Virus record (IMG/VR): IMGVR_UViG_3300042869_000303
Coordinates: 1 to 58,215 of that record
Source: a virus
Taxonomy: Duplodnaviria; Caudoviricetes
Strand: one strand, 5' to 3'
Length of the DNA stretch: 58,215 nt
Positions 1 to 58,215 of this stretch are shown here, piece by piece (position 1 is the stretch's first letter; every line of letters begins with the position of its first letter). The notes beneath the pieces were generated by a model. That model did not search any database. It worked only from the letters and a program-made list of their open reading frames with translations, and was not told the origin of the DNA. Position numbers and translations under genes: made by a program.

Positions 1-59
1 TCAAAATAATAAGTTGTAATGAACTATCCGGAAATTCCGAACAGTTAAAAGAAAAAACT

Positions 60-623
60 ATGAAAAGTAAATTAAACGGTTGTGGTTTTACACTTGCAAC
101 ATCAATAGTATTATGGGTTGTAATTATTGCTTTGCTTGCATCCTGCAAAACATCCGAGCAGTTGTATAACAAGGCAAAGGAAAAGCCGAATGGAGAGACA
201 AAGGTGGCAGAGTTAGCCCGTAAGGACTTTCCCTGCACTACCACTAAGATTGACAGTATAATTACCGTTGATACCCTTTATGATTCAATAGAGGTAGAAT
301 GCGACCCTATTATTAGAACGAGGGTAGATTCTTTTGAAACTGTTGTAGTCAGTAAGGTAAAGGTTCGTGTACCCCGGGAAGTGGTAACGATTCGCACAAC
401 AGAAAAGATTGAAGACAGCGCTAAAATAAAAGTCATGTATGCAGAAATTCAAAAGGCAGCAGCGATGATAGTGGCAGAAAGGAAGCTCACTGAGCAACAA
501 AAGTTGGAGACAGAAAAGGAGCGTAAAGCAAAGAACAAGTGGCGAAAGTGGTGCTTAATAACGTGGGGCATACTAGGTGCCATTGTAGCATTTAGATTGT
601 TGAGGTCGAAAATAGGGTTTTAA
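60..623 (+). CDS. putative unimolecular spanin (lipoprotein with C-terminal TM helix)
   Basis: N-terminal hydrophobic stretch ending in a lipobox LLAS-C (Cys29), beta-rich middle, coiled coil, and C-terminal TM segment (WCLITWGILGAIVAFRLL) flanked by basic residues. Confidence 0.65.
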   Translation: MKSKLNGCGFTLATSIVLWVVIIALLASCKTSEQLYNKAKEKPNGETKVAELARKDFPCTTTKIDSIITVDTLYDSIEVECDPIIRTRVDSFETVVVSKVKVRVPREVVTIRTTEKIEDSAKIKVMYAEIQKAAAMIVAERKLTEQQKLETEKERKAKNKWRKWCLITWGILGAIVAFRLLRSKIGF

Positions 624-641
624 TTATTAAAAAATAAAGAA

Positions 642-893
642 ATGTCAAAAATAAGCACATACACAAATGCGCCGAGTCCAATATCGGGTAGCGATAAGCT
701 GATAGGTACAGAGACGGGTGGTTTGGTTGATAACGCTACGAAGAACTTTACCGTTACGGAGCTACAAACGTTTATCTTTAAAAACGGAAACTCATTGTTA
801 TCGTTCGCAAATAATGCAGCAGCTATTTCAGGAGGGCTTGTAGCAGGCAATATTTATAGGACATCGACAGGAGAAATCAGAATTGTTTTTTAA
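642..893 (+). CDS. small virion protein sharing the N-terminal anchor module of the tail fibre
   Basis: MSKISTY...DKLIG...TKNFTV.EL matches MAKISTY...DKVIG...TKNYTV.DL at 54068. Confidence 0.55.
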   Translation: MSKISTYTNAPSPISGSDKLIGTETGGLVDNATKNFTVTELQTFIFKNGNSLLSFANNAAAISGGLVAGNIYRTSTGEIRIVF

Positions 894-895
894 TT

Positions 896-1123
896 ATGGA
901 CATCAGAAAAATATCGATAGGACCTGACTACAAGGGAGGAGCGATGCATTACATTGTAGGGCAGCGGATTCTTGGCGATAATTATGAGATTCATTTAATA
1001 AAACATATTCCCAACAATAGTTCATATGGGATTTACATAATAAACAGGAAGAGCGAGGTTCTTCTGTGGAAGGAGTTTTTGAGCACAATGCCAATTTCAA
1101 TTGAATTTAATATAGACTACTGA
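896..1123 (+). CDS. hypothetical protein
   Basis: 75-aa ORF closely packed in the operon; TGATG coupling to the next gene. Confidence 0.7.
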   Translation: MDIRKISIGPDYKGGAMHYIVGQRILGDNYEIHLIKHIPNNSSYGIYIINRKSEVLLWKEFLSTMPISIEFNIDY

Positions 1124-1686
1124 TGCGTTCACCATTCTACTTCATAGTAAAGCCATTGAAGGGAAAGAGGTACGATAACACAAAAGACATAGCCGGTACA
1201 GAACTAATAGTAAGTACCTCTGAGGAGGACCACAAGTTCTCAAACAGGCAGGCTGAGGTTATCAATCTCCCCTTGGGTTACAAAGGACCAATTGCACCGG
1301 GCGATATACTGCTTGTGCATCATAATGCGTTCAAGTTCTACAACGACATAAAGGGTCGTTTAAGGAGCGGAAAGAGTTTTTTTAAGGATGACCTGTTCTT
1401 TATAGAGACGGAGCAGTTCTTCTTATACAAGAAGGGTTCCACATGGAACGCTTACGACAGGTATTGTTTTGTAAAGCCATTGCCTGCAATTGACTGCTAC
1501 ATAAAGAAGCCCTTTACCGAGGAACCGTTGATGGGCACCATGGTATATCCAAACGAGTACTTGATAAGCAAGGGTATAAACAGTGGTGATACGGTGTGTT
1601 TTTCACCTGACAGTGAGTATGAGTTTACGGTTGATGAGCAAAAATTGTACAGAATATACGACCATCAAATAACAATGAAGCTATGA
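1123..1686 (+). CDS. tandem two-domain GroES/Cpn10-like protein
   Basis: Two GroES-like patterns: YFIVKP...AEVINLP...IAPGDILLVH and YCFVKP...GTMVYP...INSGDTVCFSPDSEYEFTVDEQKLYRIYDHQI. Confidence 0.6.
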   Translation: MRSPFYFIVKPLKGKRYDNTKDIAGTELIVSTSEEDHKFSNRQAEVINLPLGYKGPIAPGDILLVHHNAFKFYNDIKGRLRSGKSFFKDDLFFIETEQFFLYKKGSTWNAYDRYCFVKPLPAIDCYIKKPFTEEPLMGTMVYPNEYLISKGINSGDTVCFSPDSEYEFTVDEQKLYRIYDHQITMKL

Positions 1687-2174
1687 TTTTATTTACAATA
1701 GACGATGCATTGTCAAACCCTAGTAAATATGCTGCCAATGTTCTTGTTGGGGAGTTTGGAGACTTTCCTGATGGGGACAAGGTTTTTAAAAATATACAAC
1801 CAAGGGATAATGATGAGGCGGCTGATTTGATATTAAGATTGTTCCCTGAATATTCTATCGGATATAACTTTGTAAGGAAGTCTCCATTGGGTCAGATTGA
1901 GCCAAACTTTATACATAAGGATGATATGATGGGAGATATAACCTGCATACTCTACCTTAATGAAACGCATCCTAAAGAAGACGGAACTACAATATACGAT
2001 GACGAAGAACTTCCTGTATGCAAGGTTTATGCTAAATTTAATCGCTTAGTTGCATTTGAGTCTAATCTATTGCATTCGAGAAATATATTTGAAAACTTTG
2101 GAGAAGAAGATGATGCGAGACTTATTCAAGTTATATTTTTAAAAAAAAATAATGAGCAAGGAGACAAAGCTTAG
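1683..2174 (+). CDS. 2OG-Fe(II) oxygenase (prolyl-hydroxylase-like)
   Basis: HKD...ILYLN...GGT-like DGTTIY...FNRLVAF...H...R: HxD...H triad plus distal Arg. Confidence 0.8.
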   Translation: MILFTIDDALSNPSKYAANVLVGEFGDFPDGDKVFKNIQPRDNDEAADLILRLFPEYSIGYNFVRKSPLGQIEPNFIHKDDMMGDITCILYLNETHPKEDGTTIYDDEELPVCKVYAKFNRLVAFESNLLHSRNIFENFGEEDDARLIQVIFLKKNNEQGDKA

Positions 2175-2433
2175 AATAATAGCGGCAGGTCATCGTGCAG
2201 TTGACGAGCTGATTAAGGTTGCCGAAGAGTCAATTTTAAAGCATGGTGAGGACGAAGAAGACCTGTCTGCCGACAAGTTAAAGAATGCTGCAGCTACAAA
2301 AAAGTTGGCAATCTTTGATGCGTTTGAAATCCTAAGCAGGATTGAACAAGAACGAGAAAATATAGATTCTATTGATAAAGGAGAAAGCAAAACAGACTCA
2401 AAGCAAGGGTTTGCGGAAAGAAGGTCTAGATAG
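2152..2433 (+). CDS. putative terminase small subunit
   Basis: Small helical protein overlapping the 5' end of the terminase large subunit gene; call is positional. Confidence 0.45.
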   Translation: MSKETKLRIIAAGHRAVDELIKVAEESILKHGEDEEDLSADKLKNAAATKKLAIFDAFEILSRIEQERENIDSIDKGESKTDSKQGFAERRSR

Positions 2434-4660
2434 CGACTTATACCGAGAGTTAGTAGACTATATACCACAAGCTGCCTTGTCTAGAAAGAATAAGAGCAAG
2501 TCTTGGGAATATGGCTATGACGAAAAGTATGACATGGTTGTTATCTCAAAGACCGGGCAAATAGGCAAGATAGTAACCATATCGGGTGTGGTGATTGCTT
2601 TGCCTGCTACTCCCGAAAAGTGCCCTCAAAGACACGCCTCCAAGGCTGAGCAATATTGGGAAAGAGAAGAGCTGAGCAAAGATTTAGCAAGGATTCAGTC
2701 TATATTTCATTGGAACGAAATGCCATCTCAGTTTAAAGATCGTTGGATTGATTATATAGAACAGCAGTTCGAGAACAGAGAACATGGGGTTTGGTTTATG
2801 AACAATGGAGTACCTACCTACATCACCGGGTCCCATTGGATGTACCTGCAGTGGTCAAGTATAGATATTGGCTATCCTGACTTCCGTGAGGCAAATAGAA
2901 TCTTTTATATCTTTTGGGAAGCGTGCAGGGCTGACTACAGGTGCTTTGGGCTAATATACCTTAAGATAAGGCGCTCGGGCTTTTCGTTTATGGCTTCTTC
3001 TGAGTGCGTTAATATAGGCACCCTTGCTAGGGATGCTAGGATTGGCATACTCTCAAAGACCGGTCCTGATGCAAAAAAAATGTTTACAGACAAGGTTGTT
3101 CCAATTAATAGTCGTCTGCCTTTCTTTTTTAAGCCTGTTATGGATGGTATGGATAAGCCGAAGACAGAGTTAGCGTTCCGTCTGCCGGCATCCAAGATTA
3201 CCAAGAAGAACATGTACGACATACAGACCGATGAGATAGATGGTCTAGATACAACTATAGATTGGAAGAATACAGACGATAACTCCTATGATGGAGAAAA
3301 GCTGTTGTTCCTAGCGCATGACGAGAGTGGAAAGTGGACCAAGCCGGTAAACATCAAGGAGAATTGGAGGGTTACGAAGACTTGTTTGCGCTTGGGTAGC
3401 AGGATTATAGGAAAGTGTATGATGGGCTCTACGTCAAATGCCTTATCTAAAGGCGGTCAAAATTTCAAGGATATTTACGAGGACTCTCTTGTGTCTAGAA
3501 GGAATGCAAACGGTCAGACGAAAAGTGGACTGTATTCCTTATTTATTCCCATGGAGTGGAACATGGAGGGATTTATCGATAGGTACGGTATACCGGTGAC
3601 TAGGAAGCAGAAAGAAAAGATACGTGGGATAGACAACGGTTGGGTGTCAAATGGTGCAATTGACTATTGGGAGGCGGAGGTTGACTCCTTAAAAAGTGAT
3701 GCAGATGCATTGAATGAATTTTATCGTCAGTTTCCAAGAACAGAGTCGCATGCATTTAGGGACGAAAGCAAACAAGCGCTATTCAACCTTACCAAGATAT
3801 ATCAGCAGATTGACTACAATGACAGCATGATTAAGGAGCACTTTATTGTGCAGGGGTCCTTCCAATGGAAGGATGGTGTAAAAGACACCTCTGTAGTTTG
3901 GTCTCCAAATAAAAGTGGAAGGTTCTTTGTTAGTTGGTTTCCTCCGAAGCACATGCAGAATAACATTCACACAAGGGGAGGTATAAAGTACCCGGGCAAT
4001 GAGCACCTAGGCTCATTTGGCTGTGACCCATACGATATATCTGCAGTGGTCGATGGTCGAGGCTCAAACGGTGCGCTCCATGGGCTTACAAAATTTCACA
4101 TGGATGAAGCACCTATTAATGAGTTCTTCTTAGAGTATGTTGCTAGACCACAAACAGCAGAGATATTTTTTGAGGAAGTGCTTATGGCGTGTGTATTTTT
4201 TGGGATGCCAATACTGATTGAGAACAACAGGTCAAGGTTGCTATACCATTTTAAGAACAGAGGGTACCGTGGATTCTCATTGAACAGACCCGATAAGCAA
4301 TTTTCAAAGCTGTCAAAAACAGAGAAAGAACTTGGGGGCATACCAAACTCATCAGAAGACGTAAAGCAGTCGCATGCTGCTGCTATTGAGAGCTATGTTG
4401 AGCAGTACGTTGGCTTTGACATGGAGGCTAAGTATAGGGAATCTGACATGATGGGAACAATGCCTTTTACAAGGACGTTAGAGAATTGGGCAAAGTTCGA
4501 CATTAACGATAGAACGAAGTTTGATGCCTCGATAAGTTCGGGGTTGGCAATCATGGCAAATCAGAAGCATATGTACGTTCCTGAAAAAAAAGAGTCAAAA
4601 ATTAGTGTTAGCTTTGCTAGGTATAAACAAGACGGCAACTTAAGTGAATTAATACGATGA
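2372..4660 (+). CDS. terL: terminase large subunit
   Basis: Variant Walker A LKIRRSGFS, Walker B FLAHDESGKW, motif III GST, nuclease GCDPYD and C-terminal KFDASIS; followed by portal. Start codon uncertain. Confidence 0.9.
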   Translation: MIKEKAKQTQSKGLRKEGLDSDLYRELVDYIPQAALSRKNKSKSWEYGYDEKYDMVVISKTGQIGKIVTISGVVIALPATPEKCPQRHASKAEQYWEREELSKDLARIQSIFHWNEMPSQFKDRWIDYIEQQFENREHGVWFMNNGVPTYITGSHWMYLQWSSIDIGYPDFREANRIFYIFWEACRADYRCFGLIYLKIRRSGFSFMASSECVNIGTLARDARIGILSKTGPDAKKMFTDKVVPINSRLPFFFKPVMDGMDKPKTELAFRLPASKITKKNMYDIQTDEIDGLDTTIDWKNTDDNSYDGEKLLFLAHDESGKWTKPVNIKENWRVTKTCLRLGSRIIGKCMMGSTSNALSKGGQNFKDIYEDSLVSRRNANGQTKSGLYSLFIPMEWNMEGFIDRYGIPVTRKQKEKIRGIDNGWVSNGAIDYWEAEVDSLKSDADALNEFYRQFPRTESHAFRDESKQALFNLTKIYQQIDYNDSMIKEHFIVQGSFQWKDGVKDTSVVWSPNKSGRFFVSWFPPKHMQNNIHTRGGIKYPGNEHLGSFGCDPYDISAVVDGRGSNGALHGLTKFHMDEAPINEFFLEYVARPQTAEIFFEEVLMACVFFGMPILIENNRSRLLYHFKNRGYRGFSLNRPDKQFSKLSKTEKELGGIPNSSEDVKQSHAAAIESYVEQYVGFDMEAKYRESDMMGTMPFTRTLENWAKFDINDRTKFDASISSGLAIMANQKHMYVPEKKESKISVSFARYKQDGNLSELIR

Positions 4661-7092
4661 AAAATTTAACAATAGATATAACATCTTCAGTATTTCCTAC
4701 TCAAATGGCTACAGATGCAGAAAAAGCTTCTGACTCTTATGGCTTGCAAGTTGGTCAAGCCATTCAGTACGAATGGTTCAAAAAAGACGGGGTGGGCTGC
4801 AGATATTATACTCAATGGAGAGAATTTCATAGGCTTAGGTTGTATGCAAGAGGAGAGCAGTCTACAAAGAAATACAAAAATGAATTGGCTATTGATGGAG
4901 ATCTTTCTTACTTAAACCTTGATTGGACCATCGTCCCTATTTTGCCAAAGTTTATTGACATTGTTGTTAATGGAATGTCTGAGCGATTGTTCAAAGTAAA
5001 GGCTTATTCTCAGGACGCTATTTCTCAGGGCAGAAGGAATGAGTACCAAAATATGGTTGAGACTCAGATGGCAGGAAAGGAGATACTAGAGAAGATACAA
5101 GAGAAGGCAGGAGTAGACCCATTTATGATGGCTCCTGAGAAGCTTCCATCGAATGACGAAGAGCTTCAGTTGCACATGCAGATTGCATACAAAACATCGA
5201 TAGAGATTGCGGAGGAAGAGGCGATAAATACAATTTTTGATACAAACAAGTATGACGAGATAAGAAGAAGGCTTGACTATGACTCTACCGTTGTTGGTAT
5301 TGGTGTAGCAAAGCATGAGTTTCTTCCCGGGGCAGGTGTTAAGATTTCGTATGTAGACCCTGCAAACGTTGTTTACAGCTATACAGAAGATCCTTATTTT
5401 AGGGATTGTTTCTATTGGGGTGAGATTAAGACGCTGCCTTTAACGGAGCTGTACAAGATAGACCCAACATTAACTTCTGAAGATGTAAACGAAATATCTC
5501 AGTACAGTCAGTCTTGGTATGATTATTATAATGTTGCTCAGATTTATCAAAATGACATGTTCTATAGGGACACATGCACATTGATGTACTTTAATTATAA
5601 GACAACCAAGAAGGTTGTTTACAAAAAGAAGGTTCTTGATAACGGTGGCGTTAGGGTGATTCAAAAAGATGACACGTTCAATCCGCCTACAGAGATGATG
5701 GAGGAGGGTAATTTTGAGAAGATAGAGAAGACTATTGACGTTTGGTATGATGGTATCATGGTAATGGGAACCAATATCTTGTTGAAGTGGGAACTTTCTG
5801 AGAACATGGTACGTCCTAAATCAGCAAGTCAGTATGCTATACCAAACTATGTAGCCTGTGCGCCAAGGATGTACAAGGGGGTTATAGAGTCATTGCTTAG
5901 AAGGATGATACCTTTTGCTGACCTTATACAGATCACGCATTTGAAGCTGCAGCAGGTAATCAACAGGATAGTTCCTGACGGTGTTTTTATAGATGCAGAT
6001 GGTCTTAATGAGGTTGACTTGGGCACCGGTAATGCGTATAATCCTGAAGACGCTTTAAGGTTGTATTTCCAAACGGGTAGTGTGATAGGAAGAAGTCTTA
6101 CGAGTGACGGTGATTTTAACAATGCAAGGGTTCCAATTACTCAGCTTACGTCTAACTCGGGCACTGCTAAGACTCAGATGTTACTTGCTAATTATAACCA
6201 CTACTTAAACATGATTCGGTCTGTAACAGGGCTGAATGAGGCAAGAGATGGTTCTACTCCTGACCCTAACTCATTGGTTGGTGTTCAGAAGTTAGCAGCG
6301 TTGAACTCAAATACGGCAACAAGACATATCCTTGAGAGTGGGTTGTTTATATACAAGACCTTAGCAGAGGCTATAACTTATAGAGTATCTGATATTTTAG
6401 AGTATGCAGATTTCAAAGAAGAGTTTATAAACCAAATCGGAAAGTACAACGTTGGTATTTTGGAAGAAATATCTGAGTTGTATTTGTATGACTTTGCTAT
6501 TTTTATAGAAGTTGCGCCTGACGAAGAGCAGAAGGCTCAGCTTGAGGCTAACATCCAAATGGCTTTGTCTAAGGGTGACATCAATCTTGAGGATGCTATT
6601 GACATTCGTGAGATAAGAAACTTGAAGATTGCCAATCAGTTGCTCAAGCTCAAGAGGGTTAAGAAGGAAGAGCGAGAGGAGAAGATGGAAATGCAGAAGC
6701 AGGCGATGATTTCTCAGCAGCAATTAAAGTCTCAAGAGATGGCAGGTCAAGTTGCTATGCAGAAGCTACAGACTGAGGCTCAGACTAAGATGCAAGTAAT
6801 ACAGATGCAGGGTCAAATAGACACTCAGATATTGCAGCAAGAGGCTCAGTTAAAGATAATGCTAATGGACAAAGAGTTCCAATATAATCTTCAGTTGGCT
6901 GATATGAACAATGGAACTACATCTCAGAGAGAACAAATGAAAGAAGACTCTAAGTCTAAAAGGATTAGTCAACAAAATTCAGAGCAATCGAAATTGATTA
7001 ATCAGCGAAAGAACAACTTGCCACCTTTGAACTTTGAGTCTAACGAGGATAGTTTAGACGGATTCGATATGGCTGAGTTTGAGCCTCGTTAA
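4657..7092 (+). CDS. portal protein
   Basis: 811 aa directly after terL; LNLDWTIVPILPKFIDIVVNG motif; Gln-rich C-terminal coiled coil as in podovirus portals. Confidence 0.85.
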   Translation: MKNLTIDITSSVFPTQMATDAEKASDSYGLQVGQAIQYEWFKKDGVGCRYYTQWREFHRLRLYARGEQSTKKYKNELAIDGDLSYLNLDWTIVPILPKFIDIVVNGMSERLFKVKAYSQDAISQGRRNEYQNMVETQMAGKEILEKIQEKAGVDPFMMAPEKLPSNDEELQLHMQIAYKTSIEIAEEEAINTIFDTNKYDEIRRRLDYDSTVVGIGVAKHEFLPGAGVKISYVDPANVVYSYTEDPYFRDCFYWGEIKTLPLTELYKIDPTLTSEDVNEISQYSQSWYDYYNVAQIYQNDMFYRDTCTLMYFNYKTTKKVVYKKKVLDNGGVRVIQKDDTFNPPTEMMEEGNFEKIEKTIDVWYDGIMVMGTNILLKWELSENMVRPKSASQYAIPNYVACAPRMYKGVIESLLRRMIPFADLIQITHLKLQQVINRIVPDGVFIDADGLNEVDLGTGNAYNPEDALRLYFQTGSVIGRSLTSDGDFNNARVPITQLTSNSGTAKTQMLLANYNHYLNMIRSVTGLNEARDGSTPDPNSLVGVQKLAALNSNTATRHILESGLFIYKTLAEAITYRVSDILEYADFKEEFINQIGKYNVGILEEISELYLYDFAIFIEVAPDEEQKAQLEANIQMALSKGDINLEDAIDIREIRNLKIANQLLKLKRVKKEEREEKMEMQKQAMISQQQLKSQEMAGQVAMQKLQTEAQTKMQVIQMQGQIDTQILQQEAQLKIMLMDKEFQYNLQLADMNNGTTSQREQMKEDSKSKRISQQNSEQSKLINQRKNNLPPLNFESNEDSLDGFDMAEFEPR

Positions 7093-7111
7093 AAATATCA
7101 TATAAATCATC

Positions 7112-7119
7112 TATTTTTG
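7112..7119 (+). promoter_or_regulatory. Bacteroidota-type -7 promoter box (TATTTTTG)
   Basis: Matches TAnnTTTG in the intergenic gap before scaffold and capsid genes. Confidence 0.55.
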
Positions 7120-7139
7120 TATAATTAAAATCAAATCAA

Positions 7140-8219
7140 ATGGACATTAAAGTTAGATTATTAGACGGAAATGAAGAGAAGGGTGTAGCGCAGATAGAGC
7201 AAGAGCTACTTGAAAAGCATGAAAATGAATTAAATCATCAGACGGGTGGTGAAGAGGTTGTAGTAGATGAAGTTGCTACTGCAGAGGATCTAAGAGAAGA
7301 AGATGTTCTTTCCTATATTGGTAAAAGATACAATAAGCAAATCAATTCGTTTGACGAGTTGATGGCTGAGAGAAGAGAGACCGAGGATCTTCCTGAAGAC
7401 GTTGCGTCTTTCTTGAAGTATAAAAAAGAGACCGGGAGAGGTTTTGACGACTTTGTAAAGTTGAAGAAAGACTTTGATACCATGGATTCTGAGGAGCTTG
7501 TAAAAGAGTACTTACTTGCCACTCAGGAAGGTCTTGACAAGGAAGATATTGAGAACTTAATGGAGGACTACAATTACGATGAAGACATCGATGATGAGTC
7601 TAAAATCAAGAAAATCAAAATCGAAAGAAAAAAGGTTATAAATGAAGCGAAGAAATACTTCAATTCTCAAAAAGAAAAGTACAAACTACCTCTTGAGTCA
7701 AGTACGGTAGGACTTTCCAAAGATGAGGAAGAAGAGTTTCAAACGTTTCGTGAGTATACAAAACAGGCAAGAACAATAGAAGAGGAGAACAATCGTAAGC
7801 GTCAATGGTTTGACCAAAAGACAAGTGAAGTTTTTGACAAAGGATTCAAAGGTTTTGAGTTTGATGTCAACAATAAAAAAATTACGTTTAATCCCGGAGA
7901 TGCCGCTGAGTTGAAAAGGAATCAGTCTACACCACAGAACTTTATCAATAAGTTTTTGGATGAGTCGGGTTTAATGAAAGATGCAGCAGGCTATCATAGG
8001 TCTTTGTCTATTGCAATGAATCCCGAAAAGTTTGCAAAGTTCTTTTATGAACAAGGACAAGCAGACGCTACTGAAGGCACGATGAAGAACATAAAGAACA
8101 TCAATATGTCTGAGAGAAGAGCCACAGAGGTAGCGAAGAGTACGGAAGGCATGCAAGTAAAAGCAATCAACCCGGATTCGGGGAAAGGCTTAAAAATTAG
8201 GAGTATAAAACGTATTTAA
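7140..8219 (+). CDS. capsid scaffolding protein
   Basis: Acidic helical protein with basic C-terminal tail, between portal and capsid genes. Confidence 0.7.
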   Translation: MDIKVRLLDGNEEKGVAQIEQELLEKHENELNHQTGGEEVVVDEVATAEDLREEDVLSYIGKRYNKQINSFDELMAERRETEDLPEDVASFLKYKKETGRGFDDFVKLKKDFDTMDSEELVKEYLLATQEGLDKEDIENLMEDYNYDEDIDDESKIKKIKIERKKVINEAKKYFNSQKEKYKLPLESSTVGLSKDEEEEFQTFREYTKQARTIEEENNRKRQWFDQKTSEVFDKGFKGFEFDVNNKKITFNPGDAAELKRNQSTPQNFINKFLDESGLMKDAAGYHRSLSIAMNPEKFAKFFYEQGQADATEGTMKNIKNINMSERRATEVAKSTEGMQVKAINPDSGKGLKIRSIKRI

Positions 8220-8241
8220 AAACATTTAAAAATTAAAAAAA

Positions 8242-9660
8242 ATGGCAAGTGCATTATTAAGTAGCCCTACCTTTGCGCTGCAACCGGCAGCAGAACAGGT
8301 GGCGTTACAAACAAATTACATCACCAACTTCAACTTCTTGAATCAGTATCTCCCTGATACTTATGAGAAAGAATTTGAGCGTTATGGTAATCGTACTGTA
8401 GCTTCCTTCCTACGTATGGTTGGAGCAGAACTTCCTTCTAACTCTGACCAAGTAAAGTGGGCAGAACAAGGTCGTTTACACATCAAATACACAAGTGTAA
8501 CATCAGGAGCTGCTATTAACTCAGCTACTGCAACACTTACCGTTGCTGATACAGGAGTAACATACATCGCTGTTCGTGTAGGACAGACTGTTATGATTCA
8601 GAACAATGCTTCAGGTGTTTTCAACAAAGGAATCGTTACTGCAGTTCCTTCTGCAACAACTTTCACAGTAGCTTACTACGAGACTGCAGGTCAGTCTTTC
8701 GCTGTATCTACTGCTTGTACAGTATTCATTTACGGTTCTGAGTTTAAAAAAGGTACTAACGGAATGGTTGGTTCTTTGGAAGCAGAAGATAGTTTCTTCT
8801 CAAACTCTCCAATCATCATCAAAGACAAGTATGCTGTTAATGGTTCTGACATGGCTCAAATTGGTTGGGTTGAGGTTACTACCGAGAATGGCGCTACAGG
8901 GTACTTATGGTACTTGAAGTCTGAGCATGAGACTCGTCTTCGTTTTGAAGATTACTTGGAAACCGCAATGATTGAAGCTGTTCCTGCTGCTGCAAGTTCA
9001 GGAGCATTGGCTGCAGGCTTTAAGGGTTCTGAAGGTATTTTCTACGTTGTTAATGACCGTGGTAACGTTTGGGGTGGTGGTACTCCTACATCGTTGAGCG
9101 ATTGGGATTCTATCGTTTCTCGCTTGGACAAGCAAGGTGCTATCGAAGAGAACGTTGTATTTGTAAACCGTGGTTTGAGCTTTGACATAGATAATATGTT
9201 GGCTACATTGAACGGTTACACTTCAGGCGGTGTTGCTCAGTCTGCATCTTTTGGTTTGTTCGACAATGACATCAACATGGCGTTGAACTTGGGCTTCACA
9301 GGTTTCCGTAGAGGTTACGATTTCTACAAGTCTGATTGGAAGTACTTGAACGACCCAACCATGCGTGGTGGTCTTAGTACTACTGCTGCTACTGCAACAG
9401 GTACTATTACCGGTTTGCTTGTTCCTGCAGGTTCTACCTCTGTGTATGACCAAATCATGGGCAAGAATGCTAAGCGTCCTTTCTTACACGTTCGCTATCG
9501 TGCTTCTGAAGCCGAAGACAGACGTTACAAGACTTGGATTACAGGTTCTGCCGGTGGTGCTCAAACAAGTGACTTGGATGCAATGGAGGTTAACTTCCTT
9601 TCTGAGCGTTGCGTATGTACGCTTGGTGCAAACAACTTCTTGTTGTTCCGTTATGGATAA
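8242..9660 (+). CDS. major capsid protein
   Basis: 472 aa after scaffold, strong codon bias, followed by a terminator; WAEQGRLH and LGFTGFRRGYDFYK motifs. Confidence 0.85.
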   Translation: MASALLSSPTFALQPAAEQVALQTNYITNFNFLNQYLPDTYEKEFERYGNRTVASFLRMVGAELPSNSDQVKWAEQGRLHIKYTSVTSGAAINSATATLTVADTGVTYIAVRVGQTVMIQNNASGVFNKGIVTAVPSATTFTVAYYETAGQSFAVSTACTVFIYGSEFKKGTNGMVGSLEAEDSFFSNSPIIIKDKYAVNGSDMAQIGWVEVTTENGATGYLWYLKSEHETRLRFEDYLETAMIEAVPAAASSGALAAGFKGSEGIFYVVNDRGNVWGGGTPTSLSDWDSIVSRLDKQGAIEENVVFVNRGLSFDIDNMLATLNGYTSGGVAQSASFGLFDNDINMALNLGFTGFRRGYDFYKSDWKYLNDPTMRGGLSTTAATATGTITGLLVPAGSTSVYDQIMGKNAKRPFLHVRYRASEAEDRRYKTWITGSAGGAQTSDLDAMEVNFLSERCVCTLGANNFLLFRYG

Positions 9661-9675
9661 TTGAAGTAACAATAT

Positions 9676-9705
9676 AGAGAGTGTCTTTAATGGCACTCTC
9701 TTTTT
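9676..9705 (+). terminator. Rho-independent terminator
   Basis: AGAGAGTGTC-TTTAAT-GGCACTCTCT followed by a T run. Confidence 0.85.
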
Positions 9706-9735
9706 ATATTTTTAAATCAAATCAAATTTTATAAA

Positions 9736-10500
9736 ATGGCAAACGAAAAAGCAAAAGCTGTTAAAACAGTTACGCCTTCTAACAAAGTTTACAGACTTTT
9801 AAATGGCGCTCCGTTATCTTACGTGTTACCATCGAGAAACCATCCTAGGTTCCCCTTGCTTTGGTATGACGAAGTAAATAACATTAACAGACCTCTCAGG
9901 TATTCAGTAAATCAACAGTCTCCATTTGAAGACGAGCAAGACGGGAACGCAATTGTAGAGCCTATCATCTTTGACGATGGATTCCTTTCTGTTCCTAAGA
10001 CCAATCCTGTCCTTCAGTTATTCTTACACTATCATCCTTTTAATGGCACCATCTTTACAGAGGTTGACAAAGAGAAAGATGCTGCTGCAGAACTAGAGGA
10101 CTTGAATTATGAAGCTGATGCATTGATTGAGGCTCGTCAACTAGGTATTGAGCAAATAGAAACTCTTACGAGAGTAATGTTTGGCAAAGATCCTTCATTG
10201 ACAACAACATCGGAATTAAGACGAGACATTTTGGTTTTCGCTAAAAGAGAGCCAAAAGAGTTTTTGAACATATTAAACGATCCGGACCTTAAGTTTCAAG
10301 CAAAAATCCATTTGTTTTTTGAACAAAAGTTATTAGTTTTGCGTAACGGTGACAAGGAAGTGTGGTTTAACACAGCAACGAATAAAAAGAAGATGCTGTC
10401 TGTTCCTTTTGGCGAAGAGCCATATGATACGGTATCGTATTTTCTGAAGAGTGATGAAGGCATTGATGCTCTTAAAATGTTAGAAACAATTTTGACATAG
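9736..10500 (+). CDS. hypothetical protein (head module)
   Basis: 254-aa ORF with A-rich start, bounded by terminators. Confidence 0.75.
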   Translation: MANEKAKAVKTVTPSNKVYRLLNGAPLSYVLPSRNHPRFPLLWYDEVNNINRPLRYSVNQQSPFEDEQDGNAIVEPIIFDDGFLSVPKTNPVLQLFLHYHPFNGTIFTEVDKEKDAAAELEDLNYEADALIEARQLGIEQIETLTRVMFGKDPSLTTTSELRRDILVFAKREPKEFLNILNDPDLKFQAKIHLFFEQKLLVLRNGDKEVWFNTATNKKKMLSVPFGEEPYDTVSYFLKSDEGIDALKMLETILT

Positions 10501-10521
10501 TTTTTTTGGATTTATGGTTAG

Positions 10522-10553
10522 GAGGGGGCACTTAATTGTGCCCTCTTTTTTTT
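10522..10553 (+). terminator. Rho-independent terminator
   Basis: GGGGGCAC-TTAATT-GTGCCCTC followed by T8. Confidence 0.85.
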
Positions 10554-10554
10554 G

Positions 10555-10562
10555 TATATTTG
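10555..10562 (+). promoter_or_regulatory. -7 promoter box (TATATTTG)
   Basis: TAnnTTTG directly after the terminator, 15 nt before the ATG at 10578. Confidence 0.6.
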
Positions 10563-10577
10563 TAAAAAAATCGATAA

Positions 10578-11552
10578 ATGATAAATGAAGTAAGAAATTC
10601 AGTATTAGCCATACTTAATAAAAATAATTATGGTTATGTGTCTCCGTCTGACTTCAATTTGATGGCGGCTAACGCTCAGATGGAAATTTACGAGTCGTAT
10701 TTTACCACATACAATAAGACTACAAACGCTGAGAATATGCGCTCTTCAGGCTCTGATTATGCTGATGTAAAGAAACCATTGTCTGAGGTGCTAGAGGGAT
10801 TTTTAATGAGCGATTTTATTATACCAAAATTTACACCTGCAAGCATTACAACCAATAATTTTTACTACCCATCTATTACTACTGTAGGCAACACTTCGTA
10901 TATGATTAACAGGGTGATTGCTTATACAAATCAATTGGCTTCAGGTGTAAACGATACGTTGCAGGCATTTTCGCTTATTGATACGACTGCAACATTTATT
11001 GCCGATGGGGTGTCTGCAGGAGACATTGTAGTAAATTCAACCACATTCAAGTCGTCTACTGTTATTGCTGTTGTTTCTGAAACAGAATTAAGTCTTAATG
11101 ATGACATATTTTTAGATGTGGCAACAGACGAAGAATATTATATATACTCGGCATCTAGTTATGCAGAGGCTGAAAAGGTGTCGAATAGCAATATATTGAT
11201 GCTTTTAAATTCTATTCATACGGCGCCGTCTTTAATATACCCGGCGTACACAAACATAGGAGACCTGATGACTTTATATCCTGCAACAATAAAAGGATAT
11301 GGTGCTGTAAGAACAGATTACTTTAGGCATCCAAAAGTTCCAAAGTGGACATACCAATCTTTAACCGGTGGTGAGCCTGTGTTTGACCAATCACAATTAG
11401 ACTACCAAGACTTTGAGCTTCCTCCTGAAGATGCTTTTAAATTGGTTTCAAAAATTCTTCAATATTGTGGTATCATCATACGTGAGGCTGAAGTGGCTCA
11501 ATTTGGTATGACTCAAGAACAACAAGCGGTAGCTACATTTGGTGTCCAATAA
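10578..11552 (+). CDS. head-tail adaptor / tail ring protein
   Basis: Helical N- and C-termini (LNKNNYGYVSPSDFNL..AQ; Y.RHPKVP; DFELP) around a beta insertion; position after the capsid gene. Confidence 0.6.
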   Translation: MINEVRNSVLAILNKNNYGYVSPSDFNLMAANAQMEIYESYFTTYNKTTNAENMRSSGSDYADVKKPLSEVLEGFLMSDFIIPKFTPASITTNNFYYPSITTVGNTSYMINRVIAYTNQLASGVNDTLQAFSLIDTTATFIADGVSAGDIVVNSTTFKSSTVIAVVSETELSLNDDIFLDVATDEEYYIYSASSYAEAEKVSNSNILMLLNSIHTAPSLIYPAYTNIGDLMTLYPATIKGYGAVRTDYFRHPKVPKWTYQSLTGGEPVFDQSQLDYQDFELPPEDAFKLVSKILQYCGIIIREAEVAQFGMTQEQQAVATFGVQ

Positions 11553-11570
11553 TAATAAAAAAAACGAGAA

Positions 11571-12494
11571 ATGGCATATTTATCTCAATATGAATACTAC
11601 AACAATAATGGCAATCCTCCCGAAGATGTAAATTGGGGTTCGTATCAGTACGTTAGCCTTCAGGATATTGTAAACAATTTCCTCTTGATGTATTCAGGCA
11701 ACCATTCGTTGGTGAATAACGAGGAGCGATATAAGGTTTTGTTTCATGCTAAGCGTGCAATACAAGAGTTGAACTACGATGCTTTTAAGGAGATAAAGGT
11801 ATTGGAGCTTACGGTGCCTAGTTCATTGATATACGTCTTGCCGTCTGACTTTGTAAATTGGGTTAGGATCTCATTGTATAAAGATGGGTGGCTTAGACCA
11901 CTTACAGAAAATATTCAAACGCTATCGTCTAAGGCATATTTGCAAGACAATACAGGAAGGATATTATTTGACCAAGATGGGAAGATACTAGAGCCTCAGT
12001 ACTCATCTATTGATTACGATAGATTAGCTAAAACAAAAAAGAGCATTTACCTAAACAAGCACAATAAATTTGACGGTCAGTCAGGATGGAATATAGACGG
12101 TAATTGGTATTTTGAGTATGGAGTAGGTACTCCATTTGGATTGAATACAGAGACGGCTAATTTTAACCCTACGTTCAATATTGACAAGAAGAGAGGAGTG
12201 ATAAACTTTGACTCATCAATGTCAGAAGAGCTTTGCATTCTTGAATATATTTCAGATGGCATGGAGGGTGGAGATGCGTCCTTGGTTACGGTGAACAAGT
12301 TGTTTGAGCAGTATATTTACGCTGCAATTAAATTTGAGATATTGAACTCTAAGTTTGGGGTTCAGGAATACATTGTCAATCGTGCTAGAAAGGAAAGGAA
12401 GGCATTGTTAAATAATGCCAAAATCAGAATCAGCAACATTCATCCCGGAAGACTCTTAATGAACTTAAGAGGAATGGACAAGATACTTAAATAA
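11571..12494 (+). CDS. tail tubular / ring protein
   Basis: AKRAIQELNYD...LPSDFVNWVRI pattern; lies before the nozzle gene. Confidence 0.6.
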   Translation: MAYLSQYEYYNNNGNPPEDVNWGSYQYVSLQDIVNNFLLMYSGNHSLVNNEERYKVLFHAKRAIQELNYDAFKEIKVLELTVPSSLIYVLPSDFVNWVRISLYKDGWLRPLTENIQTLSSKAYLQDNTGRILFDQDGKILEPQYSSIDYDRLAKTKKSIYLNKHNKFDGQSGWNIDGNWYFEYGVGTPFGLNTETANFNPTFNIDKKRGVINFDSSMSEELCILEYISDGMEGGDASLVTVNKLFEQYIYAAIKFEILNSKFGVQEYIVNRARKERKALLNNAKIRISNIHPGRLLMNLRGMDKILK

Positions 12495-12495
12495 T

Positions 12496-15400
12496 ATGAC
12501 AAAGATTTCAAGAACGTTTATATCAGGAAGGATGAACAAGTTGGTAGATGAGCGTCTACTTCCTGAAACTGAATATATTGACGGTATGAACATTAGAATG
12601 GGTTCTACCGAGAAGTCAGAGATGGGTGTTATAGAGAATACCAAGGGGAATCTTCCTCTTACTTCTTTGAGGTATATAGATGGAACTGAATTAAGTACAA
12701 GTGCTAGGTGTATTGGTGCCATTGAGGACAGTGCTAATGAGACTTTGTATTGGTTTGTGCATGACGACAACTTCTCTCTTGGGGCTACAGGTGTACTTGA
12801 TCTTATTGTTTCTTTCAATATTTTGACGAACATACTAACGTATCACGTTATTAGTATAGATGATGGGAGTGGAGTTAGTAGCACATTGAATTTTAATAGC
12901 AAGTACCTGATTACGGGCGTTAATATCATAAACAATTTATTGTTTTTTACAGATGGCTACAATCAGCCTAGGTGTATAAATACAACAAGGAACTATCCAA
13001 ACCCTGTTTCTTTTATCGATAGTATTTCTGCTGAAGAGCTATTAGTTATAAAGAGACCACCCGTAGAGTCTCCGGTAGTACAGCCGATTGTAACAAGCGG
13101 ACAGCAAAACTTTATGGACACAAGGTTTATATCTTTTGCCTATAGGTATCGGTACATTGACGGGGAGTATTCTGCTACATCACAGTGGTCTCAAATATCA
13201 TTTGTGCCAAACCCTTTTAGCTTTAGCCTAAACAGCATGCTGAACGAGGGTATGGTTAACTTCTGCAACACAGCAATTGTGAACTATAATACAGGAAGCT
13301 CACTTGTTGTTGGTATTGATTTACTGTTTAAAGAATCTGCAAGTAACATTGTAAAAGTTATAGAGAAGCTTGACAAGGCAGACTTGGGTCTTGCAGACGA
13401 TACTGTCTATCAGTTCACTTTTAGCAATAGCAAGATATTTACCATTTTGGGAACTAACGAGGTTCTTAGACTTTACGATAACGTTCCAAGGTTAGCAGTG
13501 GCGCAGACCATCATGGGCAACAGGCTCATGTATGGCAATTATCAGGAGGGTTATGACCTTATTGACAAGAACGGCAACCCTGTAAAGTTTGAATATACCA
13601 CAAGTCTTATTTCTGAGACGATTGGGCAGTCTGACGTTGACACGAGCTTTTCTACCGGGTCTTACGATATTGACACACCTGAGAGCATTCCTAACTCTGT
13701 GATAAGTATTGACCTAACAGGATTCTCTTTGGTAGCAGGTGCAGCCATTTCTGTTGAGATGAGTATTGCTCACGAATCATTTTCGGGAGACTTACCATTT
13801 CCTGCTGAAACCACGGATAATATCTCAATAGACTTTTCGTTCTTCTTGACTCAGAACTACAGCTCTGTATACCAAATGGCAACGAGTCCTGAGTTTCAGT
13901 CTGCTGTTGGTACTACTTTGAATATAAAGCCTGTCTACTCGGCTGTACCCGGTACAGAAACGTCTTGTGACGGCATAACGTTTACAGACTTGATAAACTG
14001 TGTTCTACCAAACAACCTAGACGCTTTGCAGAAGTTTAGAAGCGGTGTGGATAGCGTTAATACTCCTGTCTCAATCATAACCTCACCGGCAAGCTCTGTT
14101 ATACAGTTTCAGTTGATTGCAATGAATTATGTTAATAACACTGTTACTCCTACTCAAAATGTTTTCGAGTACTACTCATTCACGTTTGCAAATGCTACGT
14201 TCCAAGAGATAGCAAACCCTCAAAGCTTACACAGCAATAGAGGGTATGAGATTGGTATTGTGTACATGGACATGTACAACAGGTCTACAACTGCATTAGT
14301 TAGCCCTAATAATACTGAGCATATACCATGTGGATTTTCTCCAAATAAAAATGGTATACGTGTAACAATCCCTTTTACTCAAGTTGCTCCGGCTTGGGCT
14401 ACTCGTTATAAGTTTGTTATAAAGCCTGACGCTGAGAAGTATGAGATTATTTACAGCAACTTATTCTTTACAGACGAGAATACAAATGAGGTTTGGTTTT
14501 ACTTAGAAGGAGAAAACGCAAGAAAAGTAGAGATAGGAGATAGGTATATAGTGAAGGCTGATACAAGCGGTCCTCTTCTAAATTGTGCATACGCTACAGT
14601 TCTTGACAAGGCTGTGCAGGCTGCCGACTTTATTACTCCAATAGAGGACGTTACGATACCTGCAGGTGTCTACATGAAGATGAATCCAAACAGCTTTTCT
14701 GCTGTCGTAGACCCTAACTCAACCGTTGCTCCCGGGGGTAAACAAGCTTGTGCTCCCAAGGGAGGTAATTACAGCTATTTAGCTTACCCAATGAATAAAT
14801 TCAATACTGTAACAGGGCTGTACGAAGATTATACTGTACCTGCAGGTAGTAGAATAAAACTTTATATCGAGTGGTCTCGTGCAGGAGTAGGTGGGTCTTG
14901 TGAACAAAGGGGATATGTTTTAGAGCAAAATTACGTTTCTTCTGCTGATTATGACAATATGTATGATTGGTTTATTGGCGAAAATATAGAAAGTTCTTTG
15001 GATAATGGCACATCAACAGATGGAATAACTAGCGTAGAATTTATTCCAACTATTGGTCCTGTAGCCCCTTATTACAACTTTGACATTGTGTATCTAAGGT
15101 TTAATAGGAATCTAGCGACACTGCAATTAACGCTAGAAATGTCTACGGGTAAAAGCTGTACAGGGGGTCAACCAAATAGGAGGAAGTATTGTGTGTATGC
15201 TGACATAGAGGTGTTTCGTGCTCTTGATACAATAATCTTTGAGACTGAACCGTTAGACGCATCTCCTGACATCTTCTTTGAGAACAACTTATCATTTTCT
15301 ATTGATGCTGACGGAAACCACTCAGGAAATGTACAAGACCAAGATATTGCAACTAATACACCTGCGATTGTAGATACCATGTTCTTCAATTGCTTTTCTT

Positions 15401-16911
15401 TTGGTAATGGTGCCGAGAGCTATAAAATAAGAGACTCCTTAATTGGAAGAGAGTTTACCCTTGGTGAAAGAGTTACAGCAGTTTCTGCACAAGACTATAA
15501 GAAAGCAAATAGGTTTGCAGATATTACTTACAGTGGGATATACAATGCTGAGTCTAACGTAAACAAGCTGAATGAGTTTAACTTAGGGGTGCTTAACTAT
15601 AAAACGCTAGAGACTTCTTTTGGTCCTATTTATATATTGGATGGAAGGGAGACTGACGTTCTTGTTTTGCAAGAGGACAAAATATCTTATGTGCTTGAAA
15701 GCAAGAATTTGTTGTCATCCTCTGCCGGAGGTGGAGCAATTGCGTCTATTCCTGAAGTGTTGGGCACTCAGATTGCTCGTACTGAAAAGTATGGCATTAG
15801 CTTTAATCCTGAGAGCTATGTTCAATGGGGCTTCAATAGATTCTTTACTGATGTAAAGCGTGGTGTAGTCCTTCAGTTGATGGGTGACTCATACTCAAAC
15901 GACCAACTAAAAATTGTTTCAGACAGTGGGATGAGAACTTGGTTTAGAGATGAGTTTAATGCATCTTTCAGCACTCAGAAGCTTGGAGGATTTGACCCGT
16001 ACATGAACGAGTATGTCTTGTCAACAAATGACATTACTTTACCTGACGAGTTGAAGTGTGTTGATTGTGGTATCTTGAAAACCTTTACACTTTCAACACT
16101 TGAGGGAGAGACAGGAGAGTTTAGTTATTGCGTTGACTTGGGTCCACTTGTTGGAAATTCTTCTGTGTATTGGACTGTAAACAGCATAAGCGTAGATGGT
16201 GAGTTTAATGTAGATGTAATTTATGATGGCACCACAATAAGTTCAGGACCTGAAACAACATCAGGCTCATTAACTTTTGAGAAAGATAGTATTTCTGTTC
16301 AATCTGCAAGTATAGTAATAACCTATACAGGTGATATGTCATTGACATTTCTTGCAGACTGCTGTAATGCTGAGGAGCTGACAATTATTGAAGTTGTTTT
16401 GACTAGCAATTCAGATTTAGGTCAAAGCATACATACGGAGTTCAGATATACAAGCGGTACATTTATTGGTCCACTTCAATCTTCATTGGTTACGTTTGCT
16501 ACAGGAACGTCTCCAATCGTTTCAAGATACAACTCAATTACGGGGTCTGTGGGTACGGGGTCTTTTCCTCCCGAGGGAAGTACTATGACCTTGCAGACAA
16601 ACCAAATAGTTCCTGATACGTTTGTGTTCAATCCTTCTAGCGACAAGTTTAAGTATGCAAGGACAAATACATTGTACCCGAACACTACTGTGGGCATAAA
16701 TAATTTGCTATCGGTAGCAAGTACTGCAACACCAATTACAGGGGTTGCTCCAACTTATAGCGCATCGTTTACGGTTCCTCTTTCAGTTGATGGTAATAAG
16801 CTATATTTGATTTGGGACTTCAGAGAAGCCACTTCAGTTGAATTGTGTTATACGCCTGCAGAAACCGTAGACCCACAAAAAGATGTTTGCTGTAATTGCG
16901 TTGGAACTTAA
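12496..16911 (+). CDS. tail nozzle / stabilization protein (P22 gp10, T7 gp12-like), main part
   Basis: N-terminal GRMNKLVDERLLP..EY.DGMN, LLFFTDGYNQPRCIN, FAYRYRY.DGEYS, NRLMYGNY, and propeller-like C-terminal region. Confidence 0.75.
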   Translation: MTKISRTFISGRMNKLVDERLLPETEYIDGMNIRMGSTEKSEMGVIENTKGNLPLTSLRYIDGTELSTSARCIGAIEDSANETLYWFVHDDNFSLGATGVLDLIVSFNILTNILTYHVISIDDGSGVSSTLNFNSKYLITGVNIINNLLFFTDGYNQPRCINTTRNYPNPVSFIDSISAEELLVIKRPPVESPVVQPIVTSGQQNFMDTRFISFAYRYRYIDGEYSATSQWSQISFVPNPFSFSLNSMLNEGMVNFCNTAIVNYNTGSSLVVGIDLLFKESASNIVKVIEKLDKADLGLADDTVYQFTFSNSKIFTILGTNEVLRLYDNVPRLAVAQTIMGNRLMYGNYQEGYDLIDKNGNPVKFEYTTSLISETIGQSDVDTSFSTGSYDIDTPESIPNSVISIDLTGFSLVAGAAISVEMSIAHESFSGDLPFPAETTDNISIDFSFFLTQNYSSVYQMATSPEFQSAVGTTLNIKPVYSAVPGTETSCDGITFTDLINCVLPNNLDALQKFRSGVDSVNTPVSIITSPASSVIQFQLIAMNYVNNTVTPTQNVFEYYSFTFANATFQEIANPQSLHSNRGYEIGIVYMDMYNRSTTALVSPNNTEHIPCGFSPNKNGIRVTIPFTQVAPAWATRYKFVIKPDAEKYEIIYSNLFFTDENTNEVWFYLEGENARKVEIGDRYIVKADTSGPLLNCAYATVLDKAVQAADFITPIEDVTIPAGVYMKMNPNSFSAVVDPNSTVAPGGKQACAPKGGNYSYLAYPMNKFNTVTGLYEDYTVPAGSRIKLYIEWSRAGVGGSCEQRGYVLEQNYVSSADYDNMYDWFIGENIESSLDNGTSTDGITSVEFIPTIGPVAPYYNFDIVYLRFNRNLATLQLTLEMSTGKSCTGGQPNRRKYCVYADIEVFRALDTIIFETEPLDASPDIFFENNLSFSIDADGNHSGNVQDQDIATNTPAIVDTMFFNCFSFGNGAESYKIRDSLIGREFTLGERVTAVSAQDYKKANRFADITYSGIYNAESNVNKLNEFNLGVLNYKTLETSFGPIYILDGRETDVLVLQEDKISYVLESKNLLSSSAGGGAIASIPEVLGTQIARTEKYGISFNPESYVQWGFNRFFTDVKRGVVLQLMGDSYSNDQLKIVSDSGMRTWFRDEFNASFSTQKLGGFDPYMNEYVLSTNDITLPDELKCVDCGILKTFTLSTLEGETGEFSYCVDLGPLVGNSSVYWTVNSISVDGEFNVDVIYDGTTISSGPETTSGSLTFEKDSISVQSASIVITYTGDMSLTFLADCCNAEELTIIEVVLTSNSDLGQSIHTEFRYTSGTFIGPLQSSLVTFATGTSPIVSRYNSITGSVGTGSFPPEGSTMTLQTNQIVPDTFVFNPSSDKFKYARTNTLYPNTTVGINNLLSVASTATPITGVAPTYSASFTVPLSVDGNKLYLIWDFREATSVELCYTPAETVDPQKDVCCNCVGT

Positions 16912-16928
16912 TTTATAAAAAAAATAGT

Positions 16929-17864
16929 ATGTCAACACCTACATCATGTTACTTAGATGCTCCTAGCCTCGGCTCGGCTACTAAAATATTTACGGATAGC
17001 AACCTAACGATATGTGCGGCTGATGGGTTTTACTCTGACGGAGTGATAACAAGGCAGTTGCTTGGATGCGTTTTACTTCCTGAACAACCTTGCCCGTCAT
17101 GCGCTTTGTCCTGCGAGGGTGGTATTACTTACGACTCAACATCGGGCTTGACAGGAGTTTATCTAGTAAACCTTGACACGGGAAGTACTTTTGCTGATGT
17201 TGGAGCGATTATCGTAAAGTTCACAGGAACTACGTTTCCTAGTGGTATAAGTGTTTTGTTTAACGGTAATGTTTATAACAAGTTAAGTTCTGAGACGTTT
17301 GGTTATTTAGCAGGAGCACCGGGATTGACTACCTACGTTGGCGATGTTGCTACAGATAGTGGGTTAGTAGCAGGTAGCCCATACACAGCATTGAATGAAT
17401 ATGAGTTTGATGGTGCTACATATGTGCTTACGGGAGATACTCAAAGTTTTACAATTGTTCCAACTCAGTTGGATTTAACTGCAGGTAATCCTGACGATAT
17501 GTATATGGTTATACCAAAAACATCTCCCACTCCATACGACTTGAACATTTCAATATTTGCGCCCATCGCAGGGGCAGACTTTGGTTTTGCTGCTTATTGT
17601 CCTGCAGTGCTGCCTTCGTTTTTATGCGAGCCTGCAACAACGGCTGAGGCTGTTTGTGCCTCAGAGGTTATATCACAGGAGCGGTATACAGCAGTTGTTA
17701 ATGGAAATCTTACTGAGCACGGGTTGTACGATTGGGTTTTTTATGACAACTGTGGAGAGTTCCCTTTAGACGATGGGTATTATAGGTCATTACAATGCCC
17801 TCCGGGATTTGATTATTTTATAGCACAGAATGGAGTTATAATATCTTTTGGGACGTGCGCTTAA
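16929..17864 (+). CDS. Cys-containing beta-rich virion protein
   Basis: ATG at 16929 with A-rich leader is preferred over the track start; repeated DGFYSDG / DGYY...NGVI motifs and several Cys. Confidence 0.6.
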   Translation: MSTPTSCYLDAPSLGSATKIFTDSNLTICAADGFYSDGVITRQLLGCVLLPEQPCPSCALSCEGGITYDSTSGLTGVYLVNLDTGSTFADVGAIIVKFTGTTFPSGISVLFNGNVYNKLSSETFGYLAGAPGLTTYVGDVATDSGLVAGSPYTALNEYEFDGATYVLTGDTQSFTIVPTQLDLTAGNPDDMYMVIPKTSPTPYDLNISIFAPIAGADFGFAAYCPAVLPSFLCEPATTAEAVCASEVISQERYTAVVNGNLTEHGLYDWVFYDNCGEFPLDDGYYRSLQCPPGFDYFIAQNGVIISFGTCA

Positions 17865-17882
17865 TATTTTAAAAAATAAAAA

Positions 17883-18695
17883 ATGCCTTACAATAATTAC
17901 ACATTGACGTATAGCGAAGGAGTTGAAGGTTGGGTATCTTTCTACTCTTATTATCCTGACTACATGGTTGGGATGAATAACTACTTTTACACTTTCAAGG
18001 GTGGTAACTTGTACAGGCACAATGTAAACGAATTGAGGAATACGTTCTATGACGATTGGTTTATTCGTATTGGCAATCCGTCAGGAGCTTTTACGTCTGC
18101 TTCTATTCAGAGCGTTCTTAATCAGTCTGTACTAGAGAACAAGCTATTCAAGACCATTGACATTAGAGGTACTGCTCCTTGGGAAGTGCAGCTAGAGACA
18201 GACCTTCAGAACTCAGGCTATATTGAGCTAAATTGGTTTCAGAAGAAAGAGGCGACTTACTTTGCTTTTATAAGAAATAACTCAAACGGTCAGTTACCAT
18301 TGAGAAGCTTGAACGGAATTGGAAATAGCATTAGCGTTACCGGTAGTGGCACTATCATCAGCTTTAGTATTTCTCCATTGATTTCAGTAGGGGACATTAT
18401 CAGTATCGGAGACTTCTTGTATTTTCTTTCAGGCACTGCACCTTTACTTGCAGGTACTGTAACAGCTATAAATGTCAACTACCCGGCAGGCATAAACAAT
18501 ATAGTAATAAACAATATAGTGCCTAATGCGGTGCCTATACCAACGCAAACAAACTTTTTCTTGTATATAAAAAATTCGGTAGCTGAGTCCCATGGTGTGC
18601 TAGGTCACTACTGTAAGTTCACTATGCAAAACAGCTATGCAAGCAAAATTGAGCTTTTTGCGCTAGGCGGAGATGTAATGAAAAGTTTTCCTTAA
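17883..18695 (+). CDS. tail protein, probably the detached C-terminal part of the nozzle
   Basis: Begins TLTYSEGVEGWVSFYSYYPD...NNYFYTFKGGNLYRHN, a segment typical of nozzle C-termini. Confidence 0.55.
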   Translation: MPYNNYTLTYSEGVEGWVSFYSYYPDYMVGMNNYFYTFKGGNLYRHNVNELRNTFYDDWFIRIGNPSGAFTSASIQSVLNQSVLENKLFKTIDIRGTAPWEVQLETDLQNSGYIELNWFQKKEATYFAFIRNNSNGQLPLRSLNGIGNSISVTGSGTIISFSISPLISVGDIISIGDFLYFLSGTAPLLAGTVTAINVNYPAGINNIVINNIVPNAVPIPTQTNFFLYIKNSVAESHGVLGHYCKFTMQNSYASKIELFALGGDVMKSFP

Positions 18696-18714
18696 ATTCA
18701 ATACCTTTGTATGT

Positions 18715-19128
18715 ATGGGAACATTAAGCGCACGTAAGCTAAATAAATTTGATTACGATGATATTTTGCTAGGATGGTGGAAGGATTGGGAGTGGGAAGC
18801 TCCGACCAAAGACTTTCTTCCCGATAACGGGGAGGGTGGTATAATAATATTCGATGGAGAGGTTCCTATTTGTGCAGGTTTTGCGTATCTAACGAACTCA
18901 AAGGTAGCTTGGGTTGATTGGATTATATCCGACAAGAATTATAACGAAAAGCCTACACGGAAGGAAGCAATAATAATGTTGATTTCGTCATTAACAAATG
19001 TGTGCAAAAAGGTAGATTTTAAATATTGCTATGCTTTAATAAAGAATCAGTCTTTGATTAAAGTGTATGAGGAACTAGGGTATGTGCAGGGTGATAATTA
19101 TACAACAGAAATGATTAAAGTATTATAA
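18715..19128 (+). CDS. GNAT-fold protein (T7 gp13 / P22 gp14-like position)
   Basis: PICAGF...AWVDW...LIKVYEELGY pattern; lies between nozzle and ejection genes. Confidence 0.6.
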   Translation: MGTLSARKLNKFDYDDILLGWWKDWEWEAPTKDFLPDNGEGGIIIFDGEVPICAGFAYLTNSKVAWVDWIISDKNYNEKPTRKEAIIMLISSLTNVCKKVDFKYCYALIKNQSLIKVYEELGYVQGDNYTTEMIKVL

Positions 19129-19129
19129 T

Positions 19130-19990
19130 ATGGCAGCAATAACAACTGCAGCGATAGGCGCAGGTATATCACTAGCTAGTGCAGCTAAATCCTTCTCTGA
19201 CGCATCTAAGCAAAAGAAGGCTCAGAAAGAAGCTGAAGCAGCAGGAGCAGCAGCAATGAAAGCAGCTCGCCAAAAGCTTGACAAAAATATGTACGAGTCT
19301 CTAGCTGTTAACAAAGAGCCATATGAGATGGCTCAAGAAACAATAATTGCTCAAGGAGCACAGGCTACAGAGGCGGCAAGGGAAAGCGAAAGGGGTGTGG
19401 CTGCTACGGCAGGAGCTGTTCAGCAGGCTACAAACGAGGCTACAGCAGGACTTAGGACTCAAATGGGCTCAGATTTAATGGATATTCAAGAAAAAGTAGT
19501 CACTGAAGACGCTAATCTACAAAAGTTGCAAGCAAACCTAGACGTAGGGGAAGCGGAAGGTGCAGCACAAGCGGCAGCGGATTTACAGGCAGCCTCAGCA
19601 GCATCGTTGTCTCAAGGGTTTGCGAGCGCTACAAGTGCTGCTCAGCAAGGATTAGCTATGACTGAAGGGCTTGGAAAGACTCGCAGTGGAAGGATAACTT
19701 CTCAGATAAATAAAAAAGGATTAGGATTGGTGGGTCAAGCAGATTTGCAGAAAAGCGTTGGAGCAATGGGAACGATTAATGGAGTGGACTTTAGTGGTGT
19801 TTCAAATATGGCTCCAAATGAATACAACGCATTTATGGTTGGCGTGAAACCAAAAACTTTAAAGGCTCTTCAAAATCAATTACAATTTTCTTCTTTTAAG
19901 CCCGGATATACCCCTAAGCCATTTGGTACACAGGCTGCTCTTCCTCCTGTTTTACAATACGGGTATAATATTCCGGGATTGGGAGGGTAA
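19130..19990 (+). CDS. internal virion / DNA ejection protein
   Basis: Ala/Gly/Gln-rich with a hydrophobic N-terminus (MAAITTAAIGAGISLASA). Confidence 0.65.
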   Translation: MAAITTAAIGAGISLASAAKSFSDASKQKKAQKEAEAAGAAAMKAARQKLDKNMYESLAVNKEPYEMAQETIIAQGAQATEAARESERGVAATAGAVQQATNEATAGLRTQMGSDLMDIQEKVVTEDANLQKLQANLDVGEAEGAAQAAADLQAASAASLSQGFASATSAAQQGLAMTEGLGKTRSGRITSQINKKGLGLVGQADLQKSVGAMGTINGVDFSGVSNMAPNEYNAFMVGVKPKTLKALQNQLQFSSFKPGYTPKPFGTQAALPPVLQYGYNIPGLGG

Positions 19991-20015
19991 TAAAATAAAA
20001 AATAAAAAATAATAA

Positions 20016-21182
20016 ATGGCAAAGTCGTATTATAAATATGTAGAAAGAGAGGCGGACAGTTTTGTAAATTGGGCAGACATCGGTAAGAATATGTCTGACA
20101 TGCTTGCTGAGACCAACCGTGTACGTAAGGAAAAGAAAGATGCTCTCGACAAATCATCTAGAGATTTTCAAAGCTATCTAAACAATAATACTCCTACAGG
20201 GCAAGATGAATCTGCTAGAAAAGAGGCGTTGATATTTGCAGACAATGCATCTAAGTTTATGCTGATGCAAGACACGCTTCTTAAAAGTGGAATGATGAAG
20301 CTAAAGGACTATACCATTGGCAGGCAGAACATACTTGACGACACAGAAAGACTATTTAACACCATGAAAGAGTACCAAACTCAGTACGGTGAAAGGATGC
20401 AAAGGTATAATGATGGCATTTCATCACTTGGAGAGGTTATGGATATGGAGGAACTTGAAGGCTTTGCTGATTGGGAGAAGTCAGGCGCTTACATTAACCC
20501 ACAGACGGGTCGTGTTGTCATGGCTAAGAAAGAGGAGCAAGACGTAGACGGCAAGAAGATTTATACAATGAGCAAAAACCCAAATACTTTTTCTAGCATT
20601 GCTACACTTAACGGATTGATGCGAGAGAAATGGAATAAATTTGACGTGGCAAAAGCTACCGAGGAGTGGACTTCTGATTTAGGAACAAATTTAGAAGAGA
20701 TGACTGTAACACCTGCAACTGTTCTACAGAAGGGATTGACAAGGTCAAGAGAAGATATTACAAAAAGAACTGACCTAGCTGAAGACGAAAAGACTGTTCT
20801 ATATAAATTTGTTGATGCCGAGAATGACTATATAAAAGCCTCTTTAGTAAATCCATTTAATAGAGCATCTACTCTATTGGACTATGTTGAAAAAGCGTCT
20901 AACAAGCAAAAGTATTTTTTTACTCGGGACCCTGATGTAGCGAAGAGTAATCCTGCTGCTATTCTTCAGATTATAAATCCTGTTACACAAGCAAGGACAT
21001 TTGAGTTTAGTGATGAGCAGATAAAAGCTTCGGAAGAGTATGTTAGAGGGTTCGCTAGGTCTAAGTATAAAAAATCAGTTAAGGAAGAGAGCACTCCTCA
21101 ATTAAAGCCACCGCCACAACCACGGAAGGCTGCTAGTAAGCCTAAAACTACTACTACCGGTTCCTCTTTTAGTAATTTCTAA
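20016..21182 (+). CDS. internal virion / ejection protein
   Basis: Helical 388-aa protein between two other ejection-type genes. Confidence 0.55.
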   Translation: MAKSYYKYVEREADSFVNWADIGKNMSDMLAETNRVRKEKKDALDKSSRDFQSYLNNNTPTGQDESARKEALIFADNASKFMLMQDTLLKSGMMKLKDYTIGRQNILDDTERLFNTMKEYQTQYGERMQRYNDGISSLGEVMDMEELEGFADWEKSGAYINPQTGRVVMAKKEEQDVDGKKIYTMSKNPNTFSSIATLNGLMREKWNKFDVAKATEEWTSDLGTNLEEMTVTPATVLQKGLTRSREDITKRTDLAEDEKTVLYKFVDAENDYIKASLVNPFNRASTLLDYVEKASNKQKYFFTRDPDVAKSNPAAILQIINPVTQARTFEFSDEQIKASEEYVRGFARSKYKKSVKEESTPQLKPPPQPRKAASKPKTTTTGSSFSNF

Positions 21183-21197
21183 TTAATTTTAAAGAAA

Positions 21198-24100
21198 ATG
21201 GACGAAAAAGCAATTGATCTCTTATACAAAAGAGCAAAGTCTGAGGGTTACACTAAGAGTGTAGATGAATTTGTTGTATTGCTTCATAATAATGATAAAG
21301 CATTTAACCTCATGTTCTCATATGCAAAGGAGAATGGCTACCAAAAAGATGAGAACTCTTTTGCTGAACTTGTAGGCAAAAAAAAAAGCGCAGCACAACC
21401 AATCCCGAAGAGCGTATTTCCCGTTATACCTACCATCCCCACCGCTACGGAATCGTCTGCGGCAGTTGGTTCTTCGGCTTCACCAAAACAACCAAAACCG
21501 AAGAGCGCATTCCCCGTTCAGCCTAATATACCAAGTGCTCCGGCAGCTAGTGCTCCGGCTTCACCAAAAAAGACGGGACCGGTTCGGAGTCTAGTGCCAA
21601 TCTCCCCGGAAGTTGGTTCTTCGGTTTCACCAAAAGAAAGTAAATTTAATGTAGAAGAATTTTTAAAAAGCACTAAGCAGCAACCGCAAAAAATATCTTC
21701 TGACAATTTGGTTTTGCCAAAGTTTTATGACCCGGTTACGGACTCAAAGAATATTGCAGAAACAGCTAAGCGTAAGGCAGAAAATGCAAGGCTATTAAAT
21801 ATTCAAAAAATAAAAGATGCTCAGAAGAAAAAAGAAGAGGATGCTAGAATAAAGGCTGCTGCAATTGGTATTGTAAAGACCCCTGAGTTTCAAAGCAAGT
21901 TAACCATTGTTGACGACAAGCTTATAGACCAAGATGAGGATGCTGTTGTCACTAGAATGAATAGAGAGTTTGGGCGTTATGGGTTTACATTTGAGAAAAC
22001 AGGTATTGGTGATGCTATGATAGTGCGCTCGTTTGATGGCAAGCATACCCTTGATGTTGACTTAGACCCTTTCAAAAAATCAACCGAGATAGAAGAAGCT
22101 TCAAATCTCCGTAAATTCTTAACGTCTTATGCTCAAGAAGATTTTAAGATAAAAGACGAAGACTTTCTTAGCCAAGCATACAAGGCTCAAAATTTAAGAA
22201 AGGTGGGTAGGCTTAATCCTGATGGCACCGAGTCCACTGTAAAGATGACTTCTTTTGAACAGGATGGTAAGTTCTATGCCATGCCTACACTATTCCCCAA
22301 GGACCCCAATAACTACAATACTAGCCCAAGCACTTGGGATGAATTATCTTTTGATAAGGCGCTGAAGGTTGCAAGGGAAAGAGGCGAGCTGTTCCAATTT
22401 AAAACAGATCAAGAGGCAAAAGATTTTGCAAAAGGCTCTTGGAAAGATGTTAGCACAAGAGATGTTGAGGCTGACAAGTTCTACAAGTCAAGGGGTTTAG
22501 ATTACATCTCAGAAAAGAAAAGGTACGATAAATACAAAGAACTAGATGACATCATAGACTTTGTTGAGGGTAACAACGAGGAGGGTAGAGAAGGGTTGAA
22601 GAAAACAAATCCTGAGTTGTTTATAAATGGTCGCTTAAGAGAGGATGCTGAAGAGTATATAAAGGAAATAAAAAATCAAAGAGATGCATTAGAACCTGTT
22701 GTAAAAGACTACGGTTTTTTTGATGACGCAAAGTCTGAAGTTGCTCGTATGGATTGGGATGCAAAACTTGCAGAAAGAGAGAAGGAGATAGTAGGTCAGG
22801 CTATTAAAATAAATAACGAGGCGAAAGCGATAGAATATGAACTTGATGCAAAATCAATCGAAACGTTTGGTATTCCGGCAAAGGACCTTCTTAAGTATAA
22901 GAATACAGACCCTAACATGCAGGCTGAGTTTGATGTGATAACAAAGGAGTACTATTCAGTTCAACAAACTCAAAAAGAAGCAGCAACAAAATTTGAAGTA
23001 GCAAAAACTTATTTTGATGCAAAGGCAGACAAGCAAATAAATGGAGAGTTAAAAGAAAATTTAAGAGGCTTTTGGAACTCTACTTATGATGCTTATAGTC
23101 AAGGACTAATTGGGGAGCAATTATTATCTTTCACAATGCCCGGTGGTAAAGACGTTTCTTCTTTTGCAGACAGAAAAGAGGCTGCGGAGTATATTGCCAA
23201 GCAGTATGCTGATATGTACAATACAGAAAGCAGGGCAATGGCTCGTTGGAGAAATACAAGAGGATTCCAAGAAGGATTAGGAGTTATTGCTGATGACCCT
23301 GCGGAGTTTTTGTCTACATGGGTAGCTACTTCTGTTTCTCAAATATTGCCTTATGGTTGGAAGATTATTGCAGGCTCTACAGCAACAGGTGCCGGAGTTG
23401 GTGCGGCAATAGGTGCTCCGGTAGGCGGAGTAGGAGCTATACCCGGTCTTATTACAGGTGCAGGATATGGATTTAGGTCAGGCATGGCAATTACTAACCT
23501 TGCTGCTGAATATACAGGCGCTATAATGTCTGCGGTTGAAAGCAATGGGTATAATCCAATGGACCCTGAGTCATTAGCAGAAGCTCTTGGGAAGAAAGAA
23601 ATTTGGGATGAAGGGAAAAACATAGGTTTAACTAGGGGTATACCTATTGCAGTAGTTGACATGCTTTCAGCCGGTCTTGCAGGAAGAATTTTTAAGCCTG
23701 CGAGTGCGTTAGCTTCCCGAACTAAAAAGATTGCTCTTGGTGCAGCAGAGCGTCTTGTGATTGACCCTGTTGCTGAAGGAACAGGAGAGCTTTTTGCGCA
23801 AGGAGCAGAAATTATTACGGGAACAGGCAGAAAGAGTATAGGATGGAAGGAGATAGCTGAAGAGACGATGGGTGGCTTAGGTAACAATACTATCAATTGG
23901 GGTATGAATACATACAAAGACCTAAGAGATAAAAACAATATAGACATAGCTAACAGCTTTACTAATATTGCGAACATAAGCTCTGAGAGTGCTTCTGACG
24001 AAAAGATTACTACTTGGGTTGACAATATGTTGCAGCTTAAGAAGATTGACGCTGATGTTGCTCAAAGAATAAATGAGAATGTTGGTTTGAGGAGAGAGGC

Positions 24101-27100
24101 GAGAGAGTTGTTAGAAGTTGGAACAAATAAGAATAAAAACTCAGAGGCAGTTAACAGGACCATGGAGTTGTTGGCTGCAAGAAAAGAGCTTTCTTCATCT
24201 CAAAATAGAAGAGAGATATACCGTTCAAAAATTCAAGATATTAATGCAGAGCTTGCTATTATAGGAGAGACTAAAAATACGCTTCCTGTAGACAAGGCTA
24301 TTGACTTAAGTACTATTATTGGGACTACTAGGCAGGGTACCTCTCAGTATTCTATAGATGGCAGAAGGTTTACAAAAGAGCAGTTTATTGAAAAGGTAAA
24401 AGCCCTGCCTGACGAGCAACTTAACAGAGTAGTATTGGGCGTAAAGAACGACCCTGAAACAGGTAAAATAATAAAACAAAGATACAATGCCATTCAAAAG
24501 CAAGCAGCAGGTCAAGTACCTGTACAGTCAGAAACCGGAGTTAGCCAAGAAGTGGTCGAAGGAGAACCCCAAGCAGAACCTCAAGTCCTTACCAAAGAAG
24601 GTGTCCAAGAAGAAGTAGATGTAGATGTGGAAAGCAAGATAAATAAAATGCTTAGCATAGACGAAAGCGACTACGATTTAGTTGACGAAGATGGCAGACC
24701 TGACACATTTGAAGAAGACCGTTTATCGAAAGACCAAAATGTAGAAATTACAAATAAGGGGGCTACTGTCTTTGTTAAAAAAGAAGACAACAATGAAATG
24801 TATTTATACGGATTAGCAAGCGAAAATAAAAATAAAGGAGAAGCTTCCGAGCTTTTAGACAAAATAATTTCCGTTGCAGATAAAATGGGATATGCAATAA
24901 AACTTGAGGCAATGGCTGAATCAGGTGGGCTTTCCCAAGAAGAATTGATAAGTTTTTATAAAAATAAAGGCTTTGAGTTTGATGGCATAACCGGAACTAG
25001 AAAAGCAAAAGCAGGTCAACAAGGTACTACTGATGTTGGACAAGCAGGGACAGCTCCAACCGCTCCCGTTCGGACTGAAGGAAGCGTAGCCAACCCTGCA
25101 TTGAAAGATGTAAAAAGCACAAAGAGAGCATTGGATGAAATGTTTAATTCAAGACCTGCATATGCTTTGTATAAATTAGTAAAAAATAAGTTTGCCCGTG
25201 CAGCATTAAAAGGAGTTACGTTTGACTTAGCTAATGCAAATGAAAATAGAATTACTGCAGAAGCATATCACCAAGCAAAGAAAAATGGTAAAAATCCCGA
25301 ATTAGTCAAAGCGGTAGAAGAATTATTTGGCAAACAACAAGCACAAGAATCAGAACAACAAACAACAGAAAGCGTATTAGACAAGCCTATAGAAGAGGTG
25401 TCTGTTGAGGATATAATAGCTGAGCTGAACCGTATTAAAAATCCATTGTCGAGTGCTGATATATCAGTAGCAGAATTAAATTCTGACGGAGAGATTCTTG
25501 ATTTCATAAGAAGAGCGTATGCAGTGTTGAAGTTCTTATACCCCAAAGCAACGTTTGAAGTTTATAATACCACCAAAGAATACGAAGCAGCAGGAGGGAG
25601 AAGAAATTCAAGAGGAGAGGCAATGATGAATGAAAATGGGGAGCATAGGATATTACTAAACTTAGAGGTAATAAAGGAACAAGGCTCTGCAAAGACAGCC
25701 TTTCATGAAGTTATTCATCCAATAGTATATGATGCTTTTGGAGCGAGCCCTGAAAAGCTAATCCCTATATGGAATGAGCTTTTCAGAACAATGAGGAACG
25801 TGAAGGGAATGGAACGAGTTTTTAGTCATGTTAGCCGTTACCCTACCAATGAAATAGCCGTAGAAGGTATTACAGAAACAATAACACAAATTGCTGCCGG
25901 GAACATTGATTTAAGCTCAGTGCCGAAATCACAAGCAAACAAATTTATTGAGTTAATAAATAAACTTTTTGAAGCATTAAAAATTGATTTTAGAATAAAT
26001 TCAATCAATGATTTCTCAGAAGTATCTAAAAAAGTAAAACAAGCTTTTGAGACTTCTAATGCAGAATCATTAAAGGGTATTATCAAAGGAGGAAAGAACA
26101 TTGATAATTACTACAAAAACTTAAAAAATAGGGACGCAAATCCTGAGGCAATAGAAAAGCTTCAAAAACTACTTCAAGAAAAATTAAAAATAGAAGTCGA
26201 ATCCGGAAGATTAAAGCAAGATAATGCCAACAAGATTCTAAAGGATAATAACATTGCAGCAGAAGAATCGTTAACAACTAAAAATAAAGAAAATGAAAAA
26301 GTACAATCCGAACGAACAGGAGACGGAGCAGGACGGGATATTGGCAGGAAAATTACGCCTCTTGAAGGCACGCCATCAGTCTCGGGCTTTAACGGACCGG
26401 ACGAACAGCTTGTTGCCGTTGCCGAAAAATATGCAGCAGAAAACGGAATCGACCTCAAAAGACAATCAGAATATGTCGAAGTAGATGAGGAAAGAGCAAC
26501 ACGAATAGCTGATGCTTATGAGCAAATGGCTAACGACCCTCAAAATCCAAAAGTAAAAGAAGCCTATCAAGAGTTAATCAAACAAACAATGGCGCAGTAT
26601 CAGGCATTAGTTGATGCAGGATATAAGTTTTGGTTTATGGACTTGAATATACCAAGCAATGCTGAGTATGCAGAATCTCCATATAATGCTATGCGTGATT
26701 TGAGGCAAAACAAAACCATGGGAGTATTCCCAACTGTTGATGGATTTGGCACAAGCGACCTTGATGTAAGCAACAATCCTTTATTAGAAGACACAGGTCT
26801 TAGATGGTCTGTAGGAGGCGTAGATGGAGAAAGAACGATTCCTGTATTAGCAAATGATTTGTTCAGGGCAGTTCACGATGCTTTTGGTCACGGATTAGAA
26901 GGCTCAGGATTTAGGGCAAGAGGAGAAGAGAATGCTTGGCAGGCTCACGTAAGATTATTTACAGGACCGGCAGTAGGAGCTATTACGAGTGAAACAAGAG
27001 GTCAAAACTCTTGGGTAAACTTTGGTCCTAACGGAGAATCTAATAGAACTGCAAGTACAGAAGACACTGTTTTTGCAGACCAAAAAACAGGTCTTATGCC

Positions 27101-30100
27101 TGATTGGACTTGGACAGAAGGTCGTGCAGGAGATATGAAGACGGAACAAGAAGCTAAGCCTACAACAGAACAGATTGGTGTAAAAGAATTAATGACTGCT
27201 GATACTAAGACTCCCACAACACTTAACAAGGTTCTTGATTTATTAAATAAAGCAGAGGAAAGTATTGATAAGTTTGGAAAAGAAACAGCAGGTGTAAACA
27301 TAGCACTTCCATTAGCGAAGGTTATTATAAAGGCAATCAAGGCTTTAGTAAAAACAGGTATAACTCTTCAAGAAGCTATCAGAATAGTAGCAGAGAAAAA
27401 TAAAGTAACTGAGCAGGATATTATCGAAAGCATTGAGATTCTTACTCAGGAACTAAATGAAACAAACCTGCCCGGCTATGACAGGATGATGGGAGAGGTT
27501 AATGGCATTATCTCTAAGTCACAAAAGCGTGGTGTTCCATTTAACACTATCATGAATAATGCTATGGAGTACGTGAAGAAGTCTAAGGTGTATGAAAACG
27601 CTACAGACATTCAGCGTGAGTCTTTGGTTCGTGAAATAAGAAAATTGTTTGGTAAGCGCGAGAAGGCTGCTCCATCAGTAAGTAAGGTATTAGGTGAGAC
27701 TAAAACAAAAGTAACTGTTGATGAGATGGCTGCTCTCAAGTCTCAGATAAAACTTGAGGCAAGGGCTGCAAGAGAAGCTAAGCTAGACCTTAATGGAAAG
27801 AGAAGGATGCTCAGTGATGCTGTTCGTAAGATGGCATCTACCGGAAAAATCCCTGCAAAAAAAGTAGCGGCAATTATAAACAAGATAGGGAAGTTAAATC
27901 TTGACAGCTACAAATCTGTACAAGCATTTATAGACTATGCAGGCAAGGTGTTTGCCGATGCTGAATATGCAGATAAGCTAAGCACAGCTAAGTCTACTAA
28001 ATCTGAAATATCAAGCCTTTCAAGAAACAAAGAAAAAAATGCTAACCTTAGAGATTTAGCAAGGGAGTTTATTAAAATAGACCCATCATTGGTTGAAGAC
28101 ATAGATGCATACAACGAAATGGCATCTCTGATAAAAGAGTCACTGAAGGGGTCAAAGATTGTTGGTAAGAAAGTAAACTTTGCTGAGATTGCAAATATCG
28201 AAAAAGCTACAGAGTATATCAAAGAAACAATGAATGCTCAGAGAGAAGCGCTTCAAAAAATTGCTTCTGATGAGATCCAAGAATTGATGGGTGTTGACCC
28301 TGATGACTTTACTTATGAAGAGCTATTAAGCCTTCTTCAAAAGGATGAGCCAATTACAAAATACAATGAGAGCATAATCCGTAATTTAATATCTAAAATG
28401 TTTGACATCAACTCTTCAATAATTAAGAGCATGATTAGAACAGGTGTGGATGCTTTTACCGGAGACCCTGTTGATTTTACAAAGTCTCAGGTCGATATTA
28501 TCACTCGGTTTATGGACATGAATTTAGATAGACTTAGTGCAAAAGAAGCTTTGCAAACGGTTGATGCATTAGCAAATTTTATTCAAAATAAGTCTACAGC
28601 AAAAATGGAATCAGTTCTTGCTGATTACCAAGGGAAAGTAAATGCAGAAGCTATTTTAAAGAAAGGAATATTTGCTGTACCATTAAGAAAAATGTTTTCA
28701 AAAGATTTTGGTAGATTATTAGCTGAACAAACAACTAACCTTGGACCTTTATTTACAAGACTATTTAAAGGAGTTCAACGTGGAGGTCTTGTTGAAGAAT
28801 ATATGGGAGTTACAAAACTAACAAATTCAAAAGCGTTAGCAGAGACAGAGGCAAATAATATTGCCAATGACTATGTAAAACAATTTTATAACAAAAAAGC
28901 CAATGGCGAAATATTCAATACTGAGTTAAATAATATAGAAAGAGGGATGGCTTCTTTTATGCTTAGAAATGTTATTGGTACTGATACTGAAATGCAAGAA
29001 GAATTTGATAGAAGAAAAAGGCTTATTGCTGAATCAATTGATGTTTTAAGAGAAGGCACTGAAATTGAACAGAAAAAAGCCGAGTTGTATAGCAAAGTTT
29101 TTGACAAAATTGTTTCAGAGTCTACAAACATTCAGGATATTAAAGATAAAACAGATGTTGTTAATTTAGATGCTGTTAATTTTTGGGTGGAACAGTGGTC
29201 TAATAAGTACGATGAGATGGCTGATGTGTCTTTAAATGTTTATAATAGAGTTTTAGGTAAAGACATCAACTACAACCCTGATAAATTTGTTAGACTTACT
29301 CGAGAGTCAGGAGATGTTGAATTATCTAACAACGAGTCTGCATTCCATAATAATAATGGTACTATATACAAGAAAGAGTCTTCAGGATTAATGACTGCAG
29401 TTAAGCCTAAGACTTTGCCTAAAAACACTAAGAATGGTGAAGTATCTAGGTACATTGATTTGTCATTTGATAAGAACAATGCAAACTCTATGTATGACGC
29501 TCTTGTTGATATTAAAACTGCTGCATCGATAAGACAAATAGAATCGTTTTTAAATTCTTCTTCTTTTAATAAAATTATTGGAACTCCTGAAGATGCAAAA
29601 ATTCTTAAAGAACGCATTCAGCTTTACGTGTCTAATATAAGAAATAAAAATCCTTATTCAAGTACAGATGAATTATCTAAGACAATACGTAGATTAAATA
29701 AAATAGCAGCAATTGGAGTAGGTCAAGCATTAGGAGGTGTAACTCAGCCTCTGAAGCAGGTTATACCTGTGGCAATAAACACTCTTATCAATGCCGGAAG
29801 TTTAGACTTAGGAGCTGTTTTTAATTCTTCTAAAAATAACTTTATATCAAACTCAGGATATGCAATTGCAAACAGAGGAGTTGAGTCTCAAGCTCTAATC
29901 GATTCTATAAACAGAATTATTGAAGAAGCAGCTAATTCAAATGGAGCAAAAGCATTGAGATTAATTGAAGAGGCAAATCAAAAGTGGTTAAAGGTTTTCT
30001 TGGTTAAACCTGATGTGTTTATTGCAAGAGCATCTTGGCTATCTTACTATGAACAGTCTTTAAAAAAACAAGGTATAGACACAAAAGGAATAGACTATGA

Positions 30101-31352
30101 TTCTCATGTTGTAAATGAACAAGCCGGTAATTACGCTCAGAGAATGGTTGACAGACAACAAAATATTTCTGATGCAGACCAAGCCGGAAAGTTATTTGCA
30201 GACAAGAATGATATTAAACAAGTGTTTATAAAAATGCTTATGCCTTTTGCAAGTTTTAGAATGAACCAAGCAACAAGGTTATCCAACGACCTTTCTACTA
30301 TTGGGTATTGGAATGTATCAACAACTGAAGACAAGATAATAGCAGCAAGGTCTTTAGCAGGATTTGCAGCAGAGATGGCTACGTTTAAAGTTATTTCCGG
30401 TTACATTTCTATACTATTAGGTACATTAACAAAGATGATAATGGGTAGAGAAGAAGAAGAAGAGGAATATGAAAAAAGAAAAAAGAATATAATTAAAGGT
30501 CAATTAACAGGAACCGTTACAGATATATTTTCTCCAATTCCATTATTAGATAAGCCTATTCAGGGGCTGACATACTATAGTCTTGATAAAATTCAAGATA
30601 TGTTGAATACTCCTGAAGACTCTAAGTTTAATATTTATAATGTTAAACAAGAAGAATTTATAAGAAGCCTTGGTCTGTTTGGTATTGCTGCAGACAGGGC
30701 AAATCAATTGGCTGAAATAGTGTATCTTTCTCAAACAGGTCAGTTCAAAGATAATTACGGGAACGATAAATATATAAGCCAAAAAGATCAATCTTTTATG
30801 GCTAAACTTATTGGTCCGTCAGTATTATCAAATTTTGGTCTTGCACCTTCTGAAGTTAGTAGCGTTATCAGGATGGCAATAAATGATGCTAAAAAGAAAT
30901 CATCATCAAAAGTGGGAGGAAAATCTGAAGAAGATTTATTGCTAGACAAAAAGGATAAAGAGGCTACGGCAGAAAATAAAATAAAGAAAGAGGAGAAAAC
31001 ACAGAAAAAAATAAAAGCATTAGAACAAATAAAAAAAGAGTTAATAAATTCTGACGAAAGTATAACGAATGAGATACAAAGACAGATAGACGAACTATCG
31101 ATGTCTCCTGAGCAGAAGAAGGCGTATGATGAGGATGAGAAAAATAGGGAGGCAAAACGATTAAAAGAAGAAGAGTATGATGCTTTGCTTCAGGGGTATG
31201 AGAACCAAACCGAAATGAAAAATGCAGACAAGGATTTGTGGGAAAAGACATTCGGACCTGAATCTCCTTATTCAAAAGAGAACTACGCAGAAAGAATGAT
31301 TAAGCGTATGCTTGAGAAGAAGATGTACCCTAAGAAAAAAGGTTGGGATTAA
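21198..31352 (+). CDS. giant internal virion (ejection) polyvalent protein
   Basis: 3384 aa; Gly-rich membrane hairpin (about 23365-23480), GNAT-like segment, HEVIH and HDAFGH metal-site motifs; last gene of the structural operon. Confidence 0.75.
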   Translation: MDEKAIDLLYKRAKSEGYTKSVDEFVVLLHNNDKAFNLMFSYAKENGYQKDENSFAELVGKKKSAAQPIPKSVFPVIPTIPTATESSAAVGSSASPKQPKPKSAFPVQPNIPSAPAASAPASPKKTGPVRSLVPISPEVGSSVSPKESKFNVEEFLKSTKQQPQKISSDNLVLPKFYDPVTDSKNIAETAKRKAENARLLNIQKIKDAQKKKEEDARIKAAAIGIVKTPEFQSKLTIVDDKLIDQDEDAVVTRMNREFGRYGFTFEKTGIGDAMIVRSFDGKHTLDVDLDPFKKSTEIEEASNLRKFLTSYAQEDFKIKDEDFLSQAYKAQNLRKVGRLNPDGTESTVKMTSFEQDGKFYAMPTLFPKDPNNYNTSPSTWDELSFDKALKVARERGELFQFKTDQEAKDFAKGSWKDVSTRDVEADKFYKSRGLDYISEKKRYDKYKELDDIIDFVEGNNEEGREGLKKTNPELFINGRLREDAEEYIKEIKNQRDALEPVVKDYGFFDDAKSEVARMDWDAKLAEREKEIVGQAIKINNEAKAIEYELDAKSIETFGIPAKDLLKYKNTDPNMQAEFDVITKEYYSVQQTQKEAATKFEVAKTYFDAKADKQINGELKENLRGFWNSTYDAYSQGLIGEQLLSFTMPGGKDVSSFADRKEAAEYIAKQYADMYNTESRAMARWRNTRGFQEGLGVIADDPAEFLSTWVATSVSQILPYGWKIIAGSTATGAGVGAAIGAPVGGVGAIPGLITGAGYGFRSGMAITNLAAEYTGAIMSAVESNGYNPMDPESLAEALGKKEIWDEGKNIGLTRGIPIAVVDMLSAGLAGRIFKPASALASRTKKIALGAAERLVIDPVAEGTGELFAQGAEIITGTGRKSIGWKEIAEETMGGLGNNTINWGMNTYKDLRDKNNIDIANSFTNIANISSESASDEKITTWVDNMLQLKKIDADVAQRINENVGLRREARELLEVGTNKNKNSEAVNRTMELLAARKELSSSQNRREIYRSKIQDINAELAIIGETKNTLPVDKAIDLSTIIGTTRQGTSQYSIDGRRFTKEQFIEKVKALPDEQLNRVVLGVKNDPETGKIIKQRYNAIQKQAAGQVPVQSETGVSQEVVEGEPQAEPQVLTKEGVQEEVDVDVESKINKMLSIDESDYDLVDEDGRPDTFEEDRLSKDQNVEITNKGATVFVKKEDNNEMYLYGLASENKNKGEASELLDKIISVADKMGYAIKLEAMAESGGLSQEELISFYKNKGFEFDGITGTRKAKAGQQGTTDVGQAGTAPTAPVRTEGSVANPALKDVKSTKRALDEMFNSRPAYALYKLVKNKFARAALKGVTFDLANANENRITAEAYHQAKKNGKNPELVKAVEELFGKQQAQESEQQTTESVLDKPIEEVSVEDIIAELNRIKNPLSSADISVAELNSDGEILDFIRRAYAVLKFLYPKATFEVYNTTKEYEAAGGRRNSRGEAMMNENGEHRILLNLEVIKEQGSAKTAFHEVIHPIVYDAFGASPEKLIPIWNELFRTMRNVKGMERVFSHVSRYPTNEIAVEGITETITQIAAGNIDLSSVPKSQANKFIELINKLFEALKIDFRINSINDFSEVSKKVKQAFETSNAESLKGIIKGGKNIDNYYKNLKNRDANPEAIEKLQKLLQEKLKIEVESGRLKQDNANKILKDNNIAAEESLTTKNKENEKVQSERTGDGAGRDIGRKITPLEGTPSVSGFNGPDEQLVAVAEKYAAENGIDLKRQSEYVEVDEERATRIADAYEQMANDPQNPKVKEAYQELIKQTMAQYQALVDAGYKFWFMDLNIPSNAEYAESPYNAMRDLRQNKTMGVFPTVDGFGTSDLDVSNNPLLEDTGLRWSVGGVDGERTIPVLANDLFRAVHDAFGHGLEGSGFRARGEENAWQAHVRLFTGPAVGAITSETRGQNSWVNFGPNGESNRTASTEDTVFADQKTGLMPDWTWTEGRAGDMKTEQEAKPTTEQIGVKELMTADTKTPTTLNKVLDLLNKAEESIDKFGKETAGVNIALPLAKVIIKAIKALVKTGITLQEAIRIVAEKNKVTEQDIIESIEILTQELNETNLPGYDRMMGEVNGIISKSQKRGVPFNTIMNNAMEYVKKSKVYENATDIQRESLVREIRKLFGKREKAAPSVSKVLGETKTKVTVDEMAALKSQIKLEARAAREAKLDLNGKRRMLSDAVRKMASTGKIPAKKVAAIINKIGKLNLDSYKSVQAFIDYAGKVFADAEYADKLSTAKSTKSEISSLSRNKEKNANLRDLAREFIKIDPSLVEDIDAYNEMASLIKESLKGSKIVGKKVNFAEIANIEKATEYIKETMNAQREALQKIASDEIQELMGVDPDDFTYEELLSLLQKDEPITKYNESIIRNLISKMFDINSSIIKSMIRTGVDAFTGDPVDFTKSQVDIITRFMDMNLDRLSAKEALQTVDALANFIQNKSTAKMESVLADYQGKVNAEAILKKGIFAVPLRKMFSKDFGRLLAEQTTNLGPLFTRLFKGVQRGGLVEEYMGVTKLTNSKALAETEANNIANDYVKQFYNKKANGEIFNTELNNIERGMASFMLRNVIGTDTEMQEEFDRRKRLIAESIDVLREGTEIEQKKAELYSKVFDKIVSESTNIQDIKDKTDVVNLDAVNFWVEQWSNKYDEMADVSLNVYNRVLGKDINYNPDKFVRLTRESGDVELSNNESAFHNNNGTIYKKESSGLMTAVKPKTLPKNTKNGEVSRYIDLSFDKNNANSMYDALVDIKTAASIRQIESFLNSSSFNKIIGTPEDAKILKERIQLYVSNIRNKNPYSSTDELSKTIRRLNKIAAIGVGQALGGVTQPLKQVIPVAINTLINAGSLDLGAVFNSSKNNFISNSGYAIANRGVESQALIDSINRIIEEAANSNGAKALRLIEEANQKWLKVFLVKPDVFIARASWLSYYEQSLKKQGIDTKGIDYDSHVVNEQAGNYAQRMVDRQQNISDADQAGKLFADKNDIKQVFIKMLMPFASFRMNQATRLSNDLSTIGYWNVSTTEDKIIAARSLAGFAAEMATFKVISGYISILLGTLTKMIMGREEEEEEYEKRKKNIIKGQLTGTVTDIFSPIPLLDKPIQGLTYYSLDKIQDMLNTPEDSKFNIYNVKQEEFIRSLGLFGIAADRANQLAEIVYLSQTGQFKDNYGNDKYISQKDQSFMAKLIGPSVLSNFGLAPSEVSSVIRMAINDAKKKSSSKVGGKSEEDLLLDKKDKEATAENKIKKEEKTQKKIKALEQIKKELINSDESITNEIQRQIDELSMSPEQKKAYDEDEKNREAKRLKEEEYDALLQGYENQTEMKNADKDLWEKTFGPESPYSKENYAERMIKRMLEKKMYPKKKGWD
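24487..24618 (+). CDS. nested 43-aa basic protein in the +1 frame of the giant gene
   Basis: ATG 24487 to TAG 24618 encodes MPFKSKQQVKYLYSQKPELAKKWSKENPKQNLKSLPKKVSKKK; A-rich leader. Confidence 0.7.
   Translation: MPFKSKQQVKYLYSQKPELAKKWSKENPKQNLKSLPKKVSKKK
26293..26484 (+). CDS. possible second nested +1-frame ORF (63 aa)
   Basis: Leader AAAAATAAAGAAAATG is almost identical to the leader of gene 642 (AAAAATAAAGAAATG). Confidence 0.4.
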   Translation: MKKYNPNEQETEQDGILAGKLRLLKARHQSRALTDRTNSLLPLPKNMQQKTESTSKDNQNMSK

Positions 31353-31765
31353 GTAAATCTAACGTACTTTAAGCTTTTCTGCTTGTCGTAGTAAGCCATC
31401 ATCTCACTATCATTAAAGGAATCATCTCTTGGGGCACGACCACCCCACTTGATGGTTCCTGCTAGCTTGTGGGTCTTGCCATAGATTATACCGTCCTCGC
31501 AGCACCATATTATTACTGAGGGAATCCTCTTGTCAATAAGCTTTACTATTTTCTTTGCAGAGATAGGTAACGGGTAAGCGTTCCTCATTGTCCTTATCCT
31601 GCCCTTCACCTCAGCGTAGGCGATAAGGTTGTTGTCCTTGTCGAATATTTTAAAGTCGACATCAAAAGGGTCAAGCTTTTGGTATGATCCTCCGAATGTT
31701 TTTACGAAAACCTCAATTGCTTTCTTCTCTCTTATGAGGTCCTGCTCTGTTTCAAAAATCATCAT
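31349..31765 (-). CDS. PD-(D/E)xK nuclease-like protein
   Basis: E...VDF...AEVKGR catalytic pattern. Confidence 0.6.
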   Translation of the reverse strand: MMIFETEQDLIREKKAIEVFVKTFGGSYQKLDPFDVDFKIFDKDNNLIAYAEVKGRIRTMRNAYPLPISAKKIVKLIDKRIPSVIIWCCEDGIIYGKTHKLAGTIKWGGRAPRDDSFNDSEMMAYYDKQKSLKYVRFT

Positions 31766-31946
31766 CCTTAATTGATTTAAGGGTGAACCTCAATTCCATG
31801 ACAAGCGTCCGTATAGTTACCTCTGCATCTTCAAAATCCCGGTCAACAATATTCTCGTATATTGAAGAGAGGGCTACATGATATTCTGTTAGCCTTAACA
31901 AAATTCTCATAGCCCTCTCTTGTTCAATCTTTTTATTGTCGTCCAT
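31752..31946 (-). CDS. hypothetical protein
   Basis: 64-aa helical ORF within the operon. Confidence 0.6.
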   Translation of the reverse strand: MDDNKKIEQERAMRILLRLTEYHVALSSIYENIVDRDFEDAEVTIRTLVMELRFTLKSIKDDDF

Positions 31947-31956
31947 TGTTTATGCT

Positions 31957-32472
31957 TTATGATTGCAGCTCCTTAAACATATGGTCTATCTTTTTATAGA
32001 CAAAGTCTTCTGCACCATCAGGAGTGTTCTCTTTTATTTTATCAAATATTTTCAAAAGTCTTTTGTTTGGTTCGGTAGGTTTCAACTCATTTTTGAGCTT
32101 TTCATTCTCTAAAATTAATCTTTCTACCTGACTTCTTAGCATCAAGGAGCTAAGTTTCGTGTTGTCTAAAAAACTATCCTTGTCATCCAATTTCAAAGCC
32201 TCTTGAAACATGTCCCTACAAACTATGTACTTTCTCATCAAACTATCGTCCTGAGCAAGTATGTCATCAGCCTTCTTGCAGTGATGCATTATTGTTGTGT
32301 GGTCATTATTCAAAGACTTTCCTATGCTTGAGAACGTATATCCCCTTCCTCTTAAAAGCATTCCGTATATCATTCTAGCGTCCACGGTCTCTCTTCTCCT
32401 GTTTGTTCTTGATATATCTATTCCGAATACGTTGTCTACTATATTTTTTAATAATTCCATTTCAGATTTCAT
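31957..32472 (-). CDS. DnaA domain-IV-like HTH protein with coiled-coil extension
   Basis: RRRETVDARMI...SSIGKSLNNDHTTIMHH matches the DnaA C-terminal signature R.R.....R...IG......DHTTV.H. Confidence 0.75.
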   Translation of the reverse strand: MKSEMELLKNIVDNVFGIDISRTNRRRETVDARMIYGMLLRGRGYTFSSIGKSLNNDHTTIMHHCKKADDILAQDDSLMRKYIVCRDMFQEALKLDDKDSFLDNTKLSSLMLRSQVERLILENEKLKNELKPTEPNKRLLKIFDKIKENTPDGAEDFVYKKIDHMFKELQS

Positions 32473-32484
32473 GGTCGATTTGAT

Positions 32485-32727
32485 TTAGATTGGTTTGTGA
32501 ATTTCTACTTTTAACCCGTGCTCTCTGAGCTCTTTGATTCTGTATTCTTGCAGCTTTGATAGCTTTCCATTCGGACCCTTGACTTCTACAAACAGGACGT
32601 TGCTGTCCCTAGGTAGAGCTAGGAGGTCAGGGATGCCGTTCTTATTCGTTGTTGTTAGCTTAATAACATAGTACCCCTGAGCCTCAAGCTCTTTTATTCT
32701 CCTTGTCTGTATCTGCTGCTCGGTCAT
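32485..32727 (-). CDS. VRR-NUC nuclease (putative resolvase)
   Basis: MTEQQIQ...GIPDLL...FVEVKGPNGKLSKLQ. Confidence 0.85.
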   Translation of the reverse strand: MTEQQIQTRRIKELEAQGYYVIKLTTTNKNGIPDLLALPRDSNVLFVEVKGPNGKLSKLQEYRIKELREHGLKVEIHKPI

Positions 32728-33011
32728 CTTTTGGTTGATTTGCCGTTGTGCCCATTGCGTGCCCGATTTGACTTTTTATTCTCCATAACTATCTTCCCTG
32801 ACTTTGTATGACTAGCATCCATGCCGTCCTTGTTACCGTAGGTTCCGGCTGCACGGTTCGCCTTGTTGAGTTCTACTCTGTACTTCTTCATCTTCTCAGA
32901 AGCTTGATACTTCTTGTCGTACTCTAGCTTGCTTTCTTTTTGAGCCTTGGTCATCCCTAGCTTATCGTAAGATGGGTGCTTTCCGGCTAACGTGTTCCTT
33001 TTGCTTTTCAT
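32724..33011 (-). CDS. basic HNH-like protein
   Basis: DGMDASH...SNRARNG resembles a minimal HNH; ATG at 33011 preferred. Confidence 0.5.
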   Translation of the reverse strand: MKSKRNTLAGKHPSYDKLGMTKAQKESKLEYDKKYQASEKMKKYRVELNKANRAAGTYGNKDGMDASHTKSGKIVMENKKSNRARNGHNGKSTKR

Positions 33012-33096
33012 GTTTATTAGTTTAAAAATACGGACACTGAGCCGCATATAATAATCACAAAAATAGTCCATATAACAATGTTAATTATCTTGTACT

Positions 33097-34563
33097 TCAT
33101 ATTAAGAAATCTTTTTTAAAATGGTTAACGGTGTAGTCCTTCTTTTTTGTTACAGCCTTGTAGATGTCCTTCTCGATGCCGCCCTTGGAAAAAATCCAAA
33201 AGACCTTGTTCTCTAGCCGATCCTTTGTTGTCATCCGGTCCTTGCTCTGCCAATAGCTAGTGGCGCTGAAGTCAATGTTGTAGTAGACCAAGTAGTCAGC
33301 ATGCTTCAGTGATATTCCCTCACGACCTGAAACAATCTGCAGCGCAATATTCTTGTCAGTTTCATCGAAGACACTAAGCTCGGTGGTCAGTTGGTCCCCG
33401 AATACCTCCTTGAGAGCGTTCAGCTCCTCCTTGAACTTGTAAAAGATACCAATCTTGCAGCCGCCAAAATGCTCCTTGATAAACTCAGCCTTGCTGTAGT
33501 CTACTATCATCGAGTTTCCGCTTTCAAATTTAATTGTTCCTGAGCAAAGTTGGTGTACTTTCATCATTAATTTTACGGGCGTGTCCCCAAGGATAACCTC
33601 CTCCTTACCCTCAACAACCAAGTCCTTCTTCAACTTTGCAATCAACTTATAGGTTGACTCCTTCATCTGAACCTCCAACACCTCCTCCGTAGTCTCAGCG
33701 TTGAATCCTGCCTCCTTCTGCGTGTAGCTGATGGTATATGGCTCCATGGCTGCAAGTATCGTATCTAAGCCTCTAGTGTAGTCGTTCATCAACAGACCAT
33801 TTATTTTCTTCTGCTTGACGTTGACGTATTTATCACAGAACCGATAGAAGCTTGAGAACTCCCTGAAAGGGTTGCCCGATATGCCGTACACCTGATGGTA
33901 CATCTGCGAGTATGACTCGGGGGTTGGAGTACCTGATAACAGTATCACCATGGGCTTCAAGTTATTGACTAGCTCCCTTACAGCGTTTGCTCTGTCACTT
34001 GGCTTAGGGAACGCTCCCATGCTGTGTGCCTCATCACAAATTATAAGGTCCCAAACCATATTGCTTGATACAATGTGCAGGCTTTCGTAGTTAATAACCA
34101 CTAGGTCAAAGGATGGGTTTAGCATTTTATAGTCAGCATGTATTGAGCCTATTGCCTTCTTCTTTGTTATGAACAGCACACGCTTGGCACCTACTACTTC
34201 AGCCATGGACAGCGATGTAAGGGTCTTGCCTGTACGTACCTCCATGGCTAGGTAGACGAACCCGTGCTTCTTAAGGATGGCGACACCCTTGCTTACGATA
34301 TCCTTTTGGTAGTCCCTTAGGACAACTTTCACTTCAGGCTCCGCTTCAAACAGCTCCTTGTAGTACTTGCAGCTCCTTACAACCTTATCAACAATCACAG
34401 GGTCTGACTTGTACTTGAGTATGTTCCTTATCTCAGCATTCTTTCCACGTCCAACGGTTACACTCTTTGATGACGTAACAACATCCTTTAGCATCACGCA
34501 CTGCAGCCACATCATCTCGTTTGAGTAGCCCAATATTCTTTCGATGTGTTCGTTTGGTGTCAT
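33097..34563 (-). CDS. SF2 (SNF2-like) helicase
   Basis: LRDYQ, EVRTGKT, DEAH, LSGTP, GREGISL, QSKDR motifs. Confidence 0.9.
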   Translation of the reverse strand: MTPNEHIERILGYSNEMMWLQCVMLKDVVTSSKSVTVGRGKNAEIRNILKYKSDPVIVDKVVRSCKYYKELFEAEPEVKVVLRDYQKDIVSKGVAILKKHGFVYLAMEVRTGKTLTSLSMAEVVGAKRVLFITKKKAIGSIHADYKMLNPSFDLVVINYESLHIVSSNMVWDLIICDEAHSMGAFPKPSDRANAVRELVNNLKPMVILLSGTPTPESYSQMYHQVYGISGNPFREFSSFYRFCDKYVNVKQKKINGLLMNDYTRGLDTILAAMEPYTISYTQKEAGFNAETTEEVLEVQMKESTYKLIAKLKKDLVVEGKEEVILGDTPVKLMMKVHQLCSGTIKFESGNSMIVDYSKAEFIKEHFGGCKIGIFYKFKEELNALKEVFGDQLTTELSVFDETDKNIALQIVSGREGISLKHADYLVYYNIDFSATSYWQSKDRMTTKDRLENKVFWIFSKGGIEKDIYKAVTKKKDYTVNHFKKDFLI

Positions 34564-34811
34564 AATTTTTCTATTTCTTTTTTAACTTCTTGCCAATATT
34601 TTTTATATTCTATTTGAGAATCTGTTATAGCAGGTCTTGAATTTATTATCTCATCAACTGCTATTAATGCACATTGTTTACATTCATACCAACTGAATGA
34701 TTGTGCTGCATTGTTTAATCCAAAAGAATAGTATTTTCTTACTAATTCTTCTGCTTCTTTTTTTGGTGTCACAAATATTTTAATATCTGTGACGCCTTTT
34801 ATTCTTTCCAT
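34560..34811 (-). CDS. hypothetical protein
   Basis: AT-rich 83-aa ORF (TPKKEAEELV...CALIAVDEII...YWQEVKKEIEKL) between primase and helicase genes. Confidence 0.7.
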   Translation of the reverse strand: MERIKGVTDIKIFVTPKKEAEELVRKYYSFGLNNAAQSFSWYECKQCALIAVDEIINSRPAITDSQIEYKKYWQEVKKEIEKL

Positions 34812-34816
34812 AGTTT

Positions 34817-37213
34817 TTAGTTTATAGGTTTCTTTTTAATGATTATCCAACGCCCTATGTGGTCCCTGCCCTCCTCCGGCTGAACGCCCTCCTTGAACAA
34901 GGCATATGATATAAGCCACTTGTAGAACCTCGTCCTGCTTATACTCATCCTACCCCTCGGTCCGTAGTCAGGATGCTCCTCAACAAAGTTGTAGTACAGG
35001 TCGTTCTTGTAAAGCCTCTGCTCCGCAAACAGTGAGTTGCTTTTGTCGTTACCCTCAACCAATCCGCACCACTCAATGAACTCGTGACAACTCTCTGCCG
35101 ACAACTGCCTAATCTTTAAGTTCACAAACGTTGACTTGACAAGACCCGTGGTCAGGTAGTTCTTCAGGCACCCAATCATGTAGTTGTCAAACTCGCACCA
35201 ATCTGCATCGTTCCAATCCCCGAACATCAACTTGCCAAACTCGTCCAATGGCGTATAGCTTTTAGTGTAGTACTGATGCAGCTCCAACTCCCACTTACGT
35301 CTTGCAAACGAGTTACCTGCTCCCTTGATGGCGTAGTTTGTTGTTATGGCAATCTTCGGTGACTTGCTGAACGGTATCTTGATGGCATCCTTGTTCTTCT
35401 TCTCCAATGTCAACCCCTCCGTAACAACCGAGAACAATCTCTCGAAGTCGAAGTGCTTCTTCACGTCATCAAAGCAAAGTATCTGCGTGTCCGCTGATAC
35501 CAACTGATATGCGAATGAACGCTCAAAAGCAAACGACTTACCATCGATAACCACCAACTTCTTCATCTTTGATAGCGCATTCATAATTAGCCCCTTGCCC
35601 GTGCCGCCCTCCGGATTGTCGCTTATCACCTCATCGTTCAGTATCACTGCCGGACAGAAAGATAGGTTCTTGTAGCCATGCATCAAGAATCCCAACGTAC
35701 TCTCCATTGCGCTTACCCTTTGTTCATCACTGCCGTTGATGTTTGAGATGAACTTTTTAAAGTCGCATCTCTCAGTAACGCTGCATATCGTAAAGTTCCG
35801 GTCAATCACATGGTCTTTCCAAACGTAGCCGCCAAGATCTAAGTAGTCAATTGGCGTAACCTCGGTCTTTGTAATCTTAACAGCGCAGTTCTTGTAGTAC
35901 AGATACGAGCAGTACTTTGAGTCCTCGATGAAGTAAATGTCAATCGTTGACAGCAACGAAAGAAACTCCTCCTTGAAGAACCTAGTGTTGTCAGCGAAGT
36001 AGTTGTACACACTGATGTCGTCCAAGTCAATGAGATAGGAAAGTATGAAGTCCTTAATCTCCTTGTCTGAAGTGTGGTCAATCAAGTTGTTTGTAACCTT
36101 CACGAACACGTAATTCTTCCCACCCTCGGGGCAGTACTTGTAGAAGCCATTGTCCTCAAGGAACTGCTTGAAAAGAACGTGAACTATTCTGATAACACCT
36201 CGCTCGTTCCTGTCCCAAAAGGTCTGCTTTGCGTTCTCCTCCTCAACCTTGTTCAGAACCGCATCGATAACGTTTGAGTCTAGGTTCGAGTCCTGAAGTT
36301 GAATCTTGATCTCCTTCTTAGAAACGCCTCTCCGTAGCTTCGCTTTTATTTGGTTTATGCGCTCCTCATCCTCGTAGTACTTAGTCCCAAAGTTCATCGT
36401 GTTCCTGTACGCTGAGTCAATCGTTATAGCAATCTCCTTGGTAGTAAAGTCTTCGCTAGAGTAGTGGTTCAAGACGTACACGGCAAGGCTCTTGTTGATA
36501 CCAAAGTCATTGAACGCCATGGCAAGGATATAAGCGTTGTGGTTTCGCTGACCCTCGCTCATCGGATACTTGTTTGTCCACCACTTTACGAGTATCTCCA
36601 CAATCTTGTTCTCGTCAGTAATTGGTATCGTGGGTTGGTCTCTGTTCTTACTAACCTCTGTGTACTCGGTCTCCTCTATAACGTCCCAAACAGATGAGTT
36701 CTCGTTGATGTGCAGCAGTGGGTCGTAAGACTCGTAGCAAACTCGGCTAAGGTTCTTGCTCGTCTTGTCGAAGTATGGTGAATTGAAGTGCTTCTCTAGG
36801 CTGTTGAAGTAGTTCACATGGTTCTCAGGGTCTTCAGGAACCTTAACCAATACCTTCAGCCCGTTACCTGACGGTGAGATGAATACAGAATAAACGTACT
36901 TGCTCTTCGACAAACTCTCCTTGTCCTGCAAAAGTTCCTTCTGCTTAAGGTACCCATCAAAGTCTAGGCATACCAACCCTGAGTGCTGAATCAACGAAGT
37001 GTCTAGTCTCTTGTTGAATGTGCCACTAAAACATATTGCAGGTAGCTGCTTCTTTAACTCGTTACGATCAGACTTATTGCTCTCTGACCTAATCTTTTTT
37101 ACCAACTCCTTTGTTGCTCCGTTCTTTATTCGCTCTAGTATTTTGTTGACCGGACGGAAGAAGGGAGTGTCCGTGTCCTTGATGTTTTGGAATATTGTTA
37201 CATTTGCTGTCAT
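34817..37213 (-). CDS. primase-helicase (VirE-N/BT4734-like + PriCT + SF3-like helicase)
   Basis: KKQLPAICFSG, LDFD, FISPSGNGLK, EGQRN, Walker A GGTGKG, FDD, ITTNY. Confidence 0.85.
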   Translation of the reverse strand: MTANVTIFQNIKDTDTPFFRPVNKILERIKNGATKELVKKIRSESNKSDRNELKKQLPAICFSGTFNKRLDTSLIQHSGLVCLDFDGYLKQKELLQDKESLSKSKYVYSVFISPSGNGLKVLVKVPEDPENHVNYFNSLEKHFNSPYFDKTSKNLSRVCYESYDPLLHINENSSVWDVIEETEYTEVSKNRDQPTIPITDENKIVEILVKWWTNKYPMSEGQRNHNAYILAMAFNDFGINKSLAVYVLNHYSSEDFTTKEIAITIDSAYRNTMNFGTKYYEDEERINQIKAKLRRGVSKKEIKIQLQDSNLDSNVIDAVLNKVEEENAKQTFWDRNERGVIRIVHVLFKQFLEDNGFYKYCPEGGKNYVFVKVTNNLIDHTSDKEIKDFILSYLIDLDDISVYNYFADNTRFFKEEFLSLLSTIDIYFIEDSKYCSYLYYKNCAVKITKTEVTPIDYLDLGGYVWKDHVIDRNFTICSVTERCDFKKFISNINGSDEQRVSAMESTLGFLMHGYKNLSFCPAVILNDEVISDNPEGGTGKGLIMNALSKMKKLVVIDGKSFAFERSFAYQLVSADTQILCFDDVKKHFDFERLFSVVTEGLTLEKKNKDAIKIPFSKSPKIAITTNYAIKGAGNSFARRKWELELHQYYTKSYTPLDEFGKLMFGDWNDADWCEFDNYMIGCLKNYLTTGLVKSTFVNLKIRQLSAESCHEFIEWCGLVEGNDKSNSLFAEQRLYKNDLYYNFVEEHPDYGPRGRMSISRTRFYKWLISYALFKEGVQPEEGRDHIGRWIIIKKKPIN

Positions 37214-37388
37214 TTCGTGTCGTTTTTGTGTATGATTTTAAACCCCTAACTTATTGATTATTAATACTTACGTCTTTTCTGTCGATTTTTTCTTCAAATT
37301 CTAGTGAGAAAAATAATAAAGAATAGAAGAAAGTATATATAATAATATAGGAAATTTTTTTTTGACATTTCTGTCATGGGAGAAGGAT

Positions 37389-37413
37389 AAAAATAGGGGA
37401 GCCTAAACTCCCC
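37389..37413 (-). terminator. Rho-independent terminator after ssb
   Basis: GGGGAG/CTCCCC stem followed by TATTTTT on the minus strand. Confidence 0.7.
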
Positions 37414-37439
37414 CGTTACTATTGGATTTAAAACGGGAA

Positions 37440-37736
37440 CTAGAAGGGTAACTCCTCTGTTTCCTGTGGTGCTGCCTTTGGTTTTGCTTTGGGGGCTGCA
37501 GCATTCAATTTAGGACTCTGTTCCGCTTGTGCTTCATACGTGTCTAACTCAACGTAATGGTTGCCGCTACGGGCTGTCTTGATGTTTAGGTTTACCCAAC
37601 CATTCCGCTCGTGTTGCTTGATGAAGGCAACCGCTTCATCCACTCTCATGGATAGTCTGCCGATTACGAAGTCGGGTGCTTTCTCATTTCTCTTGAATGA
37701 GAAGCCGTCTGCAAAGATTTTTTCGTCTTGTGCCAT
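37440..37736 (-). CDS. putative single-stranded DNA-binding protein
   Basis: Small beta domain, Ala/Pro linker and acidic EELPF tail; next to the recombination genes. Confidence 0.7.
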   Translation of the reverse strand: MAQDEKIFADGFSFKRNEKAPDFVIGRLSMRVDEAVAFIKQHERNGWVNLNIKTARSGNHYVELDTYEAQAEQSPKLNAAAPKAKPKAAPQETEELPF

Positions 37737-37818
37737 TGTGTGTTTTTTTTAATTGTTGTCCCAATCTGTTATCAATCATGCCGCCCTTGGGACTGAGCAA
37801 ACATGAAAGTATTTTTAA

Positions 37819-37905
37819 TAGTCAGTGCAGGATTCCAACCTGCATCCCACTGCTGTGCAGCGATGTTGCCCTAGATGGTTTTTAACCCACTTACACCAAC
37901 TGACT
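37819..37905 (-). ncRNA. tRNA-like element with no readable anticodon
   Basis: 7-bp acceptor stem AGTCAGT/ACTGACT, T-arm GCAGG-TTGGAAT-CCTGC, D-stem GTGT/ACAT with an oversized loop, 3-nt anticodon loop. Confidence 0.6.
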
Positions 37906-37924
37906 AATAGTGTATTTAAAGATA

Positions 37925-38668
37925 CTACCCGTGTAGCGTAGCCTCTACAAAATGATTCTCGACCTCCTCTGACTTGTTTGGTCCGAAGTACTTGTTGTAC
38001 ACCTCAACCGCACGCTCAACCTTCTCACCGCCCCTCTGTAGGAAACTATCATCAACGTGATACACGCCTAGCTGCCCCGTCTCCTTGTCAACCACGTAGA
38101 ATTTCATCCGCTTACCGAATAGCTTCTCGTAGATGAACGCCTGAGAGTCGTAGTTGTACGCCTTAGCAGAATAGATGAACTTGTTGATATCGCTCGTTGT
38201 CTTCAGGTCAATTAGGAAGTCTGACTCTTGCTCGATGTCCGTCTTGCCCTTGAACGGTAAGCCAAACAACTCTGTGATCGCCGGAACCTCGAACTTATTG
38301 CCGGGCTTGTATATCTCATCAAAGAAGTGGATGTTACCCTTCATGATTGATGCAAGTCTCTCCATCTCGTCCATCTCCTTCTTGAGGAGGGCAAACGCCA
38401 CGTTGTTGGTCTCACAAAAGTTCTTGTACTCCTTCGTTGTGCGAGTGCTAACGTCCACAAACAACTCGTCCTTCACCTTGTCAGGCTCAAGGAGCAACTT
38501 ATGAAAGTATCTACCCTCTGCGAACGCCTTGTTGTCCTCACGCTTCTTGCCGAAGTCTTGAGGGTTATTCAAAAGCGTTCCTATATCTGAATTGGAAAGA
38601 AACTGTTTGCCAATGCCATTGTAGTACTCTTGGTCATTGCGTAGTATATCGATTATTTTTTCTGACAT
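37925..38668 (-). CDS. RecE / exonuclease VIII-like PD-(D/E)xK exonuclease
   Basis: LSNSDI...GRYFHKLLLEP...FKGKTD...IDLKTT...YNYDSQAFIY. Confidence 0.8.
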   Translation of the reverse strand: MSEKIIDILRNDQEYYNGIGKQFLSNSDIGTLLNNPQDFGKKREDNKAFAEGRYFHKLLLEPDKVKDELFVDVSTRTTKEYKNFCETNNVAFALLKKEMDEMERLASIMKGNIHFFDEIYKPGNKFEVPAITELFGLPFKGKTDIEQESDFLIDLKTTSDINKFIYSAKAYNYDSQAFIYEKLFGKRMKFYVVDKETGQLGVYHVDDSFLQRGGEKVERAVEVYNKYFGPNKSEEVENHFVEATLHG

Positions 38669-38669
38669 T

Positions 38670-39416
38670 TTACTGTGGGTTTGATGTTGTTGCAATATTG
38701 TTATCTGACGCATCTACCCATACCGCTAACGGTAGTTCTGCTGCCACATTATCAGGCTCTACTAGCTTCTTCAGCTCCTTCTTCAATGCCGGAGAAACCT
38801 TGTACTTTCTTGAGACCTGATTTACAATCTTGTCAATACCCAACCCCTTGTTTGCTGTTGCATAATTAACAACATTTGTCCAATTGTCCGAACCTTTTTT
38901 AAGGTCAGGTAAAGATACGACTTGTTCTGTTACAGATTCGTCAGGAGTAGATAGTGCTTGTGCCACCGTAGGAGTCTCTACAATCTCAGGTAGATCTTCT
39001 CCGGCATATATGTACAACCCGAGCCCAAACATGGCTAGATTCTTAACTAAGCACCTCATGTTGGTCTTGTTGATGTCGAACATGGTCGCTGCCTGAACCT
39101 CCTTCTGAACGTCAATCTTCCTGCCGCTCTCCCACTTAGTAGTGAAGTAGGCATATGGCTTGTCTAGCATAGCCTTGTTAGCCCCGTCCATTACCGGTAG
39201 CCACATTGATAACGTCTCGCCATCTATCGTCACCTCAGTGTTACACATGTAGCCTAGCTGCTCGTTAAATTCAAACGGAAGTACCTTGTAGTTGGCATCG
39301 GGACAATTGCGCTTAACCTCCGCCCATGCCCATGCCCATGACAGATAAGTAAGACCGTTCTTTTTCTCAACGTGGTCATTGACGTTGATTGCTGATAACT
39401 TTTCAAATGTTGTCAT
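38670..39416 (-). CDS. Sak / Rad52-like ssDNA-annealing protein (DUF1071 type)
   Basis: LTYLSWAWAW...MWLPVMDGANK...INKTNMRCLVKNLAMFGLGLYIYAGEDLP. Confidence 0.85.
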   Translation of the reverse strand: MTTFEKLSAINVNDHVEKKNGLTYLSWAWAWAEVKRNCPDANYKVLPFEFNEQLGYMCNTEVTIDGETLSMWLPVMDGANKAMLDKPYAYFTTKWESGRKIDVQKEVQAATMFDINKTNMRCLVKNLAMFGLGLYIYAGEDLPEIVETPTVAQALSTPDESVTEQVVSLPDLKKGSDNWTNVVNYATANKGLGIDKIVNQVSRKYKVSPALKKELKKLVEPDNVAAELPLAVWVDASDNNIATTSNPQ

Positions 39417-39438
39417 TGTTTTTTTTGATTTATGGTTA

Positions 39439-39741
39439 TTAAATTGATGTGCTTTTGTCCAACTCCTTGATAGCTACAACGTAGTCCTTGTCCTCCTTTA
39501 TCTTGTCCTCCACAGCCTTTATGCCATGGATGATTGACGAATGTTTAATTGTGTAACCGCTAAGAGCCATGTAGTCCTCAATGGAAGTTATTTTCATTTG
39601 CCTATTATAGCACATGTAGTAAAGAAGATGCCTAGCATCTACCAACTCACTCTTCTTTGACTTAGAGAACATGTCCTCCTTGCTGATGTTAAATAGTTTT
39701 GCTATCCTATCTGCATAATGATTAAAAATATTCTGCTTCAT
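39439..39741 (-). CDS. stand-alone DnaA domain-IV-like HTH protein
   Basis: MFSKSKKSELVDARHLLYYMC...KHSSIIHGIKAVE. Confidence 0.7.
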   Translation of the reverse strand: MKQNIFNHYADRIAKLFNISKEDMFSKSKKSELVDARHLLYYMCYNRQMKITSIEDYMALSGYTIKHSSIIHGIKAVEDKIKEDKDYVVAIKELDKSTSI

Positions 39742-39776
39742 TGTTTAAATTTAAGTTAATATGATTATTAAGTGTT

Positions 39777-39784
39777 CAAAGATA
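39777..39784 (-). promoter_or_regulatory. -7 promoter box (TATCTTTG on the minus strand)
   Basis: Intergenic; upstream of the replication and recombination genes. Confidence 0.55.
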
Positions 39785-39808
39785 TAATAATTCTGCGACA
39801 CTGCAAAA

Positions 39809-40201
39809 TTATCCGTAAATAATTTCTCCCAATGCCATGTACTGCATAACGATGTCGCTCGTCTCTGCATCTCCATCCTCATTTATCTCTCTGTCAAGCG
39901 CCCAATTGTGTTCGCTGTCTGCAAGTTTCTGAAGTCTTTCTTGCAGGGTCTTAACGCTTATGGTGCCCAATACATACTCTTCGTCCTCAACATCGCTGAT
40001 ATCAACCTCTACTCCAAAGTCTAGAATAGCCTTTCCAATAGCTGTGCTAAGGTATGGGTCTACGTCCTTAGGGACAACCGCCCTAATTGCCTTCACCGAC
40101 TGCTCGGGAAGGAAGTACCAATAGTTACTACCGCCCTCTAGGGCTGTGACGAATACGTCTTCGATAACCTTTCTGCTGATTGTTCTTGTTACTACTATCA
40201 T
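39809..40201 (-). CDS. hypothetical protein
   Basis: 130-aa ORF with ALEGGSNYW and D..MQY..LGEIIYG motifs. Confidence 0.7.
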   Translation of the reverse strand: MIVVTRTISRKVIEDVFVTALEGGSNYWYFLPEQSVKAIRAVVPKDVDPYLSTAIGKAILDFGVEVDISDVEDEEYVLGTISVKTLQERLQKLADSEHNWALDREINEDGDAETSDIVMQYMALGEIIYG

Positions 40202-40205
40202 AATA

Positions 40206-40559
40206 TTAGTTATTGTTTGGATTAAATGATTTTGTTTTAGGCTTACCGCCCGTAAGCATCTCCATTATCTCTGAAATAATAGCCATTGTCTTTGAACTAC
40301 TTGCCCTCTGTTCATCAATCGAAATAGACATGCTATCAATTGAATCATGAACGCTTTGTAGTGCGAGAAGCAGTATAACGTTTGGTGGAAGTTCGTTGTA
40401 CATTTTCTCTGCCAACATACTAGCCTTCTCGCCTCCTGATGCGACAAAACTTAATACAAGCGCAGCCATCTTTTCTGACAACTCTTCGCTAGATCCTTCT
40501 ATGCCTAGGGCATCATGAAGTTGTTTCTTGTTGTGGTTAAATTTGATTTCGTTGTTCAT
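40206..40559 (-). CDS. hypothetical protein
   Basis: 117-aa ORF with A-rich leader. Confidence 0.65.
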   Translation of the reverse strand: MNNEIKFNHNKKQLHDALGIEGSSEELSEKMAALVLSFVASGGEKASMLAEKMYNELPPNVILLLALQSVHDSIDSMSISIDEQRASSSKTMAIISEIMEMLTGGKPKTKSFNPNNN

Positions 40560-40667
40560 TTTTTTTTGATTTAAGTGATTGAATAAAAATAATTGTATAA
40601 ACCGGAATTGCTAAGAATAAAAAAAGTATTGAGTCGAGTGCCCTTGAAGACACGAATAGGAATCTTT

Positions 40668-41246
40668 TCATCGTTTTGTATTTTTAAATTGTTCAGCCTG
40701 CCATTTAGCACCTGCTATAAAAGATTGTTTTCTGTTTACTGAATCTATTTCTTGTTCATCTTCAATAAGGTATTGCACTGCATAATTCTCAGCGGCTTCT
40801 TCAATTGTTTCTGCTTTAGACATTACTATTTTATATTGCCACAAATTAGGCTGCAATACGCTTCTCGTAACCTTCAACGGGTCAGTTACACACATCTTAA
40901 TCTCAACCTCCTCACACTTTGGGTTATTCACAAACCACTCAAGGAAGTCATTAGGTATGGGCTGTACGCCATCGGCAATAAGAAGTCTGTCTGTTGTCAG
41001 GATTACCTTTCTCCAAAATCTTTTTGCAAAATCCAAGGATATGTTCGGACAGTCTGATGGCTTAAAAACTTCCCGACCGTTTGTCACCCAATACTCATTA
41101 GAAATTTCCTCGTCATTAGTGATGTACAGATTGTAGGAATGATGTGGCGCCTCACCCTCACCGTCCCATATCCTTAAGCCAATGCCAACCGCTATGTCGC
41201 CCTTCTTAGTAGGCTCACTTGATAGTATCTTATGTAAATTCTTCAT
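40668..41246 (-). CDS. hypothetical protein
   Basis: 192 aa; LYITNDEEI, KVILTTD, FLEWFV and FIAGAKWQ motifs. Confidence 0.7.
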   Translation of the reverse strand: MKNLHKILSSEPTKKGDIAVGIGLRIWDGEGEAPHHSYNLYITNDEEISNEYWVTNGREVFKPSDCPNISLDFAKRFWRKVILTTDRLLIADGVQPIPNDFLEWFVNNPKCEEVEIKMCVTDPLKVTRSVLQPNLWQYKIVMSKAETIEEAAENYAVQYLIEDEQEIDSVNRKQSFIAGAKWQAEQFKNTKR

Positions 41247-41258
41247 TTTGATTTGATT

Positions 41259-41456
41259 TTATAAGTAAATAATACCGCAAGAAATAATTTCTGCGGATGA
41301 TGTGCTGATTGATAAACGCCCCATTGCACCCCTACTGACATAAAAACGTTTGCCGTCTTCGCTCATTGTTGCCCATTGTGTGTACATATTCGATGGCATA
41401 TAGGCAATTATCTTGTTTATCTTAATCAGGTATTGGTTGTTTGATTGTGCTGTCAT
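41259..41456 (-). CDS. hypothetical protein
   Basis: 65-aa ORF in the packed early operon. Confidence 0.5.
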   Translation of the reverse strand: MTAQSNNQYLIKINKIIAYMPSNMYTQWATMSEDGKRFYVSRGAMGRLSISTSSAEIISCGIIYL

Positions 41457-41475
41457 TTTTTAATTTTCTGTTACC

Positions 41476-41676
41476 CTAACTTTGTGTGGAGGTATTTACC
41501 GTCTTAGGATAGACTCTGATTCCATTTTCGATCGTCACACTAATTGGGTATAGGGCTTTTAATGTGTTTAGAAAGTACAAGTATTTCTTCAGTTCCTCGT
41601 CAGGTAGGAACACTAATCTGTCAATAACGTCCTGAACTATCTCAAGGCGCTCATTTTCTGTTGGTCTATGTGTCAT
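41476..41676 (-). CDS. hypothetical protein
   Basis: 66-aa ORF with ATGA overlap with the upstream gene. Confidence 0.55.
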   Translation of the reverse strand: MTHRPTENERLEIVQDVIDRLVFLPDEELKKYLYFLNTLKALYPISVTIENGIRVYPKTVNTSTQS

Positions 41677-41918
41677 AGAAAGTAGTTTTTAAAGTTAATT
41701 ACTTCGGTTAATGATTCTGATTCGCCAAGTTGCTCGGCATACCAATTGAAAAACTTTGTGCGCTGCCCCGTACCACCTCCACTATCATCAGGGGAAAGTT
41801 CATTGAACAAATTTCTAGCTATAGAGTCATGTCCATTGTCTTTTACGTCAAGAATAAGTTCAAAATACTCTTCGATTGATGCTATATCGAGCATTCTTAA
41901 AATTGCTTTTGTTACCAT
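41673..41918 (-). CDS. hypothetical protein
   Basis: ATG at 41918 follows the stop of the 32-aa ORF. Confidence 0.55.
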   Translation of the reverse strand: MVTKAILRMLDIASIEEYFELILDVKDNGHDSIARNLFNELSPDDSGGGTGQRTKFFNWYAEQLGESESLTEVINFKNYFL

Positions 41919-41920
41919 GG

Positions 41921-42019
41921 TTATAATTTTCTGATTAAAAATATTGCTCCGATAAATAGTGACCATGCCACTACGACAAGCAGCAATGTGAATGTTTTTG
42001 ACTCTAGGAAATTCTTCAT
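41921..42019 (-). CDS. 32-aa single-TM peptide
   Basis: MKNFLESKTFTLLLVVVAWSLFIGAIFLIRKL, preceded by AAATCAAATCAAC; not in the ORF track. Confidence 0.55.
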   Translation of the reverse strand: MKNFLESKTFTLLLVVVAWSLFIGAIFLIRKL

Positions 42020-42062
42020 GTTGATTTGATTTGTGGTGAAAATTATTGTTAAATATTATTAT

Positions 42063-42320
42063 TTAGCTATTTATTATTTCAAATAGTTCTTTTGGCTGTC
42101 TCTGGTCGTAAAATATCTTACTTTTTAAGCCATCACTAACAGTTATTTTTGAACAATCCCATCCTTCATGAAGCATTGTTCCCGTATATGGTTCAATGCA
42201 TACAATCATTTCAGGATTGATGTAATTTGTAATTACTTTATATCTATTTGTTGGACTGCCATTTTTCCATATAGGGTAAAGTGGCGTATTTACTTCTATC
42301 AAATTTATTTCTTTTTTCAT
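42063..42320 (-). CDS. hypothetical protein
   Basis: 85-aa ORF in the early operon. Confidence 0.6.
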   Translation of the reverse strand: MKKEINLIEVNTPLYPIWKNGSPTNRYKVITNYINPEMIVCIEPYTGTMLHEGWDCSKITVSDGLKSKIFYDQRQPKELFEIINS

Positions 42321-42326
42321 GTTAAT

Positions 42327-42518
42327 TTAGTTTTTTATACAAGTTACTTTGTCTGATGAATTCTGCCATACATCGCCTTCTTTTGCATTGTCTGCCCAAT
42401 CGTTAATGGTTTCGCCATCATCATTGGTATCGTCTTTGAATGCATTCTTTACATCGTCTAAGGTGAACGTATTTGTAATACCTCTGCCCGATTTGTCTTT
42501 CCAAAAAAATTGTTTCAT
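42327..42518 (-). CDS. hypothetical protein
   Basis: 63-aa ORF in the early operon. Confidence 0.6.
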   Translation of the reverse strand: MKQFFWKDKSGRGITNTFTLDDVKNAFKDDTNDDGETINDWADNAKEGDVWQNSSDKVTCIKN

Positions 42519-42529
42519 GTCGTTTGGTT

Positions 42530-42721
42530 TTATAATTGTCCAACTTCAATACATATTTTTAACCCACATTCCCACGCATCGTTAAGGTCAGCATATGACT
42601 CTATGAGTGATTCGCTACCGTCATTGTGCATAACGTACAATTCAAATAGTCCTGATGAGAAAATTTCTTTTGATTTGTGGCTAACATCAAGCCATACAAA
42701 ACCATCTTTTGTTTGTATCAT
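42530..42721 (-). CDS. hypothetical protein
   Basis: 63-aa ORF in the early operon. Confidence 0.6.
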   Translation of the reverse strand: MIQTKDGFVWLDVSHKSKEIFSSGLFELYVMHNDGSESLIESYADLNDAWECGLKICIEVGQL

Positions 42722-42737
42722 TTTGTTTTAGTTTTAT

Positions 42738-42890
42738 TTATTTACGAAATTTTGTGTAACCTGACCCTGCTGTTAGCATTCTTTTATTGCCATCGCACCC
42801 TTTACTATAGGTGGTGCAACTTTGTAACGATGCAAACAATAAGCCCAACAAGATGATGAGCATAAAGAATAGTTTAATTTTGTGTACCAT
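42738..42890 (-). CDS. 50-aa putative lipoprotein
   Basis: MVHKIKLFFMLIILLGLLFASLQS-CTTYSKGCDG...; not in the ORF track. Confidence 0.6.
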   Translation of the reverse strand: MVHKIKLFFMLIILLGLLFASLQSCTTYSKGCDGNKRMLTAGSGYTKFRK

Positions 42891-42908
42891 GTTATTTGAT
42901 TTTAGTTT

Positions 42909-43190
42909 TTAAATTGTTTGTAAACTTTTGTCGTATGCTATAACTTCATCCTCACCCATGTTCCACACTCTATCGCATTCAGCATACGTCTTGAAATAAT
43001 ATACTTCATCGAGCCTTCCACACATAAAAATTGGCTGACATTTCCCCTGATACATCATGTAACTTAATTCAATTCCTTCCATGACTATCCATGATTGGTC
43101 TTGTTCTTGTGCTGTATATTCAATTTTCATGTGAGGGCATTGCTTATAGTAAACTTTAAAAAGCGTCCTCATGTTTTTTTCTTTTTGCAT
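42909..43190 (-). CDS. hypothetical protein
   Basis: 93-aa ORF in the early operon. Confidence 0.6.
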   Translation of the reverse strand: MQKEKNMRTLFKVYYKQCPHMKIEYTAQEQDQSWIVMEGIELSYMMYQGKCQPIFMCGRLDEVYYFKTYAECDRVWNMGEDEVIAYDKSLQTI

Positions 43191-43202
43191 TTTGATTAAT
43201 TT

Positions 43203-43622
43203 TTATGGTTCTAAATAGGTATCATCATCTTCGTCTGTCTCATCGTCAATATCTTCAAAATCACTCTCGTCTAGCTTAAAAATATGCTCGTAGTATCGAT
43301 AGTTGTCTGCAACTTCCTCCGCTATTAGTACATAGTTTTCGTATAGGTCAATTTCTGTAACGTTTTTAAGACTTTCTAAATTACCATATCCGTTAAACCT
43401 TACATACTTATCCCAATGCCTATAATCGCCATAAGATACAGCACGAACGGCATCCGTAATACTGCTGAAATTTTCATCTAGGAAACTATCATCATTGTTG
43501 TATATCCTACCGTCAGGATAGTTTTGTTGTTCGCAAAATGTGTTGTTAAGTTCCAACATATCATCGCTGTCGAATGAATTAATCTCTTCAATAATTGCAT
43601 CTAAAAATTTGTCTCTGTTCAT
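43203..43622 (-). CDS. highly acidic early protein
   Basis: ATG at 43622; about 39 D/E versus about 10 K/R in 139 aa; FNGYGNLES motif. Confidence 0.65.
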   Translation of the reverse strand: MNRDKFLDAIIEEINSFDSDDMLELNNTFCEQQNYPDGRIYNNDDSFLDENFSSITDAVRAVSYGDYRHWDKYVRFNGYGNLESLKNVTEIDLYENYVLIAEEVADNYRYYEHIFKLDESDFEDIDDETDEDDDTYLEP

Positions 43623-43633
43623 GTTGATTGGTT

Positions 43634-44566
43634 TTAAAAGTTTATATAATCTTTGATACATTTCTCGCACATATCTATGCCATATTCAGGCACAAATTGT
43701 AGGCTGCTTTGCTCATTACAGCATTCACATAAAACATTCACCTTCTTTGATGATGAATAAAAATACTCTTCATCGTCAGCAAATATTTTGTCATAGCTTT
43801 TATGTAGGCTGCTTTTATGCTCCTTGTACTTGCATGGATAAGATCCGTTTCCTATGCTTTTTATTATGTCAATCACCATCTCTAGGCAATGAAACACATC
43901 GGCAATATTCACATACTCATCGAAGCAATGAGGGTTGTAATATCCGCAGCTAATATTTGCCATGCTGCACAATATACCTGACTGCTTCAGTGCCATTACA
44001 TCAGTCATCATGCCTACATTAAACGAATATCCGTAGCTTGAAATTATAGGAAAAACATCGTCTTGAAATTTAGTACTTGATAACTGCGCTCCACTTGCAT
44101 TCGTTATGAAATCTGTATTGCCTCGTCTATCGCATTGTAAAACAAAACTACAATCATCAAAAAATTCTTTGTTGGATGTATAACTACCTTCGCAGCCTAC
44201 CTCCTCATCCCTAAAAAACACTGCCTTTATATTGTCAAAACTTTCCAAACATTGCAGCGCAATAAAGATACCTACCTTGTCATCCCCTCCTATGCCCGTC
44301 TGTGACATTGTAACTGCATTGATTCCCGTTATGTTACCGTTCACCTCCACTGCCGTTAAATTCTCCTCAATGCTATGCACCGTGTCCATGTGAGATGCAA
44401 TACATGGATAGGTATCAGTCTTACCTTTGGTTGCATATATGCAGCCATTGTAGGTATAATAATTGCAGCCTATCGAATTTAATTGCCTTATAATGTAGGC
44501 AAACATTCTGAATTGATTATAACTTTCACTTTGTATGCTCAATACTTCCTTTAATTTGTTCTTCAT
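43634..44566 (-). CDS. M20/M28-clan zinc peptidase / amidohydrolase
   Basis: SHMDTVH, GGDDKVG, DEEVGCEG, QCDRR and GYYNPH ligand motifs; C-terminal CxxC..CxxC. Confidence 0.85.
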   Translation of the reverse strand: MKNKLKEVLSIQSESYNQFRMFAYIIRQLNSIGCNYYTYNGCIYATKGKTDTYPCIASHMDTVHSIEENLTAVEVNGNITGINAVTMSQTGIGGDDKVGIFIALQCLESFDNIKAVFFRDEEVGCEGSYTSNKEFFDDCSFVLQCDRRGNTDFITNASGAQLSSTKFQDDVFPIISSYGYSFNVGMMTDVMALKQSGILCSMANISCGYYNPHCFDEYVNIADVFHCLEMVIDIIKSIGNGSYPCKYKEHKSSLHKSYDKIFADDEEYFYSSSKKVNVLCECCNEQSSLQFVPEYGIDMCEKCIKDYINF

Positions 44567-44587
44567 CTTTTAGTTTTTAGGGTTTTA

Positions 44588-45889
44588 TTAATTTGTTTCT
44601 TCATCTGTATCATCATTCTTTATACAATATTCACCGTCTATAAATACAATCTTGTCGCTGTCAGGATGATAATAGTTTCCTTCAACTTTTACTGCATCAC
44701 TTTGCAAAATATATTCATCGTCATCTTCGCAAAAAACACAATCTTCAGTTAAATAGTATTCACCATCTCTTTCACAAAAATAACAGTCATCATGTAGCTG
44801 CCATTCGTCATTAACTAATACAATTTCACCTCCTTCTATAGTGTACCAATTACCGTTAACTCTTGCGATGTTTTCATCGTCCTCATGATACCATTCACTA
44901 TTAACATTCACACAATTATCAATGTGGCAATACCTTCCCCTATATCTGCGCTCCCCTTCTTCAATGTATATTGCATCTTCAGAATCAATATAACAATCGT
45001 TTATCTCGTCGTAGCTTCTCGTCTCGTCTCCTTCTCTGCTTCCTCCCGTATCATTGTAGCAATATATACCATCTCCTGAATAATTGCATAAAAAACCATC
45101 TCCGCCATATTGGAAGGTATCTATATACGGATAATAGTCATGCTCCGTATCAGTATGTACAATGAACTTCCTCACCACTTGCTCACCTTCAGGATTTACA
45201 AAATTTGTCTTGTAGTCAAAACTTTTATATTCTACTTTGCGCCAATATCCGTTATCTTTTGCGAATGTTAAAAATTTATCATATTGCCAATCTTGCGCTA
45301 CATATATTCTGTCTAATAAATTTATGTCTCCTTCTAATTTCCACAACAATGACCTACCACACAATTCACCCTCATTGTTTTTCAGGGTTAAAATTTGCAA
45401 ACTTTTGCAGTCCCTATAAATGTCAAGATATCTGCTATCACCGTTCATGCAACTGCTGTTTAATGATGCGCTTCCCTCCGCTCGTTTCATATCATAAACG
45501 TATGGTATTTTGGTTGACGGCAAAAGTTCAAAACTATATCCGTCATCATTGAAATTTGCTTTGTAGGCATTGGTGAAACATTCGAAATCTGCATCTTTAA
45601 AGTATGAAGCAAATTTTGCGCTGAATAGCTTTTTAATTACTTTACTAGGTTTGCCGTTCTGCCGTCCTTCTTTGCTCCATTCTCCGCTGTCATTGTATAT
45701 ACATTCCTTGCCTGAAGGTAGGTAGCTTATTGTGCCATCTTTCCTGAATGTTATATAATCAACATAATTTGCATTTATGCACAGTGGCGTATAACGTTTG
45801 AAATTTAGCCTATATAATACATTGGCAATTTTACAATCTGAATTTTTAAGAAATTCAATAAATGATGTGGAATAAATTACTTTTTGCAT
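44588..45889 (-). CDS. uncharacterised early protein (SCM...GRSLLW...DRIY...YPYIDTF) with acidic/aromatic C-terminal repeats
   Basis: 433-aa ORF directly upstream of the peptidase gene. Confidence 0.75.
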   Translation of the reverse strand: MQKVIYSTSFIEFLKNSDCKIANVLYRLNFKRYTPLCINANYVDYITFRKDGTISYLPSGKECIYNDSGEWSKEGRQNGKPSKVIKKLFSAKFASYFKDADFECFTNAYKANFNDDGYSFELLPSTKIPYVYDMKRAEGSASLNSSCMNGDSRYLDIYRDCKSLQILTLKNNEGELCGRSLLWKLEGDINLLDRIYVAQDWQYDKFLTFAKDNGYWRKVEYKSFDYKTNFVNPEGEQVVRKFIVHTDTEHDYYPYIDTFQYGGDGFLCNYSGDGIYCYNDTGGSREGDETRSYDEINDCYIDSEDAIYIEEGERRYRGRYCHIDNCVNVNSEWYHEDDENIARVNGNWYTIEGGEIVLVNDEWQLHDDCYFCERDGEYYLTEDCVFCEDDDEYILQSDAVKVEGNYYHPDSDKIVFIDGEYCIKNDDTDEETN

Positions 45890-45925
45890 GATGGTTAATT
45901 TGATTTGAATGAATAAATGAATGAA

Positions 45926-46216
45926 TTAAAAATATTTATATGCAATTACCGCTTCTGTATTGCATCTGCTTAATGTTAAACAATAGCCTGAAAAGTAAGA
46001 ATCTGAAAAAACGCCATGCGTAAAATTGTTTCCGTACGTTCTTAAAAATAAAGACATTGGCAATGCTTCATCTTTACCCTTAAATTTACTTATCACGTAA
46101 AGGTCTCCTTCCGCTTGTTCGTACGTGAGGCAGTATATGTTAACTGCATCTTCCTTTTGTTCGTCCGAAAGGTCAAAATAATTTAATACTTTGCTTCTGT
46201 TGTAATTTCTAGTCAT
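45926..46216 (-). CDS. hypothetical protein
   Basis: 96-aa ORF with DSYFSG motif. Confidence 0.65.
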   Translation of the reverse strand: MTRNYNRSKVLNYFDLSDEQKEDAVNIYCLTYEQAEGDLYVISKFKGKDEALPMSLFLRTYGNNFTHGVFSDSYFSGYCLTLSRCNTEAVIAYKYF

Positions 46217-46526
46217 GGTTTTTAGCTATTAATTGTTTAAATGATTTCAATATAATGTTCAAAGTATATAATAAATGCTTTTTGCAGTATTCATCACCGA
46301 AATTTGAATCTTTATTCACATTGTATCTTTCTTTCTTGTCAATAAATGAATAATAGTTGATATCACTTTCGATGGTAACAAACTGATTCTTTACCCTTAT
46401 CGGCTTTATCACTACATAGTAAGGGAAAGTTGTACCTGCATATGTCATTGGATAATCTCCCAATTCGTTAACCGTTTCAATCAATGAATTAATTTCGTTA
46501 ATCTTGTTTAAAATTGCTTTTGTCAT
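46209..46526 (-). CDS. hypothetical protein (first early gene)
   Basis: ATG at 46526 with A-rich leader preferred over the track start. Confidence 0.6.
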   Translation of the reverse strand: MTKAILNKINEINSLIETVNELGDYPMTYAGTTFPYYVVIKPIRVKNQFVTIESDINYYSFIDKKERYNVNKDSNFGDEYCKKHLLYTLNIILKSFKQLIAKNHD

Positions 46527-46572
46527 ATTATTTATTTTTAAATGCTTAAAATTCGTTTGTTCGTCGTTCAAT

Positions 46573-46650
46573 TATTCCACAATACTACATTAAAGAAAAA
46601 ACATTATCCAAATAACTTTATCCACATTTACAAAAAAATTATGTTGATAA
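46573..46650. promoter_or_regulatory. cluster of DnaA-box-like 9-mers overlapping the putative early promoter
   Basis: TTATCCACA 46618-46626; TTATCCAAA 46604-46612; TGTTGATAA 46642-46650; TATTCCACA 46573-46581. Confidence 0.55.
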
Positions 46651-46759
46651 CCTCTGAAACGTATCAGCAGCAAGGGTTGTAGAAGATGAAAATAATTTAA
46701 AAAATTTATTGAGATTCAAAGCGAAGGGAGGGAAAGCAGACCCTGAAGGCACTTTACTT

Positions 46760-46830
46760 GTCTAACTTTATTTGTTAGACTCGTCTAACTTTGGCGCAAA
46801 ATAATTGTTAGATTGATCTAACTTTATTTG
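46760..46830. repeat. alternating TCTAAC / GTTAGA inverted and direct repeats
   Basis: GTCTAAC-N7-GTTAGAC-TC-GTCTAAC...GTTAGATTGATCTAAC; TCTAACTTTATTTG occurs twice. Confidence 0.8.
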
Positions 46831-46852
46831 CTAGGCGCTTACTTTGCGCAGT

Positions 46853-46902
46853 CTATCTAAAGTTTAACTTCAGGTAGCTATCTAAAGTTTAACTTTAGGT
46901 AG
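46853..46902. repeat. tandem 25-bp palindromic repeat, two copies
   Basis: CTATCTAAAGTTTAACTTYAGGTAG at 46853-46877 and 46878-46902. Confidence 0.9.
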
Positions 46903-47207
46903 CGCAATGGAATATACTTTTAAATTCATGTTGCAAATGTTTGAGGGTAGGGCGGACTGCAAACGTATGGACGGAATGCATGGGTAATGACGGCAAACGG
47001 ACGGGAGTAATACCACTGCATTATCTTGCAGCTATGCAGCCATGCCATGACCATGGAAACGCCAAAAATATGGACGGGAATTTTTGAAAGCGCACCCCCA
47101 CCCCCTGAAAATATTTTCGTTTTCGTTTTCGTCCGGTTCATCATAAATCCTGTTAGAATCCCCACAGTGAGAATATTTCATTATATTTGTGTACTAAAAA
47201 CACCAAT

Positions 47208-47435
47208 ATGGCAAACAAGAAACTTGACTTAAGAAACAGTATTTATCAGCAGCAGGGTTCGGGATATGGTTTAACCCAAAAGAATGGTATGTTGATTAAC
47301 AATGCTCCTGATAGTCGTACCGGCATTCAGCAGCTTTGCGAAACCAAGAAAATGATGAAGCGTTCTGAGAAGATATCTACTTATTCGGAGGCTATCGCAA
47401 TGGGTAATTCCATGAGTGATTGTGGGTGCGATTAA
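47208..47435 (+). CDS. hypothetical protein (75 aa)
   Basis: ATG at 47208 downstream of TATATTTG (47182-47189); followed by a terminator. Confidence 0.65.
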   Translation: MANKKLDLRNSIYQQQGSGYGLTQKNGMLINNAPDSRTGIQQLCETKKMMKRSEKISTYSEAIAMGNSMSDCGCD

Positions 47436-47466
47436 AATTTTTCTACATTTCGAGCGTTTTGGTTTA

Positions 47467-47497
47467 AGAGGTCTATTTCTATAGACTTCTTTTTTTT
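47467..47497 (+). terminator. Rho-independent terminator
   Basis: AGAGGTCTAT-TTCT-ATAGACTTCT followed by a T run. Confidence 0.8.
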
Positions 47498-47718
47498 GTA
47501 TTATTCCTAATTATCGACATTTTAATGTTAGTTTTTATGTCGTTTTTAGAGAGATAACTAATTAATAATCAATAGTAGTGTCGAAAATGTCAATTTTAAA
47601 GTCAAATTTTAATGGGGGATTTTTAGAAGAAGAAGAAGAAGAGAGAGAGAGAGTAGGGAAAATTTTAAATTGACATTCCGGTATTTGACTAAAAATTTGT
47701 TTGTGTGTTTTATTGGTT

Positions 47719-47726
47719 TATATTTG
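47719..47726 (+). promoter_or_regulatory. -7 promoter box of groEL (TATATTTG)
   Basis: TAnnTTTG 24 nt upstream of the ATG at 47751. Confidence 0.6.
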
Positions 47727-47750
47727 CGTTACAATCAAATCAACTTGAAT

Positions 47751-49367
47751 ATGAACAACGAAGTTTACTCTCCCAAAGATTTGCAGTTTGGCGAGGACGG
47801 AAGGAAGAGACTTATTGAGGGTGTAATGAAAATGTCAAAGGCTGTAGGCAGCACCTTGGGTCCAAGTGGCAACACTGTCTTAATTGAATCTCCCAATCAC
47901 ACACATGGAATTACTGTTACCAAGGATGGTGTAACTGTTGCTAAGGCGATGGACTTGCTTGACCCGGTGGAGAACCTTGCGGTTAAGATGATGAAGGAGG
48001 CTGCGGAGAAGACGGCAACGAGTGCCGGTGATGGTACGACTACTGCTATTGTATTGACCGAGGCATTGGTGCTTGCAGGATTGAACTTGATAAAGGATGG
48101 TGAGGTTAACAGGACAGAGGTGTTGAGACATATGGTGGAGATAACTGACGAGGTAGTGGAGAAGTTAAAGGCGAGAAGCAAGAAGGTGTCAAATAAGACC
48201 ATTGTGGACGTGGCTACTATTTCAGCGAACAATGACAAGAGCATTGGGAAGATTATCTCTGAGGTGTACAAGGACGTTGGCAAGAACGGTATTGTGACGG
48301 TTGAGAAGTCACAGTCGCATGAGACGTATGCTGAGACGACCATGGGCTTAAAGATTGACCGTGGGTATCTTTCACCGTTGTTTATTAACGACCAAAAGAA
48401 GGACGAGTGTGTTTTTGAGGATGTTATGGTCTTGGTAGCAGATATTGAGATAGCGAATATTCTTCAGATTGAAAACGTATTGAAACCAATTATAAGCGAG
48501 GGGAAGAGGTTGTTGATTATCTCTCCTTGCAATGCGAATGTGATAAACACGTTGGCGGCAAATGTGATGAAGGGCAACTTGAAGGTTGTTGCTGTTCCGC
48601 CTCCGGCATTTGGGTACAAGCAGAACGAGCTGATGCAAGACATTGCACTTAGTGTTGGTGCCACGTACTTCAGTGAGAAGACGGGTGACGACTTGAGCCA
48701 CATCAACTATGCTGACTTGGGGCATGCTGCCAAGGTTATTGTGAGCAAGGACAAGACGGTGATACTGAAGTCGGGGTTGAAGATTAAGCAGGAGGAGATT
48801 AACGAGAGGGTTGAGCAGTTGTGGCAGGCACATGCTGACGCAAGGTTAAAGTCAGTTAAGGACTACTTGCTTGAGCGTATTGCGTCATTGACGGGTGGCA
48901 TTGGTGTAATCTTCGTTGGTGGCAACACTGACTTGGAGCAGAAGGAGTTGTACGACAGGGTTGATGACGCTGTTTGTGCGGTTCGGTCAGCTTTAGAGGA
49001 GGGCATACTACCGGGAGCAGGGAAGGCTTTGTATGAGCTTGGCTTTGAGATATTCCAAGCTGCTGAGCATAGGAGCAATGAGCTAAACGTAGCGAGGGCT
49101 ATCATGTCGAACGCATTGTCTACACCACTGAGAACTATTCTAAATAATGCCGGAATAGAGCCCGTTGATGTTTATGAGTTGGGTATTGACGTGAGCGGTC
49201 ATGGTTACAACCTGAAGACGGGTGAGTTTGGCGACTTGATTAAGATGGGTGTTATTGACCCGTTGAAGGTTACGAGGAGCGCACTTCAAAATGCGGTGAG
49301 TGTAGCTGTCACCATACTTAGCACAAATGCAATCATCACCATGGCTCGTACTTACGAGGCAAAATAA
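47751..49367 (+). CDS. groEL: phage-encoded chaperonin GroEL
   Basis: TLGPSG, VTKDGVTVAK, AGDGTTTA, RVDDAVCA, GVIDP.KV; ATG at 47751 preferred; no GGM tail. Confidence 0.97.
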   Translation: MNNEVYSPKDLQFGEDGRKRLIEGVMKMSKAVGSTLGPSGNTVLIESPNHTHGITVTKDGVTVAKAMDLLDPVENLAVKMMKEAAEKTATSAGDGTTTAIVLTEALVLAGLNLIKDGEVNRTEVLRHMVEITDEVVEKLKARSKKVSNKTIVDVATISANNDKSIGKIISEVYKDVGKNGIVTVEKSQSHETYAETTMGLKIDRGYLSPLFINDQKKDECVFEDVMVLVADIEIANILQIENVLKPIISEGKRLLIISPCNANVINTLAANVMKGNLKVVAVPPPAFGYKQNELMQDIALSVGATYFSEKTGDDLSHINYADLGHAAKVIVSKDKTVILKSGLKIKQEEINERVEQLWQAHADARLKSVKDYLLERIASLTGGIGVIFVGGNTDLEQKELYDRVDDAVCAVRSALEEGILPGAGKALYELGFEIFQAAEHRSNELNVARAIMSNALSTPLRTILNNAGIEPVDVYELGIDVSGHGYNLKTGEFGDLIKMGVIDPLKVTRSALQNAVSVAVTILSTNAIITMARTYEAK

Positions 49368-49377
49368 ACTTTAATAG

Positions 49378-49635
49378 ATGAAACCAATTGGTAAATACCT
49401 TGTGATAAAGACGATTGACGAGGAGATAAAGACCCAATCAGGTCTGTTTCTGTCAGGCGAGGATGCTAACATGATGCGTTATAGGCGTGGTCTTGTTATC
49501 GAGCCGGGTACTGACGTGAGTACAATCAAGAAGGGTGACGACATCTACTACGACAAGAGCCATGGCTTCACCATGCTAATTAATGACGATCAGTACACGA
49601 TTATTCGGGAGGCTGATGTCGTTGTTGTCTTATAG
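49378..49635 (+). CDS. groES: co-chaperonin GroES
   Basis: MKPIGKYLVIK...KTQSGLFL...IKKGDDIYY...IIREADVVVVL. Confidence 0.9.
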   Translation: MKPIGKYLVIKTIDEEIKTQSGLFLSGEDANMMRYRRGLVIEPGTDVSTIKKGDDIYYDKSHGFTMLINDDQYTIIREADVVVVL

Positions 49636-50044
49636 ATGAGTTCATGCTTATTATCATGTTGCGGTACACCTTGTCTGCATATGACACGTTCTTCTTGAAT
49701 ACGGGGTTGTGAGACACGCTTGTTGGTATCTCATCCCCGTTCAGCTTCTTGTATATCTCTGTTATCATGCGTGTTCCTTTGTACGAAAGTTCGTACAATG
49801 CCTTACGGGCACCCATCCTCTTGCGGAACACCACAATCCACCCGTCATGGAGCAAGCGCTCAAACCTGTTGATGTCCCAACTTAGGAGCTCGTCAAATTC
49901 TGTGAACTTATCTTTTGTGAAGTATGACTCTGAGTAGAGGAAGAGTAGCATGTCGAGGTCTGCTTGTCCTAAGCCATATTTTCTTTTGTAGAAATATCGT
50001 ATGACCCTCCAATATTTTAGGTAGTCGTATGCTTTTGTTTTCAT
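49601..50044 (-). CDS. winged-helix (MarR-like) DNA-binding protein
   Basis: LGQADLDMLLFLY...ERLLHDGWI...LYELSYKG; ATG at 50044. Confidence 0.6.
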   Translation of the reverse strand: MKTKAYDYLKYWRVIRYFYKRKYGLGQADLDMLLFLYSESYFTKDKFTEFDELLSWDINRFERLLHDGWIVVFRKRMGARKALYELSYKGTRMITEIYKKLNGDEIPTSVSHNPVFKKNVSYADKVYRNMIISMNSSIRQQRHQPPE

Positions 50045-50058
50045 TTGATTTAATTTAT

Positions 50059-50079
50059 TATCTTTGTTTTTCAAAGTTA
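50059..50079. promoter_or_regulatory. pair of opposed -7 promoter boxes
   Basis: TATCTTTG (+, 50059-50066) and TAACTTTG (-, 50072-50079). Confidence 0.55.
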
Positions 50080-50100
50080 CTAACAATAAAAGTAAATCGT

Positions 50101-50355
50101 ATGCAAGATGATAAAATGAAATCTAAAAAGAGGATGGAGAATGTAAGTGCTTCTTATGCAGCGGAGAAAGAAAAAGCTTACAAAAAAGCAAAAGATAAAG
50201 CAATATCAGTTTCTGCAAGTAACTTTAAAACTGCATTGAAGCGTGCTCCTAAACAAGCAGGAACAATGGGCAGGGCAGATACTCCGTTGGCAAATACTCC
50301 TGATATTGCAATGGAAGCAGATGTAAAACAAACTCGTCAAAATGGCAACTACTAA
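50101..50355 (+). CDS. small basic protein
   Basis: ATG at 50101; Lys/Ala-rich. Confidence 0.6.
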   Translation: MQDDKMKSKKRMENVSASYAAEKEKAYKKAKDKAISVSASNFKTALKRAPKQAGTMGRADTPLANTPDIAMEADVKQTRQNGNY

Positions 50356-50372
50356 CAATTAAAGTAAATCTT

Positions 50373-50567
50373 ATGCAAGACATCAAAGAAAAAAAAGGAA
50401 AAATCATTGCGAAAAAAGTAGATAAACAAAAAATCATTGCGAAAAAAGTAGATAAAGGACGTGACTATCCATTATCTGCTACTCCTAAAATGGAGATTAG
50501 CCCTTTAGACGGAAAGGTTTATATGGACAAACTTCCCGTTTCAGGTATAAAAAAAAATAAATATTAG
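50373..50567 (+). CDS. small basic protein, paralogue of the 50101 gene
   Basis: Duplicated 30-nt leader and start; internal 30-nt tandem repeat (KIIAKKVDK x2). Confidence 0.6.
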   Translation: MQDIKEKKGKIIAKKVDKQKIIAKKVDKGRDYPLSATPKMEISPLDGKVYMDKLPVSGIKKNKY

Positions 50568-50571
50568 CAAG

Positions 50572-50772
50572 ATGGTAACCACTAAAAAAACTGAGGAAAA
50601 AACTGCTAAACCTAAGATGACTCTTAAAGAGAAATTAGACGCTATAAAGTATAAGGCTCCTGCTCCAAAGGTTGCAGCTAAGCCTACAAAGTCTTCAAAG
50701 AGACAAAGGCAAAGGGGACCTAGCGGATTACAAACGTTACAAACATTACAAACACTTCAACCATTAAAATAA
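50572..50772 (+). CDS. small basic protein
   Basis: Lys-rich with (LQT)3 tail. Confidence 0.6.
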   Translation: MVTTKKTEEKTAKPKMTLKEKLDAIKYKAPAPKVAAKPTKSSKRQRQRGPSGLQTLQTLQTLQPLK

Positions 50773-50778
50773 AAAAAA

Positions 50779-51042
50779 ATGCCAAAGAATAAATTAAGCT
50801 GTCCAAGTAATGTAAAAGATTGTGGTCCGGGTTTTATAGAACGTTTACGGGATAGAATAAACGAAGGTGTTGAAAAAAGGGCGGTTAAAAGAATAGAAAA
50901 AACCATAAAGAAAGAAGAAAAGACTTATCGGGCACCATTAAAGGCTGCCGTTGGTGATTCAAAGCCTACTAAGGTAGCTATAAATTATAATGAGGTTAAA
51001 AAGGGAGGAATGAAGGGAAGGCTTAACCCATACAGTGCTTAA
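50779..51042 (+). CDS. small basic protein
   Basis: 87-aa Lys/Arg-rich ORF. Confidence 0.6.
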   Translation: MPKNKLSCPSNVKDCGPGFIERLRDRINEGVEKRAVKRIEKTIKKEEKTYRAPLKAAVGDSKPTKVAINYNEVKKGGMKGRLNPYSA

Positions 51043-51072
51043 AAATATTTTCAAAATTTAAAAATAAAAAAA

Positions 51073-51255
51073 ATGTCAAAGACAAAATCAACCCCAAACT
51101 TACCCGGTGCTTCAAGACTTAAGCCGCCAACAGGTGGTGGGGACATGGGTGGTGTAATGAAAGCAAAGGGTGGTATGAAGGGTAGTACCGGAACCACAAA
51201 GAAGATAATGGCTACTGCCTCTAAGGGTGGTAAGGCTTCAAAAAAAATGTGTTAA
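51073..51255 (+). CDS. small Lys/Gly/Met-rich protein
   Basis: 60 aa with KGG repeats and A-rich leader. Confidence 0.6.
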   Translation: MSKTKSTPNLPGASRLKPPTGGGDMGGVMKAKGGMKGSTGTTKKIMATASKGGKASKKMC

Positions 51256-51273
51256 TCAAAAAAGTAAATAACA

Positions 51274-51450
51274 ATGGCAGCAACAAAAAAGGTATCAGGT
51301 CTAGAACCATTGCCTACAGTTAGCGAGAGTGCTCCTACGGGTAAAACTGTTGAGCCTGTTAAAACAAAGCCTACTGTTGAAGAAGAGGCATTGCCTACTG
51401 TTGACCCCGGACAAGCAGGTCATTTCAGCAGGGATTTTAAAAGAGGTTAA
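51274..51450 (+). CDS. 58-aa protein
   Basis: MAATKKVSGLEPLPTV...GHFSRDFKRG fills the gap; not in the track and preferred over 51329-51553. Confidence 0.6.
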   Translation: MAATKKVSGLEPLPTVSESAPTGKTVEPVKTKPTVEEEALPTVDPGQAGHFSRDFKRG

Positions 51451-51461
51451 AACTTTCCAAT

Positions 51462-51752
51462 ATGGCAGACAAGTCAAAGATGAGCTGCAACCGTCCTGTT
51501 CCATCGGACAGACCCGGCAAGAAGAAGATGGTCAAAGCGTGTTCAGGTGGTGAAGAGAAACTAATCCACTTTGGAGCAAAGGGATACGGCAACAACTATT
51601 CTGCTGCTGCTCGTAAAAGCTTTAAGGCTAGACACGGGTGCGATGGTGCAACTGACAAGCTAAGCGCCAAGTATTGGGCATGTAAGAACCTATGGGCAGG
51701 CAAGGGCGGCTCAACGACAAGTAATCCAAAAGGAAGACAAGGTAAATACTAA
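51462..51752 (+). CDS. conserved-type small basic phage protein
   Basis: KKKMVK...IHFGAKG...RKSFKARHGC...KYWACKNLW pattern. Confidence 0.75.
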   Translation: MADKSKMSCNRPVPSDRPGKKKMVKACSGGEEKLIHFGAKGYGNNYSAAARKSFKARHGCDGATDKLSAKYWACKNLWAGKGGSTTSNPKGRQGKY

Positions 51753-51753
51753 G

Positions 51754-52020
51754 ATGAAGACTTTAGAATATACCGGTAGTGGTCAGCTTATTGACAGGCT
51801 TGCTTCTCAAGTAGGTAGCAAGAAGAACGCAATTTATTTACTGCAAAAGCGTGGTCACTTGATGCCTGATGGCAAGACCTTTACCGAGGAGGGTATGCGA
51901 AGAAATTCAATGACTGCTTCCGAGAGGGCGGTAGATAGGGCTTCCAAAAGATTTGGTATTGGTTCTGAGAACTTTGATTATGATGTTCTAAATAACAAAG
52001 CAAAAAGAGTAAAGCTATGA
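51754..52020 (+). CDS. hypothetical protein
   Basis: 88-aa ORF packed in the operon. Confidence 0.65.
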   Translation: MKTLEYTGSGQLIDRLASQVGSKKNAIYLLQKRGHLMPDGKTFTEEGMRRNSMTASERAVDRASKRFGIGSENFDYDVLNNKAKRVKL

Positions 52021-52151
52021 TGAAGAAAATAGTTAAGAAGGCTGCAAAGTTTGAGTCTAAGAAGTCCTTGGACGGAGCTATGAAGTTCTTGAAAGGCAAC
52101 GTAAGTAAACCTGTAAAAAGAAAAAATGAAAACAGTAAAGAAAGTAACTAG
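52017..52151 (+). CDS. 44-aa basic protein
   Basis: ATGA overlap with the upstream gene; MMKKIVKKAAKFESKK...; not in the track. Confidence 0.5.
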   Translation: MMKKIVKKAAKFESKKSLDGAMKFLKGNVSKPVKRKNENSKESN

Positions 52152-52260
52152 GGTAGAAAAGAATAAAGCCAAATCACTTGATAGAGATGGCAATGGTAAG
52201 ATAACTAAGAAGGACATCCTTATTGCAAGAGGTGTAATTCCAATGAAAAAAAAGAAGTAG
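52126..52260 (+). CDS. 44-aa basic protein with one EF-hand-like loop
   Basis: ...LDRDGNGKITKKDILIARGVIPMKKKK; followed by a terminator; not in the track. Confidence 0.6.
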   Translation: MKTVKKVTRVEKNKAKSLDRDGNGKITKKDILIARGVIPMKKKK

Positions 52261-52285
52261 GATCGAAAGATCAGATTTATGTATT

Positions 52286-52308
52286 GAGGGGTTGTCCCCT
52301 CTTTTTTT
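52286..52308 (+). terminator. Rho-independent terminator
   Basis: GAGGGG-TTGT-CCCCTC followed by T7. Confidence 0.85.
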
Positions 52309-52352
52309 ATGCAAAAAATTTATTCAATTAATTTAATATCTTTGCTAGATAA

Positions 52353-52535
52353 ATGAGAGTCATCTTAAAAAGTAAAAGCAAAGGTCTTGGTGATACTATA
52401 GAGAAGATTACCAAGGCTACGGGCATCAAGCAAACGGTTGACGCTATAGCAAAAGCTTTAGATATTGACGATTGTGGATGTGAGGCTCGCAAGGAGGCTC
52501 TGAACAAAATATTTCCTTACAAAGAAAAAAAATAA
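52353..52535 (+). CDS. small hypothetical protein
   Basis: SKGLGDTIEKIT.ATGIK...CGC..RKE.LN; TATCTTTG box at 52337-52344. Confidence 0.7.
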   Translation: MRVILKSKSKGLGDTIEKITKATGIKQTVDAIAKALDIDDCGCEARKEALNKIFPYKEKK

Positions 52536-52537
52536 AT

Positions 52538-53023
52538 ATGTCAGTATTCAAAACAACATTCTCAAGAGCATTAAGAGCGCATCCTTCGGACAATGCTGAT
52601 ATTGCATATCCAAATCAGATTGCAGGAGGAACAAATACCACAGCCACTGCAAATAAATTAATCAATGCATCTGCAACCTTTATTGCTGACAATGTAAAGA
52701 CAGGAGACGTTGTTCACAACGATACGGCAAATACAGCAGCTACTGTTGTTTCAGTAGACAGTGAAACTCAGCTGACTTTAAATGCAAATATTTTTCCTTC
52801 AACAGCGCAAGTTTACGCTGTTTATTCTATGTCTCCTCAGACAAGCATGGGCAACCCCGGGTGTAATTTGTATATAGGTGGAACAGGTACCGTGTCTGTA
52901 ATCACAATAGGTGGGGACCAATTGACTTTTAATGGTGTACCTGCAGGTACAACGCTACCGATTCAGGTAAGACGACTGAGAGCGACAGGAACAACTGCAA
53001 CATTAGTAAACGGACTTTGGTAA
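52538..53023 (+). CDS. putative virion structural protein
   Basis: Thr/Ala-rich; LYIGGTG...GVPAGTTLPIQVRR...TGTTAT C-terminus; shares a domain with the 10578 gene product. Confidence 0.6.
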   Translation: MSVFKTTFSRALRAHPSDNADIAYPNQIAGGTNTTATANKLINASATFIADNVKTGDVVHNDTANTAATVVSVDSETQLTLNANIFPSTAQVYAVYSMSPQTSMGNPGCNLYIGGTGTVSVITIGGDQLTFNGVPAGTTLPIQVRRLRATGTTATLVNGLW

Positions 53024-53035
53024 TATAGCTATTGT

Positions 53036-53326
53036 ATGAACCATCAAGATAACAATAGGCTCGATATTATGTCAGACGAACTAGAGTCTATCAAGGCTGA
53101 GATTGCCTCAATGAAGACTGTTTTAAACGATGTTTATACGTTATTGGCAGGCAATCCAATAGACAAGGAGTCTAGTGGTCTTATAGGAAACTTTAAGAGC
53201 ATGCAAAAAGAGGTGTATGACTTGAAGGCTGAGGTTCGGAAATATAAGTCGTATTTTTACGCATTAGTAACGCTGATAGGGATTGGTTTTTTGAAATTAG
53301 TAATTGACTTTTTATCTAAAAAATAA
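53036..53326 (+). CDS. putative holin or membrane protein
   Basis: Coiled coil plus one C-terminal TM segment, 2 nt upstream of the endolysin gene. Confidence 0.45.
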   Translation: MNHQDNNRLDIMSDELESIKAEIASMKTVLNDVYTLLAGNPIDKESSGLIGNFKSMQKEVYDLKAEVRKYKSYFYALVTLIGIGFLKLVIDFLSKK

Positions 53327-53328
53327 AT

Positions 53329-53793
53329 ATGATACTTACATCTAATGAAGCGCTAAAGAAGTACGGAGACCCTAACTTATTAGAAACGCAGAATAAGCAC
53401 TTTGAATTATGGATAGTTCCTGCAGAAATTCTTAACGCTTTCAGCCATGTAAGGTTTTCTGCATTAGGCACCATTGGATTCCCAAAAAAAATATTCATCA
53501 ACAAGGATTTCAAGCCTGTTTTAGAAAAGGCTTTGCGAAATCTTATTGATAGAGGGCTTACAAAAGAGCTAAAAACATGGGATGGCGTTTTTGTTATTCG
53601 TAACAAAAGAGATTTAAAATCCCTTTCACTTCACAGTTGGGCTGTTGCCGTTGACGTAAATCGTGCGGAAAATGATTTAAACATGACCCCAAAGCTATCG
53701 CCTGAGTTTGTAAAATGTTTTACTGATGCAGGATGTGATTGGGGTGGGACGTGGAAACGCAAGGACGGGATGCATTTTCAGTTAAAAAAATAA
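53329..53793 (+). CDS. endolysin, M15 family zinc peptidase
   Basis: R...SLHSWAVAVD...WGGTW...DGMHFQ. Confidence 0.88.
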   Translation: MILTSNEALKKYGDPNLLETQNKHFELWIVPAEILNAFSHVRFSALGTIGFPKKIFINKDFKPVLEKALRNLIDRGLTKELKTWDGVFVIRNKRDLKSLSLHSWAVAVDVNRAENDLNMTPKLSPEFVKCFTDAGCDWGGTWKRKDGMHFQLKK

Positions 53794-53825
53794 TATCTTT
53801 GTTTAAATTAAAAAATCAAATTAAA

Positions 53826-54062
53826 ATGGAACAAGTACACGTAACTCCTGAAGAACTTCAAGCTATCCAACAAATGAATGATGCTTTTAACAAGGCAAAG
53901 TTAGAACTTGGAGACCTTGAGTTGTCAAAACAAAATGTAATTAGACACATAGACGGTCTAAGGGTTGAGTTTAGTAAGCATGAGACAGAATTAGTTGAGA
54001 AGTACGGAAAGGATTCTGTAATCAACATTCAAACCGGTGAGGTTACTAAAAACACAAAATAG
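53826..54062 (+). CDS. coiled-coil hypothetical protein
   Basis: ATG at 53826 after TATCTTTG (53794-53801); EKYG...INIQTGE C-terminus. Confidence 0.65.
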   Translation: MEQVHVTPEELQAIQQMNDAFNKAKLELGDLELSKQNVIRHIDGLRVEFSKHETELVEKYGKDSVINIQTGEVTKNTK

Positions 54063-54067
54063 TATAA

Positions 54068-57000
54068 TTGGCAAAGATAAGTACATACGTCATTGACGGA
54101 ACGATAGTTGATGGTGACAAGGTTATTGGTAGTGATGCCAATAATGCCTTAGTCACCAAGAACTATACTGTTGGCGACTTGGTAAATTATTTTGCAGCCT
54201 CTATTGGTAACAACTTTTTAGTTCCTTACAACTTTGCAACCCAAGATGTAAACCTTGGGTTGTTTAGTCTTTCTGCAAACAACTTATCTTTAACGGGCAC
54301 CATCTCTTTATCGGGTAGCCAAGGACTGCCGGGTCAGGTTCCAATTAGTAACGGACCGGGGAATGACACCACTTGGGGTTACTATGTAGGCACACAAACG
54401 CTTCAAGGCGTATTAGACCTAGGGTATATAGCAACAGAAGCTATCTTACTCAATAATATAAATTCAAGAATAATTCTTGACACCAAAAACATTGACGGAC
54501 CTACTGCTGTTCGTGTTACTAACAAGCTGCCGTATAACAATGCTGCTATTTATGCTTCTGACACAATACATTTAGAGAGCAATCAGTTTGCTTACTCTCA
54601 AGACATTAATATTGACAGGACTGTATATGGTCTATCAGGCAACACGGTTACTTTAAAAACGGGGCAGTATAATAATCAGGACTTGATTCTTCCGGGCGTT
54701 GGTGGGGCATTGCTTGTATCTGTTAACGGTATATTTGGAGACTTGAGTGGAAATGTGATTGTGCCTAGCGACATTCCAACGTTAACAAGTGGGTCAGTTT
54801 TATTTTCAGATGGTACGACCATTGCTGAGGACAATGCCAACTTCTTTTGGGACGATACGAATAACAGATTAGGGATTGGTAATAATACTCCTTTATATCC
54901 TTTAGATGTAACAGGTACTATTAGAGGAAGTTCCGATGCTATTATTAATGGAGCAACTATTGGTCTTGGTTCAGGAAATATTTCTTCAAATATTGCTTTT
55001 GGAAGTTCAGCTTTGTCTTCTAATACTACAGGGTATAGCAATGTGGCTATTGGTTCAAGCGCAATGAGACTAAATACTACAGGAAGAACAAATCTTGCTG
55101 TTGGAGGGTTAGCTCTAGAGAAAAATATTATAGGATTTGGAAATATTGCTATTGGCGCATATGCTCTTCAAGAAAATTTATCTAATTATAATACAGCATT
55201 AGGATATACTGCTTTATATAAAAACACAACAGGAAATTATAATAGTGCAATTGGTTTTGGGTCGTTGCAAAGAAATACTACAGGTAGTTCTAATACAGCT
55301 TTTGGTTCACTTGCCTTAATAAATAGTACTACAGGCAGTTTTAATGCAGCATTTGGAAATTTTGTATTATATTATATATTGAGTGGTAGTAATAATAGTG
55401 CAATTGGGAGTTATGCAGGTAGTTATGTTAGTGACGGTATTTCACAATTAACCTCTGCTGATAATAGTATTTTTATTGGATATTATACAAAAGCGCTTGC
55501 TAACGGACAGACTAATCAGATTGTAATTGGTCATAGTGAAATAGGGTTGGGTAGCAATACCACTATAATAGGTAACGCCTCAACAGTCACCACGGCTCTT
55601 AGGGGCAACTTATTGCTTGGGTCAACTGTTGACACGGGCGGAATACTTCAGGTCACAGGAACGGCTAATATTAGCAGTACGGTAACTCTTGGGTCATTGT
55701 CAGGAGTAGGCACTAGGGTTGTTGTAGCTGATGCGTTAGGAGTTTTGTCGACTACTGCAATATCTAGTGGAACAGTTACAAGTGTAGGGCTATCTATGCC
55801 TGTAGCATTCACTGTAACCAATAGCCCTGTAACAAGTGCAGGAACATTAACGGTTACAGGAGCAGGTACAGCTTCTCAATATATTAGAGGTGATGGGCAG
55901 TTAGCTAATTTTCCTTCTAGTGGGGGTAGTGGTTCATCTGTTGCATATTATTTGAATGGTAGTGTTAGTCAGGGAACATTTGGTGGTGATGCGTATTATG
56001 AATTAAGTAGGACACCTGTGCTTAGTGCAGGAACTAACTTTACAAGAACAAGTGGAGCAGGTGATGGGTATATTGCTTCTTTTATAAGTGATGCAGGAGA
56101 CCCTAGCTTATTAAGCATTCCTGCAGGGAATTGGACTTTAGAATTTTATTTTAGTGCATCTGCAATTGGAGGCGCACCTAGATTTTATGGGGAGCTTTAT
56201 AAAGTTGATTCATCAAATGTTTTCACGTTAATTGCAAGTGAATCAGCTACCCCTGAGTTTATTACAAATGGCACTGCTATAGACCAATACTTTACATCTA
56301 TAAGTGTTCCACAAACTACACTGCTTGTAACAGATAGAATAGCTATAAGGATTTATGTTATTCCTACTACAAGAGATATAACATTACACACAGAAAACAC
56401 TACCTTATCAGAGGTATTAACTACATTCTCTACAGGATTAACAGCACTAAATGGATTAACTGAACAAGTTCAATTTTTAGCAGTAGGTACAAGTGGTACT
56501 GACTTTGCAATTAATTCTACCTCAGCTACACATACATTTAACCTACCTACGGCATCCGCAGCTAATAGAGGGGCTCTATCCTCAACAGATTGGAGTACAT
56601 TTAATGGTAAGTTTACACTGCCATCATTAACAGCAGGGTCAGTTTTATTTTCAAATGGAACAACAATCACTCAAGACAACGCTAATTTATTTTGGGATGA
56701 TACGAACAACAGGTTAGGTATTGGTACAGCTACACCATCTACAGCATTACAAGTCAATGGAGCCGCAACAGCAACATCACTAATAGTTAACACAAGTGGG
56801 CAAGGAAGAACAATTACAACATTCTATGGTGCCGGGAGTGATGGAAACAATATCTTTATTGGTGGTGGTGGATTAAGTAGTGGAACAGGTGGTGGTGCTT
56901 CTGTTCTTGGTTCTAACAATACATCGTTTGGTACTGAAGCATTACTTATTAATACAACAGGATATTACGGTACTGCTATTGGTTGGAGAGCATTATATTC

Positions 57001-58215
57001 CAATACAACAGGAAGAGATAATACAGCTAGTGGTAATCAATCATTATTTTCAAATTCAACAGGAAGAGACAATACAGCTAATGGTTTTCAATCATTGTTT
57101 ACAAATGGTATAGGAATATTAAACACAGCAGTTGGTTCTCAAGCATTATTTGCTAACACATCGGGAAATAATAACACAGCAATAGGTGTTGCCGCAGGTT
57201 ATTTAACAGGAGTTAATGCTAATACAACAGGTAATAATAACATATTTATAGGTGTTAATAGTTTAGGGGTAAGTTCAACAGAGTCTAATAGAACATGGAT
57301 AGGCAATAGTTCTACTAGCTCTACTTGGTTAGGTGGTAATTTGTTGTTAGGCACAACTACAGACTCAGGTCAGAAGTTACAAGTAACAGGAACGGCTATA
57401 ATATCAAGCACTACAACATTAAGCTCATTATCAGGTACAGGCTCTAGGATGGTGGTGGCTGACGCTACAGGTGTACTCTCAACCACAGCAATACCTAGTT
57501 TTACAATAACAGCATCAGCAATAGGAGGCGCTCCTAATGCTGAAGGTATTACTATATCAGGCACTAACTTAACATTAGAGCCTGCAGATGAAAATTTTGG
57601 AGGTGTTGTTACAACAGGTAATCAGAATTTCAATGGAAAAAAATATTTTTGGAACTCTATATATGTAGTTGATTCAGGAAATCTTCCCACTGTATCAATT
57701 GCGAATACAGGAATAACATTTGAAAATACAACATCAGGAGTTACTACTATAAATTCTACAAATCTTACAGGAATACAATCACTTGAATTACCTGATGCTA
57801 GTGGAACTTTTGCTTTAAGTATTAATAGTCTTTCTGCTGATGCACTAGGGAGTATTACACTTACTGCAGGAGATGTTGGAGCAGAACCTGCACTTGGCAA
57901 TCCATCTGTCAGCGGTTATGTGTTATCGTCTACAACAGCAGGTGTTAGGAGTTGGGTGGCAGCAGGGGGTAGTGGAATTACTTCTATAAATACCCTAACA
58001 GGTGCTTCGCAAACAATAGTTGCAGGGACAAGTGGAACTGATTTTGCTGTTAGTTCTACAGGTACTACACATACATTAAATCTTCCTACAGCATCTGCAG
58101 CTAATAGGGGCGCTTTAAGCTCTGCTGATTGGACTACGTTTAACAACAAGCAAAACGCAGTATCACTTACAACTACAGGAACAAGTGGAGCAGCTACATT
58201 CAATCCAACGACAGG
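54068..58215 (+). CDS. long modular tail fibre / receptor-binding protein, truncated by the window end
   Basis: TTG start; frame spot-checked at 54.1-55.2, 56.6 and 58.1 kb and consistent; G/S/T/N-rich with NTAxG..AL..NTTG repeats and duplicated modules; absent from the ORF track because no stop codon is reached. Confidence 0.85.

What the first reader, a model, noticed from the sequence alone, without database searches (positions are those of the whole stretch)
24487..24618. Complete small basic gene overprinted inside the giant ejection-protein gene
The +1 frame encodes MPFKSKQQVKYLYSQKPELAKKWSKENPKQNLKSLPKKVSKKK behind an A-rich leader. I recognise this as the MPFKS..Q..YL....PE.AK.W..E......LP.KV pattern of small phage proteins, which I recall also as free-standing genes. 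In the host frame the same DNA reads as an acidic Q/E linker (NAIQKQAAGQVPVQSETGVSQEVVEGEPQ), so an acidic linker and a basic peptide share one sequence. Gene callers miss it. It may be a DNA-binding core peptide or a partner co-produced with the ejection protein.
Basis: partly seen in the sequence, partly recalled or inferred. Interest (0 to 1): 0.8.

Follow-up and report, generated by a model that had tools for sequence, protein, structure and literature searches.

The report
Small basic gene nested in giant phage gene
A 43-residue, strongly basic protein gene lies hidden in a second reading frame inside a 3384-residue phage virion-protein gene, it is conserved in this nested form in many related phages, and it seems to be the older of the two frames.

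Summary
The ORF is real: 24487..24618 (+), 43 aa, in the +1 frame of a 3384-aa ORF. Alone it is not beyond chance, since three such ATG ORFs lie in 6 kb. The comparative evidence is decisive.

- The same ATG-to-stop ORF sits in the same phase in all 83 of 83 sources.
- A search blind to the start region found the ATG in 73 of 73 evaluable sequences.
- Flanks of the host gene are saturated, yet the overlap is conserved. Variation falls on the small ORF's wobble positions: 56.3% of differences are silent in the small frame, 11.6% in the host frame.
- Codon choice also keeps the host frame open. Phe3 is TTC in 86/86 nested copies but TTT 30/TTC 25 elsewhere, and only 0.25% of synonymous redraws stay open.

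The peptide belongs to a large, unnamed phage family (3126 clusters, mostly free-standing 45-70 aa). So the small gene is probably the older frame and the host's acidic linker the newer one.

Expression is inferred only: an A-rich, unstructured, SD-less leader. Function is unknown. This is a new variant of embedded phage genes such as Rz/Rz1.

The parts
24487..24618 (+). Embedded small gene: 43 codons plus TAG. The product is a basic (+12) two-helix mini-protein, MPFKSKQQ...KKVSKKK.
   Evidence: ORF. (ATG and stop conserved in relatives). (variation on its wobble positions). (large homologous family). (AF2 pLDDT 85.6, helices 6-15 and 17-26).
24457..24486 (+). Putative translation-initiation region of the small gene: A-rich, G-poor, no Shine-Dalgarno, weakly structured.
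   Evidence: 75 distinct relatives have A 55% and G 11% in -30..-1, with A at 0.80 or more at -2, -3, -5, -8, -11, -13 and -20; it resembles the leaders of the window's other genes (0 of 23 with SD-like motifs). MFE of -25..+16 averages -1.37 against -4.96 kcal/mol for background. A at -3, -6, -12 and -13 favours initiation in Flavobacterium johnsoniae (Baez 2019, section read). Use as an initiation site is inferred, not shown.
24472..24474 (+). TAA stop in the small gene's frame, four codons upstream of its ATG. It closes that frame to ribosomes coming from upstream.
   Evidence: In relatives the frame is open for only 0-24 codons before the ATG.
24493..24495 (+). Phe3 codon TTC. TTT here would create TAA in the host frame.
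   Evidence: TTC in 86 of 86 nested copies, against TTT 30 / TTC 25 in 55 non-nested copies.
24486..24617 (+). Host-frame segment over the overlap (host residues 1097-1140): an acidic E/V/Q/A/G/P/T-rich linker, NAIQKQ...VQEEV.
   Evidence: composition E 19%, V 14%, Q 14%; mean net charge -6.8; the frame stays open although only 0.25% of synonymous redraws would leave it open.
21198..31352 (+). Host gene: a 3384-aa giant protein at the end of the structural module.
   Evidence: terminase, portal and virion proteins lie upstream; the Elemovirus counterpart is annotated 'structural protein'; only weak or uninformative family hits.

Best explanation
Window 24487..24618 is a genuine protein-coding gene embedded in the +1 frame of the giant virion-protein gene of a freshwater phage. 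Its portal is P22-like and its genes lack Shine-Dalgarno sequences, as in phages of Bacteroidota.

Shown:
- The 43-aa frame is under purifying selection at the amino-acid level.
- The host frame is kept open through it by constrained codon choice.
- The arrangement recurs in the same phase in well over a hundred distinct related sequences, including host genes with no other detectable similarity.

Inferred:
- The peptide is made by internal initiation on the late mRNA, at an A-rich, unstructured leader of the kind used by Bacteroidota. A stop just upstream closes the frame to ribosomes from upstream.
- The small gene is the older partner, because its family (N-terminus MPFKSxAQ, two short helices, an LPxKV turn and a Lys-rich tail) is widespread and mostly free-standing. 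An upstream gene was extended through it. One possible step is a silent TTT-to-TTC change at Phe3, which erases a TAA in the host frame.
- Function (most speculative): a small basic late protein working with virion or packaging components, binding nucleic acid or an acidic partner such as the linker encoded by its own DNA.

The confidence given is for the claim that this is a real, selected, embedded coding gene. The expression route, the direction of origin and above all the function are less certain.
For: Conservation of the ORF:
- It is intact, with ATG, in the same phase in 83 of 83 sources: 80 by pattern and 3 variants read by eye.
- A search pattern that excludes the first 30 nt found 74 distinct sequences. 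The ATG is at the homologous place in 73 of 73 evaluable ones; L189 is cut by the locus end.
- L165, found through the giant protein only, also carries it.

Selection on the small frame:
- Flanks are saturated: nt diversity .652/.542/.685 and aa diversity .846 over 108 columns.
- In the overlap, the small ORF's codon positions 1/2/3 have diversity .173/.087/.367. Amino-acid diversity is .187 in the small frame against .473 in the host frame.
- 56.3% of pairwise differences are silent in the small frame and change the host. 11.6% do the reverse.
- Control ORF 26293 shows the opposite, host-type phase.

Selection on the host frame:
- There are 0 stops in 86 of 86 nested cores, while 45 of 55 non-nested cores have at least one.
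- Phe3 is TTC in 86/86 nested copies, against TTT 30 / TTC 25 in non-nested copies.
- Only 0.25% of synonymous redraws leave the host frame open.
- Lys codons are AAG 1139 / AAA 300 in nested copies, 278/217 in free copies, and 9928/13111 in the host-frame flanks.

Family and fold:
- 3126 representative clusters at E<=1e-3, mostly 45-70 aa with the module at residues 1-41.
- A free-standing annotated gene exists in Streptomyces phage FlowerPower.
- AF2 gives pLDDT 85.6, and BFVD matches are 44-aa proteins of uncultured Caudovirales.

Initiation.

Route of origin: in L102, L132 and L147 and in L285 and L287, an upstream gene in the host phase ends at the TAA made by Phe3-TTT plus Lys4.
Against: - There is no direct evidence of transcription, translation or a peptide.
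- The only curated-library hit is weak (phrog_1375, E 0.0012, 20.3 bits). Pfam and NCBIfam give none.
- The loci are related phages, not independent samples, and most were found through the peptide itself.
- The host-frame motif (D/N)A(V/I)Q.Q...VPV is also conserved and recurs in a second class of ~400-440-aa hosts. A function for that frame beyond openness cannot be excluded.
- A few copies alter the N-terminus: MFKSK (L061, L178, L193), MPFKVKYLF (L081), and one MPRESKQQ.
- One catalogue protein (P0024) carries the peptide in frame at the end of a 1033-aa N-part.
- Free-standing copies sit beside portal, terminase or tail-fibre genes, and in FlowerPower beside a holin. These are also common places for accessory genes, so a structural role is not established.
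- The C-terminal parts of 43 fusion proteins share nothing with 156 nested hosts.
- On a 42-column tree, nesting needs at least 12 changes of state. Single or multiple origin is therefore open.
Confidence: 0.88

Rival explanations
1. The +1 ORF is a by-product. The host protein needs the conserved motif NA(V/I)QKQ...VPV...QE...G, for example as a cleavage or docking site, and conservation of that DNA passively preserves an untranslated open frame.
For: The host-frame motif is conserved and recurs in unrelated hosts. Off-frame ORFs can be conserved passively, as ORF 26293 shows.
Against: Variation follows the small frame: 56.3% of differences are silent there against 11.6% silent in the host frame, and amino-acid diversity is .187 against .473. 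The ATG and a stop bound the conserved stretch in 83/83 and 73/73 sequences. Homologues exist as free-standing genes whose host-phase frame is closed by stops in 45 of 55 cases. There are 3126 family clusters.
Confidence: 0.04
2. The basic peptide is not made on its own. It is added to the N-terminal ~1100 residues of the giant protein by programmed frameshifting, giving a truncated product with a basic tail.
For: P0024 is a catalogue protein with the peptide in frame behind a 1033-aa N-part. Frameshift products are common in phage structural genes (general knowledge; review PMC5009743 seen in a search listing only).
Against: The +1 frame is closed by a stop 0-24 codons before the ATG, and directly before it in L012, L032 and L072. 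Conservation starts exactly at an invariant Met-Pro-Phe-Lys-Ser. The family is otherwise N-terminal or free-standing. I saw no conserved slippery run in the aligned leader, though I made no formal search. P0024 is a single sequence and could carry an indel.
Confidence: 0.04
3. The conserved stretch is a nucleic-acid element, such as an RNA structure, promoter or packaging site, and the ORF is incidental.
For: It is an island of nucleotide conservation in a saturated gene.
Against: Variation has three-base periodicity in the small frame's phase, and replacements are conservative (K/R, Y/F, L/V/I). The start region is less structured than background, not more. The Bacteroidota -7 motif TAnnTTTG is not enriched: 6 of 94 against 110 of 1672. 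Free-standing protein homologues exist.
Confidence: 0.02
4. The gene is real but plays no part in the virion. It is an accessory ('moron'-type) small protein acting on the host cell, for example on nucleic acids or translation, and it merely happens to be lodged in the giant gene. This rivals only the functional part of the best explanation, not the claim that the gene is real.
For: Free-standing copies lie at module borders that often hold accessory genes: after the portal or terminase, after tail fibres, and next to a holin in FlowerPower. No similarity links the fusion partners to the nested hosts.
Against: Every context examined is a late or structural region. The nested form recurs in the same phase in hosts that are otherwise unrelated, which suggests a functional tie to the host gene. 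Neither point is strong.
Confidence: 0.3

Closest known systems
Lambda Rz/Rz1 two-component spanin genes (embedded, overlapped and separated architectures)
   Same: A small gene lies wholly inside the +1 frame of a larger late phage gene. The family shows all three layouts. Here they are nested, overlapping the end of the upstream gene (L102, L132, L147) and separate.
   Different: The peptide has no signal sequence or lipobox Cys. It is soluble and strongly basic, and in the window it is not in a lysis cassette. The host is a giant virion protein, not a membrane protein. The Rz/Rz1 details are recalled. Kongari 2018 (PMC6139136) was seen only as a search listing with the start of its abstract.
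Overprinted genes of small viruses (phiX174 E in D, B in A; review PMC8227390)
   Same: Two proteins are read from one DNA stretch in different frames, with one frame more constrained than the other.
   Different: In classical overprinting the embedded frame is the young, lineage-restricted one. Here the embedded gene has the wide distribution (3126 clusters) and the host's linker is restricted to nested loci. The review was seen as a search listing and abstract start only; the phiX174 examples are recalled.
Uncharacterised ~44-aa proteins of uncultured Caudovirales (e.g. A0A6J5L1Y8), Streptomyces phage FlowerPower gp48, phrog_1375
   Same: They share the sequence family and predicted fold: BFVD TM 0.80 with 53% identity, tblastn hits, the annotated free-standing gene, and a weak PHROG hit.
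   Different: These are free-standing genes. None has a known function.
Pfam DUF3008 (PF11450)
   Same: It has a similar N-terminal MPxKSKxQ-like start (recalled). The ESM Atlas listed a cluster with 15% DUF3008 members at score 0.85, below the tool's 0.9 guide value.
   Different: There is no Pfam hit for the peptide or for relatives at E up to 10 and 0.1.
Polyvalent / giant multidomain virion proteins (Iyer et al. 2017, PMC5512222)
   Same: The host gene is a very long, mosaic, rapidly diverging protein in the structural module.
   Different: Membership was not tested, because no diagnostic domains were found. The paper's text has no occurrence of 'overlapping' or 'frameshift' (term search of the main text only).

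Membership tests
MPFKS small phage protein family (uncurated; defined here by alignments A1-A3) | N-terminal M-P-F-K/R-S at residues 1-5 and Q8 | tested here: met
   M1, P2, S5 and Q8 are invariant and F3 and K4 are at 90% or more in 96 sequences. The window peptide has all of them.
MPFKS small phage protein family (uncurated; defined here by alignments A1-A3) | Conserved P17, A20, W23 and L35-P36, and a basic C-terminal tail | tested here: met
   Mean net charge is +12.
MPFKS small phage protein family (uncurated; defined here by alignments A1-A3) | Significant profile similarity to free-standing members | tested here: met
   hmmsearch with A1 gives 3126 hits at E<=1e-3 and 63 at E<=1e-10. 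Note that A1 contains the window peptide.
phrog_1375 | Profile match | tested here: inconclusive
   E 0.0012, 20.3 bits, profile positions 17-54 of 70. Relatives score E 7e-5 to 0.01.
Pfam DUF3008 (PF11450) | Pfam profile match | tested here: not met
   0 families at E up to 10.
Embedded overlapping gene pair (Rz/Rz1-type architecture) | The whole small ORF lies inside a larger gene, on the same strand, in another frame | tested here: met
Embedded overlapping gene pair (Rz/Rz1-type architecture) | Both frames under selection | tested here: met
   Small frame. Host frame (openness and codon choice).
Embedded overlapping gene pair (Rz/Rz1-type architecture) | Both products made | not testable with these tools
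   No RNA holder was listed. No proteomic data are at hand.
Spanin (o-spanin, Rz1-like) | Signal peptide with a lipobox Cys | tested here: not met
   The window peptide has no Cys and no hydrophobic stretch.
De novo overprinted gene | The embedded frame is phylogenetically restricted compared with the host frame | tested here: not met
   The embedded frame's family is broad and mostly free-standing. The host-frame linker was seen only in nested loci.
   Pfam gives DUF6861 below its cutoff (27 against 28 bits). phrog_3170 has unknown function. One weak PDB hit. The Elemovirus counterpart is annotated 'structural protein'.

The most novel reading that the evidence does not exclude
Gene engulfment rather than overprinting. 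An old, free-standing small gene was swallowed when a silent TTT-to-TTC change at its Phe3 codon erased the TAA that ended the upstream gene. That gene then read on through the small gene in the -1 phase and fused to what lay beyond. This created a giant protein whose new acidic linker is the charge-mirror of the basic peptide still translated from the same DNA. The two products then work as a pair, with the basic peptide docking on, or being delivered with, the acidic linker. The cassette (small gene plus linker) has since spread among otherwise unrelated structural genes.
Probability: 0.2. Interest if true: 0.8.

Novelty: new variant of a known kind. Interest (0 to 1): 0.7.

Why it matters
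Embedded genes in tailed phages are known from only a few cases, chiefly Rz/Rz1. This one is conserved in at least 112 distinct nested sequences from lake and other environmental viral contigs and in the cultured Elemovirus phages of Flavobacterium. It is absent from the two GenBank records I opened.

It gives a clean natural case of dual coding. The embedded gene is the ancestral one and the host's linker the derived one, and a plausible one-nucleotide route connects the two states. All three architectures are available for comparison: separate, overlapping and nested.

It also puts a name and a testable start site on a very large family of small phage proteins (3126 clusters) for which no function is known. 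Because 68 Elemovirus genome records from a culturable Flavobacterium host carry it, the silent ATG knockout and peptide detection are directly feasible.

Tried and rejected
Searches and tests that led nowhere:
- Curated families for the peptide: Pfam none, NCBIfam none, PHROGs only a weak phrog_1375 hit.
- ESM Atlas: only unnamed clusters.
- PDB by sequence: hits to designed 'Cake' and 'Scone' propellers come from repeated 3.6-bit matches to LYAINPDGTEKWRF. Rejected as spurious.
- Foldseek against the PDB: nothing better than E 6.9.
- Complex prediction of the portal (811 aa, alignment A4) with the peptide (A3): no answer, score 0.00. This is not used for or against binding.
- Sequencing runs: 21 lake-water DNA runs hold the stretch and no RNA holder is listed.
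- blastn of window 23500-25500 against the phage collection: no match.
- Microviridae idea: many hit contigs were 4-7 kb, but they carry terminase and portal genes. Rejected.
- Rosetta-stone test: the C-terminal parts of 43 fusion proteins against 156 nested host proteins gave no hits at E<=1e-4.
- P0024 against the window's giant protein: no significant similarity, best E 0.05.
- Promoter motif TAnnTTTG: not enriched.
- Giant-protein domains: nothing informative.
- Literature: searches listed no paper whose title or abstract start describes this nested gene. That is the only basis for calling it unreported, and most subscription journals are not in that library. Supplements were not consulted.
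- PHROG scans of neighbours: several had no hit (L113, L150, L160, L140, L139 upstream, L152, L293, L110, L102, L132, L147).
- Rows dropped before counts: one search dropped L041 (too near the locus end) and the duplicates L023 and L047. One search left out copies within 200 nt of a locus end.
Full report
**What is there.**
The window is a phage genome or near-genome of 58,215 bp with 39% G+C. It encodes a large terminase (2372-4660), a P22-type portal (4657-7092) and virion proteins. A 3384-aa ORF (21198-31352) closes the structural module. Inside that ORF, in its +1 frame, lies the ATG-to-TAG ORF 24487-24618. The host frame over the same DNA reads an acidic Q/E/V-rich stretch. By itself the ORF is unremarkable. 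Three out-of-frame ATG ORFs of 43 aa or more lie on the + strand between 22 and 28 kb.

**Relatives.**
- tblastn against 50,697 phage records gave only weak E-values (0.2-0.6). All 68 Flavobacterium Elemovirus hits and the hit in MW202828.1 fell under giant structural-protein genes.
- In the two records I opened, the match is in the +1 frame of the giant CDS. It has an ATG and a stop at the homologous places, and it is not annotated.
- The protein catalogue holds 20 clusters of 42-60 aa.
- A scan of IMG/VR with their alignment found 598 pattern matches, 390 of them confirmed, and the best 80 loci were kept.
- In the window, L001, L002 and those 80 loci (83 sources), the ORF is intact and nested in a long open frame in the same phase. 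Eighty were found by pattern. Three have small N-terminal variants and were read by eye.
- The scan pattern contained the Met codon, so I repeated the search with a degenerate pattern covering only nt 31-99 of the ORF. This gave 74 distinct sequences. The ATG is in place in all 73 that can be judged.
- L165 was found through residues 635-934 of the giant protein alone. It also carries the nested ORF.

**Which frame is selected.**
I made a codon alignment of the host frame from 77 distinct sequences.
- The flanks are saturated. Nucleotide diversity is .65/.54/.69 at host codon positions 1/2/3 and amino-acid diversity is .85.
- Host codons 0 to about 43 form an island of conservation. There the variable position is host position 1, which is the small ORF's wobble position.
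- In 75 ungapped sequences the small ORF's positions 1/2/3 have diversity .173/.087/.367. Amino-acid diversity is .187 in the small frame and .473 in the host frame.
- Of all pairwise differences, 56.3% are silent in the small frame and change the host. 11.6% do the reverse, and 32% change both.
- As a control, ORF 26293-26484 (also +1 frame, 63 aa) has tblastn hits in 10 loci. Its variation follows the host frame (host positions 2 < 1 < 3), so it is a passive echo of a conserved host domain.

**The host frame is selected too.**
- In 86 of 86 distinct nested cores the host phase has no stop. In 45 of 55 non-nested cores it has at least one.
- Phe3 is TTC in 86/86 nested copies, because TTT would make TAA in the host frame. 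In non-nested copies it is TTT 30 / TTC 25.
- Redrawing synonymous codons for the nested peptides leaves the host frame open in only 0.25% of trials, and in 0 of 300 for the window.
- Lys codons in nested copies are 79% AAG (1139/1439). The share is 56% in free copies and 43% in the host-frame flanks. This makes the next host codon start with G, which favours E, G, A and V.
- The host segment has a mean net charge of -6.8 and the peptide +12.

**The family.**
A profile of the 21 sequences was searched against 1.84 billion representatives. It found 3126 clusters at E<=1e-3 (63 at E<=1e-10). Most of the 150 listed are 45-70 aa with the module at residues 1-41. Some are longer proteins (100-868 aa) with the module at the N-terminus. 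The attached parts include DUF5661, DUF6321 and phrog_7595. No Pfam, NCBIfam or named Atlas cluster covers the module. AlphaFold with 96 sequences gives a confident two-helix mini-domain (pLDDT 85.6). Its only structural neighbours are uncharacterised 44-aa proteins of uncultured Caudovirales and of Streptomyces phage Fabian.

**Architectures and contexts.**
A second IMG/VR scan with free-standing members and a scan of species-representative genomes showed four layouts:
- Separate small genes.
- Small genes whose first codons overlap the end of the upstream gene.
- N-terminal fusions.
- Nested copies, always in the same phase. These include giant hosts with no BLAST similarity to the window's host (L094, L097, L144, L149, L154) and a class of ~400-440-aa hosts (L110, L293, L295, L298).

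Free-standing copies lie in late regions:
- Directly after a portal gene (L087, L124, L136).
- After or near the large terminase (L093, L088, L091, L112, L126).
- Before a portal-like gene (L101, L111, L139).
- After tail-fibre genes (L131, L134).
- Next to a holin in FlowerPower.

On a 42-column tree of 169 distinct peptides (112 nested, 57 free), nesting needs at least 12 changes, against 38-53 in 200 label shuffles. Ninety-two nested rows form one pure clade. The tree is too short to say how many origins there were, and the AU test did not finish.

**Direction and route (inference).**
The embedded gene's family is wide and mostly free-standing, while the host's linker is seen only in nested loci. 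The small gene is therefore probably the older frame. In L102, L132 and L147 and in L285 and L287, an upstream gene of 88-224 codons runs in the host phase and ends at the TAA formed by Phe3-TTT plus the first two bases of Lys4. A silent TTT-to-TTC change would remove that stop and extend the upstream gene into the small gene in exactly the nested phase. Ten of 55 free cores already have no stop in that phase.

**How it is probably expressed (inference).**
- None of 23 gene starts in the window has an SD-like motif. Their leaders are 51% A and 9% G, as in Bacteroidota and their phages.
- The embedded gene's leader looks the same. In 75 distinct relatives it is 55% A and 11% G, with A at 0.80 or more at -3, -11 and -13 and 0.73 at -12. 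Those are positions reported to favour initiation in Flavobacterium johnsoniae (Baez 2019, PMC6847099; abstract and section 15 read).
- The -25..+16 window is much less structured than the rest of the gene. Mean MFE is -1.37 against -4.96 kcal/mol, and 77 of 94 loci fall in the least-structured fifth.
- No Bacteroidota promoter motif is enriched upstream. The late mRNA of the giant gene is therefore the likely template.
- A stop 0-24 codons before the ATG argues against entry by frameshifting.

**Function.**
Unknown. The peptide is a compact, very basic hairpin with a Lys-rich tail. The module heads diverse longer proteins, and its genes sit in late regions. My best guess is a late protein that binds nucleic acid or an acidic partner in virion assembly or delivery. 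An accessory, host-directed role is a serious rival. A portal-peptide complex prediction gave no answer and is not used as evidence.

**Standing.**
The closest known analogue in architecture is Rz/Rz1. I rate it a new variant of a known kind.

Noticed in passing
window 26293-26484 (+): A second +1-frame ATG ORF (63 aa) inside the giant gene is open and 51-69% identical in 10 of 298 held loci. Its variation follows the host frame, so it looks like a passive echo of a conserved host domain (host motif TPLEGAPSVPGxNGPDxQLVAVAE).
   Followed up: yes
window 3-623 (+, 5' open) and 54068-58213 (+, 3' open): The last long ORF (1382 aa) runs off the end of the window and another runs in from its start. 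They may be one gene across the ends of a circularly permuted assembly, which would make a second very long gene.
   Followed up: no
window, 23 gene starts: None of 23 gene starts has an SD-like motif. Leaders are 51% A and 9% G with an A peak at -13 to -11. This points to a Bacteroidota-type host.
   Followed up: partly
window 4657-7092 versus 21198-31352: The portal is 79-100% identical across the 120 protein clusters listed, out of 8000 scored hits. The giant gene's flanks around the overlap are saturated and mosaic; only 5 of 80 loci share residues 635-934.
   Followed up: partly
L293, L295, L298 (MAG contigs) and L110: The same small gene with the same host-frame motif (DAVQEQSTDEVPV) is nested near the 5' end (host residue 57-74) of ~400-440-aa genes of unknown family. 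These share a downstream motif LPENVxxLVKFMxETGG.
   Followed up: partly
P0024 (catalogue protein, 1075 aa): It carries the peptide in frame as its last 41 residues, behind a 1033-aa N-part. It is either a natural split or fused variant, or an indel in one metagenomic contig.
   Followed up: partly
L001, L002 (Elemovirus and MW202828.1); P0019, P0020; L296: A sub-type of the peptide has a two-residue insertion and two Cys (KACY..NPKWDCKKW) where the window's type has Y/L and A. A disulfide or metal site is possible.
   Followed up: no
P0023 (1287 aa): The profile also matches seven repeats of YAKHPELADKWSERN in a Cys-rich repeat protein. This is probably a shared short helical motif rather than homology.
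   Followed up: no
window 23351-24025 (-): A 224-aa TTG-initiated ORF lies antisense inside the giant gene, ending about 460 nt upstream of the small gene.
   Followed up: no
L083 (Streptomyces phage FlowerPower, record 27334-27552): A free-standing family member, gene 48 (72 aa), lies between a 76-aa 'peptidase' and the holin. Its start overlaps the stop of gene 47.
   Followed up: partly
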